A DNA stretch of 64,000 nucleotides from an uncultured Victivallales bacterium (GTDB lineage Bacteria; Verrucomicrobiota; Lentisphaeria; Victivallales; UBA1829): assembly GCA_934644965.1 (NCBI GenBank), contig CAKUDG010000005.1, positions 264 to 64,263 of the forward strand. Reading direction: 5' to 3'. A program made the position numbers and the translations under genes. Each line of letters opens with the position of its first letter. Position 1 is the first letter of the stretch. The notes under the pieces were generated by a model that saw nothing but the letters and a program-made list of their open reading frames with translations, was not told where the DNA came from and did not search any database. Below are positions 1 through 64,000 of the stretch, one piece after another.

Positions 1-82
1 CCTTGACCTCGAGAAAAATGCTCATCGCATTTTTCCGTATTTTTGTTGCTTCGCAAATTTTTATTTTCTTTTGCTTCGCCCC

Positions 83-967
83 TTATACAGCGAAGGCTCC
101 GCCACGCCACTCCTTTTCCTTCGCGGAAAAAAGCTGGACACAGCCGATTTCCTCAAAAGAAGCACGCACAGAGTCATATTCGGAATCAAGGATTCCCGCC
201 AGAATCAGACGCCCACCAGGCTTGACAAGAGAAAGAAGTTTCCTTCGTCCCGCTATCAGAGCGGAAGAAAGAATGTTCGCCGCCACAATGTCATACACTT
301 CGGAATCCGTATAATCTTCCAGTGAAGCCGCAACAATCGGGAAGCTGGAATCGGGAATCCCGTTTTTTCTGGCGTTTTCCCTTGCGACAGGAAGAGTCTC
401 CGGATCAATGTCAAAGGCCCGCACAGGACGACACCCCAGATGATAAGCCGCAATGGAAAGAATTCCCGAACCGGATCCCGCATCCAGCATGGAAAGACCT
501 CCGGAGGATTCATGGACAAAACGATCCAGTGCCGTCAGACAGAAACGGGTTGTCGCATGCTGCCCGGTCCCGAAACTCATGCCTGGATCCAGTTCCAGCA
601 CCACCTGCCCCGGACGGGCATCCCAGATTTCCCAGGAAGGTTTCACAGCAAGACGTTCCGATATTTCCAGAGGCTTGAAATGTATTTTCCAAGACTCCGC
701 CCAATCCTCCTTCTTCAGGGGAGAAAGTGAAAAATCCCGTACCGATATCCCGAAGTCTTCCCAGAGTCCGGCCTCCGAATCAAGGCGTTTCAGCGCGGAA
801 GACGCCTCTTCCGGGGTCTGGAAATACAGGGTGTGTTTGACAATGCCGCTTTCCTCATCCTTCCAGGAGCTCACATTGTCGTAAAGTGCGGAAAGAAGTT
901 CCGCGGCGGCGCCGCGGGTTTCCGAAGCATCCGTCATCGTCACGCAGTAAAGCATAGAGCCGTCCAT
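83..967 (-). CDS. prmA: ribosomal protein L11 methyltransferase
   Basis: ORF 83..1012. PrmA-type segment LELDPGMSFGTGQHATT followed by SAM-binding LDAGSGSGILSIAAYHLG and DIDPETLPVARENARKNGI. Start moved to ATG 967 (MDGSMLY), which has GGAGAAAGG upstream; ATG 1012 has no usable RBS. Confidence 0.9.
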   Translation of the reverse strand: MDGSMLYCVTMTDASETRGAAAELLSALYDNVSSWKDEESGIVKHTLYFQTPEEASSALKRLDSEAGLWEDFGISVRDFSLSPLKKEDWAESWKIHFKPLEISERLAVKPSWEIWDARPGQVVLELDPGMSFGTGQHATTRFCLTALDRFVHESSGGLSMLDAGSGSGILSIAAYHLGCRPVRAFDIDPETLPVARENARKNGIPDSSFPIVAASLEDYTDSEVYDIVAANILSSALIAGRRKLLSLVKPGGRLILAGILDSEYDSVRASFEEIGCVQLFSAKEKEWRGGAFAV

Positions 968-1119
968 CTTGAAACGCCTTTCTCCCAGAACGTCCTCCGG
1001 GTGTCTTCGCATCCGCGTAATATACTTTCCGGAAACTCCTTTTCAAAGTTGCGTACCGGGATTTTCATGATATATTGAACAGCGTTTCATACTGCTGCAG
1101 ACAGGAAATATCTTCAGAA

Positions 1120-1863
1120 ATGACGGAATATGTCTTGAACTTCTCAGATTCGGAACGCTTCCCTTATGGAATTCGCCGTTCCGACCGGGCATCCAGAATG
1201 ACAATCCGCATTCTGCCCGGTCCGAGGATCGAAGTCGTCCTTCCCCGCTTCGTTGCGGAGGAAGAGGCGCACCGATTCATCCGGAAGGAATCCGCATGGG
1301 TCAGAACAACTTTCCGGAAAATGGAGAAAAAAGAGAAATCTCCTTCCCGCAGAAAACAGCAGCCAGGACATCCCGATGAGCTCCATTTCCTGCTCACTGG
1401 AAAGCGATATCGGATTCATTATCTCTGGCGGGACGTGCCGTGGACCGGGGCAAGAATCCGCGATCCGGAAAATATCGACGTCACGGGAAACATTCTGCCT
1501 CCGGAAAACTGCCGTGCCGCCCTCACGGACCTGATCCGGAGAACTGCCGAAACACTCCTCCCACCCATGCTCTCCGAACTGGCCGCGCAGCATGGATTCA
1601 CTTATTCCTCCGCCACAGTGCGCCTGCAGAAACGGCGCTGGGGGAGCTGCTCTTCCAGAGGAGCCATCTCCTTGAACGCATTCCTGATTTTCTTCCCCCC
1701 GGAACTGGTGGAATATGTGCTTCTCCACGAACTCTGCCATCTCCGGAAAATGAATCATTCTTCCGAATTCTGGCAGGAACTCGAACGGATCTGCCCGGAT
1801 GCGCTGAAACGGAGGAAAAGCCTGAACTTCCACAGCCGTCTCCTGCCCTGGGATCCCAGATGA
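1120..1863 (+). CDS. YgjP/DUF45-type zinc metallohydrolase (M48-like)
   Basis: HExxH within LLHELCHLRKMNHSSEFW near the C-terminus, as in the DUF45 family. The ORF opens at TTG 1075; the first ATG is at 1120 (MTEYVLNF). Confidence 0.8.
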   Translation: MTEYVLNFSDSERFPYGIRRSDRASRMTIRILPGPRIEVVLPRFVAEEEAHRFIRKESAWVRTTFRKMEKKEKSPSRRKQQPGHPDELHFLLTGKRYRIHYLWRDVPWTGARIRDPENIDVTGNILPPENCRAALTDLIRRTAETLLPPMLSELAAQHGFTYSSATVRLQKRRWGSCSSRGAISLNAFLIFFPPELVEYVLLHELCHLRKMNHSSEFWQELERICPDALKRRKSLNFHSRLLPWDPR

Positions 1864-1928
1864 CACAATCCCGCTGCTTCAAGGGGAAAAGAGGAAAACA
1901 GGGAAAGGGAAAAGGGATGAAGGGAAAC

Positions 1929-2702
1929 TCAGTACTGATATTTGAACATGTTGGAAGGGACGTTACCGGTCATATAGTTCCGATAGGCTTCAATGGAGGA
2001 CATGTTTTCAACGTGGCCGTCAAAGAAGAGAAGATTCACCGTAAGGTTGTGTCTTCCGTTCACCCAGTCGATCATGGCTTTTTCCCCGGTGAAAGACCTG
2101 GCCGACGACACTCTCCCGGAACCCGAGGGCTCCGGCGCGTTTGCCGTTGACTCATACAAAAGCACCTTCCGTCCCGGATTTTTCACGGCTGCCAGTGGAA
2201 TCGCCCTATTATCCGGAGAACTGATCCCGATATAGCCTATCAGCTGATAAAAATAGCTGTTGTCATCCCCCAAAGCTCCATCCCCATTCTCCCATGATCC
2301 TGACGGACACAGGAAAATGGTCGGAGCGCGGCGGTCAGAGGAAAAGGATGACCTGTACAAAGCCGATCCCCGTTTGTAATCATACCCGGACGCCCCGTAA
2401 GCGCGGTTTTTCCATCCCATGGAATTCCCCAGCAAAGCATACCAGAACCAGTTGGTCTGCCAGTGGTAGGACAATCCGTCCGGAACCAGACAATGGGGCG
2501 CGAATACACTTCCGCAGCCGTCGACATAATACATCTGAAAAATTCCGATCTGTCTTTCCTGCGAAATGCACGCCGCCTTCCGCGCCATTTCCCTGGCCTT
2601 GTTCAGCGAGGGCAGAAGCAGAGACGCAAGAATCGCGATGATCGCAATCACCACCAGAAGTTCTATCAAAGTAAAACTCCGTTTCAAAAATTTCCCTTTC
2701 AT
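1929..2702 (-). CDS. pseudopilin-like protein, prepilin-type N-terminal cleavage/methylation domain + H-X9-DG motif (paralog A)
   Basis: N-terminus [33 protein letters not shown] (TIGR02532-type motif). C-terminal [15 protein letters not shown] matches H-X9-DG (TIGR04294-type). Confidence 0.9.
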
Positions 2703-2869
2703 AACCAGATCCTTTTCCTGTTCTTTGAAAAAATACGATTTGATCTTTACGTTTGATCTCTCTTGTTCCTGTTTTTTCGTCCTGTACCCAGCCCCGGGGA
2801 ATCTCGCTTGTCAAACAAAGCCGGGACTGGATCAAAGCCATCTCAGGAAAAACGAATGAAAAGGGATAT

Positions 2870-2891
2870 GAGGAAAGCGCTCTGTTTCCTC
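2870..2891 (-). terminator. candidate hairpin terminator after paralog B
   Basis: On the minus strand, GAGGAAA-cagagcgc-TTTCCTC (7 bp stem) lies 41 nt after the paralog B stop. It is followed by the U-rich ATATCCCTTTTCATTCGTTTTT. Confidence 0.35.
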
Positions 2892-2931
2892 CCGGCGGCA
2901 GACCGCCCTGCCCATTTCTGCTTCAGTATCG

Positions 2932-3684
2932 TCATTTCAGATTGAACATAGCGGATTCACCATTCTTCGATTTCTGATATTCCAGAATCAGAGTGTCAAT
3001 CGCATACGTTGTAACATGACCGTCCAGGAACAAGGCGTTGTCAGTCCGGTTGTGCCGCCCGAAATAAAAGTCGTTGTAATTCCGCGAATCGTCAAGAAAA
3101 TTTGCCGTGCCGGCGTAAGGGGTGCTTCCGGCTCCGGCAAGCTGCCAGTTGCTGTTTCCCGTATATTCCGTCAGAAGAATTTTTTCTGAAAGCCGTTTTA
3201 ATTCATGAACTTTAGTATATTTTGAAATCGGAGACCCATATCCGTTTGCCTGATAAAAATAATGCTCAGAATAATTAAAGTCTCCTTTCCTATTGGTATC
3301 TATCACACCTGAGGGACACATGAAGATGGGTTTTGTCCCCAGCGGCGGCATGCTCCGGGGGATGTAAAGAGAGTAGTCGGGATCCCTTGTGCTCTGCCGG
3401 AGAACATATCCTTCATTTCTCCCCAGCAGAGAATACCATGTATGAGGAATAGTTAATCCATCACGAGTCATCCACTGGAAATTCGGGGGAATGTAGGAGA
3501 ATGCGTTCTGATAATTGTCATAAAAGAGATGGAGCTGTTTCAGCCTGGAAATGCAGATCGCCCGTTCTCCGGCAATCTTCGCCTTCTGAAGCGAGGGCAG
3601 AAGCAGAGACGCAAGAATCGCGATGATCGCTATCACCACCAGAAGTTCTATCAGGGTAAAACTCCGTTTCCAGTTTCCCTTCAT
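2932..3684 (-). CDS. pseudopilin-like protein, prepilin-type N-terminus + H-X9-DG (paralog B)
   Basis: [32 protein letters not shown] at the N-terminus; [15 protein letters not shown] near the C-terminus. The start context TATATTTTCAAAGGAAA..AGGAT resembles that of paralog A. Confidence 0.9.
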
Positions 3685-4024
3685 TTTCTGAATCCTCTTT
3701 ATTTCCTTTGAAAATATAGTTTATTCCTGTGATCTCATTTCTGTTCTTCTCCGGAGTCGCTCCCCTGAGGAATCCCGACAGTATCCTTTCTGATCAACGG
3801 AAGATCAGAAGGGGGAAGAAAATTCCCGCAAGAGCCACATCTCCTGCTCTCCGAAGAGAACAAGAACAGGGCAGCAAAAACAAATTCATGGCATCGGATG
3901 AACCTGCAACGGCAAAATTCCCGTTTCGTCCAGTACTCTATAACTTTGCATCGAAAAATCCTGTTTGTCAAACAAAGCCGAGGCAGAACCAACGTCTTCT
4001 CAGAAAAAACAAACCGAAAAGACA

Positions 4025-4075
4025 TCAAAAAACAACAAACAAAGTAAAATTCCGTTTCAAAAACTTTCCTTTCCA
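4025..4075 (-). pseudogene. decayed 5' relic of a pseudopilin paralog (first ~12 codons only)
   Basis: Minus strand TGGAAAGGAAAGTTTTTGAAACGGAATTTTACTTTG matches the first 36 nt of paralog A (ATGAAAGGGAAATTTTTGAAACGGAGTTTTACTTTG) at 31/36. ATG is replaced by TGG. The frame reads WKGKFLKRNFTLFVVF-stop. Confidence 0.5.
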
Positions 4076-4295
4076 AGCTTTTTTCTCATCAGAAATGTTT
4101 GACTGAAACTTTTCCTGAGAATTCAATGCTCCGAAGGAATGTACAAAACTCTCCATATTCGTCCCCCTCATTCCCGGAAGTTCTTTCCAGAGAAGAGAGC
4201 CGTGCGGGAATGAGGGGAAAGACAAAATCCATGCATCATTCAGGAAGGAAGAATGTCCATCAGGACAACCTTCCCCCCCCCCGAGAAGAAAAAAA

Positions 4296-5444
4296 CTAGT
4301 CTTCATCCTGTCCTGCAATCACCTTGGAAAGATGCGTCACATACTGCTCATAAAGACTCCGGTAATAGCCGCTTCGTATTTTGTCCCTGGCCATTTCCAT
4401 TGCGGAAAGAGCCTCCGGGTATTTCCCGGCGCCGAAATACGCCTTCGCAAGAAGAAAATACTGGAAATGGTTGACGGCGTTGGCAGGAAGCTTTTCCTGA
4501 TTCAGTGCCTTGGATATGAGTTCGGATGCCGCGGCATAGTCGCCCCTCTTCATGGCGACTTCACCTCGGAGGCATTCCACGGGAACCGTGTTTGCGGGAA
4601 CCATTTTGATTTTCTCAAACTCCTTCATGGTTTCCTCCGCGCCGTCAAGATCCCCCGTCAGAACCTGGGTTTCCGCCAGATTGAGGATATTCCGGTAGGA
4701 GGACTGGCATTCAAGAGCCTTCCGGTAGGCTTCCACCGCTTTCTTCTGGAAAACGGGAGTCAGGTGTTCCTCATAATAGTTCACGCGCTGAAGAAAAGTC
4801 CTTGCAAGCAGGGCATAATAGCTGCTCCGGACCTGCGGGGGAATGCTTTCATCATCCGGATTCAGACTTTCCAGAAAGGAAAGCCGTTCCGGTACAGGAA
4901 AAGCATTCGCACGGATCAGATTCGCCTGCAGAAGTTCCTTCGCCCCCATTCTGGGATCGGCAACGGCCAGATCCCAGATCTGGTACTGCGTAACCCCTTT
5001 TTCGCGATGGCGCCGGAGCAGATCCGCTTTTCTTCCATAAATCAAATAACACTGTTCCGGAGTGACTTCTTTCCGGGCAAGAAGCTGATCCAGAAAGGCG
5101 TTCCCTTCCGCAAAGGTTTTGAAATACAGAGCCTTCTCAAGGGAAAGACGGAACTCCTGATCCCAGTCTGTCCGGGCGGCCTCCATTGCGGAATCCAGAA
5201 TGCGCAGAGCTGCGTCGGAATCCGAATTCTTCCGGAATGCATCACGGGCCTCCGTCATCGCTCTTCCCACGATTTCACGGGGGACAGGAGCCTTTGTTTT
5301 TTTCTGTTGCACAGGCGGCTTCGGAGCCGGCGGTTTGGCCGCTTCCGGTTTTGCTTCCGGCTTCGCCTGCGGCGCTTCAGCTGCAGAGAGAAGCAGAGGG
5401 GAAAGACAGAGAGAAGATATCAGAAAAAGAATCACTCTTTTCAT
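4296..5444 (-). CDS. secreted TPR-like repeat protein with Pro/Ala/Lys-rich linker
   Basis: Signal peptide MKRVILFLISSLCLSPLLLSAAEA, then an (PEAK)-like linker and helical repeats (e.g. GDYAAASELISKALN, AYFGAGKYPEALSAMEMA). ATG 5444 has AAAGGAG 10 nt upstream; the ORF opens at GTG 5465. Confidence 0.8.
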   Translation of the reverse strand: MKRVILFLISSLCLSPLLLSAAEAPQAKPEAKPEAAKPPAPKPPVQQKKTKAPVPREIVGRAMTEARDAFRKNSDSDAALRILDSAMEAARTDWDQEFRLSLEKALYFKTFAEGNAFLDQLLARKEVTPEQCYLIYGRKADLLRRHREKGVTQYQIWDLAVADPRMGAKELLQANLIRANAFPVPERLSFLESLNPDDESIPPQVRSSYYALLARTFLQRVNYYEEHLTPVFQKKAVEAYRKALECQSSYRNILNLAETQVLTGDLDGAEETMKEFEKIKMVPANTVPVECLRGEVAMKRGDYAAASELISKALNQEKLPANAVNHFQYFLLAKAYFGAGKYPEALSAMEMARDKIRSGYYRSLYEQYVTHLSKVIAGQDED

Positions 5445-5451
5445 CGGGCAA

Positions 5452-6546
5452 TCACTCCTTTTCACTCATCCATTTTTGTTTCAGATACTTGGCAAACGCC
5501 TCCTCCAGATCGTACTGGAACTGGATCAGCGCGGCGGATGCCTTCTTGTAGAAGCGGTCCTGTTCTTCGGGAGAGAGAGTATCCATTGCGGCAATCTGTG
5601 CGCCGAGTGCATCGCGCTCCGCCGCCATGGGCTTCATCCATTCTTCCGCGAAATCGCGGTACTCCGCAAAATTGTTGTAGGAACGCTCCGACTTCGGCAG
5701 AGCGGCGCGGTAGGGTTCCTTGAGATCGGGGGTTTTGGCGGGATCCACGCGCCGGAAGGCCGCCTTGTAGTCGTTCCACGCATGGTAAAGGACATTTTTG
5801 CGGATCGCGAGCTTCTGTTCCGGGGTGAAATCCGGCCACTGGATGTAGCCCGCGCGGCTGAGTTCATGCACGACTCCGCCCCAGGTCTGGCCGCCGCCGG
5901 GACTGAAACGGATCACGGACAAACGCCAGTAATTGTTCCGCTTCCCGTCGTCCAGGGGCAGCATGTTCCAGGCAAAGGTCCAGGGCACAAAGATACGCAG
6001 CATCACCCCGTTGGAAACGATTTTCGATTCCAGGCGGAGATATGATTCCAGAGATTCAAAATTCCGGTCGTTCACCAGCCAGGGGAAGAAGCGGACTTCC
6101 GGTTTGATCGGATCACTGATGATGAACTGGTTGTAATGGACGATCTCTTCATTGTCGCAGTCTCCGGGCGCGAAAAAGAGTTCCAGCGTGCAGGAGGGGA
6201 AGGCTTTTCCCTCGGCCAGATATTTTTTCATGTCCGGTTCGCCGGCAAAGATCAGGAGAGTGAATCCCTCGCTGTCGCAGAACATGCTGATCGCGGTCGG
6301 GCGCTGGCCCTCAATGGTTTTTCCCGCGGAGACGTCCCGCTGGTAGGCGGGGTCCGTAAAGAGCATCGCCGCGCTCTCCTTGCTGTATGGACGGAAATTG
6401 AAGTTCCATTTCACCGAAGGATCGGAAAGCAGCCGTTCAAAATCCCCGCCGACGCTCCGGTACGATACTGGCAGGAAATTCTTCCCGGCGGCATGCCCCG
6501 CCGCGGACAGACACAGAACGGCAAAAAGTATCAAAACGGATTTCAT
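5452..6546 (-). CDS. secreted protein of unknown function (possible CBM9/DOMON-like sugar-binding fold)
   Basis: Signal peptide MKSVLILFAVLCLSAAGHAAG. The segment TLELFFAPGD...VHYNQFIISD resembles CBM9-like domains, by recollection only. Its ATG overlaps the upstream stop (ATGA at 6543-6546). Confidence 0.75.
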   Translation of the reverse strand: MKSVLILFAVLCLSAAGHAAGKNFLPVSYRSVGGDFERLLSDPSVKWNFNFRPYSKESAAMLFTDPAYQRDVSAGKTIEGQRPTAISMFCDSEGFTLLIFAGEPDMKKYLAEGKAFPSCTLELFFAPGDCDNEEIVHYNQFIISDPIKPEVRFFPWLVNDRNFESLESYLRLESKIVSNGVMLRIFVPWTFAWNMLPLDDGKRNNYWRLSVIRFSPGGGQTWGGVVHELSRAGYIQWPDFTPEQKLAIRKNVLYHAWNDYKAAFRRVDPAKTPDLKEPYRAALPKSERSYNNFAEYRDFAEEWMKPMAAERDALGAQIAAMDTLSPEEQDRFYKKASAALIQFQYDLEEAFAKYLKQKWMSEKE

Positions 6547-9188
6547 GGCAGTTTCACTCCGTGTTTTTTGTAAAGGTCAAGCAGAATGCAGATGCGGTGT
6601 GCGGCGGAAAGACGGACATAGTCCAGATCCCCGCGGTCCGGCGAAATCCGGGAGAACCAGATCAGCTGCCGGCGGCCCTCGCGGACCAGTTCCTCCACAC
6701 CGCTCTCGCGCGCCTTTTCCGCAAGAATCTTCCCGAGACTCACATAACGAATGTCGTCAAAGGCTTCGCGAAGTCCTTCGAGGGCGATGGTGTTGATCAC
6801 GCCGTCGGAGGTGGGATAGGTCATGGCAAAATTCCGGTAGTTGCCGTCGCGGTCGTCAAAGAATTCGTTGAAGCGTCTGCGGGCGGCGAAACCGTGAATC
6901 ATGCTTCCATCGTAATTGTTCATGTACATCCACATGCCCACCCGGCGGCGGAAGATCAGCGGATTCTCGGCTCCCGGGAACGGACGGGCGTAGTTCATGA
7001 TGAGCGCTCCGCCCGCATGCCAGTGCTCCGCCTCGTCTTTTTCCACAGCGGTGCGGACAATCATGTCCTGAATGTCTCCGACGAAATCCAGATTGTTGAT
7101 CCCCATACCCGTCACACGGATCTTCCCGCCATGACGTTTCACCACAGTCCAGGTCGGTTCCTGCAGGTAATACAAGGAATTGTAGGAGGATGCCTCATCG
7201 ATTCCGTACATGTACACATCCCGGTGTCCATAGGCTTTTTCATGTCTCGCAAGAAATTCCTCCACTTCCTCTCCATAGTCGGACATTTCCTTTTCAAAGA
7301 CTTCCGTGGTCCGTTCCTCCGGTTTCGTCCGGTTCCAGCTCTGGCTTGTGGAACTTCCCGCAAAAATGGGGCGCAGCGGCATGCCCAGGGATTTCCGGAC
7401 GCGGACTTCTTTTTCAAACATCTCCTTGTTCGGCATGAAGGCTCCTGTCGGATAGAGCATGTTGTGCTCCTTCATGATCTTGAATTCCGCACGAAGCCGG
7501 TCTTCAGAAGTTTTCTGATTCTGAATCGCCATCCCATGGGAAAAGTTTCCGAAGAAGCGGCGGGAGGTGTCATAACTGGTCCGCGCTTCCGGAAGCTGGA
7601 AAGGAAAAACACGCACGGAAAGAGCAAGAGTGCCGACGCTTTTTCCATCCGCAGTCATGGATAGCGTTCCGCGATAAAGTCCGCCGGGGGTGTTCTCCGG
7701 CACGTGCAGCGTCAGCCAGTACTGCTGATTCTTCCCCGCCTCCGGCAGAGTGAGCGGAAGAAGCTGCGGAGCATCGCGGAAGGGAAGAAGATCCGGATCA
7801 AATGAGGAAATCGAAGTCGATTCGCGGCGGCTGGCATCGAAATAGACGGACCCTTCAGGATAATCCAGGCGGATCTCGTTGGTCCGGCGGATTTCATCGA
7901 CTCTGACGAGCGAATCATCGTTCAGCAGCAGGTCAGGCGTCAAGAAACGTCCGCGGCGGTCGGCATGATAGTTCAGCCATGCTCCGCCCGCGCGGTACCA
8001 GCGCTTCACCAGTTTGAGATCCAGAGCCGATGCGGGGATTTCCGCGCCTCCGGGCCCCTTCAGCGCGGAAGCCGTCACATGAAACTTTTCCAGCGCCTGG
8101 AACGGAATCACCAGAAACGAGGCGGATTCATATTCGCCCTGCGCCGCAAAGATTTCCAGCACTCCGCTCAGAGTCCCGTCTGCGGGGAGCTTCCAGGGAG
8201 TCCGGATTTCCTGGCTGATCGGGGGAACCGTATACACCGCCACAGGACCGGAGCAGGAGGCCTTGTTCGATGCATTCGGCATCTCGGCAGCCATCCGCTG
8301 CGCATTGCGGATTTTCTGTTCCAGCGCGTTCCACTGCCCTTCCGTCACGTCTTTGCGCCCGGAATACGATTCCAGGCGTTTCCCGAGTTCGTTCAGATAT
8401 TTCGTGAATGAGGGATTCGCCGTATATTTCCCCGCCTCGGAAAGAAGGTTCTTCAACACTTCCTTCTCCGCAGGGGCTTTCTGCTGCGGAGTCAGCCAGG
8501 AGGAATCCAGAGAGGCCTCGTAGAGACGGTATGCCGCCAGCGCGCCGTTGAAACGCGGAGTGAAGCGGACAGGGGAGGAAACCTTCGGCAGAAGAATGGT
8601 GGCATTGTCATTCTCATACTGCCAGACTCCATCCACATAGAAGGAAAGCCTCTGCTTGTTCATGGAGTAATTCCACGCGATATGATACCATTTGCCTTTC
8701 TCGAAACGGTCTTTGCTGCGCATGGTGATGTAAGGCCCGCGGAGATCGTCCTTCCCGCCGTAGAATCTCAGAACGATGTGCCCGTCCTTCTCCAGCACGC
8801 AGTCCAGCACGCCCATGGAGACGGATTCGGGAGTCTTTGACGCTTCTCCGAATTCATCGAAACGAATCCGGAAACTCCCGGAAGACTCGCTCATGTCCGG
8901 CACTTTTCCCCCTTCCGCGGCGGAAAGGAAGGGCTCCTCTCCTTTCTGAAAGACAATCCCCGGAATCCCGTCCGGTCCGGCCTGAGCTTTGACATTCTTC
9001 CCCGGCTGCAGAAGGATGCTTTTCTCCGATCCCTTCACGGAGGGAAGAAGTGCACCTTTTTCCTGGAAATCACAGGAAATCACCGCCTGAGGCTCGAGAG
9101 CCACCGAGGAAACGCTTCCCGACAACAGCAGAAGCGTCGTCAGGAAACAGGCGAAACGCTGTTTCATCTTTTTTTTCCTTTCCATCAT
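6543..9188 (-). CDS. secreted LamG/concanavalin-like domain protein with large glycosidase-like (GH123/DUF4091-like) C-terminal region
   Basis: Signal peptide MMERKKKMKQRFACFLTTLLLLSGSVSSVA. LamG-like GKWYHIAWNYSMNKQRLSFYVDGV. Central LEIFAAQGEYESASFLVIP...KLVKRWY pattern is typical of DUF4091/GH123-like proteins. Start could be 9212, 9188 or 9167. Confidence 0.8.
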   Translation of the reverse strand: MMERKKKMKQRFACFLTTLLLLSGSVSSVALEPQAVISCDFQEKGALLPSVKGSEKSILLQPGKNVKAQAGPDGIPGIVFQKGEEPFLSAAEGGKVPDMSESSGSFRIRFDEFGEASKTPESVSMGVLDCVLEKDGHIVLRFYGGKDDLRGPYITMRSKDRFEKGKWYHIAWNYSMNKQRLSFYVDGVWQYENDNATILLPKVSSPVRFTPRFNGALAAYRLYEASLDSSWLTPQQKAPAEKEVLKNLLSEAGKYTANPSFTKYLNELGKRLESYSGRKDVTEGQWNALEQKIRNAQRMAAEMPNASNKASCSGPVAVYTVPPISQEIRTPWKLPADGTLSGVLEIFAAQGEYESASFLVIPFQALEKFHVTASALKGPGGAEIPASALDLKLVKRWYRAGGAWLNYHADRRGRFLTPDLLLNDDSLVRVDEIRRTNEIRLDYPEGSVYFDASRRESTSISSFDPDLLPFRDAPQLLPLTLPEAGKNQQYWLTLHVPENTPGGLYRGTLSMTADGKSVGTLALSVRVFPFQLPEARTSYDTSRRFFGNFSHGMAIQNQKTSEDRLRAEFKIMKEHNMLYPTGAFMPNKEMFEKEVRVRKSLGMPLRPIFAGSSTSQSWNRTKPEERTTEVFEKEMSDYGEEVEEFLARHEKAYGHRDVYMYGIDEASSYNSLYYLQEPTWTVVKRHGGKIRVTGMGINNLDFVGDIQDMIVRTAVEKDEAEHWHAGGALIMNYARPFPGAENPLIFRRRVGMWMYMNNYDGSMIHGFAARRRFNEFFDDRDGNYRNFAMTYPTSDGVINTIALEGLREAFDDIRYVSLGKILAEKARESGVEELVREGRRQLIWFSRISPDRGDLDYVRLSAAHRICILLDLYKKHGVKLP

Positions 9189-9277
9189 TATATTTTCTGC
9201 TTTCCCTTCCATACTCCATATACTTCAACAGACAGAAAGGCGACGGGGACAACGGACGCCTTCCTTCTCTGCTTCCG

Positions 9278-10147
9278 TCAATCAAATTTCAACGGCCGGA
9301 ACATCGTGCCGATGCTTATGCCGGAATCTCCCTGGGCGGAATACGCCTCGTTCGCCAGCTGAGTCCTCGGAACGAATCCAGCATGACCGTCCAGAAACAA
9401 AACGTTGCAGCTTCCCATGTGCCTGCCTTCCACCAGATCCCTCAAACGGTCCTGATCATCCACTGTCCCCAAGGTCCGGTACCCTTTTGAAATCGCCTCC
9501 CACGCCGCGCCCGGAATATAATAGAGCCAGGTGGAAACGATGTGCCTTTTTCCCGAAAGAAGATTGTAATACACGTAATAATTGTTCCCGTGATCCAGAA
9601 CATGCGCCTTCGCGGACGGGTTCTTCGCAGCAGACAGTCTCCAGGGCGCACTCCCTTTCTGCAGAGTCGGCACATTGCCGGCCCCCAGCCCCTGATTGAC
9701 ATCATACATGGCATACGAGGCGGAGGAAGGCGGCAGACCGATCGTCCTGTTCCCCCCGCTCCCGCTGTAATCCAGAACCGCACGCGGACAGAGAAAAATT
9801 TTCACCACTGCCGGAATTCTGGTGGCGGGCAGACGGTCCAGATCCGTCTGTTCATACGGATGCCCCGCCTCCTCCAGCAGCAGACGGTACCAGCGCACAT
9901 CCCAGCTGTACGGGCCGCTCACATCGTTCCCGCAAATGATGTAAGACGGCGTCACAAATCCGTACGACGAAATATACGACTGTTCCAGCATGCCGATGTT
10001 TTTCAAATTTCCCATACAGAAAATCTTCTGGCTCGCATCCTTCGCCGATTTCAGCGCTGGCATGAGTAACGCCGCAAGGATAGCGATGATCGCAATCACC
10101 ACCAGAAGCTCGATCAGCGTGAAACTCCAGGCATTTCGGACATTCAC
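9278..10147 (-). CDS. pseudopilin-like protein, prepilin-type N-terminus + H-X9-DG (paralog C)
   Basis: A GTG at 10147 gives [32 protein letters not shown], a leader length matching paralogs A and [16 protein letters not shown] near the C-terminus. The ORF is open to ATG 10324, but that stretch is a structured leader. Confidence 0.8.
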
Positions 10148-10279
10148 TCTTCTGCTTTCTCCACACGGCAGGAGGATACTTCCGGCAGGGAGGAAAGGCC
10201 CTCTTTCCTTCCGCCAGCTCTGCCGGAAAAATGCCGACAGGGGGGAGAAAAAGAAATATTCCTTCCAGATCCTGCACAT

Positions 10280-10303
10280 TCTTCCGGAAAGATCTTCCGG
10301 AAA
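10280..10303. promoter_or_regulatory. two tandem TCTTCCGGAAA boxes (each containing the palindrome TTCCGGAA), 13-nt period
   Basis: Plus strand TCTTCCGGAAA-GA-TCTTCCGGAAA, 133-156 nt upstream of the paralog C start. Confidence 0.3.
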
Positions 10304-10468
10304 TGGAAAATTCAAGTTCTGCATGATGCCTCAAATCCATTTCATTCTTTACTTTTTATTCTACATTCCTAAGTTTTTGATTCGTCGTATCTTTCCGTTG
10401 CATGGCAATACTGAAGATACATCATAAAATAAGGCTGCTGTCAAAAAAGCAAAGCGGAAGGGAAAAGC

Positions 10469-11473
10469 TCAGCCCGCCGCTCTTCTCTCCACATTGTTTT
10501 CTGTCCGGGAAGAGGAGGGTCCATTCTGCCGGCAGGAAAGCGGAATCACACTCATGGCCCGGTAATCCGCCCCGGATTCCAGACGAAGAAGCAGATCCGC
10601 CGCGCACTGCCAGAAATCTTTTTCAAAATCCGGTGAAAACGCCGCAATATGCGGAGTGAAAATCACGTTCTCCATGGCAAAGAGCGCATTGGAAACCGAA
10701 GGAGGTTCGGGATCGGTCACATCGAGGGCGGCTCCGGCAAGATGTCCGCTTCCAAGAGCCTCCAGAAGCGCAGACTCGTCCACAACTCCGCCCCGGGAGG
10801 TGTTGACCAGAAGCGCCCCGGGCTTCATCAAGGCGAATCGCTCCTCATTCATCAGATGTCTTGTGGATTCCGTCAGCGGACAATGGAGCGAGACAATGTC
10901 CGATTCCTGCAGAAGGCGCTCCAGCTCCATCGAATCGGGAACAAACGGGTCGAAATGGAGGATGTTCATGCGGAATCCGGAAAGCATCCGTTCCACATGG
11001 CGCGCAATTCTGCCGTAGCCGACGAGTCCGAGCGTCCTCCCGCGGACCTGACCGAGTTCCGGGCGGTTCCCCGAGTCCCAGACTCCGGACCGGACTTCCC
11101 TGTCCAGCATCGGAATCCTTCTCAGAAGCGAAAAGATCAAGGCCACCGCGTGTTCCGCCACCGCTTCCGCAATGGATTCGGGGGTATTGAGCACGGCGAT
11201 TCCGAGTTCACCGGCTCTTTTCAGCGGCAGGGCGTCGACACCGCTTCCGTTGCGGAGAAGCACGCGGCAGTTCGGGAGGCGGTCCAGAACACCCTCCGTC
11301 AGCGCGGGATTTGCCCCGAACATCCAGAGAATGTCCGCATCCGAAGCAAATTCCGCCAGTTCGTCGGACGTTTCACACTTCCGACAGATCAGCTCCATGC
11401 CCGCGTTCCGCAGCTGAGGAGGAATTTCCGGAGGAAGCTGGTTTTCCTCCGCGGAAATCATCGCACATTTCAT
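10469..11473 (-). CDS. D-isomer-specific 2-hydroxyacid dehydrogenase (CtBP/PGDH-like)
   Basis: NAD-binding GLVGYGRIARHVERML. Catalytic region NTSRGGVVDESALLEALGSGHLAGAALDVTDPEP and FTPHIAAFS. Its ATG overlaps the upstream stop (ATGA at 11470-11473). Confidence 0.9.
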   Translation of the reverse strand: MKCAMISAEENQLPPEIPPQLRNAGMELICRKCETSDELAEFASDADILWMFGANPALTEGVLDRLPNCRVLLRNGSGVDALPLKRAGELGIAVLNTPESIAEAVAEHAVALIFSLLRRIPMLDREVRSGVWDSGNRPELGQVRGRTLGLVGYGRIARHVERMLSGFRMNILHFDPFVPDSMELERLLQESDIVSLHCPLTESTRHLMNEERFALMKPGALLVNTSRGGVVDESALLEALGSGHLAGAALDVTDPEPPSVSNALFAMENVIFTPHIAAFSPDFEKDFWQCAADLLLRLESGADYRAMSVIPLSCRQNGPSSSRTENNVERRAAG

Positions 11474-12231
11474 TGACGCACCTCTTTCAGAAGATTCTGG
11501 TAGAATGCGTACTGACTTACACAGTCACCCGTCAGAGCAATCCAGTTGACTCCGCGCACCTTCCAGGCGGGGAAATTCCCCGCGGCGGTCCCCAGCATCA
11601 CACCCGCGGCCTTGGTTTTCCGGCAGATTTCGTCTATGACGCGGTTCAGTTCCGGATCGTCCATGCGGTTCAGGATCCCCATCGATCCGGAAAGGTCGCA
11701 GGGCCCCACGCAGATGCTGCCGATCCCGGGAACACGCAGAATCTCATCCAGATGGGGAAGAGCATCGATGTGCTCGATCTGGATAATCACCATCGGTTCT
11801 TCATCGGACTGTTTCAAGTAGTCGAAGAAATTCGTCTTTCCGTAACGGACTCCTCTCCGGACGCCGCATCCCCGTCTCCCGCGCAGCGGATAGCGGCATG
11901 CGGCAACCGCGGCCTCCGCCTCTTCCGCAGTGCAGACCATTGGAACAATCACCGCCGCAGGAGCCATGTCCAGAATCGGCTTGATCACCCAGTGTTCATT
12001 CCAGGGAACACGGACAAACGGCGCGCAGGACGTCCCACGGAGCGCCATGATATGCCCCAGGACGCTTTCTATGTTTAAAGGAGCATGTTCCATATCGATC
12101 CAGGTAAAATCCATCCCCGCGTCCGCAGCCAGTTCGCTGACAGCCGGATCACTCAGTGAAATGGAGGTGCCGATGGCTATTCTATTTTGGGCAATGCACT
12201 GTCTGAAGCGTTCAAGATTGTTAATTTCCAT
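11470..12231 (-). CDS. HpcH/HpaI-family 2-keto-3-deoxy-sugar-acid aldolase
   Basis: GTSISLSDPAVSELAADAGMDFTWIDMEHAPLN and RVPWNEHWVIKPILDMAPAAVIVPMV are family-typical. ATG 12231 is preceded by GGAGGAATT. The ORF extends to 12312 without support. Confidence 0.85.
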   Translation of the reverse strand: MEINNLERFRQCIAQNRIAIGTSISLSDPAVSELAADAGMDFTWIDMEHAPLNIESVLGHIMALRGTSCAPFVRVPWNEHWVIKPILDMAPAAVIVPMVCTAEEAEAAVAACRYPLRGRRGCGVRRGVRYGKTNFFDYLKQSDEEPMVIIQIEHIDALPHLDEILRVPGIGSICVGPCDLSGSMGILNRMDDPELNRVIDEICRKTKAAGVMLGTAAGNFPAWKVRGVNWIALTGDCVSQYAFYQNLLKEVRQ

Positions 12232-13003
12232 AATTCCTCCAATTCTCCACGGATAATCCGTGTTTCTTGTTTTGTTCAAAAAGCCATTGCGCGCATTCGC
12301 GCAGATTCCCATAAATAAGATCTTCTACCCCTTCGGAAAGACGAAAGAGCGGAACCGTCAGCCCCAGACTTCCCGCCGTCCTCCCGGAAAGATCGCTGAA
12401 CGGAACCGCATAGGATTTGATTTCCTCGTCCTCGTTCACCATCAGAGAAAGTTTTTTCTTCCGGATTTCCTCCAGTTCGCGTTTCAGGGCTTCCCGGCTG
12501 GCGCACCCTTCCTCCCACTGCATCGCGGAAGGAAGACCCCCGGAATCAATCAGGGCATCCAGTTCCATCGGAGTCAGCCCGGACAAAATCACTCGACCAG
12601 ATACACTGTGATACAGCGACAGACTGCTGTATACAGAAATATTCAGCACCAAACTCCGGGGAAACTGCGCCTGCGAAATAATCCTGACATTCTCATCCTG
12701 AAACACCGCTATCACAGCCGATTCCCTCGTCGCATTCGCAAGACGAACGCACGCCTCCATCGAAAGACGCTCCACCAGAGGATCCAGATGACTCCCATTC
12801 CCCAGATTCCTGAATTTCTCCGAAAGCATGTAGCCGCCGGATCCGTCATTCAGAACATACCCCAGCGAACACATTTCCTTCAGAATGTTGCAAAGCGTCG
12901 GCTTCGCAATCCCCGTCCGGGCACTCAGCGACTTCAATGTGATCTTCCTGTTGTAGCGAAGATATTCAACAATATTGAATACCTTCGGTATAATCTTGAT
13001 CAT
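12221..13003 (-). CDS. IclR-family transcriptional regulator
   Basis: N-terminal wHTH VFNIVEYLRYNRKITLKSLSARTGIAKPTLCNILKEMCSLGYV plus a C-terminal IclR-type effector domain. It overlaps the aldolase start by 11 nt. Confidence 0.9.
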   Translation of the reverse strand: MIKIIPKVFNIVEYLRYNRKITLKSLSARTGIAKPTLCNILKEMCSLGYVLNDGSGGYMLSEKFRNLGNGSHLDPLVERLSMEACVRLANATRESAVIAVFQDENVRIISQAQFPRSLVLNISVYSSLSLYHSVSGRVILSGLTPMELDALIDSGGLPSAMQWEEGCASREALKRELEEIRKKKLSLMVNEDEEIKSYAVPFSDLSGRTAGSLGLTVPLFRLSEGVEDLIYGNLRECAQWLFEQNKKHGLSVENWRNYGN

Positions 13004-13045
13004 CCCGGACGCTCCTGCATCTTCCTCGGTAAATCTTTTCCTTTC

Positions 13046-13073
13046 ATTATAGATAATTTTTCTGCCAAGTCAA
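13046..13073 (-). promoter_or_regulatory. sigma70-type promoter of the iclR-aldolase-dehydrogenase operon
   Basis: Minus strand TTGACT (13073-13068) - 16 nt - TATAAT (13051-13046), 43 nt upstream of the iclR ATG. Confidence 0.6.
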
Positions 13074-13111
13074 TTCTTTTCCCTTCTTTTTTCCTCTTTT
13101 TCAAGAAATCA

Positions 13112-13126
13112 TTTTACATTGTAAAA
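13112..13126. promoter_or_regulatory. 15-bp perfect palindrome TTTTACA-T-TGTAAAA (operator candidate)
   Basis: Read directly from the sequence. It lies 39 nt upstream of the -35 box and is followed by CAAAAA, as is the second copy. Confidence 0.4.
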
Positions 13127-13326
13127 CAAAAAAAACAAAAAAAACATCTCTACCTGATTTTTCCCATGAAAAAGCAGAAAAAACGGTCTCGGCTTCTGCG
13201 AAGGAAACAAAAAACCTTGCAAATCCATAAGTTCAGACATCCTGAGATTATGAAAAGGGCATGCCGGGAAAAACGGAAAAGCACCCCGGGAAGGAAAAGA
13301 GGGGGCTCATGAAATTTCACTCCATG

Positions 13327-13341
13327 TTTTATAATGTAAAA
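13327..13341. promoter_or_regulatory. second copy of the palindrome (TTTTATA-A-TGTAAAA, one mismatch)
   Basis: Shares A(T/A)TGTAAAACAAAAA with the copy at 13112, 215 nt away. Confidence 0.35.
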
Positions 13342-13724
13342 CAAAAATCCTCGGAAAGACAGAAACGGCCCCCCCTGCGCTCAGTCAGCAGCAAGGATCT
13401 GCAAGGGCGGAGCAAAAACTCCGCTTCCCGCGGGAGAACACGCAATCTCCGAGCCAGGAAAAGACGCTGAATCCCCCAGAACAGCAGGACTCTGTGGATC
13501 ATCAGGGGGATCAGAATCCAGGAAAGCGGATAGGAGAGTAGAAGATTCTCCATCGCCCTGTATGCGGAAAGATGGCGAGGACCCGCAAAACTCGGAAGGC
13601 ACAGGGAAAAATCATCGTGACAAACGGCGAAAGGAAGAAATCCCCCCAGTTCTCCCACTCCTCCATTGCCAATCTCCGTGAAAGCGCAGAGGATATACAT
13701 CGTGAAGAAGCAGAAGGGAAAAGC

Positions 13725-14711
13725 TCAGAAAGGCCATCTGAGCAACATGGCCCCCCAGGTGAGTCCGGCTCCAGCAGTGACGAGAAGCAGAAGATCCTCC
13801 TTTTTCAGTTTTCCCTCCCGTGCCATCTCATAAAGAGCCAGACCGATCGAAGCGGAACAGGTATTCCCGTGATGCTGAAGATTCACATACAGGCGGTCTT
13901 TCATCCCAAGATTCTGAGCAACCGCTTCCACAATCCGGATATTGGCCTGATGCGGCACCAGAAAACGGATTTCCTCCGGACGGACATGTGAAGAGGACAG
14001 CAGGGAAGAGGCGGATTCAGACATGCACTGAACGGCCTGTTTGAAAATCACCTTACCGTCCATCCGGACAAAATGTTCGCGATTCGCGACAGTTTCGGAA
14101 GTGGCTGGTTTCAGAGATCCTCCGGCGGGAATCTGAAGACGGTCGGCGAATTCCCCGTCCGAATACAGTTCGCACGCAGGAAAGTTTTCGGGAAGTCCGT
14201 CGTTGCGTTCGAGGAGGAATGCGCACGCGCCGTCTCCGAAGAGCACGCAGGTGTCGCGGCTTGTCCAGTCGACCATGGCGGACATCTTTTCCGAGGCAAC
14301 AACCAAAGCATAGCGGCAGTGTTCCATCACCCCCAGGAGTCCCCGCGCTGTCTGAAGCGCGTAAAGCAGACCGCTGCATGCCGCCTGAAGGTCGAAGGCA
14401 AACGCTTTTCTGCAATTCAGCGCCTGCTGAAGAAGACAGGCTCCCGCGGGAAAAATCTGTGTCGGTGAAGTGGAGCACATCACAATGCATCCCACTTCCT
14501 CAGCGCTCACTCCGGCGTGCCGGAGCGCCTCTTCCGCCGCCGCACGGCCCATGCTGATTATGCTTTCTTCCTCCCCGGCGATATGGCGGGAGAGAATCCC
14601 GGAACGCGTCCGGATCCATTCATCCGATGTATCCACCATGTGAGAAAGATCCTCATTCGTCAGAACAGTCTTTGGCGAACAGGCACCGATGCCGATAAGC
14701 TGTGTCTTCAT
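13725..14711 (-). CDS. fabH: 3-oxoacyl-ACP synthase III
   Basis: Active-site context FDLQAACSGLLYAL (Cys), HQANIRIVEAV (His) and NLQHHGNTCSASIGLAL (Asn), full length. Confidence 0.95.
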   Translation of the reverse strand: MKTQLIGIGACSPKTVLTNEDLSHMVDTSDEWIRTRSGILSRHIAGEEESIISMGRAAAEEALRHAGVSAEEVGCIVMCSTSPTQIFPAGACLLQQALNCRKAFAFDLQAACSGLLYALQTARGLLGVMEHCRYALVVASEKMSAMVDWTSRDTCVLFGDGACAFLLERNDGLPENFPACELYSDGEFADRLQIPAGGSLKPATSETVANREHFVRMDGKVIFKQAVQCMSESASSLLSSSHVRPEEIRFLVPHQANIRIVEAVAQNLGMKDRLYVNLQHHGNTCSASIGLALYEMAREGKLKKEDLLLLVTAGAGLTWGAMLLRWPF

Positions 14712-15294
14712 TTTGAATATACCCTCCCCCGTTTGACTTTTTTGCTGTCTCTTCTTTGATTTTTCCCGCTAGGACTTGTTTTCATGTCACGGGAGTGTTG
14801 TGAAGAACGGCACTGTGATGAAGCAGGCAAACCGCCGCCAGAGGGCTGCTTGCCCGGCGGACGTCTATAACCCGACCGATCCCCCTGGAGTCTGAAAATT
14901 TCTCCCCGTCAGACATGACTCCACTTCTGTTTTCCCGGACTCCGGACGGACGGGACAAGTCATTTCTTCCGCAACAAGTTTTTCATTCCTGCGGGATCTC
15001 CCATCTTGCCCTCTCATGAGGAATATACAGTGAAACGGGCGTTTTTCAAGTTTCCAGGATCAGTCTTCCTATCTCATTCGTCTTCCTTATCTTCTGGAAA
15101 ACCGGGGAGGAGTTCTTCCCCCCCGTTTCCGTACAATCCACTCTTCTTCCTTTCCGCAGAAGACTTGAGAAAGAGAAGGCTTTTTCTTCTTGCAATCGGG
15201 AAGAAAAAGCCGTATATTCCCAGACAGACATGAAAACGACACCCATACATGAAATCTGCAACGGGAGCAGAAAGCAGACGGGAGCAGAAAACTG

Positions 15295-15594
15295 ATGATA
15301 AAAACCCGGAAACTCGAAATCGAGGGAAAGAACTTTTCCGCAGTGGAAATCGGAACTCCCCACGGAACCATTCTTCTGATCCGCGGATCAAAATCCATTC
15401 TGGGATGCGGATATTTTTCCATCGAAACCGCAAACCGCCTTGGAGACCGTTTCGCACTCGTCACCGGAGTCCGGAACTGGGACGACATGCTCAATGCGTC
15501 CGTGAAAGACGCCAGTTCCCCCGCACTCGAAGCGGGCGTGCATCCCGGTTCATCGACCGGACGGGAGGCGCTTCTCCTGATGGAAAATTCCTGA
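15295..15594 (+). CDS. DUF1805 (YunC-like) domain protein
   Basis: ILLIRGSKSILGCGYFSIETANRLGDRFALVTGVRNWDDMLNASV matches the YunC/DUF1805 pattern. GGAG lies 11 nt upstream of the ATG. Confidence 0.75.
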   Translation: MIKTRKLEIEGKNFSAVEIGTPHGTILLIRGSKSILGCGYFSIETANRLGDRFALVTGVRNWDDMLNASVKDASSPALEAGVHPGSSTGREALLLMENS

Positions 15595-15848
15595 ATCCTA
15601 TTTTATTTGATGAAAACATCCTTCCCATCAAGATTCTTGAAAATCCATTCCATCGGAATCCCGCGGCGGAATCCGCCGGAATGTCTCCGGAAAGCGGAGC
15701 GGTTCTCCCGAGGGGGACTCGTCTCCGTCAGGAAGGAACTTTCCCGATGGCATATTGAACGTCTGTCCGTCCTTCCGGGCGCCTGTACAGGAGAAGGAGG
15801 TGCAGGAGAAGGAGGAAAAGAAGGCGAAGAAGAAGGAGATGCACAGCT

Positions 15849-18572
15849 GTGGCAATGAAGAAAAACCTCTTTCAGGTCAGCGGAATGAGCTGCGCCGCAT
15901 GCCGGAATCATGTGGAAAAAGCCGTGAGGAAAGTTCCGGGAGTGCGGGAAGTGGAAGTCCATTTGATTACTGGCGTCATGACCGTCGTCTGCGATTTCCT
16001 GCCGGATGAGGGGGAGGCGGAAACCAGGATTATCCGCGCAGTGGAAAAAGCGGGTTACGGGGCTTCGCCCCTGCCCTCTTCTTCCTCTCTGCTCTCCTCT
16101 TCCGCGCGGACAGCAGATCGCGGTGGGAAAACAACGGCAGCAGGGAAACGCCTGACTTCTCCTCCATCCGGCAGGGTGACACCTTCTGAAAGAGCGGATC
16201 GGGAAGCGGCATTCCTGAAACGTTGTTTTCTTCAGTCGCTTCTGTTTCTGATTCCGCTTCTGTACCTTTCCATGCATACGATGCTCTGTCTGCCGTTTCC
16301 CCAGGCACTGGAGGGGAAGGCGCAGGGTCTGCCGGGGGCGCTGGTCCAGATTCTGCTTCTGCTGCCGATCCTGCTGATCAACAGGAGATTTTTCAAATCA
16401 GGGGCGGGGACTCTGCTCCGGGGTGCGCCGAACATGGATTCCCTGGTCGCCATCGGTTCCGGAGCGGCGGTCTGCTACGGGATTCTCACCCTGGCGAGGA
16501 CGTGCTTCCAGGCAGCAGGAGAAGGAGCGGCGGCAACTGCAGCGACTGGAGGAACCGGAGGCAGCGGATGGGGCGGCGGAGAAGCGCTGTATTTTGAATC
16601 CGCCGGCATGATCCTCACTCTCATTACACTGGGAAAATATCTGGAGGCGAAATCCAGGGGAAAAACCACAGCGGCACTCTCAAAACTTCTCACGCTGGCG
16701 CCGGAAACGGCATTTGTCATCCGGGATGGAGGAAGAGAAATGGAAATTCCGGTGGAGGAAGTGCTGGAGGGGGATCTGATCGTCATCCGCCCCGGGCAGT
16801 CGATTCCTGTCGACGGCACGGTGACAGAGGGGGTCTCCTCCGTGAATCAGTCCGCCATCACAGGGGAGAGTCTTCCTGTGGAAAAACACCCGGGCGACAA
16901 GGTGTTTTCCGCAAGCATCAACGGTCACGGCACATTCCGTTTCCGTGCGGAGGAGGTGGGGGAGAACACCACATTGTCCAAAATCATCCGCCTGGTGGAG
17001 GAGGCGGCAAATTCCAAGGCGCCAATTGCGAGACTTGCGGACAGGATCAGCGGAGTGTTCGTCCCTGCGGTCATCGGGATTGCCGTGCTGACCTTCGCAG
17101 GATGGATGCTTGCGGGGGCGGAGACGGGTTTTGCCCTTTCCTGCGCCGTTGCCGTGCTGGTGGTGTCCTGCCCCTGCGCACTCGGTCTGGCGACTCCGGT
17201 CGCAGTCATGACGGCCGCGGGAAAAGGGGCGGAATACGGAATCCTCTTCAAATCCGCCGTGGCGCTGGAAAATGCAAACGCAGTCAACTGTGTCGTCCTT
17301 GACAAAACGGGGACCGTGACGGAAGGCAGACCGAAAGTCGTTGCCCTGGTCCCCGCTGAAGGATTCCCGGAACAGGAGCTGCTGCTTCTGGCAGCCTCTC
17401 TGGAAAAAGCCTCCGAACACCCCCTCGCCCAGGCCGTGCAGGCCGAGGCGGAAAAAAGACGGATGCAGCTGCTGCCCGTGGAACAGTTCCGTGCCGTTCC
17501 AGGACAGGGAATCGCAGGACAGATCCGGGGGAAGAACTGTCTGGCAGGGAACGAAGCGTTTTTGAAGGGAAACGGTGTGGTGGAACTGCCCCCTCTCCTC
17601 TCGGAAAATGCGTCAAGACTTGCGGAAGAAGGAAACACGCCGCTCTTCTTCGCGGAAAACGGAAAGGCTGCGGGATTCATCGCCGTCGCGGATCCACTGA
17701 AAAAAGACAGCATAAGAGCATTGCGGGCTTTTGAGGAAATGAAAATCGAAGTGGTCATGATGACGGGAGACAGCCGCAGAAGTGCAGACGCTGTCGGGAG
17801 ACGTCTCGGCATCAGGCGGATTCTTTCCGAAGTCCTGCCGCAGGACAAGGAACGCGAACTGCGGAGACTTCAGGAAGAGGAAGGAAAAAAGACCGCAATG
17901 ATCGGTGACGGAATCAACGATGCGCCAGCCCTCGTCCGCGCGGATCTCGGAATCGCAATCGGGGCGGGAACGGACATCGCCATCGAATCCGCTGACGTCG
18001 TTCTGCTGAAAAGCGCTCTCACGGACGCGGTCACGGCTCTTCAGCTCGGCAGAGCCGTCATCAGGAACATCCGGATGAATCTTTTCTGGGCCTTCTTCTA
18101 CAACTGTGCCGGAATCCCGCTCGCGGCGGGACTGTTCCAGCCAGTCCTCGGGTGGACTCTGAATCCGGAATTCGCTGCCGCGGCAATGTGCCTGAGTTCG
18201 GTTTCCGTGGTGACGAATGCTCTCAGACTCCGATTCTTCCATCCCTCCCTTCCCCCGGAGGAGGAGGAAGAGGAAACAGCAGAAGAAAAGACAAAACCGG
18301 AGGTTTTTTTACAGAATACAATTGAAACTCAAAAGGAGAACGGAGTCATGAGAAGAAAAATCATTTCTGTGGAAGGTATGACGTGCGCTCACTGCAAGGC
18401 GTCGGTGGAAAAGGCGTTGAAAAAGATGGACGGCGTTGCAGATGCACAAGTCAGCCTGGAGGAAAAAGCGGCTGTCGTCACCCTGATGTCCGATGTCCCG
18501 GACGATCTCCTTATCAAAACCGTCAACGATCTCGATTTTCAGGCCGTCTCCGTCCGGGACGAAAAAGGATAA
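15849..18572 (+). CDS. copA: copper-translocating P1B-type ATPase with N- and C-terminal heavy-metal-associated domains
   Basis: HMA GMSCAACRNHVEKAV, CPCALGLATP, DKTGTVT, MTGDSRRSA, GDGINDAPAL, and a C-terminal second HMA GMTCAHCKASVEKAL in the same frame. Start is GTG 15849 or ATG 15855. Confidence 0.95.
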   Translation: MAMKKNLFQVSGMSCAACRNHVEKAVRKVPGVREVEVHLITGVMTVVCDFLPDEGEAETRIIRAVEKAGYGASPLPSSSSLLSSSARTADRGGKTTAAGKRLTSPPSGRVTPSERADREAAFLKRCFLQSLLFLIPLLYLSMHTMLCLPFPQALEGKAQGLPGALVQILLLLPILLINRRFFKSGAGTLLRGAPNMDSLVAIGSGAAVCYGILTLARTCFQAAGEGAAATAATGGTGGSGWGGGEALYFESAGMILTLITLGKYLEAKSRGKTTAALSKLLTLAPETAFVIRDGGREMEIPVEEVLEGDLIVIRPGQSIPVDGTVTEGVSSVNQSAITGESLPVEKHPGDKVFSASINGHGTFRFRAEEVGENTTLSKIIRLVEEAANSKAPIARLADRISGVFVPAVIGIAVLTFAGWMLAGAETGFALSCAVAVLVVSCPCALGLATPVAVMTAAGKGAEYGILFKSAVALENANAVNCVVLDKTGTVTEGRPKVVALVPAEGFPEQELLLLAASLEKASEHPLAQAVQAEAEKRRMQLLPVEQFRAVPGQGIAGQIRGKNCLAGNEAFLKGNGVVELPPLLSENASRLAEEGNTPLFFAENGKAAGFIAVADPLKKDSIRALRAFEEMKIEVVMMTGDSRRSADAVGRRLGIRRILSEVLPQDKERELRRLQEEEGKKTAMIGDGINDAPALVRADLGIAIGAGTDIAIESADVVLLKSALTDAVTALQLGRAVIRNIRMNLFWAFFYNCAGIPLAAGLFQPVLGWTLNPEFAAAAMCLSSVSVVTNALRLRFFHPSLPPEEEEEETAEEKTKPEVFLQNTIETQKENGVMRRKIISVEGMTCAHCKASVEKALKKMDGVADAQVSLEEKAAVVTLMSDVPDDLLIKTVNDLDFQAVSVRDEKG

Positions 18573-18581
18573 AAGCGCAAC

Positions 18582-18623
18582 AGAAGAAGAGAAGCCTTTT
18601 CTCTTCTCTCTTCTTCTTTTTTT
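18582..18623 (+). terminator. rho-independent terminator of copA
   Basis: AGAAGAAGAGAAG-ccttttct-CTTCTCTCTTCTTCT (13 bp stem with a 2-nt bulge) followed by T7, 10 nt after the stop. Confidence 0.6.
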
Positions 18624-18696
18624 CCCGTTCTCCTTTCTTGTCCGCTTTCCGGTTCTTTTTTCCTGCTCTCCGGAGAGTGCCCGAGGAAGGGGGTAT

Positions 18697-19518
18697 TCAG
18701 ATCTCAAACTCAAGTCCGTCGTAACAGACCGTGATCCCGTTCGGGGAAAAGAACGCTTCCATATCGGCATGAAGAGGCGCTCCGTTATGCGAGAAATGGT
18801 TGGTGAAGACCAGGGAGGACGGAGTGAGGGCGCCGATACGGAGAAGTTCGTCCCGGAAAGCGAGAGTTTTATCTCCGTCGAGATGCCCGTCATAATTCAT
18901 CTTTCTGAGCGGACTGGTCGATTCAATGACGGCCGCATCCAGAGCGGCATCCCTGACCATTTCCCAGGACTCGCTCTTCCACCATCCTGTATCGTTGGCT
19001 ATCAGAATCTTTTTCCCGTTTCTCTCCAGGACGAAATTCAGCGCCGTTTCCTCCGGGGAGGCATGAGAGGCCTCAATCGGAAAAATCCGGATGTCTCCGG
19101 ATGTCACGGAAACACCGGGGGAAAGAAGATGCTCCCGGATCTTGTGCAGAGAAAAGCCCGGAGCCGGGATCTGGGCAAGAATCCGGTTCAGGGAACTCTG
19201 GTTCGCATACAGATCAATTTCCTTCGTCACATGGGAGAAGCCGGGCCGCCGCCAGGAAAGATCTACGGGGTTCAGATGATCTTCGTGGGAATGAGTGATC
19301 AGAATCCGGCGGATCCGGGTAAGGTCAATGTCGAACTCCAGAGTCTGTGCATAGATGTCGGGCCCGAAATCAACGAGAGTATCGTCGTCGATCAGATAAC
19401 AGGTCCGTCGGCGGACGTCGCACCCCTTGTTTTTCCTTGCATGAGCGCAGACCGGACATTCACACCACAGTGCGGGAACAGCTTCTGCAGCAGAGGATCC
19501 CAGAACTTTGATTTTCAT
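18697..19518 (-). CDS. MBL-fold metallo-hydrolase (PhnP-like)
   Basis: ITHSHEDHLNP metal motif and an N-terminal Cys cluster WCECPVCAHARKN, as in PhnP-like enzymes. Confidence 0.85.
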   Translation of the reverse strand: MKIKVLGSSAAEAVPALWCECPVCAHARKNKGCDVRRRTCYLIDDDTLVDFGPDIYAQTLEFDIDLTRIRRILITHSHEDHLNPVDLSWRRPGFSHVTKEIDLYANQSSLNRILAQIPAPGFSLHKIREHLLSPGVSVTSGDIRIFPIEASHASPEETALNFVLERNGKKILIANDTGWWKSESWEMVRDAALDAAVIESTSPLRKMNYDGHLDGDKTLAFRDELLRIGALTPSSLVFTNHFSHNGAPLHADMEAFFSPNGITVCYDGLEFEI

Positions 19519-19844
19519 GGCAGCAACCTTCCTGGTGATATCGCGGGGGAAAAATCAGCGGGGAAAAAGAAAATGGAAATGAGAAAGAAAAAGAGGGAGA
19601 TACGGTTCTGAGTTCCCGGCAAAAAAAGAAAGGGGGGAAAAAAACGCAGATTCCATCTTCTTTTCCCCCGGCCCCTCCCCCGCACACACGCTCTTCAAAT
19701 CTCTCTTTTCACATCTTCCTTTTCCGTTCTGAGTTCCTGAAGGGGGGGGAAAAGCATCGTTTCTCCCCTTTCCTTCAGTCTTTTCTCCGCGGACTTTTTA
19801 CGGATATGAAAGCCTTTTCCCGATCTTTCCGAAACACGGTTTCA

Positions 19845-20654
19845 TCAGAATTCGGGAAGTCTTGTCGTTTTTTCAAATTCCTCATTAACGAACGCCGCGG
19901 GGAGCAGCGCTTCCGTCAGCGGATCGGCATCCGGGGCACAGAATCCCAGCGGGTTGTGGCGGATCCAGCCTTCCGCATACGCATAACGGCAGGACATGCG
20001 CCCGAAATAGACGCCTCTGTCCACAAGATCCTGAATATAGGCGTTGTTTCCCTGGCTGATGTCCAGCCATGACTGCTGGCTTTTATGGCAGGCCAGCATC
20101 TGTTTCTTGGTTTCCATGACCGATGTGATGTCCACGAAGATTCCTGGAATCACGGGGCGGCGGAGTCCGTCTGACAAACTGTGGGGCATGGAATGATACA
20201 CCGTCACAGGATCATCGAATTTCTGCGAGGGACGGCAGCACTTCGCATTGCCCATCCCGCGGCAGAAAACCGCTGAAACGGCGAGACGTCCCGCGTTCAC
20301 GTGATCCTCCATGTAATCATAGGGCCCGTGGGTCAGGACAATGGAGGGACGGACGTCGCGGATCTCCGGAAGCAGCTTCCCGAAGAGCTCCTGATTGTAG
20401 AACACCTCCAGATCGTCGCAGATGCTCTCATGATAATGGAAGCCGGCGATGGCGCAGGAATTCATGGCTTCTTCGCGGCGCATTTTCACGATGGTGGGAT
20501 AATCGTATTTTTCCGTCCCCAGACTGCCGTTGGCGATGTTCATGTAATGGACCTCGTATCCGACTTCCTTCAGACGGAGAAGCGTGCCGGCCATCCCGAA
20601 TTCAATGTCGTCGGGGTGACAGGCGACGGCCATAACCACTTTTCTTTCAGACAT
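19845..20654 (-). CDS. PIG-L/LmbE-family N-acetylglucosaminyl deacetylase
   Basis: VMAVACHPDDIEFGMAGTLL (the family's HPDD motif). ATG 20654 is preceded by AAAGGAG; the ORF extends to 20717. Confidence 0.85.
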   Translation of the reverse strand: MSERKVVMAVACHPDDIEFGMAGTLLRLKEVGYEVHYMNIANGSLGTEKYDYPTIVKMRREEAMNSCAIAGFHYHESICDDLEVFYNQELFGKLLPEIRDVRPSIVLTHGPYDYMEDHVNAGRLAVSAVFCRGMGNAKCCRPSQKFDDPVTVYHSMPHSLSDGLRRPVIPGIFVDITSVMETKKQMLACHKSQQSWLDISQGNNAYIQDLVDRGVYFGRMSCRYAYAEGWIRHNPLGFCAPDADPLTEALLPAAFVNEEFEKTTRLPEF

Positions 20655-20697
20655 GATGCTTCTTCTCCTTTTCTCAGCTTCTCTTTCCGGATTTCTC

Positions 20698-21624
20698 TCA
20701 GTGCATTTCCACGTCACAGGTCCCGAAGCCGAGGCGGAAGAAGCTGAACGTCACATCCGGATGATCCGAAAGCAGGGACATCGGCACTGCGCTGTCCGCA
20801 ATCTTCTTGGAAATCATGTAGGTGCTCAGGCGCATCCCGAACGGATTGTCGTGGTGTCCCGGATGCCAGATGGAGATCTTTTCCGCCTTCCAGGTCTGAA
20901 GCGGCCCCACGGTGACGGCCTGGCTCGGAACATTCTGAACCGTCCCTCCCCCGGACGTGCGCGCATTCTGGATCAGCGTAATCGGATGCAGATTCACCAC
21001 CCGGGTGGAGAGGCGGCGGTATTCCTCCGGAGTCGGGGGATTGTCCTGATAACGACCTTCCCGTTTGACCGGATCATTGAACGCCCAGTGTTTCGTTTCA
21101 CCCTGTCCACCCTGCATGAGCACGCAACGGAAACGGTCCCAGGACTCCACATATTTTTCCGGATTCTCGGAGGGGAAATGAAGATTTTCCGCTGGCATCG
21201 CCAGTTCCGGACGGATCCGGTTGAAGCAGAGTTCCATATCCGCTTTCGCAAAACCGAGCGGGAAATGAATGTCTGCCGCCTTCCCGTCGACAATCCATTC
21301 ATCCATGCCCCAGAAATGACAGTTCTTCAGATTCAGATTCATGGCATTGACCATCTGGGCCACAATCGGAAGCTGTTCGGTCGGGCCGATGGGGCCGCAG
21401 ACGCCGCAGGGACGTTCAGGAGTCGCCTGAAGCCAGGCACTGATATATTCCAGAGCTTCAGCGGCATAAAATTCCTGAATCGTGTCGTAAATATTGATTT
21501 TGAAGCCGGGGCGTTCGTAATCCTTCAGGGTATCGATCGTGATTTTGGCGGCCTCGTCAAGAATACTTCTGTCCAGGGTCGTGTAATCCCACCATTCCGG
21601 TGCGAGTTTGCTGAGTGCTCTCAT
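20698..21624 (-). CDS. glucosamine-6-phosphate deaminase/isomerase-like protein (NagB superfamily)
   Basis: CHFWGMDEW and [15 protein letters not shown] resemble the NagB DEY and GHiAFNEP motifs. Start is 21624 or 21636. Confidence 0.75.
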
Positions 21625-21829
21625 CTTTCCTTGCATCCTTTCGCGTTTGGATTGTAACGGTTGTGAAACGGATTTTTCCGGAGCTAATCTACAGTCTTCC
21701 CCGACGTTTTCAAGCGCTTCCCGGGCTCATTCGAGAAACTTTTCCCCTGTTCCTCCGCCTGCGCGGCGACTCCGGACAATGTTGCCGGAACCGGGAGAAA
21801 GAGACAAGGGGTAAACGGCTCGTCCGGGA

Positions 21830-24800
21830 TCATCCCGGAGCGGAAGAAGAAGATTTTTTCCCCGGAAGCAGAACCTCTCGGATCATTTTTTCAAGAGACG
21901 CCGCTGTGATCGGCTTGAGAAGGATGGAGTCAAAGACTTTTTCCTGCGCGGAAAGGGCTTCGGCGTCCGCAGTGACGGCGATGACGGGAAGAGCGATGCC
22001 GGGATCGGAAAGGATCTGCCCGGCCAATTCGGCTCCGCTCATGCCCGGCATCCAGATATCTGTCAGAACCGCGTCAAAGCGGAGCTGCCTTTCTTTCAGA
22101 AGACGCAGCGCCTCAGGGCCGGAATACGCCAGGGTACACTCCACGTTCAGTCTGTTCAGAATAGCCTGAAGGAGTTTCAGATTCATCGGGACGTCGTCGA
22201 CCAAAAGCATGCGGATCGGGGCGCGGGCGCTGTCTCCGGACGCGGTCTTTCCGGGAGGATTCTCCCGGTTCCGGAGCGCTCCTTCCCGCACGGGTCCCCC
22301 GCCCGGAGTTTTTCCCTCTTTCTTTTTCTCCTTTTCCTCCGGAAGGAATTTCACCGGGTCGGTTCCTTCCGCAAGCTGCCGCTCCTCCGGCGGAGAGTCA
22401 TTGCCGGAATCATATGCCACATCCTCCAGGACAACGGTGAAGACACTGCCTTCCCCTGGTGTGCTCTCCAGATGGATCGTCCCCCCCATCCGGTCGACCA
22501 GTCTGCGGCAGATGGCAAGCCCCAGGCCGGATCCTTCATAAATATGATTCCCGCGCGCCGAATTCTCCTCTCGGACAAAGGGGTCAAAAATCTTCCGGAC
22601 ATATTCGGGGGAAATCCCTATCCCCGTGTCGCTCACCTGAATCGAAAGAATCCCCGACGCATGTCCGGGACGCGGACAGAAAAAGACCGAGAGACTCACC
22701 TCTCCGAACGGCGTGAACTTCACCGCGTTCCCCAGAAGATTGAACACCACCTGACGCAGACGGAGATGATCCACATACAACGGCCTCTCCAGACCCGACA
22801 CATGACTGCGGACCGTCAGATTCTTTTCCTTCGCCTTCAGTTTGAACACGGAGACGGCCTCCTTCACAAGCTCCGTCATGTCCGTCCTGACAGGCAGCAT
22901 GTTCAGCTGCCCCGCCTCCAGGCTCGAAAGATCCAGAACCCCGTTCACCAGATTCAAAAGCGCATTCCCCGCCATATGGATCGAACGCAGATACTCCTCC
23001 TGCTCTTCACGGTCGACCACACCGCTCTGGAGAAGTTCGCTGAAGCCGATCACGGCGTTCAGGGGCGTGCGCAGTTCGTGACTGACCGTCGCGATGAAAT
23101 AGCTTTTTGCCCGGTCCGCCGCCTGCGCCAGTTCCATGGCTTTTTGAAGTTCCTGCTTCTGGCGCGTAATCTCCGTGATGTCCACATCTGACACCAGGAC
23201 CGAACTGATCCTTCCCTGACGGTCCAGCAGAGGCTGGGCCGTCGAAAGAAAACGTCTTCCTTTGAAAAATTCATGCTCGGCGCTCTGCATTCTGCCCGTT
23301 TTCAGAGCCAGGCGCATCGGACACCAGTCCGGTGGCTCCGGAGCCCGGCAGAACACGCTGTAGCATTTCTCTCCGCGGATTTCATCCAGATTGCGTCCAG
23401 TTTCCTTCAGTGCGCTGGGATTCGCCGCAATGATCCCGTAGTTCGGGTCCAGAATCGTAATCGGTATGGAAATGCTGTTCACAATCTGGCGCTGGAGTGC
23501 AACGCTGTCCTCAATCCGCGCAATCTGGCGCTGACGCTCACGGGCAAGAAGAAACAGATTGGAAATGCTGTGCAGCATCAGCACATCGCAATCGGAAAAT
23601 TCCCGCCCCGCATGGACAAACTCCATTCCCACAACCCCCTGGACATCCCCTTGCGCAGGAAAACCGCTCAGCAGCAGAGAACGGATCCCACGCTTCCGGA
23701 GAGACTCCGCCACAGCTTCCAGGCCCTTTGGAACTGCATCCATGTCCGAAAGAATCAGATATTTGCGCGTTCGGAGAACGTGTTCCCATTCCGCCGGGAA
23801 AGTGCTGCGGTGCAGAAGGAAAGGGCTCCCACCGGAACCCGTGTCCGGAGGAGATGATGATGAAGAAGGAGAAGACGCCTCTTTCTTCTTCGCCTCCTCC
23901 CTGAGCCCGGTCCTGCCGTTTTCCGCTTCCACCTTCTCCGGAACACCGGGGGAGTGCTGCTGCGGCGGGGACTGCGGGAATGGCTGCTCCTGAGAAATCT
24001 GCTGCGACGGAGAAGAAGCGGCGGCGGAATCCCGCACCCATTCGTATTCGCAATCGACGGGATTGCTGTTTTCGTCCCGGAGACGGACAAGATAACAGCG
24101 GTCGGCACCGGCATTTTCGCCGATGATCCGGAGCATGTCGTTCACAGCGCGGTTGAAATCGTTTTCCAGAGTGATGCGTGTCAGGGACTCGTTGAAGATG
24201 CGTTCGCTTCTGGAAAAATCGTTCAGGCGGCGGATCGTCTGTTTCTGCTGTTCTTCCAGAGCGTACTGGTCGGAAATGTCGATGCCCATCCCGATCAGGA
24301 GACGGGTGCCGTTAGACTGGCGGATGACGTTCTTGATCGTGCGGACAACCAGTTTCTGATTGTTTTCGTTGGTCAGGAATTCACGCATGTCCATGCTGCC
24401 GCCGGATTCCAGGAGCTTGAGGTCGTCGCGGCGGAATTTTTCGGCGGCTTCGTCGTCGAGCGTGAAGATGTCGCGGTCGAAACGGCCGATGACCCGTTCG
24501 GACTTGACGCCTGTCAGATTTTCAAAGCCGTGATTGCACATGACATAGCGGAAATCGTCGTCGGCATTTTTCACAAAGAGATAGCCCGGGAGATTGTTCA
24601 TGATGCTGCCGAGAAGATTGAGATTGTCACGGTATCGGATTTCATTTTCCCGGGCGCGGGTGATATCCTGAATGACGCCGCAGAATTCCCTGCCTTCGCC
24701 GGAATGATCGTCGCTGCGTTCCATTCGTATTTCATAGTAGCGTTTTCCGGATGGGGTGTTGACGGAAAACAGAACGTTCAGTTCACTGGTCTTTCCGCTC

Positions 24801-26908
24801 CGGATTCCGGACCACTCGCTCTGAAAACGCGGCAGGTCCTCGGGCGCAATCCATTCTTCAGGAGGAAGGGGGTGGCCGTCCTTCTCGGGCCAGAACGCCC
24901 CCATGTTCTCGGAAGACATCGTAAACGGGCCGTCCTCCCGGAACGAAAAACAGACAATCTGCGCAAGTTTTTCCATGTTTTTCAGAATGATGCTGTTTTT
25001 CCGCAGCTGATCGCGCTTTTCATATTCCTCTGTCACATCGCGGAACACGAGCACTCCACCAGCGATTCCCCCGTCTGCAGGACGGATCGGAGCGGCGCTC
25101 GCCGCGATATGGCGGTGCGTCCCATCCGCCGAGATCAGGATCAGATGCTCCGCAAGTTCCACGGTTTTCCCGCTGGAAAGGGCTTCCCTCAACGGGGAAT
25201 CCACCTCATTTTCCCGTCTCTCCGCGGCCGGACCGCCGGAAGCGGAATAATGGCGGACCAGATGAAACACATCCTTCAGGATCCGTCCTTCCGCCTTCTC
25301 TCTCGGAATCCCCATGAAACGGCAGGCCACGGGATTGACCAGGGTGATTCTTTCGGAGGCATCCGTGGCGATCACGCCGTCCCCGATGGATTCGAGCGTC
25401 AGGCGGAAACGTTCCGCGATTTCAGCCGCCTCGGCATGCGCCTGGCGCAGTTCCGTCACATCCGTGGAATACCACATTGCGGCATTCGCGCCGAACTGGC
25501 TGCCCGCAGGAAGACGCAGAAATCCCGCATGACGGAAGCGCCCTGAAAACTCATAATCAAGCTCCTGATCCTCCCCTGTGGCAAACACGCGGGAAAGAGC
25601 CTCCGGGAACAGTTTCCGGAGCTCCGGAGGCAGACCGTCAATATGCGAAAGTTTCCGGTAAACCGAGGCCGTATCTTCCTGCGCATGGGAAAAAAGCACC
25701 CGCCCGGAGGAATCCGCCACCCCGATCCCGAGCGGCAGATGCTCGAAGATCAGACGGATCCTCCTTTCGGTCTTTTCCCGGTACAGAAGGGTTCCGATCA
25801 CAAAAAAACAGAAACAGAGCACAAATACCGCCAGATACGTCAGCTCCTCCATATTCCGCGCGATGAAACCGGCGGGCACGCTCCGGAATTTTACAGTCCG
25901 CCCCCGCAGGATCGGGAGCTCCTTCACCCGGGCGGGGGAATACCCGCATTTCCTCAGCGCGGAATAATCGAATTCCGCCAGACTTTCCGCCTTGACCACG
26001 GGAATCTCCCGCGCCTTTTCCCCCTGCAGAATCCGGAGTCCCATTTCCCCGCCAATACGGCCCTGGACTCTGCCGGAAGCCACAATTCCTCCGGTCGCCC
26101 CCAGCGTGTTGTAACAGCGATATTTCCCGAGAATCAGTCCCTGGAAACGTTCCGCAATCCGGGGGAGCACCGTATAGCTGTTTTCCGGGTCTTCCTCGCG
26201 GGAAGAGCTCCAGGAATGATACAGAAGAAATGTGTCTTCTGGGGAAAAACTGTTCAGTCTCTCCAGCATTTCCTGCGTGGTGTATTCCGATCCGCTCAGG
26301 AAAAACAGTTCACGGCCGTGCATGATCCGGGCAAAAATCTCCTGAAGGATGCTTTGTTGTTTCCTTCCGTCGGCGGAGGCGCCCGTAATGAAGACAATCC
26401 GCCTGCCGGAAGGCTGAAGCTCCATGCCGAGCAGAGCGTTTTCCGGTATGTTCAGCGGCGTTTCCACCCCCGTCATATTCAGTTCCGCGGGAATCCTCTC
26501 CCGGAGATTCCCCTGATAGGCAAGTGAAAGAATCGGGGTGCCGGTCCGGGGAACCAGGCGCCCGTTCAGAAACAGATCCGTCGCATCATTGTTGGAGACC
26601 ACTATCAGATCATAAACCTTGGAGGAAAGCTTCGCCTGAAGCCCGATCACATCCGCCTCGTCCGGACGGATCCCCGGCTGATATCTCACCCCCAGCTCAT
26701 AATTCTCGTAATTGAGCGGAAGATGCTGCCTGTTCAGATAATTCTGAAAAGCCCGCTTCAGATTGCCGGACCACAAATCCGATTCCCCGTACGAATCAAT
26801 CATCAGAATCCGTTTGACACGGTGTGCAGGCACGCCCGCTTTCCCTGGAAAAAACGAAAACAGACACAGCAGAATGAAACAAATCTGAAACACCCGAAGT
26901 CTTCTCAT
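21830..26908 (-). CDS. hybrid sensor histidine kinase/response regulator (periplasmic SBP-like domain, TM, PAS/GAF modules, HisKA, HATPase, REC)
   Basis: [18 protein letters not shown] (H-box), [34 protein letters not shown] (G2), [15 protein letters not shown]...[12 protein letters not shown] (REC). N-terminal signal/TM then [22 protein letters not shown]. Start is ATG 26908 ([14 protein letters not shown]). Confidence 0.9.
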   Translation of the reverse strand: [1692 protein letters not shown]

Positions 26909-27210
26909 GGCCTCATCACCCCGAAGGACTCGCCTTCCCTTCCCCTTCTTCTCCCTGTCTTTCTTTTCCCTTCTTCTCCTCATCCTCCGGACAGGAGGAC
27001 AGGATGAGATGGGATCAAAACAAAAAACGGTTTTTCACACATTCCCGCTCTTTTCCCTCACCATTGTTCTGTCAGGATCTGCAGATGAAAAACATCTTTC
27101 CCTTTCAGCTTGCAAGCCCTCTCCGGTCCTCTCCTTTTTTCACGAAGACGGGAAACGGAGCGGGAAGAAAAGAAAGCGGAAAGAGAGAGAGAAACGGGAT
27201 GATGGAAAAA

Positions 27211-27244
27211 GGATCACAGCAGTCACAGGATCACATCAGTCACA
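27211..27244. repeat. 17-nt tandem direct repeat GGATCACA(G/T)CAGTCACA x2
   Basis: Read directly. It gives four TCACA (minus strand TGTGA) pentamers at 8-9 nt spacing. Confidence 0.8.
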
Positions 27245-27394
27245 TCCTCATCCATCACTCAATGAATGACATCCGCTTCCGCTTTTCTCATTGTGGGAAG
27301 TATATCTCTGGAAAAACTTTTTTGCAAGTCCGGCAGAAGAATTCGTTATTTTTTGCATTCCGGGAGGGAATCCCGTCTCTGTTCGCTGAACGCA

Positions 27395-27447
27395 GGCCCT
27401 CTGCTTCTCCAATCTGAAATCCTAAAAGCAGAGGGCCGATTTTTATT
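27395..27447 (+). terminator. strong plus-strand rho-independent terminator with no annotated plus-strand gene
   Basis: GGCCCTCTGCTT (27395-27406) / AAGCAGAGGGCC (27426-27437) form a perfect 12-bp stem with a 19-nt loop, followed by GATTTTTATT. The minus-strand reading lacks a U-tract. Confidence 0.6.
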
Positions 27448-27485
27448 CTGATTCTTCCATCTTCCTCTTCAGTCGGGGGGGGGGA

Positions 27486-28343
27486 TCATAGGGAGAGAAG
27501 TTTCCGGACGCTGTCCCTGGCCAGTGCCTCATCCGGAAGCACAAGATCCGGCAGACGGGAGAAAGGAATCATTTCGACCGTCACGGGTCCCTGATAATCT
27601 ATTTTCCCGAGGGCCTCGAACAGGGCACGGAAATCGACGTTTCCAGAAAGGAGGTCGTCCCCGAATCCGTGCAATCCTCCGCAGCAGTCTGTTTCCGTGA
27701 AATTCTTCAGATGGAGAGCCTTGACTCTTCCGGAAAGGATTTCCACATAATCCTGAGCCCTGCCGATATAGCAGCAGTTTCCCGCATCCAGGTACATGCC
27801 GAGTCTGGGATGATGGAACTGATCGAGATACATTTTCCATTCCATGGGAGAGAGAAGAAAACGGTTCCAGACATTTTCCAGTGCGATGTTCACCTGAAGC
27901 TTTTCCGCAAGCGGGAGCACTTCGCGGAGAGAAAGAACCGAATTCTCCCAGACTTCCCTGTAACTCATCACCGGCCGGGTTTCATCCCATGCGACGCGTG
28001 TCGCCCCGGGGATCACCAGGATTGTCTCCGCCCCGATCCACGAAGCAATGTTCAAATACTCTTTTGTGAACTCAATGGCCTCCGCCCGTTCCTTTCCGCA
28101 CGCGGAAGCAAGCGACGTGGTCCAGTAGAAACCTGTTGCGAGTGTGCGCAGTCCGATCTTTCTGGAATCGGCATATTGTCTGATTTCGCGGCATTTCTTT
28201 TCCGTGATTCCGCGTTTCAGCGCGTCGCCAACGGTCAATTCCACGCCGTCCAGCCCGGTTTCCGCCCCGAAGTCGATCATTTCAAAGGGTGTCCTGACTC
28301 CTTCAAATCCTCCGAACACCCAGTAATTCAAAGCCTTATACAT
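27486..28343 (-). CDS. sugar phosphate isomerase/epimerase (xylose-isomerase-like TIM barrel)
   Basis: Family-typical GLDGVELTV, IALENVW and LDAGN segments. GGAGGTGAAAT precedes the ATG. It overlaps the upstream gene by 8 nt. Confidence 0.85.
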   Translation of the reverse strand: MYKALNYWVFGGFEGVRTPFEMIDFGAETGLDGVELTVGDALKRGITEKKCREIRQYADSRKIGLRTLATGFYWTTSLASACGKERAEAIEFTKEYLNIASWIGAETILVIPGATRVAWDETRPVMSYREVWENSVLSLREVLPLAEKLQVNIALENVWNRFLLSPMEWKMYLDQFHHPRLGMYLDAGNCCYIGRAQDYVEILSGRVKALHLKNFTETDCCGGLHGFGDDLLSGNVDFRALFEALGKIDYQGPVTVEMIPFSRLPDLVLPDEALARDSVRKLLSL

Positions 28344-29388
28344 ATTTCACCTCCACAGTTTTCCCTGTTTTGACCGATTCTTCCTCCGCCAGGACGATGC
28401 AGAAGGAATCCAGAATTTCCTGAAGGTTCTGATAGCGGTCCGGCTGAATGCCGCGTTTCACACATTCGACGAAATACGCCAGTTCGCAATGCCATCCGGT
28501 GGGGAAGGCGGGATCCGCGGGGGAGGAGGATTCCGTTCTGCCGTCGTTCCAGTAGATCTTGAGTCCGCTTCCTTCAAAACAGACGGTCGCCTTCTCAAAA
28601 ATCATCTGGAAACTCATTTCAAAGGGAACCGTCCGGGCCATGCCCCAGTTTCCTTCCGCAGTGATCAGGGAGCCGTCCGGGAAGGAATAGGAAGTCAGGA
28701 TCCGGTCGATTCCGGAGTCGCTGACGAGTCCGCGTGCTCCGAAGCTCGTGACGGCAAGTGGCCTCCCGAAGAAACAGCGGACCGCATCCGTGTCGTGCAT
28801 GTGCATATCCAGAAGCGCCCCGCCGGACATTTCCTCCTTCATGAACCAGTCGTTCCAGGAAGTTCCCGCCACGGACGGAGAAATTCTTCTCAGCCCGGCG
28901 GAAAGCACTTTCCCGAATTCTCCCGAACGGAAACGCTCCAGGGTCCAGCGGTATTCCGGCCAGGCGCGGATGCAAAGCCCGACATTGAAGAAACGTCCGC
29001 TTTTCTTCACGGCATCAGCAATTTCCAGCATTTCGCCCCGGTTCCTGCAGAGCGGTTTTTCCGAAAAGGTGTGCAAACCTGCGGAAAGAGCCGCCAGGAT
29101 GTACGCTTTGTGGAAAGGGGTCGGGACACAGATGTCCACCATGTCGAGTCCGCCCGAACAGATCATTTCCAGAGCGTCTTCGTAGACGCGGATCCCGGAA
29201 AGATCCAGCGGTACGGAATTGTCCCCCGCCCCGATGTTCCCGCTTACCGAGCGGACATCTCCTTTCCGCTTCAGGGGATCCACATCCGCAAGAGCCACCA
29301 CTTCCGCATCCGGAAGATTTTTGTAAATTCTGAAATGCGTCGTTCCCATGAATCCGAGTCCGATCAGTCCGATTCTCACTTTCTGCAT
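28336..29388 (-). CDS. Gfo/Idh/MocA-family oxidoreductase
   Basis: MQKVRIGLIGLGFMGTTHFRIYKNLPDAEVVALADVDP Rossmann N-terminus. ATG 29388 is preceded by AAAGGAG; the ORF extends to 29583 without support. Confidence 0.9.
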   Translation of the reverse strand: MQKVRIGLIGLGFMGTTHFRIYKNLPDAEVVALADVDPLKRKGDVRSVSGNIGAGDNSVPLDLSGIRVYEDALEMICSGGLDMVDICVPTPFHKAYILAALSAGLHTFSEKPLCRNRGEMLEIADAVKKSGRFFNVGLCIRAWPEYRWTLERFRSGEFGKVLSAGLRRISPSVAGTSWNDWFMKEEMSGGALLDMHMHDTDAVRCFFGRPLAVTSFGARGLVSDSGIDRILTSYSFPDGSLITAEGNWGMARTVPFEMSFQMIFEKATVCFEGSGLKIYWNDGRTESSSPADPAFPTGWHCELAYFVECVKRGIQPDRYQNLQEILDSFCIVLAEEESVKTGKTVEVKYV

Positions 29389-29634
29389 CGCCGTCTCTCC
29401 TTTGTTTTGAGCGTCTCCTTGTTTTTCCCTTGTCGTCCGTGTTTCGTCTGCAGGCAGTCTGCGCCCGTTTGCAGGCCCTTCGGCATGGAAGGACCGCCCG
29501 GGCATTCCTGAGCATTCATGATTATACTGAATGGCAACGATTTGTAAATGAACACAATGGCATTCAGGTGGATTTTCCGGCAAATTATGCTATTTTATCT
29601 CAGAACAAAGGCCGAAACAAAGGAGGACGGAAAG

Positions 29635-30468
29635 ATGTCAGAGGCACGGGAAAATCCGGATTTCGAGCTCATTCTGACCAGCGAGGTTAAACAGCTCCTG
29701 ACTCATTTTGCCAATGTCATGAAAATCCAGGCCGTCTTTTTCAGCGCGGACGGGACTCTCCTCGAGCGCGGAAGAAACGACGTCTCCTGCCCCTACTGCC
29801 TCAGCATGCGCAGAGACGTCTTCGGTCCCGACGCCTGCTCCCGGACCGATGCGGAAAAACAGAAACAATCCCGGAACTCCGACTCCCCCCTCTGTTACCG
29901 ATGCCATGCAGGACTCAATGAAATCATCGCCCCGGTCTCCATTGACGGCGCTCTCGCGGGATACATCATGTTCGGACAGTTCCGCACCACGGACATCCCT
30001 CCGGAAAACGTATGGAAGCATCCGGACAGGGAACGGCTCATGCGGGAATTCCTCGCCGTCCCGAAAATCTCCGGAAAGGAACTGGAGGACTTCACGGGAC
30101 TCTTTTCCATGCTGCTGAATTACATCGTCTCCAGGGAACTGGTGCGCCTCCCCGGAGACCGGCGATTCGCCGATATCAGGCGTTACCTCGAAAAACACCT
30201 CAGCTCCCAGCTGACTCTTGCGGAAACGGCCAAACAGGTCGGCATGAGCGTTTCCGGCCTGACTCATTACCTGAGAGGAAAATATCACTGCTCCTTCAAA
30301 GAGCTTCTCATCGAAATGCGTCTGAAAAAAGCAGCGGAAATGCTCAAAAACGAAAAGTCAAGAAAGATTTCAGACATCGCCGCGGCAGTCGGGTACGACG
30401 ATCCCCACTACTTTTCCCGGCTTTTCCGCAAATACCGCGGCATTTCCCCCTCCGCTCTGCGGCAATGA
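29635..30468 (+). CDS. AraC-family regulator with PocR-like sensory domain
   Basis: PocR-like FFSADGTLLERG...CPYC...CYRCHAGLNEIIAPVSIDGALAGYIMFGQFR plus a C-terminal AraC HTH (ISDIAAAVGYDDPHYFSRLFRKYRGISPSALR). ATG 29635 is preceded by AAGGAGG. Confidence 0.85.
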   Translation: MSEARENPDFELILTSEVKQLLTHFANVMKIQAVFFSADGTLLERGRNDVSCPYCLSMRRDVFGPDACSRTDAEKQKQSRNSDSPLCYRCHAGLNEIIAPVSIDGALAGYIMFGQFRTTDIPPENVWKHPDRERLMREFLAVPKISGKELEDFTGLFSMLLNYIVSRELVRLPGDRRFADIRRYLEKHLSSQLTLAETAKQVGMSVSGLTHYLRGKYHCSFKELLIEMRLKKAAEMLKNEKSRKISDIAAAVGYDDPHYFSRLFRKYRGISPSALRQ

Positions 30469-30522
30469 CGCAACAGCGCAAAAGAAAAACAGAAAAGAGG
30501 AATAAACAGGCGCCCAGCTCAG

Positions 30523-30553
30523 ACCGGGAAAATGTCAAACCGGGAAAATGTCA
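30523..30553. repeat. tandem direct repeat ACCGGGAAAATGTCA x2 (16-nt period)
   Basis: Read directly. It lies 55 nt after the AraC/PocR stop, between convergent genes. Confidence 0.8.
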
Positions 30554-30557
30554 CGAC

Positions 30558-30626
30558 GGAAGGGAAAGCGGCGGGGAGGAAAATCAACGAGTCTGACCGC
30601 CTTCTTCTTCCCCCCTTCCTTTTTTT
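30558..30626 (+). terminator. candidate terminator built from a purine tract pairing with a pyrimidine tract
   Basis: GGAAGG...GGGGAGGAA pairs with TTCTTCCCC-CCTTCC (9 bp including one G-U, plus 6 bp) and is followed by T7. Confidence 0.4.
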
Positions 30627-30784
30627 CTTTCTCCTTTCTTTCTCCCATGGCGCCTCCTCTCCTCCCGCGGAAGGAAGGCAGCGGCGGCCGCAGGCGCTCT
30701 CAGCTGCACGACCCCTCCGGTCCACGGAAGGAATCCCGGCTTCCTTTCAGCAGGATCTTCAGAAGATCCACTGAATCCGCAGAA

Positions 30785-32098
30785 TCAGTAGGAAAGGAAA
30801 AGGACATCCTTCGCTTTCAGGGGGAAGGAAAGGATGCCGGAGGAATCGGGGCGGACGACTTGCTTGCACCAGACATCATACAGCCTTTCCGGGAAGCTCC
30901 CTGCAAAGCCGAGTTCCTCCGGAGTGACGCTGCAATGCCTGAGGGAACGGGAATCCTCCCGGTTGAAGATTCCGATCCATCCATGCCGTCCTCCGGATCC
31001 TTTCTTTTCGGCGCGCCGCACATCCAGATGCCGCTGATGGAAAATGCGTTTCCCGACCACTCCGTTCGCATTGCATTCGAGCATGTCCGGATCGGTCACC
31101 CAGGCGATATCCTCCTCCGTGCTCATGGGCAGATCTCCTCCGTAGATCAGCGGGGAAGCCGCCAGAGCCAGCTGGGTCATCATCACCTTCTTCCCGGTTT
31201 CAGACATGTCGGAACGGCGGCGGCAGCCGAGGACCGGCTGATATTCGGGTGCGGTTCCTTCCGGCACATGCGCCTGAATGCCGCCCAGCGGGATCATGTC
31301 CAGATCGAGCCAGCATTCCGGACCGCCGAAGTTCTCGAACAGGGCCCAGCGGTCGAACTTCATATCGTTGTAATGGTCACGGTCCCAGACATCGCCCGTG
31401 ATGCGGAGCATATTTCCGAAGCGGGCGTACAGATCCCAGTTTCCGGGAAAGGCTTCCTGCCCCGGGGAAAGACTCAGGAGAATGGGCCTGTCGACTTTGT
31501 CCAGAGCTTGAGCGAAGGCTTCGATTTCACGCGGGTAATCAACCGCATCATCGAATTTGACGAAATCCAGACAAAGATCTTCAGCAAAATATTCCGCAAC
31601 GCTGTCATAGTATTCCTGCGCCCCGGGCGCATCCATGCGGATTCCTTTCGTATACGCGCACCAGACGCAGGAATTCTCCGGATCGGCAATGTCCCGCGCA
31701 CGCGCCGAAGGATGTCCCTTGACCGGAGGATTCAGTTCCAGCGCACGCGCAGGAAGTCCGCGCATCAGATGAAGACCGAAGCGGACTCCCGCTTCATGAC
31801 AGCGGTCGGAAAGATAGCGCAGGCCCCGGGGAAAAGTCCGGGGAGAGCCGATGAAGCGCCCCCATTCATCGATGTGCATGAAACGTTCCCGGCCCTCTTT
31901 GAGCGCACGGTAATTGTCCATGAAATCGCCGTCGGCATACCAGCAGGCGTCAAGGACAAAATATTCGTAGCCCGCGGGCTGAAGTTTTTCAATGAAAGCT
32001 TCCAGATTCGCCAGAGCCTGTTCCTCGTTGATGTAAACGCCGTATGAATCATAACTGTTCCAGCCGCGCGGCGGAATCGGTGTTTGTGAAATCAGCAT
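30785..32098 (-). CDS. GH27-like alpha-galactosidase / alpha-N-acetylgalactosaminidase family glycoside hydrolase
   Basis: PPRGWNSYDSYGVYINEEQ...GYEYFVLDACWY and DFVKFDDA match the GH27 (melibiase) motifs GWNSW...INE...GY.Y..LDDCW and LKYDNC. GGAGGA lies upstream of the ATG. Confidence 0.8.
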   Translation of the reverse strand: MLISQTPIPPRGWNSYDSYGVYINEEQALANLEAFIEKLQPAGYEYFVLDACWYADGDFMDNYRALKEGRERFMHIDEWGRFIGSPRTFPRGLRYLSDRCHEAGVRFGLHLMRGLPARALELNPPVKGHPSARARDIADPENSCVWCAYTKGIRMDAPGAQEYYDSVAEYFAEDLCLDFVKFDDAVDYPREIEAFAQALDKVDRPILLSLSPGQEAFPGNWDLYARFGNMLRITGDVWDRDHYNDMKFDRWALFENFGGPECWLDLDMIPLGGIQAHVPEGTAPEYQPVLGCRRRSDMSETGKKVMMTQLALAASPLIYGGDLPMSTEEDIAWVTDPDMLECNANGVVGKRIFHQRHLDVRRAEKKGSGGRHGWIGIFNREDSRSLRHCSVTPEELGFAGSFPERLYDVWCKQVVRPDSSGILSFPLKAKDVLFLSY

Positions 32099-32336
32099 AA
32101 AATCAATTCCTCCCCGTTTGGAGTCTTTGTTGTTGATCCTGCCTTGAATTGCTGAATGGAAAAGAAGGAATGCAGAAAGTTCTGCAAGGGAATTTTCCCG
32201 CAGAAAAGTGAGCAGCAGGAATGCGCTTTGTTTTTTTTATTCTCCCGCCCGCTCTTTCCTTCTTTCTCCAGTCGGGATTTCAGGGATCCGACGAAAGGAG
32301 GGAAATAGAGGAAAGAGGGGAGCGGGTATGGAAACG

Positions 32337-34223
32337 TCATGGCTGCGGCTTCTTCGACGCCACGGGGAGAATCAGGTGCGAAGGATACTCATTCGAGTGA
32401 TACACCGTCTGCTCCGCGACACGCATTTGCGTTCCGAACGCCGGATCCTCCGCCGTATTCAGATTCCGGGTGTAATGCGGATAATTGCTGCTGGAAACCT
32501 CCAGACGCACGCAGTGCCCCTTGCGGAAAAGATGGGAGGTGACATCCACATAAATATCGAGTTCATACACCTTCCCCGGCTCCATGAGGACGCCCGGCTT
32601 GTCGAGACCGTTCCGGTAGCGGACTCGCAGGATGCCGTCGCAGACGTTCATGGGAACTCCGTCCGGCGAGACGTCCACGAGCTTTGCCGTGAAATCGGTG
32701 TCCGGCGCAGTGGAGCTGATGAAGAGTTTCAAACGCACCTCCCCCGTGACCTCCAGATCCTCCTCCAGCGCAGGAAGTGTATAGACAAGCACATCCTTCC
32801 GGTCCTCCACCGCCGACTGGTCCTTTCTTCCCCCCGCTCCGACCATGCGTCCGCCGCAGGTGGGCACCGGATCTGCGGGATCATACCGGAAATGATCCTT
32901 TCCCGATTCAGGCGCTCCGTCCGCGGAAGGCGGGTTCAGGGAGAGGACCCCGTCTCCGGAACGGCTGTTGGCTCCGCCGCGGCTGCCGAGATAATACTTC
33001 ACATCTCTGACATGGGCGGGAGGCCACTGATCGGTGTACTGCCACTGGTTCAGGCCCATGGTGAAATAGGCGATACGTCCGGGTTCGCGGTCGGTGGAGG
33101 GGTTTTTCCCGGTGAGGAGATTCTGGAGGAAATCAATTTCCAGATCCTCGGTCACCATGGAAGCGTCACCGAAATCATAGACTCCCTCCGGCGTGTTGAC
33201 GCCGTGTCCCCACGGGCCGATCCGCAGATAGGTATGGCGTTTGACATCCGCGGGAACATCCGGGTGATTCACAATGTCCTGATAGATCTGAATGCTTCCG
33301 CGTCCGAGGAGATCATACCAGCTGCCCTGAATGAACATGGCGGCGCGCAGATCCGGAAGGGATGTTTTCAGGTCAATCTCTTTCCAGTATTCATCGTAAA
33401 AAGGATGGGCGACGATATCTTTCCAGGCCTGGGCCGGAAGACCTGCGCGGTCATCCAGAGTCGCCACGGGCAGTTCCTGCTGAAGTGTTTTCCAGTCGGG
33501 TGGTACGGGGGGCGTCTTTCCTCTCGAACACATCCCGATATGCCAGGAGGGCATGAAGGAAAGCAGAAGGGCCCCGCCGTTGTAGTAGCAGTCGAACATG
33601 CAGGAACTGATTGCCGAAGGTGCCACGGCCTTCAGAACGGGATGTCCGGAGGACGCCGCCGCAAGCTGCGTCACCGCGACATAGGATCCGCCGACCATGC
33701 CCACATTGCCGTCACACCAGGGCTGGGAAGCGATCCATTCGAGGGTGTCGTATCCGTCGTTTTTCTCATCGCGCGAAGGGTTGCAGTCGCCCTCCGAATG
33801 GAAGCGGCCGCGGGTATCGACTCCCACAAAGGCGAAACCGCGCTTGATCCAGTCAAGCGCGCCTCCGTTCCGGGACGTGGTCGCACCGTACGGGGAACGC
33901 GTGAGAATTACCGGATACCTTCCCTCGTCCGGAGGCAGATAGACGTCCGCACACAACTGGACTCCGTCCCGCATCGGGATCTTCACATGAATATAAGTTC
34001 TGGCCTCGAAATTCATCTTCAATTTCTGGTTCTCCTGTTGTCCTGAAGTCTTTTTGATTTCCGTCTTTTCCATTTTCATTTCCGTACGCCGCGCGGGAGT
34101 GCCGGGTTCCGTTTTTTCTTCAGGCGCGGCCGCATGGGAAACGGCAACGGAACAGAAAAGGAGCACGGACACGGCCGCCGAGGAGGCGGCAAAAGGGAAA
34201 GAGGAGTTCGGAAACATTTTCAT
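32337..34223 (-). CDS. CocE/NonD-family (S15 X-Pro dipeptidyl-peptidase-like) serine hydrolase, secreted
   Basis: IPMRDGVQLCADVYLP...YPVILTRSPYG, GFAFVGVDTRGRFHSEGD, NVGMVGGSYVAVTQ. Signal peptide from ATG 34223 (MKMFPNSSFPFAASSAAVSVLLFCSVAVSHA). Confidence 0.85.
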   Translation of the reverse strand: MKMFPNSSFPFAASSAAVSVLLFCSVAVSHAAAPEEKTEPGTPARRTEMKMEKTEIKKTSGQQENQKLKMNFEARTYIHVKIPMRDGVQLCADVYLPPDEGRYPVILTRSPYGATTSRNGGALDWIKRGFAFVGVDTRGRFHSEGDCNPSRDEKNDGYDTLEWIASQPWCDGNVGMVGGSYVAVTQLAAASSGHPVLKAVAPSAISSCMFDCYYNGGALLLSFMPSWHIGMCSRGKTPPVPPDWKTLQQELPVATLDDRAGLPAQAWKDIVAHPFYDEYWKEIDLKTSLPDLRAAMFIQGSWYDLLGRGSIQIYQDIVNHPDVPADVKRHTYLRIGPWGHGVNTPEGVYDFGDASMVTEDLEIDFLQNLLTGKNPSTDREPGRIAYFTMGLNQWQYTDQWPPAHVRDVKYYLGSRGGANSRSGDGVLSLNPPSADGAPESGKDHFRYDPADPVPTCGGRMVGAGGRKDQSAVEDRKDVLVYTLPALEEDLEVTGEVRLKLFISSTAPDTDFTAKLVDVSPDGVPMNVCDGILRVRYRNGLDKPGVLMEPGKVYELDIYVDVTSHLFRKGHCVRLEVSSSNYPHYTRNLNTAEDPAFGTQMRVAEQTVYHSNEYPSHLILPVASKKPQP

Positions 34224-34375
34224 TCCTTCTGCATACTTTTTCACCGGGGATCCATCCACACCTTGTTTTGCATTGCTTCGTTTCGGACTCATCGATCATT
34301 CTCACTGCCGCATTCTTCCGGAACGGCGTCTCCCTTCATCCGGGAGGGGGATTCTCCGGGAAAGGGAGATAAGAG

Positions 34376-34405
34376 AAAGTCCGGACGGTTTCGCGTCCGG
34401 ACTTT
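34376..34405 (-). terminator. hairpin terminator after hpf (possibly bidirectional)
   Basis: AAAGTCCGGACG-gtttcg-CGTCCGGACTTT forms a perfect 12-bp stem 40 nt after the hpf stop. The flanks are U-rich on both strands. Confidence 0.5.
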
Positions 34406-34444
34406 TCCCGGCAGACGGCCGGTTTCCTCTGTGCGGCGGGGAAA

Positions 34445-34792
34445 TTATTCCTCTCCACCTGCGGAGACGACTCCCTTGTTTGCGGGATCCTTCTCCTTTT
34501 TGTGATCCTGCTTTTTGTCGAGGTACTTGCGCGCCTGTGTCTCCGCCTTCAGAACGGCTTCGTCCACCGCCTTGTACATGTTGTCGTACACTTCGGACGA
34601 GGCTTCGACCTGGAATTCCTTGATGTTCACAACCAGCTGCGCCTTGATGAGATTGCGCTGCTGATCAATAACCATCGTGGCCTTGCTGACCTTCAGACGC
34701 AGATCTGAAAAGGAGGCCTCTATGACTTCAACGGCATGCTGCCTGACCGATTCACTGAGATCGAAATGACGTGCGCTGACAATGATTTCCAT
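34445..34792 (-). CDS. hpf: ribosome hibernation-promoting factor (RaiA/HPF, short form)
   Basis: MEIIVSARHFDLSESVRQHAVEVIE...AQLVVNIKEFQVEASSEVYDNMYKAVDEAVLKAETQARKY. ATG 34792 is preceded by AGGAGGG. Confidence 0.9.
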   Translation of the reverse strand: MEIIVSARHFDLSESVRQHAVEVIEASFSDLRLKVSKATMVIDQQRNLIKAQLVVNIKEFQVEASSEVYDNMYKAVDEAVLKAETQARKYLDKKQDHKKEKDPANKGVVSAGGEE

Positions 34793-35067
34793 ATTCCAAA
34801 CCCTCCTGCTGATATGGTTCACCGTTCTGTTTGTTCCGGATCCAACTGTTCTGGCATCTCCGGCTTCCGTCGCTGGTAAGTATAGACGCAGTTCAAATGA
34901 AGTCAAGGACCTTTCCGCCCCATGACGGAAATAATGGAGATTTTTTCCCTTCACTCCGCCCCCATTTTCAGGAAAAATTCCGCTCCCGAGTATGGATAAA
35001 GACGTTTTCCGGGTGTATCTTCCAGACCTGACTCGAACAAGGAAAATCCAGGGAGAAAATCCGGCCC

Positions 35068-35943
35068 ATGAAAACCTATTCCATCTGTGCGGACTGCTTC
35101 CGGAAAGGAGCGGACGCAGTCCTGAGAAAAACAGCAGCCTCTCCGGAACTCAGAGAAAAGGTCATGAAGCGGATCGGCGAGATTCTCGGACAGGCCGATC
35201 CCGCTCTGCCCCCTCCGCTCGCGGCAAGAGACATCTATGACAGTCTCTACCGGATTCTCGGCATCTCCGATGCCTACCGGAAGGAAAAAATCCTTTCCAC
35301 AATCTGTGCAGAGAAAATTCTTTCCGCGGTCCGATCCGACCTGCTCTCGCATCCCGATCCGTTCGAGGCGGCGGCCCGTCTCGCGGCCTCGGGAAACATT
35401 CTGGATTACGGAGTCGATGCGAATCTCGATCTGGACAAGGCGCGGGAACTCATCCTGCGCGCCTTCACGGAACCCTGCGCGACAGAGGAAATCCGCCGCC
35501 TCCATGACGCCATGGAAAAGGCCGGAACCATCCTGTACATTCTGGACAATTGCGGAGAAGCCGTCTTCGACCGTTTTTTCATGACTCCTTTCCGTTCCAA
35601 AATCACTCTCGCCGTCCGCGGGAAACCCGTCCTGAACGACGTCACACGGGAGGAACTTGCGCCATCCGGTCTCGAAAACTTCTGCCGGAACACAATCGAC
35701 ACCGGAGACAATACGCCGGGAATCGACTTCGGTCATTCCAGTCCAGAATTCCTTCAGGCGTTCCATTCGGCGGATCTCGTCATTGCCAAAGGGCAGGGAA
35801 ATTTTGAAACGCTCTATCAGCTGACGGATCGCCCTCTGTGCTGTCTCTTCCGTGCAAAATGCGCCGCTGTTTCCGGACTGCTGAACGTTCCACCCCTGAG
35901 TCTTCAGATTCTCACCGACAACTTCAGGAGCTCTTCCATCTGA
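35068..35943 (+). CDS. DUF89/ARMT1-family damage-control phosphatase
   Basis: ILDNCGEAVFD and AKGQGNFETL motifs typical of DUF89; N-terminal Cys pair CADC. Confidence 0.8.
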   Translation: MKTYSICADCFRKGADAVLRKTAASPELREKVMKRIGEILGQADPALPPPLAARDIYDSLYRILGISDAYRKEKILSTICAEKILSAVRSDLLSHPDPFEAAARLAASGNILDYGVDANLDLDKARELILRAFTEPCATEEIRRLHDAMEKAGTILYILDNCGEAVFDRFFMTPFRSKITLAVRGKPVLNDVTREELAPSGLENFCRNTIDTGDNTPGIDFGHSSPEFLQAFHSADLVIAKGQGNFETLYQLTDRPLCCLFRAKCAAVSGLLNVPPLSLQILTDNFRSSSI

Positions 35944-36243
35944 CAAACTTCTGTTCCTTTTCCCCCGCCCTCTTCTCTTCTCCCTTTTCCGCCATATCCC
36001 GGGAAACAGACAGAAAAAACAGGCGGGAAAGATTGCCGTAAGATTGCCGTAAGACTGATAACATCATTTAGTCTTTTTTCAGAATTTCAGAAGTTTAAGG
36101 AAAGAATCCAAGGAGGAAATCACGTTCCCATGAAGAGACTCTTCTTTCCTTCTCTTTTCTCCTTTTCTACGAACAGGAATAAAAAAACAGTCCCCAGGCG
36201 GGAGCAACAAGCGCAGAGGCGGCAGAAGAAAAAGGGATCCGCG

Positions 36244-37887
36244 ATGAGTTCCCTCCGCCAGACCGCCATGCGTCTTCTTGTCTTTGTCTTTCTGCTTCCG
36301 TATTTCCCTTTCCCGACGTCGATCACGGCAAATGGGGCGGACGCGAAACAACGGGAGAATCCGGTCCGCCTGACCGTGCTTCAGACGACCGACCTGCACG
36401 GTGCGGCGGGTGCGGCGGGGAGAGACGACATTCCGGGAATCGCCCGGATCGTTTCCATCGTCGAATCGGAAAGGAAACGGGATCAGGAACTGCTGCTGAT
36501 CGACTGCGGGGACACGGCACTGGGATCGTTCTCATCGACTCTGGACGGTGGCGACTCCATGTTCCGCGTCATGAATCTTGCCCGCTACGACGCATGGATT
36601 CCCGGAAATCACGATTTCGACCGCGGCATTCCCCTGCTTCTGAAACATGCCGGAATGCTCGAAGCCCGCCCTCTGGCGGCCAATCTCGAAATTCAGAAGG
36701 AAGAGGGAAACGCTGTGTTTGAAGACTGGATTCTGCTGGAGAGGAAGGGGTTGCGCATTGCCGTCATCGGAATGGTGCCGGAACACCTGTCCCAGTGGAT
36801 CGCCCCGGCGCAGCTGGAGGGCTCGTCGAGGCACGGGATTCTCGAAACGCTCGACAGGATTCTTCCCCGGATCATGCGCGCCTCCCCGGATCTGATCCTT
36901 CTGGCCGTCCACGCGGGAGAATTCACACAGGGGCGTTTGTACAAAGACGGGAAGCGCCGCTCCCTTTCCGAAATCACGGCACGCTATCCGCAGATTCATC
37001 TGCTCCTCGGCGGACATTCGCATCAATGCGTGCCGGGGAAGAAACTGTATCCGGATTCGTGGTTCGTGCAGGGCCCGCCTTTCGCGGAAGGAGCCGCAAG
37101 AACGGTCATCGAATACGACAGGAAGCAGCGGAGGATCCTTTCCATGCAGACGGACATTCTTTTTTCCCGGGATTATCCGGATTCACCGGAAACCATGGAT
37201 CTTCTGACCCCCCTGCTCCGCGAAACGGAAATCGCCGCCAAGAAAACAGTCGCACGCTTCGATTGCGGAGAAGGAGGAAGCTCTGCTCTTCGCGGAAATC
37301 TTTCCGCCTCCGCCGTCACCCGCCTTTTCTGCCGGGCGATGACGGAGGAGACTCATGCCGCCGCAGCCTTTCTCAGCATTCCGGAAAAGCGGTCCCTCCC
37401 TCCTTCTTCCCCGCCCTTCTCCCCCGGCACTACCGCCGCCGGCGGCAGCACAGTACTCACGGAAAGACAGCTCTTCGACTGGATGCCTTATGAAAACTTC
37501 ATTACAATCCTGCATCTGAATTCCGCTGAGGCGGAAGCCATCATCAATGAACAGGAACGGCTTGAAAACAGGAAAAGCGCCATGATCGCCTATGGTCTGG
37601 AATACCGTCTGAATGCGGAACGCAGATCCGTGGAAGGCCCACTGCTCCTGAGCCCAGGGACGCAGTCCCGGGAGAAAGGAGAACTCTGGGAATCCGGCCG
37701 CATCCGGCTCCCCTTCGCCTTCAGCGGCTACGCGGCATCCGGAGCGGGAGGCCGATACCCCGTTCTCCGCTGCATAGCGGCTTCGGAAGCGGTACAGCGC
37801 CGCGATCTGCCCCTGACGATTCGTGACGCCGTGCGCCGTTTTTTGATGAAAAATTATCCGCCCTCCTCTGCCGGGGGCTTGAAATAG
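36244..37887 (+). CDS. secreted bifunctional metallophosphatase/5'-nucleotidase (UshA/CpdB-like)
   Basis: TTDLHG, DCGDTALGS and PGNHDFDRG motifs. Signal peptide from ATG 36244 (MSSLRQTAMRLLVFVFLL). Confidence 0.85.
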   Translation: MSSLRQTAMRLLVFVFLLPYFPFPTSITANGADAKQRENPVRLTVLQTTDLHGAAGAAGRDDIPGIARIVSIVESERKRDQELLLIDCGDTALGSFSSTLDGGDSMFRVMNLARYDAWIPGNHDFDRGIPLLLKHAGMLEARPLAANLEIQKEEGNAVFEDWILLERKGLRIAVIGMVPEHLSQWIAPAQLEGSSRHGILETLDRILPRIMRASPDLILLAVHAGEFTQGRLYKDGKRRSLSEITARYPQIHLLLGGHSHQCVPGKKLYPDSWFVQGPPFAEGAARTVIEYDRKQRRILSMQTDILFSRDYPDSPETMDLLTPLLRETEIAAKKTVARFDCGEGGSSALRGNLSASAVTRLFCRAMTEETHAAAAFLSIPEKRSLPPSSPPFSPGTTAAGGSTVLTERQLFDWMPYENFITILHLNSAEAEAIINEQERLENRKSAMIAYGLEYRLNAERRSVEGPLLLSPGTQSREKGELWESGRIRLPFAFSGYAASGAGGRYPVLRCIAASEAVQRRDLPLTIRDAVRRFLMKNYPPSSAGGLK

Positions 37888-38240
37888 GGAGGAAGCACGC
37901 CATATTATCTACTTTCTGAGCTTCTGTTTGAAAAATTCTGAACGCGTATTTTCCCCGCTCAGTTTTTCCCCCGCCTCTCCTTCCGGAGCGGGCAGGAGGA
38001 AGTCCCAGCCCCGGAGCAACGAAAAAAACGGGGAAAATTTCGGAAGCCCGATGCAAAAAAGCGCGGAAATAACATACAAAGCAATAAAGAGGAAAGGGAA
38101 AGAAAAAGAGCGGGAATGACAACCATCACGATGATGTCGGTGATGATGATATGATGTCTGCCGCGGTGTCTCTCATGGCGGGAAGAAATCTCCGCATGGA
38201 GACAGGTTTCCTTTTCCGGAAAACAACTTTTTGAAAACGC

Positions 38241-38795
38241 ATGGAAATGAAGATGAAAACGGATCCTCCGGATCCCGGGAAAAGAAAGGAAGGAAGAGAA
38301 CGGGAGTCTCGGCGGAACCGTTTCCGGATTTGTCCGCCGGGATTCATTCTGTATGCGGGTCTGTTTTTTCCCGTTTGTCTTCTTCTTTGCTCCTGCGCGG
38401 GACAAACGGACGGAACGGGAATGGAAACGGAATCCGGGGAATACGTTCCTTCCGAGGAGGACAAACTGACAAAACAGGAGATCAAAGACTACATTCACCA
38501 TGCTCGCGAAATTGCGGGGAAGGCGAAACTTGTTTCGGCGGAACGGGAAATGATCCGGGAGCTGGAGCCGGAACTGGACATCCGCTACCGCGGACGCAAG
38601 AGGGGGAAAATGACAATTGAATGGAAACTGCCGACAACGCGTCTGGTGCGTCTGACCGTGACAGGAGACTTTCTTGTGAAACGTCCGCGCTGGCATCTCC
38701 AGATCATGACGTATGAAACTCCATCGGAAGGGGCCTCCTACCGTTTTCTCGGGGAAAACGAAACGCTGAGACCGTTCGTTCCTCCGGGGAAATAA
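38241..38795 (+). CDS. hypothetical protein, possible lipoprotein
   Basis: Hydrophobic stretch FILYAGLFFPVCLLLCSCAGQ with a possible lipobox (LCS|C). The remainder has a normal globular composition. No family recognised. Confidence 0.5.
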   Translation: MEMKMKTDPPDPGKRKEGRERESRRNRFRICPPGFILYAGLFFPVCLLLCSCAGQTDGTGMETESGEYVPSEEDKLTKQEIKDYIHHAREIAGKAKLVSAEREMIRELEPELDIRYRGRKRGKMTIEWKLPTTRLVRLTVTGDFLVKRPRWHLQIMTYETPSEGASYRFLGENETLRPFVPPGK

Positions 38796-38837
38796 GGAGA
38801 TATCCTCAAGGAATGCGGATATTTTTCAAAAAAGAAT

Positions 38838-38865
38838 TTGAAGAATGCAGTCTTTGCATTATATT
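38838..38865 (+). promoter_or_regulatory. sigma70-type promoter upstream of rplU
   Basis: TTGAAG (38838-38843) - 16 nt - TATATT (38860-38865). Confidence 0.45.
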
Positions 38866-38933
38866 AACAGGCTCCGGGAGATTGGAAAAATCGGAAACAT
38901 TTTAAATACGGAAAAACAGCGGGAGTGGTTGAC

Positions 38934-39242
38934 ATGTACGCAGTAATCGCCGCAGGAGGCAGACAGTTCAAGGTGCAGGAAAAGGAAGTCGTTGCCATGG
39001 AACGGCTGACCGGGGAAGCGGGCGCGAAAGTTTCCTTTACGGAAGTTCTCGCCGTGGGTGAAGGAGCTGAACTCAAGCTCGGAACGCCCTTCGTGGAAGG
39101 TGCAAAGGTGGAGGCGGAAATTCTGGAACATTTCCGCGGGCCCAAACTGATCGCCTTCAAAATGAAAAGACGCAAAGGCTGTCGGAAACGCAAAGGTCAC
39201 AGACAGGAACTGACAAAGGTCAGGATCCTCTCCATAGCTTGA
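38934..39242 (+). CDS. rplU: 50S ribosomal protein L21
   Basis: MYAVIAAGGRQFKVQEKEVV...FKMKRRKGCRKRKGHRQELTKVRI, full-length L21. The ORF opens at GTG 38925. Confidence 0.95.
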   Translation: MYAVIAAGGRQFKVQEKEVVAMERLTGEAGAKVSFTEVLAVGEGAELKLGTPFVEGAKVEAEILEHFRGPKLIAFKMKRRKGCRKRKGHRQELTKVRILSIA

Positions 39243-39260
39243 GGTTGAAAAAAACATATT

Positions 39261-40160
39261 ATGAAATACGACTCCAACGGGGCACTGCTGGAAACGGAAA
39301 TTCCTGGTTTACCACGTCTTCATCAGGGAAAAGTACGGGATATTTATGATCTGGGGGATTCGCTTCTTTTTGTCGCGACGGACAGGATCAGTGCATTTGA
39401 CTGCGTCATGCCCAACGGGATTCCCGACAAGGGACGCGTTCTCACAGCCATGTCGCTCTTCTGGTTCGACTATCTTTCCTGGGCAACGAATCATCTTCTG
39501 GCGTCCGACATATCGGACTTCCCGGTTTCCCTGAAGCCTTACAGCTCGGATCTGGCAGGTCGGTCCTTGATTGTCAAGAAGGCGAAAACGATCCCTCTGG
39601 AATGCATTGTCCGCGGCTACATTACGGGCAGCGGATGGAAGGAATATCAGAAGAGCGGAACGGTTGGAGGGTATCGTCTCCGGAGCGGATACCGTCAGGC
39701 GGAAAAGCTGGACAAGGCTCTGTTCACGCCGTCCACGAAGGCGGAGTCCGGGCATGACGAAAATCTGTCATTTGAAGAGGCCGGAAAACTCATCGGAGAA
39801 GAAAAAGCACAGAATCTTTCGGACTTCTCGCTTCGGATCTACAAGGATGCGGCGAAACACGCCGAAAAGTGCGGCATCATTCTGGCCGACACGAAATTTG
39901 AATTCGGAGAACTCGACGGGGAAATCATCCTCATCGATGAAGTCCTGACTCCGGACTCCAGCCGCTTCTGGCCGAAGGACCAGTATCAAATCGGCTGCAA
40001 TCCGCCCAGTCTGGACAAGCAGTTTGTCCGGGATTATCTGGAATCTTTGGACTGGAACAAAACTCCGCCCGCCCCGGAGCTTCCGCTGGAAATTGTGGAA
40101 AAGACCCGGGAAAAATACCTTGGAGCCTTGAAAGCGCTCAGCGGACGCAGTCTCGACTGA
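39261..40160 (+). CDS. purC: phosphoribosylaminoimidazole-succinocarboxamide synthase
   Basis: GKVRDIYDLGDSLLFVATDRISAFD, LADTKFEFG and DEVLTPDSSRFW are SAICAR synthetase motifs. Confidence 0.95.
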   Translation: MKYDSNGALLETEIPGLPRLHQGKVRDIYDLGDSLLFVATDRISAFDCVMPNGIPDKGRVLTAMSLFWFDYLSWATNHLLASDISDFPVSLKPYSSDLAGRSLIVKKAKTIPLECIVRGYITGSGWKEYQKSGTVGGYRLRSGYRQAEKLDKALFTPSTKAESGHDENLSFEEAGKLIGEEKAQNLSDFSLRIYKDAAKHAEKCGIILADTKFEFGELDGEIILIDEVLTPDSSRFWPKDQYQIGCNPPSLDKQFVRDYLESLDWNKTPPAPELPLEIVEKTREKYLGALKALSGRSLD

Positions 40161-40257
40161 TCCAGCGCGGGGAACGGGGACCGCGACTGGACAAAGCGGT
40201 CGTCCTGCAGAGGTTGAAAGTAAGAAGAAGATCGAGGGGCCGATCAAGCGCCCCGGA

Positions 40258-40300
40258 ACGGCGGATCCGGATGAAAAAGAATCCGGACCGCCGTCTTTCT
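40258..40300 (+). promoter_or_regulatory. 14-bp hairpin with weak U-tract, 44 nt upstream of metX (purC terminator or metX attenuator)
   Basis: ACGGCGG-A-TCCGGAT / ATCCGGA-CCGCCGT with loop GAAAAAGA, followed by CTTTCT. Confidence 0.45.
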
Positions 40301-40343
40301 GAGATCAGAGAACGGAAAAGCACAGTTCGGAGACCCCCCAGGC

Positions 40344-41519
40344 ATGAAAACGGATGACAGTCTCATCATCAACAGCGTCGGCATAGTCACGCCCCGGGAT
40401 TTCTTCTTCGGCGATTCGGAGGAAGACGAACTCAGGCTGGACTGCGGCAAGACTCTGCGCGGCGTCACGCTGCGTTACGAGACCTACGGGACTCTTTCTC
40501 CGGCAAAGGACAACGCCATTCTAGTGGAACACGCGCTGACCGGAGACGCCCATCTGGCGGGCCGTCATTCCGAAGACGATGCGAAACCAGGCTGGTGGGA
40601 TGCAGTCGTCGGTCCCGGGAAGCCGTTTGACACGGACAAATACTTCATTGTCTGCAGCAACATCATAGGCGGCTGCTCCGGTTCGACGGGGCCGCGTTCG
40701 ATCGATCCTGCCACAGGGAAACGCTACAATATGAATTTTCCCGTCATCACCATCGGGGACATGGTCCGTGCGCAGAAGCGCCTGATGGATCATCTGGGGA
40801 TCCGGCGCTGGCTTGCGGTGGCGGGCGGCTCCATGGGGGGAATGCTGGCGCTGCAGTGGGCCATCGACTATCCGGACTGCGTCTGCGGACACATCTGCAT
40901 TGCGACCACATCCCGGATTTCGCCGCAGTCCATCGCCTTCAACTGGGTCGGCAGAGAGGCCATCATGAGCGATCCGCAGTGGAAGAACGGAGAATACGAG
41001 GAACAGCCGCAGAAGGGACTGGCCATTGCACGAATGCTGGCGCATATCACCTATCTGAGCGAGGAGTCCATGCGCCGGAAATTCGGGCGTCTGCTCCAGG
41101 ATTCCGAGGATTATTCGTTCGACTTCGACAAGGATTTCCGGATTGAAAGCTATCTCCAGCATCAGGGAACACGCTTTGTTGAACGCTTCGACGCCAACTC
41201 CTATTTGTACATCACCCGCGCCATCGACTATTTTGACATTTCCGACGCATCGGAAGGCGACATGGCAAAAGCCTTTTCCAGGACAAAAGCACCGTTTCTG
41301 GTCGTTTCCTTCACGAGCGACTGGCTTTTCCCGTCGTACCAGTCAAGAGACATTGTGAAGGCGCTTCTGGACAACCGTCTGGACGTGACTTTCTGCAACA
41401 TCGAGTCCTCCTACGGGCATGACGCCTTCCTTCTGGAAACGGAAACACTCGGCTCCCTGATCTCCAGTTTCCTCACCGGCCGGACTCAGGATCTCAAGGA
41501 GAAAAGACAAGATGACTGA
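40344..41519 (+). CDS. metX: homoserine O-acetyltransferase
   Basis: LRYETYGTL...NAILVEHALTGDAHLAG...WWDAVVGPGKPFDTDKYFIVCSNIIGGCSGSTGP...AGGSMGGMLALQW. Confidence 0.95.
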   Translation: MKTDDSLIINSVGIVTPRDFFFGDSEEDELRLDCGKTLRGVTLRYETYGTLSPAKDNAILVEHALTGDAHLAGRHSEDDAKPGWWDAVVGPGKPFDTDKYFIVCSNIIGGCSGSTGPRSIDPATGKRYNMNFPVITIGDMVRAQKRLMDHLGIRRWLAVAGGSMGGMLALQWAIDYPDCVCGHICIATTSRISPQSIAFNWVGREAIMSDPQWKNGEYEEQPQKGLAIARMLAHITYLSEESMRRKFGRLLQDSEDYSFDFDKDFRIESYLQHQGTRFVERFDANSYLYITRAIDYFDISDASEGDMAKAFSRTKAPFLVVSFTSDWLFPSYQSRDIVKALLDNRLDVTFCNIESSYGHDAFLLETETLGSLISSFLTGRTQDLKEKRQDD

Positions 41520-42138
41520 CACCATCTTCTCCGAAGAAATTCAGCTTCAGCGCTCCGATCTGACCACCATCAAGGATATGATCCCGAAGGGGGCGCGCAT
41601 ACTCGACCTCGGATGCGGATCCGGACGTCTGCTGAAGGCGCTCAAATCCCTGAAGAATGCCAAGGTGATGGGAGTAGAGGTCGATGAACAGAAAATTCTC
41701 CAGTGTGCGCAGCGCGGAGTCCCTGTCATTCAGGCGAACCTGGACGAGGCTTTGCGCGAATTCTCCGACAACTCCTGCGATTATGTCATCCTGAGCCGGA
41801 CCATTCAGGCCGTGCGCCATCCGGACACCGTCCTTTCGGAAATGCTGCGCATCGGTGGGCACGGAATTGTGAGCTTCATCAATTTCGGACACGTCAACGC
41901 GAGGATTCAGATTCTTCTGGGGAACATGCCCGTCACAAGAAATCTTCCTCTTTCGTGGTACGACACACCGAACATCCATCCTGCGACCATCGCAGACTTC
42001 CGGGACCTCTGCAAAGACATGGGAATCCGTATTTCCAAGGAAATTCCGCTCTCTCAACCGGAGGATTTCCTCCCCGCGCTCGCCGGGGTCTGGCCGAATC
42101 TGTTTGCATCGAACTGCATCTTCATCATTGAAAAATAG
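41512..42138 (+). CDS. metW: methionine biosynthesis protein MetW
   Basis: RILDLGCGSGRLL, SFINFGHVNARIQILLGNMPVT and WYDTPNIHPATIADF are characteristic of MetW. It overlaps metX by 8 nt. Confidence 0.9.
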   Translation: MTDTIFSEEIQLQRSDLTTIKDMIPKGARILDLGCGSGRLLKALKSLKNAKVMGVEVDEQKILQCAQRGVPVIQANLDEALREFSDNSCDYVILSRTIQAVRHPDTVLSEMLRIGGHGIVSFINFGHVNARIQILLGNMPVTRNLPLSWYDTPNIHPATIADFRDLCKDMGIRISKEIPLSQPEDFLPALAGVWPNLFASNCIFIIEK

Positions 42139-42145
42139 GTCGGGA

Positions 42146-42703
42146 ATGCCTTCGGGGAAACTTGAGATTCATTTTCAAATCAGGCCCGAAACGTTGCGGT
42201 GGATTTTTCTCGGGGCGAATCTTCTTCTGCTGTTTTTTCTTCTTTTTGTCGCCCTGGTTGATCCGAACAAGGTGCATTACACCTTCTGTCCCATCCGCTG
42301 GAAGACAGGGCTCTTCTGCGCCACTTGCGGCTCCACGCGCGCGGCACATGAACTATTGAACCTGAATTTCGCTTCAGCGATGGCTTACAATCCGTTTTTC
42401 GTCTTTTTCCTCTGCCCGGTATTTGCGGCATGCTGGGGACTGCTGGCACTGAAGATCTTCTTCGGAAAAGCGCTCCGTCTCCCCTACAAGACTTTCGCAG
42501 CCGCTCTGATCCTCCTTGCTCTCGCGTTCATGATTACGCGCAATCTGCCGGGAGAGAACTTCGACCGTCTGAGACCGCATCTCCTCCCGGCGGACAAGCT
42601 CAGCAGCGGCCGCCGCAGCATCGAAGAAAAAAGTCCTGAACGGCAGCAGAAGCCCGCAGCAGCAAAGGGAAAGGAGGCGTTTCTTCCTCATCATGCATCC
42701 TGA
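42146..42703 (+). CDS. DUF2752-family small membrane protein
   Basis: CPIRWKTGLFCATCGSTRAAHELLNLNF matches the DUF2752 CP..(G).CP.CG.TRA pattern. Several TM segments. ATG lies 8 nt after the metW stop. Confidence 0.7.
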   Translation: MPSGKLEIHFQIRPETLRWIFLGANLLLLFFLLFVALVDPNKVHYTFCPIRWKTGLFCATCGSTRAAHELLNLNFASAMAYNPFFVFFLCPVFAACWGLLALKIFFGKALRLPYKTFAAALILLALAFMITRNLPGENFDRLRPHLLPADKLSSGRRSIEEKSPERQQKPAAAKGKEAFLPHHAS

Positions 42704-43496
42704 CGACAGAATCCTGGCTTTCCGATGCGCTTATTACCGCGCACCCGCACAGCAGACGGAAGTCCCGCCGCGCAAGATCAGCCGCGATCATGAATACATC
42801 GAACTGCTCACGCGCGGAGGCGTCCTTCATGACGACGGAACAGGAAAGGAAGCCTATTACGGCCCCGGCTCTCTCTTCTGGCATTTCCCCGGAGAACACA
42901 CCATCTGCCGCTATCTGAAAGGAAAACCCTATGAATGCCTGGTGGCGGATTTCAAAATCGCTCCGCCCATGCGGAGAATTGCGCCGGCGGTAACCCGGTG
43001 CGTTTCCCTTGATGTACAGAAATTCACGGAAGAATCCCTCCGCGCGTTCCATGACGACTCTTTCGACAAGGCGCTTCTGGGCAGAAATGTTCACTCGCGT
43101 CTTCTCTGGGAAGCCTATTCCTCCGTCCGGATCAGTTCCGAACAGAACATCCCGGAGGTCCTGGAAAGGGCGACACGGTTTATAGAACACTCTTTCGCAA
43201 ACTCGTCTCTTACGGTTCGCCAGCTCGCAGAGGAACTGGATGTCAGCGTCCCGCATCTGCATATGCTTTTCCGGAAATACCTGAAGGAAACGCCTCATCA
43301 AAGAATCGTTGCAAGGCGTCTGCTGGAGGCAAAAAATCTTCTCGCAGCCTCTGATGCGACCTTGAAGGAACTGGCTTTCGACTGCGGATTCCCGAATGTC
43401 GAACATTTCTGCAGGCTCTTCCGCCAGCGTTTTTCCATGACTCCGTCGGAATTCCGGCGCCGCAACACCCCCTACCGTGATCTGCCGCGGGACTGA
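42693..43496 (+). CDS. AraC-family transcriptional regulator (cupin-like N-domain)
   Basis: C-terminal HTH LTVRQLAEELDVSVPHLHMLFRKY...LKELAFDCGFPNVEHFCRLFRQRFSMTPSEFRR. It overlaps the upstream gene by 11 nt. Confidence 0.85.
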   Translation: MHPDDRILAFRCAYYRAPAQQTEVPPRKISRDHEYIELLTRGGVLHDDGTGKEAYYGPGSLFWHFPGEHTICRYLKGKPYECLVADFKIAPPMRRIAPAVTRCVSLDVQKFTEESLRAFHDDSFDKALLGRNVHSRLLWEAYSSVRISSEQNIPEVLERATRFIEHSFANSSLTVRQLAEELDVSVPHLHMLFRKYLKETPHQRIVARRLLEAKNLLAASDATLKELAFDCGFPNVEHFCRLFRQRFSMTPSEFRRRNTPYRDLPRD

Positions 43497-43699
43497 AAAA
43501 GGGCAGTATCTTCTCCCCTGAAACAGCATTTTCCCTCTTTTGATTCTTCCCCTTCTTCTTCCTTCTGATCCCGGCGGAAGAGCCGTTGTTTCCCCCGCCG
43601 GAAGAGCCGCAGTTCCCCGGTTCCCTCCTCCACTTCAGGGAGAGAATCAGAAAGAGAAAAAAAGAAAGACTGAAAGCGGAGAACGGGAGGAGGAAATCA

Positions 43700-44674
43700 T
43701 CAGTCTCCCAGGAATTTATTCTGCATCAGATAATACTGAACATAGTCGCGGATCGACTCCTTCAGAGGCCGTGCCTCCTTCTGATATCCCGCCGCATGCA
43801 GACGCCCCATCTCCGCACAGGTGTAATACTGATATTTCGCCCGCAGAGATTCCGGCATGGGGATGTATTCGATGCGCGGTTCGCGGCCCATGGCGGAGAA
43901 AACCGCATTCGCCAGAGAATTCCAGGTCTCGGCACGGCCGCTGCCGATGTTGTAAAGTCCGCTCAGACGATGATCCAGAATGAAAAGCAGCATGTCGACG
44001 GCATCTTTCACATAGAGGAAGTCGCGTTTGAATTCTCCGTCCGCATAATCCGGATGATGGGACTGGAAGAGTTTCACCGTCCCCGTGCTGCAGATCTGTT
44101 CATACGCCCGCAGCACAACGCTGCGCATTTCCCCTTTGTGCAGTTCGTTCGGTCCGAAGACATTGGTGAATTTCATTCCCGCAATCGAACTGAAAAGTCC
44201 CTTGCGCTTCGCCCAGAGATCAAACATCTGTTTGGAATATCCGTACATATTCAGCGGACGGAGTTTTTCGATGCTCCCGACATCGTCCACATACCCCTGT
44301 TCCCCGCCCCCGTACGTCGCCGCGCTGGACGCATAAAGAAACTGGATTCCCCTGGAAACGGCAAACGAAGCCAGTTCCCTTGTATAGGCAAAATTGTTGG
44401 AAATCAGATAGGAGGCGTCCTTCTCCGTCGTAGCGGAACAGGCCCCGAGATGCAGAATCGCCTGCGTCCCTGATCCAAAGGTGCCGGAGGAAAGACGCTT
44501 GAGAAAATCCTCCTTCTCCAGATAATCCGCATAATGGAGTGCGCGCAGATTCCGCCATTTCTCAGACGTTCCCAGATGGTCCACCGCCAGAATGTCCGTT
44601 TCCCCGCGCTGATTCAGCGCCCATACCACCGCACTCCCGATCAGTCCCGAAGCACCGGTCACAATATATTTCAT
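43700..44674 (-). CDS. hldD: ADP-L-glycero-D-manno-heptose 6-epimerase
   Basis: MKYIVTGASGLIGSAVVWALNQRGETDILAVDHLGTSEKWRNL...YADYLEKEDFL closely follows the HldD/RfaD N-terminus. SDR YxxxK (YGYSK). Confidence 0.9.
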   Translation of the reverse strand: MKYIVTGASGLIGSAVVWALNQRGETDILAVDHLGTSEKWRNLRALHYADYLEKEDFLKRLSSGTFGSGTQAILHLGACSATTEKDASYLISNNFAYTRELASFAVSRGIQFLYASSAATYGGGEQGYVDDVGSIEKLRPLNMYGYSKQMFDLWAKRKGLFSSIAGMKFTNVFGPNELHKGEMRSVVLRAYEQICSTGTVKLFQSHHPDYADGEFKRDFLYVKDAVDMLLFILDHRLSGLYNIGSGRAETWNSLANAVFSAMGREPRIEYIPMPESLRAKYQYYTCAEMGRLHAAGYQKEARPLKESIRDYVQYYLMQNKFLGD

Positions 44675-44918
44675 TTCTCACAGTCTCCTTTTGAAGTCTT
44701 TTCTATGTTTCTGAACAGTTCAGGAAAATCTCAGGGAAAACAGCCTCCAGGGAGATTTTTTTCCTCCCTCACCTTCCTTCCACCCCATGCCTGGGGGGGA
44801 GAAAAAAGAAAGGAAGAAGGCCTTCCCCATTTCCCTCCGGCCGCATATTCAGGCGGACTTCCGGCTCCTCCTTCTCATTCCTTCCGAACATGGGGGAAGA
44901 AGGAGGGGGGCGGAAACG

Positions 44919-45404
44919 TTACCAGTCGTAAAACACGGATCCGCGGCGATTCAACGTTTCGCTTCTCCGGGAGGAATCCTTCCGCCAGGGGAAAATATCG
45001 GAAGAGGATCCTTCCTCAAGATGCGATTTGGTCACGTCCAGTTTTTCAGCCCGTTCCTGCGCCTTTCTCTCTTTGTAGTTCTTCCAGAAGTTTTTCCGTG
45101 CGGCGGCCTTGTCTTCGGCATCCTTCTGTCTCAGATAGGCCTGAAGTTCCTCCAGGGACATTTCTTCGATGTTTTTCCCGGAAAGTGCGGCGGCGTCCTT
45201 CCCGTTGTTCTCCGGATTCTGATTCTCCGTCCGGGAAGCGCATCCGGAAACAAGCATCTGAGAAAGGAAAAACAAGGGAAGAAGAAAACAGAGAAGGAAG
45301 GATCTTCCCGCAGAGAAAGACAGTTCCCTCCTCCGAAGCAGGAAAGAAAAGATGCTCAGAGAAAAACAAGGAGGACGACGGTTTTGAAAACATTTCTGCA
45401 TCAT
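44919..45404 (-). CDS. hypothetical lipoprotein
   Basis: Lipobox MLVSG|CAS after a hydrophobic FLLCFLLPLFFL stretch, then a charged helical region. The start codon is uncertain. Confidence 0.6.
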   Translation of the reverse strand: MMQKCFQNRRPPCFSLSIFSFLLRRRELSFSAGRSFLLCFLLPLFFLSQMLVSGCASRTENQNPENNGKDAAALSGKNIEEMSLEELQAYLRQKDAEDKAAARKNFWKNYKERKAQERAEKLDVTKSHLEEGSSSDIFPWRKDSSRRSETLNRRGSVFYDW

Positions 45405-45476
45405 GAAGAAGGGTTCCTTTCACAGAAGAAGAAGAAAAATAAAGAAAACGGGGAGTGTATGATCATTCTTTCCATA

Positions 45477-46895
45477 TCAGACATGCCGGATGATGACTAG
45501 GGTTTGATCGTCGGCCTGGGATTCCGGATTCCCGGAAAAACTGTCTACCGCATCCATGATTTTGGAAACGGATTCCTCCGGAGTATCGTTTCCGATGCAG
45601 GATTTCATGTAGACGTCCCGGATGCGTTCGATTCCGAAATATTCGCCTTCAGGGTTGACGGCTTCATTGATGCCATCCGTGAAAAGGAGAACGGCCATAT
45701 CGGGGGTGAATTCAAGGCAGATGGTGTCGCAGTCGGCAAGATCGCTGGGGAGGAGTCCGAGTCCGGCGCCGTCCGGGTTGATGCTTCGGATGTGGTTCCG
45801 GATATAGACCAGAAGCTCGGTATGGCCGGCACGGGCGTATTCAATGGTGGATTCGCGTTTGTCCAAGAGGCAGATGCCGAGTGTGATGTAGCGGCCGTCT
45901 CCGGTATCGCGGTACAGATTGTCGTTCAGATTCTGCAGGAAGTCCTTCATGGAGACGAAGTGGGAACTGTTCGCCCTGATGAAGCTGCGGGTCATGGCCA
46001 TAATCATGCAGGCGGGAATGCCTTTGCCGCAGGCGTCTCCGATGACGACCAGGAGCCGGTCGCGGTCGATCTCCACAAAATCATAGAAGTCTCCGCTGAC
46101 CTCCTTCGACGCCCGTGTGAACGCATGGATCATGAAGCGCCCCCAGACCGGAAAGCGTTTCGGAAGAAGCGAACTCTGAAGATTCCGGGCGAATTCCAGC
46201 TCCTGGTTGATCCGCTGCTGTTCACTCAGATGGGAATAGACAAGCATGATGTTCTGCGCCAGGACCGCCTGCCCCGCAATGAATTTCAAACGGGCAAGCT
46301 GTTCGCTGGAAAACGGACGCATATCCTTCGCCTTGCTGTTGACCGCGCAGATCACCCCCACAACGCGCCCTTCTGAAAGCATCGGAACAGCCATGAGAGC
46401 ATCGATCGGCGATACGGGGTCGATGTCGGCAATTCTGGGATCCTGGGGGTTGTCGATGACGACGTCCGCCCCGGTCAGGGCCACTTCCCCCACAATGCCC
46501 TCCCCCACATGAATGTGTTCCTTGCGGAGGGCTTCGAGAATGTAGCGGGGCTTTGTCATCACATAGGCATCCGCCTTATGGAGCGGAGGAAAGGCTCCCG
46601 CAACGCCGCTGGCCACAAGGGAATCATTCTCCAGCGTGAAAACACAGACGCTCTGCGCTTCAACCAGGTCCGCCACATAACGGGCGGTCACATTCATCCA
46701 GTTGCTGATTTCATCCGTTGTCTTGATATTCTGCGAGAAGAGATTCAGGAAATTGCCGATTTCCGCCCGGTTGTGCATGGCAACCTTCAATTTATCGCGC
46801 AGGACAATCACTTTATAGCGGTGAAATCCCAGTGCAAGAGCCAGCACGGCAATACAGATCAGCGCCGGGACAAGAAACAACAACGGTATATACAT
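45477..46895 (-). CDS. membrane-anchored GAF + PP2C (SpoIIE/RsbU-type) serine phosphatase
   Basis: ARNLQSSLLP...EVSGDFYDFV...VVIGDACGKGIPACMIMA...TDGINEA are SpoIIE-domain motifs. ATG 46895 (MYIPLLFLVPALICIAV) has GGAG upstream; the ORF opens at GTG 46955. Confidence 0.85.
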   Translation of the reverse strand: MYIPLLFLVPALICIAVLALALGFHRYKVIVLRDKLKVAMHNRAEIGNFLNLFSQNIKTTDEISNWMNVTARYVADLVEAQSVCVFTLENDSLVASGVAGAFPPLHKADAYVMTKPRYILEALRKEHIHVGEGIVGEVALTGADVVIDNPQDPRIADIDPVSPIDALMAVPMLSEGRVVGVICAVNSKAKDMRPFSSEQLARLKFIAGQAVLAQNIMLVYSHLSEQQRINQELEFARNLQSSLLPKRFPVWGRFMIHAFTRASKEVSGDFYDFVEIDRDRLLVVIGDACGKGIPACMIMAMTRSFIRANSSHFVSMKDFLQNLNDNLYRDTGDGRYITLGICLLDKRESTIEYARAGHTELLVYIRNHIRSINPDGAGLGLLPSDLADCDTICLEFTPDMAVLLFTDGINEAVNPEGEYFGIERIRDVYMKSCIGNDTPEESVSKIMDAVDSFSGNPESQADDQTLVIIRHV

Positions 46896-47106
46896 AAAAA
46901 ACAAACTCCGCGGAAAAACCCCTTCTTTCTCTCTTGCAATATAGACGGTTTTCACTCTAATAACACTGTAACATTATTTCCTTTTCCTTATTTTTCAAAT
47001 GAATCATGGAAAATGAACATGCAATCTTTGCAAAATGGCTGTATATTGAAAGAACGCAGGCGGCGCTTCCGCCTTTCCCGAAACGGATTTTCAAGCTTGA
47101 CCGACC

Positions 47107-47925
47107 ATGAAAAAAATCAGAGCGGATCTACTTTTATGTGAACAGGGACACTGTGCCACCCCGGAAGAAGGCGCCCGTCTCATCATGGCAGGCAAGGTGC
47201 GGCTCGGGCCGGATCACCTTCTCAGGAAGCCTTCTGAAATGCTGGATCCTGAAACACCGCTTCTGATCGGAAATCTTTCTGAATATGTCAGCCGCGGCGC
47301 CTACAAGCTGATCCCGGCGCTGGACCGTTTCCGTCCTTCCCTGGAGGGACTCGTGGCACTGGATATCGGCGCGTCCACTGGGGGGTTCACGGATCTCATG
47401 CTCAGAAGAGGTGCTGAAAAAGTCTATGCCGCGGATGTCGGGCGCGGAATCCTGCATGGAAAACTGAGGTCCGATCCGCGCGTGACCGTTGTGGAAGGGG
47501 TCAACGCAAGAACGCTTTCGGATCAGGAGGTGCCGGAGAAAACCGATGTCGTCACCATGGATCTCTCCTTCATTTCCGTAACGCGGGTCCTGCCCGCCGC
47601 GGATGCTCTGATGAAACAGGGGGCCATGGCGTTCATCCTGGTCAAACCGCAGTTCGAAGCGGATCGGAAAGATGTCCCGCACGGGGGCGTCGTCACGGAC
47701 GAGCGCGTCCGGGAGCAGACAGTGGAGAAGGTACGCCGCTTCGCGGAAGGAGAGCTCTCCTGGCAGACGCTCGGGGTGCTGCCGTCTCCGATCAAGGGAC
47801 CGAAGGGAAATCAGGAATATGTCGTCGTCTTCCGGAAAGCTCCGGAAGAACAGAAAAACACTCCGCAGAAACAGGAAAAAACGGACAGGACTTGCAGCTC
47901 AAATGAAAATCAACCTCTCTTCTGA
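47107..47925 (+). CDS. tlyA: TlyA-family rRNA 2'-O-methyltransferase
   Basis: S4-like N-terminus RADLLLCEQG, VSRGAYKL, and LDIGASTGGFTDLMLRRGAEKVYAADVG. Confidence 0.9.
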   Translation: MKKIRADLLLCEQGHCATPEEGARLIMAGKVRLGPDHLLRKPSEMLDPETPLLIGNLSEYVSRGAYKLIPALDRFRPSLEGLVALDIGASTGGFTDLMLRRGAEKVYAADVGRGILHGKLRSDPRVTVVEGVNARTLSDQEVPEKTDVVTMDLSFISVTRVLPAADALMKQGAMAFILVKPQFEADRKDVPHGGVVTDERVREQTVEKVRRFAEGELSWQTLGVLPSPIKGPKGNQEYVVVFRKAPEEQKNTPQKQEKTDRTCSSNENQPLF

Positions 47926-48385
47926 ACACACGGACGCCCAGTTCATCCATGATAAACTCTATGCATACAACTGTTTGAAAACAGGGAAGGAACCGCAGAA
48001 AATCTCTTTGGATCCCCTCCCGGGAAGAGCCGTCCTGCTGCTCGATGATGAGAAGGAGGATGATGAGGAGGAGAAGAAGGAGAAAGAAGAAGGGAAACGT
48101 CTTGGCGGACTCGTCTGGCACCTTTCCGGAGAACGGGGAGAAATCTTTGAAATCGAGTTCCTCTGGGTCTCGGACGCCTGTCGCGGGAAGGGTGCCGGAT
48201 CGGCTCTTCTCCGGGAAGCCGAAACCATCGCGAAACAGCATTCCTGCACCTGTCTCAAGCTCTTCACCAATACCTTCCAGGCACCGGATTTTTACAGAAA
48301 AGCCGGTTTCACTCTGACAAAGTCCGAACCGGATCCCGCCATTCCATGGAACACACGGTTCTATTTTGAAAGGGAACTTGTCTGA
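47903..48385 (+). CDS. GNAT-family N-acetyltransferase with acidic low-complexity insert
   Basis: WVSDACRGKGAGSALLREAETIAK (motif A: R/Q-x-x-G-x-G/A) and FYRKAGF. It starts at ATG 47903, overlapping the tlyA end by 23 nt, in another frame of ORF 47672..48385. Confidence 0.8.
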   Translation: MKINLSSEHTDAQFIHDKLYAYNCLKTGKEPQKISLDPLPGRAVLLLDDEKEDDEEEKKEKEEGKRLGGLVWHLSGERGEIFEIEFLWVSDACRGKGAGSALLREAETIAKQHSCTCLKLFTNTFQAPDFYRKAGFTLTKSEPDPAIPWNTRFYFERELV

Positions 48386-48455
48386 TCTTGTCTGATAAGG
48401 AATCCCGTCTGACAAGGAGAGGGGCCTCTCCAGGACTGAAAGGAAAAAAAACGTC

Positions 48456-49952
48456 ATGAAAATCGTACTGTTTTCCGGGCTGCATTATTCTCCAACCCCC
48501 CTGGAGGGAACGTCCTTTCCGGGGGAATACGCGCCGCTGGCGGACATTCTTCTGCTTCGTCTGGTTCACCGTTTGAACAACAGCATCAAACCGGATCTGG
48601 TCGTCCTTGCCGGCAATCTGCTTCATCGCAGAAATGCCGATGCGGAACTTCTGACTGTGCTGGGAGAATATCTGCGGAAACTCCACGCCCCCTGCATCAC
48701 CGTGCCGGGGAAACAGGATCCGGAACCGGAAAAGTTCTATGCCCACATTCCGCGGCCGCCGGAACATCTGGAAATAGACGGGCTCCATTTCTTCCCTCTC
48801 CTCTGCCCCGGACAGAATCTGGGCAGCGCCGCCTCCGGAGCCGGAGAACAGATCAGAAGCCTGATGGAGCGGTATCCCGGACCCGCCGCCGTCATCCAGG
48901 CGGACCCCTTCCCGGGAATACTGCCGCAGGAGGAGAAGACAACGCAGGAATCCGGAATTCCATCTCTTGCAAGCCTGCTCCTGACAGGACATCCGGAGGA
49001 GCCGGAAGAAGAAGTTCTGAGCAGACAGACGGCGCTTCCCGTATGCGAAGGCGGCATGCGGCGGCAGCAGCAGACCGTCGTCGCGGCGGAACGTCTCTGC
49101 GAAGCCCCGTTCCGGTACACGATCATCGAACGCGGAAGGAACGGGGAGATCCGAGTCTCGACGGAACAGCTCCGTCTGCCGGTGGAGGGATTGACGGATA
49201 CGCATATTCACACCTGTCTCGCCTATTGTCAGGAAAACATGGATCCGGTTCGGACGTTTGCCCTGGCCAAGGCGTTCGGCCTCCGCAAAATCGCCTTCAC
49301 GGAGCATTCGGGACAGCTGTATGTGAGTTCCCCGGACTACTGGGAAGGAAAACTCGACCGTCTCGGCTTCAAAGGATGCGTCATGAAAAGAAGGTCCGGG
49401 GACTATTTCCGACTGCTGGAGAAATGGGGGGAAACGGAGGACTTCATTCCGGGATTTGAAATTGACGTCGCGGAAGACGGTTCCCTCCTCGCCATGCCGG
49501 AAGACATCGCAAGAATCCGCCTGAAAGTGGGTTCCGTCCACAATCTCTCCGAAACGCGCGATTTTGAAAAGACGAAACAGGAATTTCTTTTCCGGGTGGA
49601 ATCCCTTCTCAGGAATTCCTGTCATGTCCTCGCGCATCCCTTCCGCGTCTTTCTCTGGAAACAGTTCGACACTCCGCGTGAACTGTATCCGGATGTGGTC
49701 CGTCTGCTGAAACAGTATTCCTGCGCAGCGGAAATCAATTTCCATGCACGGAATCTGCCGGAGGACGAATTCTTCGATCTCTGCCACAGAAACGGTGTGC
49801 CCATCACGCTCGGAAGCGACTCGCACAATCTCTACGAAATCGGGGAATTCTATGAACATCTGAAGCTTCTGGAACGGATCGGGGTGGAACCGGGTGAACT
49901 CTTCCAGGCTCCGGAAACCTCCCCCTCCCCGGGAAAACTTTCAATAACTTGA
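48456..49952 (+). CDS. fusion of a degenerate calcineurin-like metallophosphoesterase domain with a PHP (histidinol-phosphatase-like) domain
   Basis: The PHP motifs DTHIHT, FTEH, VGSVH, LAHP and GSDSH are intact. The N-domain aligns to MPE motifs but reads FSGLH / LAGNLL / VPGKQD instead of D-x-H / GD / GNHD. Confidence 0.75.
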   Translation: MKIVLFSGLHYSPTPLEGTSFPGEYAPLADILLLRLVHRLNNSIKPDLVVLAGNLLHRRNADAELLTVLGEYLRKLHAPCITVPGKQDPEPEKFYAHIPRPPEHLEIDGLHFFPLLCPGQNLGSAASGAGEQIRSLMERYPGPAAVIQADPFPGILPQEEKTTQESGIPSLASLLLTGHPEEPEEEVLSRQTALPVCEGGMRRQQQTVVAAERLCEAPFRYTIIERGRNGEIRVSTEQLRLPVEGLTDTHIHTCLAYCQENMDPVRTFALAKAFGLRKIAFTEHSGQLYVSSPDYWEGKLDRLGFKGCVMKRRSGDYFRLLEKWGETEDFIPGFEIDVAEDGSLLAMPEDIARIRLKVGSVHNLSETRDFEKTKQEFLFRVESLLRNSCHVLAHPFRVFLWKQFDTPRELYPDVVRLLKQYSCAAEINFHARNLPEDEFFDLCHRNGVPITLGSDSHNLYEIGEFYEHLKLLERIGVEPGELFQAPETSPSPGKLSIT

Positions 49953-50217
49953 ATTCCTTGAGAAACTGCGGAGACTCCTGGAGAATCTGCGGACGACACC
50001 GGGCATCTTGCGCTTCTCTCTTTTTTCCCATCCTTCCTGATCTTTCCAGCGGAGAGCTGCAGAAGGAGTTCAGACAGGAGAAGCCCCCCCCCCCTCCTCT
50101 CTCTTCTCCTTCCCGGGAAAGCGGGAAAAGCCGCTGGGAAAAAGCGGGGGGAGGGAAAAAAACGTGGGAAAAACCTGTCCCCCTCCCCCTCCTTTTTTTC
50201 TTCTCACATTCCCTTCT

Positions 50218-51141
50218 TCAGGAAAATCCTTTCTTTCCTTCGTTTCCCCTCTCCCCTCTCCTTCTTCCGGAAGGGCCCTTTGCTTTCCCGGCGAATTCGT
50301 TTGCGGTGCAGTGGAAGAAACGTTTGAAAACCCGGCTGAAATGGGAAGGGTCCTCAAAACCGCAGCGGGCGGCGAGTTCCTTGACGGAAACAGACTCATC
50401 CGCCAGAATCCGTGCCGCCATATTCATTTTGAAACGGAGCAGGAAATCCGAAGGCGAGACTCCGGCGGCCCTGTGAAAGAGTCTGCTGAAATGCGAACGC
50501 GTATATCCGCAGAAAGCCGCCAGTTCCGACACCGTGATCTGCCGCGCAAGATGTTCCATGCAGAACTGAGCAGCCAGAGTCGGCAGATCCGGCTCGGATC
50601 TGTTTTCCAGGGCGGACAGGGTCTTGAGATCGCTTCCGAGAGACATCAGAAAAGAGTATCCGGCATGGGAAAAACGGAACTCATCCGGGAAAGGTTTCTC
50701 CCGCATCAGACGGAAGACCATTTTCAGACTCTGCACCGTGCCTGAGTTCTCCGGCAGACGATGCACGGAACCGTATTCAAGACTCAGCCTTTTCAGAAAA
50801 CGCATGGAAAAGGGATCCTGAAAACTGATGAAGAAAACTTCCCAGGAATTCGCCTCCGGGTGAATTCGGATGCGGAAATTCCCCGGCATGGGAAGAAGCA
50901 CGGATATCCCGGGATCCAGCCGGAGAGAACGACCGTCCAGAATCAGTTCCCCCGCACCGGACACACTGTACTGCAAAAAAAAGCGCTGGGGGCCGGGGCG
51001 TTCCCATGCGCGGGTGTCATATTCACAGGGTTTCACATTGTTTTCGTATCCGCAGAGACGTGGGAGCGCAGGGAGACGCTCTTCCTTCTTCGCATCAAAA
51101 TAGGGGCTGTAATAATGTTCTCTGACAAGGGTGTCCGCCAT
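50218..51141 (-). CDS. AraC-family transcriptional regulator
   Basis: ITVSELAAFCGYTRSHFSRLFHRAAGVSPSDF...VKELAARCGFEDPSHFSRVFKRFF. Confidence 0.9.
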   Translation of the reverse strand: MADTLVREHYYSPYFDAKKEERLPALPRLCGYENNVKPCEYDTRAWERPGPQRFFLQYSVSGAGELILDGRSLRLDPGISVLLPMPGNFRIRIHPEANSWEVFFISFQDPFSMRFLKRLSLEYGSVHRLPENSGTVQSLKMVFRLMREKPFPDEFRFSHAGYSFLMSLGSDLKTLSALENRSEPDLPTLAAQFCMEHLARQITVSELAAFCGYTRSHFSRLFHRAAGVSPSDFLLRFKMNMAARILADESVSVKELAARCGFEDPSHFSRVFKRFFHCTANEFAGKAKGPSGRRRGERGNEGKKGFS

Positions 51142-51356
51142 ATCCTCAGGCCTCCGTCAGGCGTTCTCATGGAAAAACTCACAGAAATCCATAAAAAAGC
51201 ACAATAATCCTGTTTACAGGAATTTCAAAGCAGTTATAATTAAAAAATATAAGGAATCCGGGAGATCATCAGCATTCCGGATTTTCTGAGGAGAGGAAGA
51301 GATCTCTCTGAAAAAAACAAATGAACGTGGGAAAAAAGAAGGAACGGAAAGAGATC

Positions 51357-52523
51357 ATGATTCGGATCGGAGTCATCGGATGCGGGAACAGATCCTTCAT
51401 CGCCTTTCATGCGCTGGAGTTTCCGGATACGGTCATTGCGGCGGGAGCCGATCCCTCGCAGGAGAATCTGGAAAAATTCAGGAATCAACTGAAGACAGAC
51501 TTTCATGCGGAAATGAATGTTTATTCCGACTACCGGGAAATGATCGGGAAGGAAAATCTTTCCGCGGTCATCATCACGAGTCCGGATCATTTTCATGCGG
51601 AACAGTCCATGTATGCGATGAAGCACGGGCTCGGCGTCTATCTGGAAAAGCCGCTCGCCATCACACTGGAGGAATGCAATGACATTCTCCGTTGCGCACG
51701 CGAGGAAAACGCCAGGCTCCAGATCGGGCACAACATGCGTTATCTCTGGTTCACCAACAAAATGAAGGAAATCATCGACAGCGGAGCCATCGGGGAGGTA
51801 CAGGCCATCTGGGTCAGGCATTTCGTCTCCTACGGGGACGGTTATTTCCGCAAATGGTATTCCCGGCGTGAACACATCAACAGCCTTCTCGTCCAGAAGG
51901 GCGCGCATGACATCGACATCATCCACATGCTGGCCGGCTCCTACACCGAGAGGGTTTCCGGATACGGGAAACTCTCCGTCTATGACAAACTTCCGCGGAG
52001 GAAGCCGGGAGAGCCCGTTCCGGTATACAAGGACCGTTCTCTCAACTGGCCGCACAAGGATATGAAGGATTTCAGTCCGGAAATCAGCATCAACGATCAC
52101 AACATGATTCTGATGCAGCTCCGGAACGGAGTCCAGGCCTCCTATATGCAGTGTTTCTACACACCCGACACGGTCCGGAACTACACGGTGATCGGCACGC
52201 AGGGACGTCTGGAAAACTACGGAGATCTCGGAGGCGGCGCCTGCATCCAGGTCTGGAACACCCGGGAGGACCGTTTCCGCCTGGAAGGAGACGTCACTTG
52301 GAGAGAACCCCGCCAGAACGGCAGCGGACACGGCGGTGCAGACGCGTCCATCATCCGGAGCTTCCTCCGTTATCTCCGCGGCGAGGAAACACCCGTAATC
52401 CGTCCGCAGGACGCCTGGTACGCAGCCGCCTGCGGCATCGCCGGAGCCGAATCCATCCGCCACGGCAACATCCCCGTGGACATCCCGGAACTCGCGCCGG
52501 ATCTGGAAAACTGCCGTTTCTGA
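51357..52523 (+). CDS. Gfo/Idh/MocA-family oxidoreductase
   Basis: MIRIGVIGCGNRSFIAFHAL...ITSPDHFHAEQSMYAMKHGLGVYLEKP. ATG 51357 is preceded by GGAAAGAG; the ORF opens at 51321. Confidence 0.9.
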   Translation: MIRIGVIGCGNRSFIAFHALEFPDTVIAAGADPSQENLEKFRNQLKTDFHAEMNVYSDYREMIGKENLSAVIITSPDHFHAEQSMYAMKHGLGVYLEKPLAITLEECNDILRCAREENARLQIGHNMRYLWFTNKMKEIIDSGAIGEVQAIWVRHFVSYGDGYFRKWYSRREHINSLLVQKGAHDIDIIHMLAGSYTERVSGYGKLSVYDKLPRRKPGEPVPVYKDRSLNWPHKDMKDFSPEISINDHNMILMQLRNGVQASYMQCFYTPDTVRNYTVIGTQGRLENYGDLGGGACIQVWNTREDRFRLEGDVTWREPRQNGSGHGGADASIIRSFLRYLRGEETPVIRPQDAWYAAACGIAGAESIRHGNIPVDIPELAPDLENCRF

Positions 52524-52775
52524 TAAGAAAACACCGTCTCCGACTCTATTCAGACTTGCCTGGAAAGGATTGACTGTTTATTGTTCCATTGATTCAGAAT
52601 TCAGCTGCAGTTACGGTGAAGAAAGCGCGGGTGCATCACCCGCGGGGACATCAAATCACCATCCCCTGAGTTCTTTCTCCCTCCCGCAGAGGAGTAAGGA
52701 AGAGAAGGAGAAAGAAAACAGGGGATTCATACTGCAGGATTCAACAGACAACGGAACAGAAACGGACTGCAGAAA

Positions 52776-54275
52776 ATGAACGGAATCTTCATCAACTCAG
52801 ATGTCTGGAACTTCTTTCTCGGTTCCCCGGATCAGATGACCGAGCAGGGGATCCGCGACGATGTGGATTTCTACACCGCCTCCGGAGGTGTGGAAGCCGT
52901 ATTCTACAACATGAATTTCCAGCGTGCCTTCTTCCCGAGCAAAGTCTTCACCCCGATCTGGAAGGACTGCTCTCTGGATGCCGACGGCAATCTCCTTCTC
53001 CGCGGAAAGAGGACGGACAACTCCTATAAAAATCTGGTATTCAACGCTCTTCTTCTCCATAAAAACGTTCCCTCCTTCATGAGTCTGCGTTATCGGCTCT
53101 GCCGGGAGAGAGGCGTGGAAATGTGGCACAGCATGCGCATGAACGACGTGCATTACACCCCCATGCAGACGGAACACCTCCCCCAGCACGGAGATCTCTG
53201 GCAGGAACGCAAGGACCTCATCCGCGCCTGGTACCGCCACACCTGGCGCAGCGACTGGCATGACAATGCATTTGATTACGCGAAGAAGGAAGTTTTCGAT
53301 TATCATCTGGCCTTCCTGAAGGAATATCTCTTCGACTATGAATCCGACGGGATCGAACTGGACTGGCTCCGTTCGATTCCCCTCTTCCGCCCCGGATCCG
53401 ACGAACGGAACAGAAACATCCTGACGGAATTCATGAGAAATGCGCGCTCCCTGGCGGATGCTGCCGGGAAAAAATGGGGACACCCCCTCCGGATCGCGGT
53501 CCGCGTTCCGGCCCGTGTGGAGGAAGCGCTTTCCACCGGTATGGATGTGCCGGCATGGGTCCGGGAAAATCTGGCGGACATCGTCATTCCCAGTCCGAAC
53601 AACACATCCACGGAAAACGACACGCAGGTCGATCTCTGGAAAATGCTTCTTCCCGAAAGGGACGGCCTGATTCTCGCCCCCTGCATTGACTGCACGCTGG
53701 GATCGGCACGCGGATATTTCATGCCCTTCACTGAGGAAACCGACAACGGTTTCGCCTCCGCCTTCTATCATCTGGGCGCGGACACGATGTACTTCTACAA
53801 TCATTTCCCGAGCAATCACTTCCCGGGGACGGAACGTTTCTTCGGATATGCGGGCGACAGGCGTGAAGTGGAAAAAAGAGCGCGGCGCCATGTCCTGACC
53901 CGTCACGATTGTGTGGGAGAAGGCAGATTTCAGGAACTCTGCTATCCTGAGATCATCTGGAAGCACTGCTGCAACGGAAGCGTCCGGATCAATGCGGGCG
54001 GGGGCACGGAAGGACGCAGTGCGACTGTCGTGCTCGGGACCCGGGTCCCGGTGAAGGCGGACCTGCTGCTGAACACAGTCCCCTGCGAAACGCTTCCTCC
54101 GGAAACCCCTCTCCCGGAAATGCCGAAGGAGAAAGCCTTCTATCTTCAGGCAAAGGTCCCTGCCGGGGTTCTTCATGACGGCTGGAACGCTCTGGAAATA
54201 TTCAACTGCGGAGAAAACGACATACCCGGAACAGATCTGGTCTGGAGCGAAATCAGAATTGACGCGGCGGAATAA
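52776..54275 (+). CDS. hypothetical protein, possible glycoside-hydrolase-like TIM barrel (GHL10-like)
   Basis: Coding-like composition over 499 aa. SDGIELDWLRS resembles the GHL10 dG.qlDY.R segment. The function call is weak. Confidence 0.6.
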   Translation: MNGIFINSDVWNFFLGSPDQMTEQGIRDDVDFYTASGGVEAVFYNMNFQRAFFPSKVFTPIWKDCSLDADGNLLLRGKRTDNSYKNLVFNALLLHKNVPSFMSLRYRLCRERGVEMWHSMRMNDVHYTPMQTEHLPQHGDLWQERKDLIRAWYRHTWRSDWHDNAFDYAKKEVFDYHLAFLKEYLFDYESDGIELDWLRSIPLFRPGSDERNRNILTEFMRNARSLADAAGKKWGHPLRIAVRVPARVEEALSTGMDVPAWVRENLADIVIPSPNNTSTENDTQVDLWKMLLPERDGLILAPCIDCTLGSARGYFMPFTEETDNGFASAFYHLGADTMYFYNHFPSNHFPGTERFFGYAGDRREVEKRARRHVLTRHDCVGEGRFQELCYPEIIWKHCCNGSVRINAGGGTEGRSATVVLGTRVPVKADLLLNTVPCETLPPETPLPEMPKEKAFYLQAKVPAGVLHDGWNALEIFNCGENDIPGTDLVWSEIRIDAAE

Positions 54276-54380
54276 AAATCATGTTTTTTCCTTTTTCCAT
54301 CCGCCTCTCATCCCCCTCTCCCATCTGCCGCCCTCCGGGGAATGCTTTGATAAAACAAAACAGAGAAAGGATCTTTCAAC

Positions 54381-55373
<993 letters not shown>

Positions 55374-55505
55374 CCCGGCACAAAACAGGGAAACGCCTCC
55401 TCCCGCGCCCGGGACACGAAGGAAAAGGAGAAAGGGAAAGCCACGTTTTTTCCGGGGAAGGGTTGGATTTTTATCCTGCGGCATGCTATGTTACGACTTC
55501 CGGAT

Positions 55506-55579
55506 TACCCCGTTGTGTAATGGTAGCACAAGTGGTTTTGGTCCACTCAGTCCAGGTTCGAATCCCGGCGGGGTAGCCA
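55506..55579 (+). tRNA. tRNA-Gln (anticodon UUG)
   Basis: 74-nt cloverleaf: acceptor TACCCCG/CGGGGTA, D stem GTGT/GCAC, anticodon stem AGTGG/CCACT with loop TTTTGGT, T arm CCAGG-TTCGAAT-CCCGG (one A-C mismatch), encoded CCA. U1-A72 plus G73 are bacterial tRNA-Gln identity features. Confidence 0.9.
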
Positions 55580-55702
55580 TTTGCTCTTTTCCTCTTCCGG
55601 AAGGATTCCCCGGATTCATTTTCAGCATTTTTTCCATGATGACCCGGCAAGGGATCTGCCGGGGCCAGGGGACGCACACGAGTCCGTTTCCGGATGTTCT
55701 TC

Positions 55703-56338
55703 TCAGGCGGAGGGGCATCCGGAGGAAGCGATTTCCTCAAGCATGCATCGGGAAACAGGCCCCTCCCGCAGAATGCGCCAGTGACAGGCGGCATCGACAC
55801 TGACTACGGTCGAAGCCCCCGAAGAAGCGGGAATCCGCCCGGCATCATAGAGCAGTTCCGGCTCCGAGACCAGGGAAGAGAGAGCTTCCTCCGCCGTCAG
55901 GGCGGCGGGAAGACCGGACAGGTTCGCACTCGTCGAAGCCAGCGGGGCGTCATATTCCTCCATGAGTCTCAGAAGAAAGGGATGATCCGGAATCCGGAAT
56001 CCGAAGGTCCCCCCCAGACCGTCCGGTACAACAAGCGTAATCGGTCCGGGACAGAAGGCCCCGGCAAATCGCCGGGCAAGTTCGGGAAGGGGCGGACAGC
56101 AATCCCGCAGCGCCGCAGTATCATGTACAAACGCCGCAAGCAGCTTGTCCGCGCTCCGGCGCTTCATGGCATAGATTTTCTCCCGCGCGGCGGAATCGTT
56201 CCAGGCGCAGACCAGTCCGTAGACAGTCTCCGTCGGAAGCAGCAGCACCGCGTGCGCGGAAGGCGTTTTCAGCAGGGCAAGAGCCTCTTTCAAGGCAGCG
56301 TCAAAAGAAGTTTCCCGGATCATTGCCGTATTTTTCAT
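55703..56338 (-). CDS. tsaC: L-threonylcarbamoyladenylate synthase (YrdC/TsaC type)
   Basis: LLLPTETVYGLVC, KIYAMKRRSADKLLAAFV, GPITLVVP and LASTSANLSGLPA. Confidence 0.9.
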   Translation of the reverse strand: MKNTAMIRETSFDAALKEALALLKTPSAHAVLLLPTETVYGLVCAWNDSAAREKIYAMKRRSADKLLAAFVHDTAALRDCCPPLPELARRFAGAFCPGPITLVVPDGLGGTFGFRIPDHPFLLRLMEEYDAPLASTSANLSGLPAALTAEEALSSLVSEPELLYDAGRIPASSGASTVVSVDAACHWRILREGPVSRCMLEEIASSGCPSA

Positions 56339-56505
56339 CCTTTCTTCTTATCCAGTGTTTTTCCGTTCATCTTTTTCACTTTCTCTCCGGATTTTCCCTC
56401 CGGATTCCCGATTTTCCTCCCGGTTTCCGGCCTTCCCGCGAAGGAGGAGGAAGAAGGGAGAAGAAAAGGGGGAAAAATCATGTTCCGGGAGGCTCCCGGC
56501 CGCCT

Positions 56506-58227
56506 TCACCGTCCCGCAGAAGGAGAGGCTTTCCTCCCGGCGGCGGCCGCCGCGGCGTGGGAACTGGAAAGAAACAGAGAGCGCCAGAACGGCATCCACC
56601 GCTTCTCCAGACGCAGACGGAATTCACATCTCTTCCCCGAAGAATCGGAATCGACTTCGAGAAGAGGCGGATCCTCCGTCTTCCCCCCCGCTATTGCGTA
56701 AAGGCGGAGGAATCCTCCTTCCCGGGGGATTTCAACGCTTCCGGATTCCGCTCTCAGGACGGCAAGTTCCGCAAGGGGAAGAGCACTCCGGAAAAAGAGG
56801 AGTTTCCCTTTTCCCGGTTCCGAAAAGCAGTACAGGGCTCCCGGGAGCTCTCCCCCGAAGGAACGGAGATGCCAGAAATAAGGTTCTTCCGTGCGCCTGG
56901 CTCCGGAACGGAGCAGAAAAGAGTCCAGCTCTCCGGAACGGGCTTCCGGAAAGGACAGTTCCAGTCCGAAAAAAGGAATCCCCTCTTCCCTGCCCGCAAA
57001 TGCAAGGACTTCCTGGTCCGCGGACTGCAAACGGAGCAGGAAGGAGAAGAATCCGGGCGAAAGATCCGATGCGGAGTTTTCCTCATCGCTCCCCTCCCCC
57101 GTCATCCGGAGTGCGGCGAGAAAACAGAGCACTCTCTCCAGGATGGCATCGCGGTTCCGCCCGGGAAAAAGACAGGCCGCAAATTCCGTCCGGGCAGGAA
57201 GTCCGGCGGGGAAAAAAGCTTCTCCCCTGCCGCCGGGAGATACGGACGGGGGGGAAGACAGGAGAGAAGGTTCCCTCCCCGTTTCTTCAGAAGAAAGACC
57301 CGAAGAGGCGGAAGCGGAATCCCGGCAGACAAGTGTCATGGACAGAGCTTCCCGATCCGGAAAAAACTTCCATTCGAGAAGGTCGAAACGGTTCAGAAAC
57401 GCCACGGCTTCCTGCGGAAGGAGTTTCTCTCCTCCCGGGGAAGGAGCCTGAGTCTTTCTTCCCGGCCGGGAAAGAGAATTTTTCGCCGGGGGAAAGAGAG
57501 AATGCAGAAGATGGGAAAGAGCATCATTCCAGGAGAATCTGTCCCCTCCTCCCGAACGCCTGTCAAAACGCAGTTCCACCCCTCCCGGCGGAACGGAACA
57601 CGCAGGCTCTGAAAAAAAGAAGGACGGCGGATGTGTTTTCCCCCCCGCAGAGGATGAGGCCGGGAACAGAGAAACAAAACGCCGGGATGACAGCAGACAA
57701 ACCCGTTTTCCCGCCCCCGGAAGGAAAAGAGGATGGAAGATTTTCCCCCCGAGGGAGATCTCCCGGGGAAGAGTTTCCCGTTTCCGGTCCGCAAAAATGC
57801 AAAGTCCCCATTCGCCGCCGTCACCGGGAGAGAGCAGACAAAAGGAAAAAGGCGCCGTCATATCAAAATCCGAAAACGCCGGATGCATGGCCAGAGCCGC
57901 AGTTCCCAGGACGATCCAGTCGGCGGAACGCGGCAAAAACGATTCCCCGAGTCCGGCAAGAATTTCAGAGGTCTTCAAAAGAGAAGGCAGCTGCAGCGAC
58001 ATCACCGCCACGGGCACGGCGGCGGCGTTTTCTCTCCCGGATTCATCTCCCGATTCCACCCCCTGCACAAAGGACGAAGACTCTGCTTTCCCCCTCCCTT
58101 CGTTTTCCTCTTCCGCAGCGGAGCAAAAGCAGGGGCGGAAAACCATGATTCCGGAAAACAGCAGGACAGCCGCCGCCGGAAGCGGCAGAAGACACCTTCG
58201 CCGAAAAATGGGGAATCCGTTGTTCAC
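56506..58227 (-). CDS. hypothetical N-terminally membrane-anchored protein (573 aa), no recognisable family
   Basis: GTG 58227 overlaps the upstream stop (GTGA) and gives MNNGFPIFRRRCLLPLPAAAVLLFSGIMVF (signal anchor). The ORF is open to 58452, inside the upstream gene. The two long plus-strand ORFs here encode only R/K/G/P-rich strings. Confidence 0.65.
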   Translation of the reverse strand: MNNGFPIFRRRCLLPLPAAAVLLFSGIMVFRPCFCSAAEEENEGRGKAESSSFVQGVESGDESGRENAAAVPVAVMSLQLPSLLKTSEILAGLGESFLPRSADWIVLGTAALAMHPAFSDFDMTAPFSFCLLSPGDGGEWGLCIFADRKRETLPREISLGGKIFHPLFLPGAGKRVCLLSSRRFVSLFPASSSAGGKTHPPSFFFSEPACSVPPGGVELRFDRRSGGGDRFSWNDALSHLLHSLFPPAKNSLSRPGRKTQAPSPGGEKLLPQEAVAFLNRFDLLEWKFFPDREALSMTLVCRDSASASSGLSSEETGREPSLLSSPPSVSPGGRGEAFFPAGLPARTEFAACLFPGRNRDAILERVLCFLAALRMTGEGSDEENSASDLSPGFFSFLLRLQSADQEVLAFAGREEGIPFFGLELSFPEARSGELDSFLLRSGARRTEEPYFWHLRSFGGELPGALYCFSEPGKGKLLFFRSALPLAELAVLRAESGSVEIPREGGFLRLYAIAGGKTEDPPLLEVDSDSSGKRCEFRLRLEKRWMPFWRSLFLSSSHAAAAAAGRKASPSAGR

Positions 58228-58799
58228 TTGACGCACCGGTAGACAAATGCCGGAGGCAGATTCTTCCAGACCACCTCCGATTTGCTGACACGGGAAAAAT
58301 ATTTCTGCAGACGTTTCCTGAATTTTCTGCCCGCCGGAAGCAGCGTTCCCTGCAAATAGGCGAAGGTGGTGAACACTCCGCCGTCCGGAGCAAGAGAATC
58401 GTAAATCACGGAAAGCAGTTCCTCCTGCAGAGAGTCGGAAAACGAGGCCCACGGGAGACCTGAAATAATGACATCCACCTGAGAGACGCCCTCCTGATTC
58501 ATCAGAAGGCGCAGATTGGCGGCGCTGTCATTGTACAGGCGCACCTGCGGGAACTTTTTCCGGAACGGAGGAATGACATTCGCATTCAGTTCCACGGCAA
58601 AGAATTTTGCAGTCGGAGAAATGGATTCGAGAATCAGCCCGGTCGCCGCTCCCGTCCCGGGCCCGAGCTCCACGACTGTGGCGGCCTTTTCAATGCCGAT
58701 CTCCCCGGCCAGGGTACGGCAGAGAGTGCGGGAACTGGGCCAGACGGCGCCTGTGGTCCTGGGGTTCATGATAAACTGCCCCAAAATTGTGTTCTTCAT
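58224..58799 (-). CDS. class I SAM-dependent methyltransferase (COG3963, phospholipid N-methyltransferase-like)
   Basis: TGAVWPSSRTLCRTLAGEI...VVELGPGTGAATGLIL...FFAVELN...VDVIISGLPWASF follows the COG3963/rRNA adenine dimethylase-like pattern. Confidence 0.8.
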   Translation of the reverse strand: MKNTILGQFIMNPRTTGAVWPSSRTLCRTLAGEIGIEKAATVVELGPGTGAATGLILESISPTAKFFAVELNANVIPPFRKKFPQVRLYNDSAANLRLLMNQEGVSQVDVIISGLPWASFSDSLQEELLSVIYDSLAPDGGVFTTFAYLQGTLLPAGRKFRKRLQKYFSRVSKSEVVWKNLPPAFVYRCVK

Positions 58800-58867
58800 T
58801 CGTTTTTCTCACCTAACACATCAGAGTTTGCCGGGGGGAAGAGAAACGCAAAACGCGTTCCGTGTTT

Positions 58868-58896
58868 ACTATAGGCATATTCCGTCTTTTTTTCAA
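58868..58896 (-). promoter_or_regulatory. sigma70-type promoter of the methyltransferase operon
   Basis: Minus strand TTGAAA (58896-58891) - 17 nt - TATAGT (58873-58868), about 70 nt upstream of the ATG. Confidence 0.55.
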
Positions 58897-59043
58897 GCGT
58901 TCCGAATTGCAAAAGGCTTCCCCCTTCTCTGCAGGACAACGTCTGAGCGTCGCTTTCCGAAGAAAAACTCCTCTTTGACGCAGATTCCTTATTCAGACGG
59001 AACATGTCATTCCGCCGTAAAGACAGAACAGGAGAGTCCACCA

Positions 59044-59610
59044 ATGAGCTTCCCCCAATTCCCGGACAAAAACAGAAGATTCAATCCCGCGGCGCCGCTC
59101 AGAAACAAGAGGCGGGAACTCTTCTGCCGACTCTACGCTTCCGATTTCTGGGGCAGACCGGAAGAAGCACTGAAAGCGGCCAATTATCATGTCCAGGGCG
59201 AATCCGCGGCACGGAAAACCGCAGGCATGATCCTTGATTCGGAAGAAGTCCGCGAACGAATCGCCTACCTGAGAAAAATCAAGTCCGAAAATTCCGTGGC
59301 GGACGACGCATGGATCAAGGAAAGCCTCATTAAAATCATCGAACACGCAAAAAAGGATTCCGACCGCATCCGCGCCCTTTCCAATCTGAAGAAGCTGCTC
59401 GTCACCTCCTCTTCTTCCGCCTCTGGCGCCTCCGGAAGACGCAGCAGAAATGAAATCAGCATCTCCATGGAACAGGCCGTGTTCCCCTTCTTTGAAGGCG
59501 GGGAAGACGGAGCAGAAGACTATCCGGATCCTTCTCTTCCGCCTTCTTCTCAAATTTCGCCTCAAACGTCTTCCCCGCAGGCTTTCCCGTCCGGGGGCTC
59601 CTCTTCTTGA
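59044..59610 (+). CDS. terminase-small-subunit-like (Terminase_2-like HTH) protein with Ser/Pro-rich tail
   Basis: NKRRELFCRLYASDFWGRPEEALKAANYHVQGESAARKTAGMILDSEEVRERIAYLRK follows the PF03592-type pattern (..ERFC.EY....N...AA..AGYS...A...A..LL....V..RI..L). AGGAGAG precedes ATG 59044. Confidence 0.6.
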   Translation: MSFPQFPDKNRRFNPAAPLRNKRRELFCRLYASDFWGRPEEALKAANYHVQGESAARKTAGMILDSEEVRERIAYLRKIKSENSVADDAWIKESLIKIIEHAKKDSDRIRALSNLKKLLVTSSSSASGASGRRSRNEISISMEQAVFPFFEGGEDGAEDYPDPSLPPSSQISPQTSSPQAFPSGGSSS

Positions 59611-59616
59611 GGGAAA

Positions 59617-59644
59617 TTGAAAAAAAAGAGCCGCGGTGTATAGT
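59617..59644 (+). promoter_or_regulatory. sigma70-type promoter of the radical SAM-kinase operon
   Basis: TTGAAA (59617-59622) - 16 nt - TATAGT (59639-59644). It shares TTGAAAAAAAGA...TATAGTA with the promoter at 58868-58896. Confidence 0.55.
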
Positions 59645-59852
59645 ATTTCCTTTCTTTCATGTTTTCTTGAATGTTTGAATGACTTTTTTCACTGACGGAC
59701 GGAAATGATGGCGGACCATACCCGAATAAAAGCGGAAACATCCGTTGAAATGTTTTCTTCCCGCCGTACGGCGGCAGGATCGGGAGAAAAAGGGATGGGA
59801 CTTCCCGCAAGGGCGGAGAATCAGAATCCGGAATCCGGGGGAACACATTCTT

Positions 59853-60734
59853 ATGATGAACGGATGGCTTGATGAAAATACGCTCTTCCGTCCGCCCGCG
59901 GAAGGGAAAAGCCTGATTTTTCAGGTGACGCGCGGCTGCCCGCACAATCGCTGTTTGTTCTGCGGGATGTACAAGACGGTTTCGTATCGGGAATACGATC
60001 TCCGGAAAATCGAAGCGGACATCGAATGCGCCCTGCGCCAGGGCTTCGGAAACGCCAGAAGAATCTTCCTTGCCGACGCGGACGCCTTTTCACTCTCCAC
60101 GGAAAAACTCGAATCCATTCTGCTTCTTCTGAACAGGAAATTCCCCTTGCTGAGCCGGGTCTCCTTTTACGCGGGCGGTCATTCGATTCTCTCCAAGACT
60201 CCGGAGGAACTCAGGCGTCTGAAGGAATTGAAAGCCTCGACGCTCTATCTGGGTCTGGAAAGCGGCTCCGAAGAACTTCTGAAACGTGTGGGAAAAGCCT
60301 GTACGGCGAAAGCCATGGCCGAAGCCGTGATCCGGGCACAGGGTTGCGGGCTGAAAGTTTCCGTCATGATTCTGCTCGGTCTCGGGGGAACGGAATTCAG
60401 CAGGATTCATGCGGAAAAGACGGCGGAAGTGCTCAACTACATGCGTCCGAAACTGCTTTCCGCCCTGCGCTTCATCGAAATTCCCGGTCTGACGCCCATG
60501 TTTAAAGGCTATCATCCCCTTTCCGAAAAAGGCTCCGCCGTGGAACTCCAAACCATTCTTTCGCTGCTGAATCTGGACGGGACGGTGTTCCGGGCGAATC
60601 ACAGTTCCATCCCCTTTCCCCTTGAAGGACGCTTCCCGAAGGACCGGGAAAAATGGATCGCCACCCTTGACGCAGCCGTAAAAACGGGTATCTTATCCGA
60701 ATCAGGACCGGGCCCCCTCCCGCTCTTTCTGTAA
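59853..60734 (+). CDS. radical SAM enzyme with CX4CX2C cluster motif
   Basis: FQVTRGCPHNRCLFCGMY (codons TGC CCG CAC AAT CGC TGT TTG TTC TGC), then FLADADAF, YLGLESGSEELL and VMILLGLGG as in Elp3/COG1032-like radical SAM cores. Start is ATG 59853 (MMNGWL). Confidence 0.8.
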   Translation: MMNGWLDENTLFRPPAEGKSLIFQVTRGCPHNRCLFCGMYKTVSYREYDLRKIEADIECALRQGFGNARRIFLADADAFSLSTEKLESILLLLNRKFPLLSRVSFYAGGHSILSKTPEELRRLKELKASTLYLGLESGSEELLKRVGKACTAKAMAEAVIRAQGCGLKVSVMILLGLGGTEFSRIHAEKTAEVLNYMRPKLLSALRFIEIPGLTPMFKGYHPLSEKGSAVELQTILSLLNLDGTVFRANHSSIPFPLEGRFPKDREKWIATLDAAVKTGILSESGPGPLPLFL

Positions 60735-60761
60735 CAATCCCCCTGCTGAGGCTTGATTAAA

Positions 60762-63700
60762 ATGCTCGATACCGACCCGCACATGGACACGGAACATAAA
60801 ATCGACAGCACCATCTCCACCGTGCAGCTCGACGTCTCCGCCATGATCCGGGACCGGGAAGCCGACGACTCCAACAACAACCCCGGCTCCCCCATCGAAC
60901 AGGAAAAACTCGACATCGATACCCGCGTGACCGCCCGCCTCACCCAGAAACCGCACGACAAATACAAATTCCGCAAAAGCATCGGGCGTGGCGGCATGAA
61001 AATGGTCCTTCAGGTAAAGGACATGGACACCACGCGTGATGTCGCCATGGCAGTTCTTCCCGATGCCGCGGCACGTCCGAGAAGAGACATCATGCGCTTT
61101 GTCCAGGAAGCACGCATCACGGCGAGTCTGGAGCATCCGAACATCGTCCCTGTCCACGACATCGGGGTGGATTCGAGCGGAGCGCCCTACTTCACCATGA
61201 AACTTCTCCGGGGAGAAACCCTTGCCTCGGTTCTGGAAAAACTCGACAGCGGCGTCCCGGAATACGTGGAAGCCTACAATCTGACGCGCCTTCTCCGCAT
61301 TTTTCTGAAGATCTGTTACGCCGTGGCTTTTGCGCATTCCCGCGGAGTGCTTCATCTGGATCTGAAGCCGGAGAACGTGCAGATCGGAGACTTCGGCGAA
61401 GTGCTGATCATGGACTGGGGCCTCGCCCGAGTCATCAAAAACGGAAGCGCCGACTCCGAAAGCGACTCCGGAACGGAATCCGGCGAGGAACTCGAAAACG
61501 AATCCCGCGACATTCCCAGCGGCGCCTTCGCCACCGTGGACGGCGTCATGAAAGGCACCCCGGGCTACATGGCGCCCGAACAGGCCGCCGGGAGAAACAG
61601 CCTCAAAGACTGCCGGACCGACATCTATGCGCTCGGCGCCATTCTCTACGCCATGGCCACATGCAAATCCCCGATTGAAAACAAAAACATCAAGGAAATG
61701 ATCCGGGACACGCTTTCCGGCAACATCATCCCTCCCCGGGAAAGGACACCGGAACGGGAAATCCCCAGCGCGCTGGAAGCCGTCATTCTGAAGGCGATGA
61801 GCACCAATCCGGACAACCGTTATTCCTCCGTCAAGGAACTCCGCAACGAGGTGTTCGCCTTCATCGGCGGATTCGCAACCGTGGCGGAACGGGCCACCTT
61901 CCTGAAGCGGACGCTCCTTTTCTTCAAGCGGCACAGCATCATTCTGAGCTTCACGGCGGCGATTCTGCTGATTCTGCTCTGCATCGGGGTTTACGCGGTG
62001 CAGGAGAAGATGCGACAGCAGGGATCGTGGTCCTGTGTCTACCGTCAGGACTTCACCCGTCCGGAAGCGGCTCAAGGGCTGCGCAATCTCATTTTCACCA
62101 ACAGCATGATTACAGAACGGACCTCTTCCTGGCCGCTCACTCCGGAGGGTCTTTCCATGCCGCTCGGGGAATGGCTCTGGCTGGATCTGCCCGTTTCCGG
62201 AAACACAAAACTGGAACTTTCTTATCATCCGGGACCGACTCTGGAGGCACTGGAGGTCTGTCTGAGTTCGAGAATGGAACCGCTCGGCCAATGGTGGCAT
62301 GTCCCGACAGGATATTCCTTCCAGTTCGGCGGATTTTCGGGGACCAGGGACATCATCTACCGCAATCTCAATGAACTCAACTCGGAACTCATCACGGCGA
62401 TGGAATCGAAGGCGAAGCCCGGACGCGTCAATACGGTCACCTTCATCCGTGAGGGCGAAACCCTTATGATCCGGACGGAAGATGGAAGCACTCTTCAGGC
62501 AACCGATCTCTTTCCCCCCACAGGGAAAAATCTGGAAAGGATCGGCATCCGGTCCTTTGCCAATTCCATGAAACTGCGTTCCATCGTGCTCTACCGTCTT
62601 GCGCTTCCGGAAAAGGCAAGTCCTCTGATCGCAGGAGATGCTCTTTCGGATGTCCAGCTTTATGAAAAGGCCATTGAAAAGTATCTCATGGTCGCGGACA
62701 GCTATTCACAGCTGCCGCTGTCGGAAATGGCCCTGACCAAGGCTTATATGACCGCGGCCTCCAAGCTCCCGGACTCCCCGCTCCGAACCGAACTGATTGT
62801 CGACATCAAACGCCGCATTGCCGCCAAACCCGCCTTCAAATACCAGGAGCAGATCATGGAAATCGACGCGCTCACACTCTGGCGAGAACAGCGTTTTCAT
62901 GAGGCTCTGGCTTATGTCAGCGATCTTCTCTCGAGGAATCCGGACACGGGAATCGTCGCAAAACTGCTTCAGCTGCCACATCAGAAACTGCCGGAGGACG
63001 TTGTCCGGGAGCTTCTCCGCTGCATTTCCCGGACCAGAAATCTGAAACGACTGGATCTTTCCAACTACGGAATCCGCTCTCTCAGTCAGCTGCAGGGACT
63101 TCCCCTCACTCATCTGGACTGCTCCGGAAATGAACTGGCCTCCCTGGACGGGATCTCCTCCATGCCGCTTGAAACGCTCGACTGCAAAAACAATCTCCTG
63201 CGCGATCTGAAACCGCTCCGCGGCATGAGACTCAAGGCCCTCTCCTGCCGGAACAATCTCATTGAGGATGTCGATTCCCTGAAAGGAATGCCGCTCCGGG
63301 ATCTGGATCTCTCCGGAAACAGGATCGCAGATCTTTCCCCGCTCGCGGGAACCTATTCTCTGGAAAGACTGGTCTGCCGGAAAAACCAGGTCCGCACGCT
63401 TGCACCCCTGGCGGATCTGAAACTCAAAAAGCTCGACACCGGCGAAAATCCGCTGGACTCGCTCGAAGCGCTCCGCGACATGGAGCTCACCTCGCTCCTG
63501 ATCGACAGGACAGAAGTGCACGATCTTTCCCCCCTGAAAGGAATGCCGCTCCACACCCTGGAACTTTATAACTGCGACCGTCTCAAAGATCTCTCGCCCG
63601 TCTTCCAGATGCCGACTCTGGAACGCCTCAGCCTGCCGCCGGAGCCTGCGGACATCCGTCCCCTGCGGGAAAGCGCTTCTCTGAAATACCTCTCCAAACG

Positions 63701-63770
63701 TTCCGTTGCCCCCTACTCCGCCGACCCGCCGGAAACCGCGGCGGAATTCTGGACCCGGAATCCCAACTAA
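60762..63770 (+). CDS. membrane Ser/Thr protein kinase with extracytoplasmic jelly-roll-like, TPR-like and leucine-rich-repeat regions
   Basis: Hanks kinase motifs IGRGGMKMV, HLDLKPENV, DWGLAR and GTPGYMAPEQ. TM segment IILSFTAAILLILLCIGVYAV. The C-terminus carries more than 10 LRRs (LKRLDLSNYGIRSLSQL...LDLSGNRIADLSPL). ATG 60762 has GAGG 10 nt upstream; TTG 60753 is also possible. Confidence 0.9.
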   Translation: MLDTDPHMDTEHKIDSTISTVQLDVSAMIRDREADDSNNNPGSPIEQEKLDIDTRVTARLTQKPHDKYKFRKSIGRGGMKMVLQVKDMDTTRDVAMAVLPDAAARPRRDIMRFVQEARITASLEHPNIVPVHDIGVDSSGAPYFTMKLLRGETLASVLEKLDSGVPEYVEAYNLTRLLRIFLKICYAVAFAHSRGVLHLDLKPENVQIGDFGEVLIMDWGLARVIKNGSADSESDSGTESGEELENESRDIPSGAFATVDGVMKGTPGYMAPEQAAGRNSLKDCRTDIYALGAILYAMATCKSPIENKNIKEMIRDTLSGNIIPPRERTPEREIPSALEAVILKAMSTNPDNRYSSVKELRNEVFAFIGGFATVAERATFLKRTLLFFKRHSIILSFTAAILLILLCIGVYAVQEKMRQQGSWSCVYRQDFTRPEAAQGLRNLIFTNSMITERTSSWPLTPEGLSMPLGEWLWLDLPVSGNTKLELSYHPGPTLEALEVCLSSRMEPLGQWWHVPTGYSFQFGGFSGTRDIIYRNLNELNSELITAMESKAKPGRVNTVTFIREGETLMIRTEDGSTLQATDLFPPTGKNLERIGIRSFANSMKLRSIVLYRLALPEKASPLIAGDALSDVQLYEKAIEKYLMVADSYSQLPLSEMALTKAYMTAASKLPDSPLRTELIVDIKRRIAAKPAFKYQEQIMEIDALTLWREQRFHEALAYVSDLLSRNPDTGIVAKLLQLPHQKLPEDVVRELLRCISRTRNLKRLDLSNYGIRSLSQLQGLPLTHLDCSGNELASLDGISSMPLETLDCKNNLLRDLKPLRGMRLKALSCRNNLIEDVDSLKGMPLRDLDLSGNRIADLSPLAGTYSLERLVCRKNQVRTLAPLADLKLKKLDTGENPLDSLEALRDMELTSLLIDRTEVHDLSPLKGMPLHTLELYNCDRLKDLSPVFQMPTLERLSLPPEPADIRPLRESASLKYLSKRSVAPYSADPPETAAEFWTRNPN

Positions 63771-63801
63771 CACTTTCCCCGTGAAAGGGAAAACAGCTGT
63801 C

Positions 63802-64000
63802 ATGTATTCCAGATCATCCATTCTGAAACGCTTCCTCCCTGCCCGGGGCGGGAACGGAAAAACGCAGGATAAAGAAAACGAAAAAGAAACGGAATCCGAT
63901 CTTGTCGTGTTCATTCACGGACTTTTCCTTTCCGGGCACGTCTTTTATCCGATGGCGCGCCATCTTGCGGCACAGGGATGGGAAGGAATCGTCTACGACT
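63802..64000 (+). CDS. alpha/beta hydrolase (5' partial, runs off the window)
   Basis: Open from ATG 63802 to the window end. DLVVFIHGLFLSGHVFYPMARHLAAQGW is a typical alpha/beta-hydrolase N-terminal strand-loop. Confidence 0.6.
   Translation, partial: MYSRSSILKRFLPARGGNGKTQDKENEKETESDLVVFIHGLFLSGHVFYPMARHLAAQGWEGIVYD

Follow-up and report, generated by a model that had tools for sequence, protein, structure and literature searches.

Does a run of pilin-like and secreted-protein genes on one strand form a single functional unit, or do the pilin-like genes simply happen to lie beside the others? The question is raised by a locus in a 64-kb stretch of DNA (the window) from an uncultured gut Lentisphaeria bacterium, 98% identical over the window to a contig of a Lentisphaeria MAG. 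The initial annotation described seven minus-strand elements, in which pseudopilin paralogs of the H-X9-DG family bracket three genes for secreted proteins (A1, A2 and A3, the trio), and proposed that the pseudopilins are partners of secreted glycan-acting machinery. When the positions were re-read, all seven elements were recovered in the order paralog C, A1, A2, A3, relic, paralog B, paralog A (Table 1). IclR, HpcH aldolase and 2-hydroxyacid dehydrogenase genes lie upstream of the island.

Table 1. Positions of the island elements, the repeat pair and the fourth pseudopilin gene in the window
Feature	Position	Strand	Remarks
Paralog C	9278-10147	-	GTG at 10147 is the likely start; ORF reaches ATG at 10324
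A1, LamG + GH123-like glycosidase	6543-9212	-	889-aa ORF from first ATG; 882 aa from internal Met
Codons of A1 D672-E673	7194-7199	-	Aligned with the GH123/Nga catalytic DE motif
A2, secreted CBM9-like protein	5452-6546	-	364-aa ORF
A3, secreted TPR protein	4296-5444	-	382 aa from ATG; 389 aa if started at GTG 5465
Pseudopilin gene-start relic	4025-4075	-	Ends in WKGKFLKRNFTLFVVF and a stop; resembles first codons of paralog A
Paralog B	2932-3684	-	250 aa; prepilin N-terminus + H-x9-DG
Paralog A	1929-2702	-	257 aa; prepilin N-terminus + H-x9-DG
Exact 16-nt repeat CGGCTTTGTTTGACAA, copy 1	2808-2823	-	Upstream of paralog A
16-nt repeat CGGCTTTGTTTGACAA, copy 2	3965-3980		Follows the relic closely; upstream of paralog B
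Paralog D, fourth H-X9-DG gene	54540-55373	+	ORF start ATG 54381

The three secreted-protein genes are tightly packed. Read directly from the sequence, the A1 stop and A2 start codons overlap as ATGA (6543-6546) and 7 nt (ttgcccg) separate the A2 stop from the A3 ATG, as first described; GGAG or AAGGAG precedes the ATG of A2 and of A3, with AAGGAG upstream of A3. Paralog C lies upstream on the same strand, with 65 nt between its end and the 889-aa ORF of A1. At the other end, a 610-nt spacer with a decayed pseudopilin copy separates the trio from paralogs B and A. This relic shares sequence with the first ~38 nt of paralog A, and its reading frame closes at a stop after 16 codons. The 16-nt repeat CGGCTTTGTTTGACAA (2 matches vs. 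0.04 expected) is probably a trace of local duplication. The minus-strand run ends with paralog A, because the next gene (1075-1863, YgjP-like peptidase) is convergent.

In GH123 enzymes, a pair of Asp and Glu residues carries out substrate-assisted, retaining cleavage of β-linked N-acetylhexosamine. The enlarged family comprises the β-N-acetylgalactosaminidases NgaP, CpNga123 and BvGH123 together with remote Nga groups that include NgaCa of Cohnella abietis, and the role of the consecutive Asp-Glu motif has been described for GH123/Nga enzymes (Sumida et al. 2024, PMC11087588). A1 begins with a likely signal peptide (MKQRFACFLTTLLLLSGSVSSVA); all three trio proteins have signal-peptide-like N-termini by a heuristic call. 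Its LamG domain is detected by Pfam (Laminin_G_3, 5.5e-7), while Glyco_hydro_123_N_2 remains below its cutoff (23.9 vs. 27 bits) and the DUF4091 threshold is not reached. [quoted passage not shown] It matches 22 GH123/Nga chains in Foldseek (E 4e-25 to 1e-17, target-normalised TM up to 0.70), with NgaCa (8k2g, 4.1e-25) as the best match and BvGH123 and CpNga123 also matched, although identity to the solved enzymes is only 12-19%. The A1-family profile matches NgaCa at 1.8e-17; the NgaCa DE aligns with a [D/S]E column of the family, and the C-terminal R-x-G-x-x-D-x-x-Y region of NgaCa aligns as well. In A1 the pair is conserved as D672-E673, just after barrel strand 666-669 (model and alignment). 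The reading of the 882-aa protein as LamG plus GH123-like is borne out by domain, fold and motif. Unlike in GH123, two thirds of the A1 family (27/42) carry Ser-Glu in place of Asp-Glu, so the family overall may not use substrate-assisted catalysis and its substrate may not be HexNAc; the activity of A1 itself is a prediction.

A2 has neither a Pfam or NCBIfam family nor a sequence-level match to a Pfam CBM. Its AlphaFold2 model (pLDDT 79) consists of a CBM9-like β-sandwich (~24-236) followed by a C-terminal helical region (242-362). Foldseek superposes the sandwich on CBM9 of Thermotoga maritima xylanase 10A (1i82, 4e-6) and on 7nwo (1e-5), and the CBM9 matches are moderate overall (E 4e-6 to 3e-5, target-normalised TM 0.55-0.58). 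The fold is also common to haem-binding DOMON-like subunits (7b04, 2ivf; Foldseek), so it does not prove sugar binding by A2. Unlike CBM9, which is an appended enzyme module, A2 is encoded as a secreted protein of its own or fused to TPR repeats, and its helical tail spans ~120 residues. The earlier CBM-like reading of the 364-aa protein agrees with the structure matches, and carbohydrate-active folds are present in the models of both the 882- and the 364-aa protein (GH123-type and CBM9-like). A3 was likewise correctly read as a secreted TPR protein: Pfam places TPR repeats at ~240-375, behind an N-terminal region rich in Lys, Pro and Ala. Most close relatives with available sequence encode, after A2, a secreted helical protein that evolves rapidly.

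The association of these modules extends far beyond the window. Among 93 ORFs homologous to A1 (79 loci from other species), 66 have an A2 partner, either immediately downstream (60) or fused (6), in Lentisphaerota, Kiritimatiellia, Verrucomicrobiota, Planctomycetota, Omnitrophota and Paenibacillus/Cohnella; no recognisable neighbouring A2 was found for 26. The library representatives include A1-A2 fusions too. This CBM9-like partner, usually with TPR repeats (separate or fused), distinguishes the A1 family from GH123. Of 60 longer relatives that contain A2, at least 11 match Pfam TPR families at the N-terminus, and 8 of the 10 genes after A1 in PVC/Omnitrophota loci combine N-terminal TPR signals with an A2 module; in five of these eight, one or more TPR families pass the Pfam cutoff. 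The arrangement is thus [A1][TPR-A2], with TPR and A2 in one gene, in most PVC bacteria, fused [A1-A2] in some genomes, [A1][A2-Ig-like] in Paenibacillus and [LamG-A1][A2][TPR] in the window. Neighbours of the homologues include glycan-related genes (DUF4838/GH67N-like, FAD_oxidored, Gfo/Idh/MocA, β-helix proteins), and those of Paenibacillus adjoin sugar ABC permeases. The GH123-like, CBM9-like and TPR modules are one conserved unit, split or fused in different ways.

As the initial annotation had read them, all four pseudopilins combine a prepilin-type N-terminus with the H-x9-DG motif. They match N_methyl/TIGR02532. Paralog B passes PF07596 (25.2 bits, cutoff 23.3); paralog C passes TIGR02532 (21.1, cutoff 16.3) and falls short of TIGR04294 (16.8 vs. 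19) and PF07596 (21.6 vs. 23.3). C is 94% identical to a gene adjoining the trio in a same-species MAG contig (L003), and A and B are tandem duplicates with 39% identity. The N-terminal ~65 residues match the α1 helices of type IV pilins (PilA 1.3e-15, GspG 2.3e-7), including the conserved Glu5 and the hydrophobic stretch. The C-terminal H-x9-DG and the many dispersed copies correspond to the H-X9-DG/DUF1559 (SBP_bac_10) family of Planctomycetota, Lentisphaerota and Verrucomicrobiota, for which we know of no experimentally shown function. From 68 to 100 paralogs per planctomycete genome are given in the literature. These proteins differ from T2SS pseudopilins and type IV pilins: their genes lie dispersed next to unrelated operons and not within a gsp or pil cluster, no relative of the globular domain has a solved structure (PDB matches are limited to the N-terminal helix), and residue -1 of the cleavage site is Ser/Ser/Ser/Ala instead of the canonical Gly, which makes processing by prepilin peptidase questionable. 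The genes before paralog D, earlier called sugar-active, encode an AraC regulator, a Gfo/Idh/MocA oxidoreductase and an unannotated 499-aa protein with no family match and no signal peptide; D comes after the Gfo/Idh/MocA gene and the 499-aa gene, and tRNA-Gln follows D.

Whether the pseudopilins belong with the trio depends on where such genes lie elsewhere. With uniform placement as the null, the 79 other-species loci contain 20 nearby H-X9-DG genes, of which 6 lie within 350 nt on the same strand (0.59 expected, ~10-fold, P about 2e-5). Pseudopilin genes are immediate same-strand neighbours of A1-family genes in L043, L046, L072, L076, L079 and L081; L015, which represents a paralogous gene of the window's own species, comes close to this arrangement. 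Among 52 H-X9-DG genes sampled independently from the environment, the gene directly downstream (+1) has the same orientation in 79% of cases and is signal-peptide-like in 68%, against 30% for genes at least 3 positions away (P 4e-4), the calls being made with a home-made heuristic with known false positives; enrichment of exported-protein genes downstream of family members is also cited (PMC8567305). These biases indicate that H-X9-DG placement in general is not random, and they argue against the view that no functional link exists and that family abundance, tandem birth-and-death and chance produced the bracket. We consider that view rather unlikely, even though much in the window fits it: the 64 kb hold four paralogs, ~8% of the genes there, two of which (A and B) arose as tandem duplicates, so three copies within 8 kb are unremarkable for this genome; a decayed gene start and the repeated 16-mer lie between A/B and the trio; and the trio's closest relatives elsewhere adjoin other genes (LacI, ROK/SDR, a β-helix-like protein, PrfB).

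The same enrichment, the 65-nt spacing of C and A1, the full pilin-type helix with Glu5 and the exported neighbours would suit dedicated partners, a surface fibre or tether, or a T2SS-like piston, exporting or displaying the trio. That is nevertheless unlikely. About 90% of non-Firmicute A1 loci have no adjacent pseudopilin, and none flanks the trio's closest non-conspecific relatives with sequenced flanks (L001, L006-L019 except L015, L163-L165) or the Paenibacillus/Cohnella enzyme pair, the Firmicute homologues being without the H-X9-DG family. Where adjacency recurs, the pseudopilins are not one orthologous clade and are not orthologous to C. In the window, A and B lie beyond the spacer with no exported gene after them, no T2SS machinery (GspD/E/F) or PilD was found in the 64 kb, and the -1 residues are not Gly. 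Those residues would suit an uncleaved anchor, and the PF07596 matches of B and C (C below cutoff), with the Pfam name SBP_bac_10, could point to membrane-tethered periplasmic solute-binding proteins that capture released oligosaccharides for uptake. This is very improbable: the globular part resembles no solved binding protein, FTLIELL with Glu5, which hardly varies, is the hallmark of pilins that form filaments, and no ABC transporter genes lie beside the paralogs in the window. The proposed proximity to CAZyme-like genes is found at A1 homologues, but genes downstream of H-X9-DG genes generally are heterogeneous and not dominated by CAZymes; adjacency and export bias support the proposed partnership weakly, and the adjacency is absent at the closest relatives outside this species and in Firmicutes.

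The explanation that we favour, and hold to be probable, is that the functional unit is the trio and not the seven-element island, with pseudopilins as facultative neighbours that are not required. The locus resembles Bacteroidota PULs (Sus) in that the genes for a secreted glycosidase, candidate non-catalytic glycan-binding proteins and nearby regulators or catabolic enzymes lie together and point the same way. It differs in having no SusC/SusD pair, in using CBM9-like and TPR binding or scaffold modules and in its pilin-like accessory neighbours. A1, A2 and A3 would leave the cytoplasm by their Sec signal peptides and most likely form one glycan-degrading complex, with A1 as the enzyme (presumably for a HexNAc-type substrate), A2 as a putative sugar-binding module with a helical tail and A3 as the likely TPR scaffold; start and stop codons that overlap or lie close together suggest translational coupling. 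Paralog C may reflect a general but facultative pattern, in which an H-X9-DG gene heads an operon for exported proteins, and A, B and the relic appear to be products of local duplication and decay. The link is only partly supported: the pilin-like genes around the trio are recurrent but dispensable neighbours, not fixed partners. A tether or piston role is conceivable, and H-X9-DG proteins could, with low confidence, be inner-membrane-anchored subunits of type-IV filaments that aid export or retention of the products of neighbouring genes.

The island is a run of seven elements on the minus strand in which three genes for secreted proteins, hereafter the trio (A1, A2, and A3), lie among H-X9-DG prepilin-type (pseudopilin-like) genes. 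The run had been described in the initial annotation, and both the ORF map and a six-frame motif search agree with it; gene positions and order stand as described there, the choice of start codon being the sole difference. The window shares 98% identity with a contig from the MAG of an uncultured Lentisphaeria bacterium.

Positions of the trio and of the H-X9-DG paralogs A to D in the window
Feature	Position	Strand	Source
Paralog C	9278-10147 (ORF extends to 10324)	minus	ORF map and six-frame motif search
A1, GH123-like enzyme (889-aa ORF)	6543-9212	minus	ORF map
A2, CBM9-like protein (364-aa ORF)	5452-6546	minus	ORF map
A3, TPR protein (382 aa)	4296-5444	minus	ORF map
Short pseudopilin relic	4025-4075	minus	ORF map
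Paralog B	2932-3684	minus	ORF map and motif search
Paralog A	1929-2702	minus	ORF map and motif search
Paralog D	54381/54540-55373	plus	six-frame motif search

The stop codon of A1 and the start codon of A2 overlap in an ATGA (6543-6546) with a GGAG upstream, and the ATG of A3 lies 7 nt past the A2 stop, preceded by AAGGAG. This overlap and close spacing of start and stop codons suggest coupled translation. Upstream, the minus-strand run continues with genes for a 2-hydroxyacid dehydrogenase, an HpcH/HpaI aldolase and an IclR-family regulator, the last (12221-13003) heading the run; just 5′ of it, at 13046-13073 (minus), there is an 11/12 match to the sigma-70 consensus (TTGACT, 16 nt, TATAAT). 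A promoter and terminator scan of 1700-13400 gave counts no higher than shuffled sequences (8 vs. 5.4; 18 vs. 14.9), and the sole hairpin after the A3 stop is weak. Directly 3′ of that stop, within a 610-nt spacer that bears the pseudopilin relic, a run of ten G at about 4272-4283 (minus) might be prone to slippage or mark a place that is sensitive to assembly. Rfam and tRNA scans find no match inside the island. Elsewhere the window encodes a hybrid sensor kinase of 1717 aa that combines several PAS domains with a receiver domain (21830-26983, minus) and a leucine-rich-repeat Ser/Thr protein kinase of 1005 aa (60753-63770, plus).

A1 matches Pfam Laminin_G_3, and its AlphaFold2 model, built with 42 homologues as input (pLDDT 87.6, pTM 0.89), has the architecture of GH123, a β-sandwich N-domain followed by a (β/α)8 catalytic barrel. 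The best structural matches of this model are 22 GH123/Nga β-N-acetylgalactosaminidase chains (E 4e-25 to 2e-16), among them NgaCa of Cohnella abietis, BvGH123, and CpNga123. The family profile also finds NgaCa by sequence (E 1.8e-17), and in the profile alignment a [D/S]-E column of the A1 family coincides with the Asp-Glu of NgaCa. In the window protein this pair is D672-E673 (codons 7194-7199, minus), located just past a barrel strand. Pfam DUF4091 (PF13320) gives no match with A1 and occurs in just two very distant matches of the A1 homologue search, and the GH123 N-terminal model PF22680 scores 23.9 bits, under its gathering cutoff of 27. In the substrate-assisted retaining catalysis of GH123 enzymes, Glu serves as acid/base and Asp stabilizes the 2-acetamido group; the CAZy family has been enlarged to take in distant subfamilies (Sumida et al., PMC11087588). 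The Glu is invariant in the 42-member A1 family, with D-E in 14 members, S-E in 27 and a gap in one. To judge from this alignment, the two thirds of the family that carry Ser at the stabilizer position may differ in mechanism or substrate from known GH123 enzymes.

The second protein, A2, has no Pfam or NCBIfam match at E ≤ 0.01, and the models of these libraries do not assign it to CBM9 by sequence. Its AlphaFold2 model (pLDDT 79), which includes a C-terminal helical region, is moderately similar to CBM9 modules (E 4e-6 to 3e-5). The secreted proteins had been characterized as LamG/GH123-like, CBM-like and TPR, and Pfam and the structure models support these descriptions; the 882-aa and 364-aa proteins, where a lack of carbohydrate-active folds would have told against the initial annotation, have GH123 and, more moderately, CBM9 structural matches. 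A2 belongs to a small family, with only 419 cluster representatives recovered by an exhaustive profile search of 1.84 billion proteins. It occurs mostly as the C-terminal domain of TPR proteins whose gene comes right after a GH123-like gene. In 81 of the best 150 of the 419 representatives the module is C-terminal in a longer protein with a non-A1 N-terminal extension, and Pfam TPR repeats are N-terminal in at least 11 of 60 scanned A2 proteins with such an extension. Long A2-containing proteins are thus not for the most part A1-A2 fusions, which make up just 2 of the best 150 representatives. Paenibacillus and Cohnella instead have Ig-like, cadherin-like or OmpL47-type domains after A2. Two Paenibacillus ORFs (L024:11913-13850 and L022:11942-13615) join an A2 homologue to Ig-like, cadherin-like, OmpL47-type or chitinase-A N-terminal-like domains, which suggests a cell-surface or substrate-attachment role in that genus.

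A3 exceeds the Pfam cutoffs for TPR_19 (32.0 bits), TPR_4 (30.3), TPR_1 (29.5), and TPR_2 (29.6), and, like A1 and A2, has a signal-peptide-like N-terminus. A scan for relatives of A1, taking one genome per species, yielded 80 loci from Lentisphaerota, Kiritimatiellia, Verrucomicrobiota, Planctomycetota, Omnitrophota, Armatimonadota, and Paenibacillus/Cohnella. Counted by ORF with the A1 and A2 profiles, A2 is directly downstream of A1 in 60 of 93 A1-type ORFs, and the two are joined within one ORF in 6 more. Among ten genes checked that follow A1 in loci of PVC bacteria and Omnitrophota, eight have N-terminal TPR signals together with the A2 module, with at least one TPR family above the Pfam cutoff in five. 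The LamG-bearing subfamily nearest the window has a tightly spaced or overlapping gene after A2 in most loci with sequence available; its product, of 380-680 aa, is secreted, helical and fast-evolving and gives weak TPR signals. Recurrent neighbors of the A1-A2 pair are glycan-related (DUF4838/GH67N-like, FAD_oxidored, Gfo/Idh/MocA, and β-helix proteins), and in Paenibacillus they include sugar ABC permeases and DUF5696. On this comparative sequence evidence, A1, A2, and TPR constitute a conserved three-module unit, which is the main new result. That the same three modules recur in varied fissions and fusions is a classical signature of proteins acting together physically. GH123-type enzymes, CBM9 folds, TPR proteins, and the H-X9-DG family are kinds already known; neither the three-module association nor the A2 family, for which there is no curated model, is described in the libraries searched.

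Beyond the modeled folds, the catalytic motif, the gene order and the fusions in relatives, A1-A2-A3 would form an exported glycan-degrading complex. The retained Asp-Glu points to a substrate-assisted, retaining cleavage by A1, the presumed target being a β-HexNAc linkage. Glycan binding would be the task of the LamG domain and the CBM9-like module, with A3, the TPR protein, as the scaffold. The three proteins would be made in fixed proportions through coupled translation, and pseudopilins are probably dispensable for their function.

All four paralogs of the window have a prepilin-type N-terminus, with an FTLIELL segment that includes Glu5, and a C-terminal H-x9-DG motif recognized by regular expression. 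TIGR02532 scores 23.2 bits in A, 23.2 in B and 21.1 in C (cutoff 16.3), and N_methyl scores 29.8 bits in D; TIGR04294 reaches 16.8 bits in A and C, just below its cutoff of 19. Against PF07596 (DUF1559/SBP_bac_10), B scores 25.2 bits (above the cutoff of 23.3) and C 21.6 (below it), with no match in A and D. A rival view takes H-X9-DG/DUF1559 proteins for a solute-binding family, as do the Pfam name SBP_bac_10 and a 2009 paper in their treatment of the PF07596 domain. When a profile of ten family members is compared with the PDB, type IV pilins and GspG are matched, only over the first ~65 residues, that is, the α1 helix (PilA, 1.3e-15); the same search finds no solved relative of the globular part. 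Gly is the residue that prepilin peptidases strongly favor at position -1 of their site, and it is absent there from all four window paralogs, which have Ser in A (2675-2677), B (3660-3662), and C (10123-10125; all minus) and Ala in D (54561-54563, plus). Of 71 full-length family members from loci L003-L162 and the window, 30 have Gly at this position, 21 Ala, 7 Ser and 13 some other residue; given the peptidase preference, processing of many H-X9-DG copies by prepilin peptidase is not to be assumed. The annotated genes of the 64-kb window include no GspD/E/F, PilD or other secretion or pilus machinery. Planctomycete genomes are reported to hold 68-100 H-X9-DG paralogs each, and two paralogs are essential in Planctopirus limnophila, no family member having a defined function in the literature. 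A literature search found no functional study of H-X9-DG, DUF1559 or pseudopilins in Lentisphaerae, Victivallis or Kiritimatiellota.

The initial annotation had proposed that the pseudopilins are functional partners of the secreted glycan-acting trio, an idea that is not new in its general form. Its adjacency argument holds in part: H-X9-DG genes are placed non-randomly near A1 homologues, but the trio's closest relatives outside the species lack them, which argues against a dedicated partnership. In other species, 6 of 20 such genes lie on the same strand within 350 nt of the A1 homologue (L043, L046, L072, L076, L079, and L081), where uniform placement expects 0.59 (simulation P about 2e-5); L015 has a like arrangement at 442 nt, ORF to ORF. 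Any H-X9-DG gene at all is present in only about a dozen of the loci fetched through A1. The closest trios outside the species have other neighbors: a protein with a β-helix-like C-terminus upstream and release factor 2 downstream in L163 (trio 49% identical), an unannotated 677-aa protein upstream in L164 (47%), ROK and SDR genes upstream in L165 (38%), and a LacI regulator upstream in L001 (33%). Paenibacillus and Cohnella have the enzyme pair without a pseudopilin. The sole near copy of paralog C is in the same-species locus L003 (94% identity), and the other adjacent pseudopilins are 28-42% identical to one another, so that a conserved orthologous partner clade is rejected.

An independent, pseudopilin-centered sample of 52 full-length family members from environmental metagenomes points to a broader association. 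The gene immediately downstream (+1) is co-directional in 79% and signal-peptide-like, by a simple heuristic, in 68%; by the same heuristic +1 and +2 genes pooled are signal-peptide-like in 62%, vs. 30% at three or more positions away (Fisher P 4e-4). The families of 36 downstream neighbors are heterogeneous (2 sulfatases, 2 Gfo/Idh/MocA, 2 CarboxypepD_reg and many unrelated or unannotated) and do not support the view that these neighbors are mainly CAZymes. An earlier published remark on Tuwongella immobilis agrees with the export bias. H-X9-DG genes thus tend to head operons for exported proteins, a pattern that paralog C fits; the link is facultative and not CAZyme-specific. In loci L083-L162 the gene directly 3′ of H-X9-DG is often small (about 125-260 aa), signal-peptide-like and of no Pfam family (for example L085:4990-5568, L096:10826-11350, L138:10788-11162, and L158:5165-5572), and two such proteins match CarboxypepD_reg; these may be a recurrent small partner of H-X9-DG genes. 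Tentatively, H-X9-DG proteins might be inner-membrane-anchored type-IV-filament subunits that aid export or retention of the products of neighboring genes. It seems unlikely that they go further and act as cargo-specific adaptors or tethers of type-IV-filament export for the directly downstream exported proteins, with C as the adaptor of a previously unrecognized, GH123-related heterotrimeric A1-A2-A3 glycosidase complex. If they did, PVC bacteria, with hundreds of paralogs in each genome, would have in effect a "one adaptor per exported operon" system.

Paralogs A and B lie beyond the spacer with its decayed copy and are not followed by a gene for an exported protein. The relic matches paralog A over its opening codons (GAAAGGAAAGTTTTTGAAACGGAATTTTACTTTG), after which the sequence degenerates and reaches a stop codon; A is 39% identical to B and 28% to C. 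An exact 16-mer, CGGCTTTGTTTGACAA, occurs 5′ of A and B at 2808-2823 and 3965-3980 (minus) and nowhere else in the window (0.04 expected by chance), and may be either a scar of the duplication or a regulatory site common to both genes. Paralogs A and B and the relic have the appearance of products of local duplication and decay. With four copies across the 64-kb window, two of them (A and B) duplicated in tandem, the presence of three within 8 kb is not statistically striking for this genome. Near paralog D, a tRNA-Gln gene (anticodon TTG; 55506-55579, plus), the sole Rfam/tRNA match, lies 130 nt 3′, and a gene for a 499-aa protein without signal peptide or Pfam match (52776-54275, plus) sits between a Gfo/Idh/MocA gene and D.

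An anonymous gene trio thereby becomes a defined, testable system: a distant GH123-type family with a CBM9-like module and, usually, TPR repeats, whose gene fusions speak for joint action of the parts in a complex. Pfam and NCBIfam contain neither the partner module A2 nor the A1-A2 pairing. The hosts of the family (gut Lentisphaeria/Victivallales, Kiritimatiellia, Verrucomicrobiota, Planctomycetota, and soil Paenibacillus) are glycan degraders with many unassigned genes. For H-X9-DG/DUF1559, among the largest orphan paralog families of PVC bacteria, the tendency to lie directly upstream of co-directional genes for exported proteins, not specifically CAZymes, provides a quantified clue that narrows the experiments worth doing.
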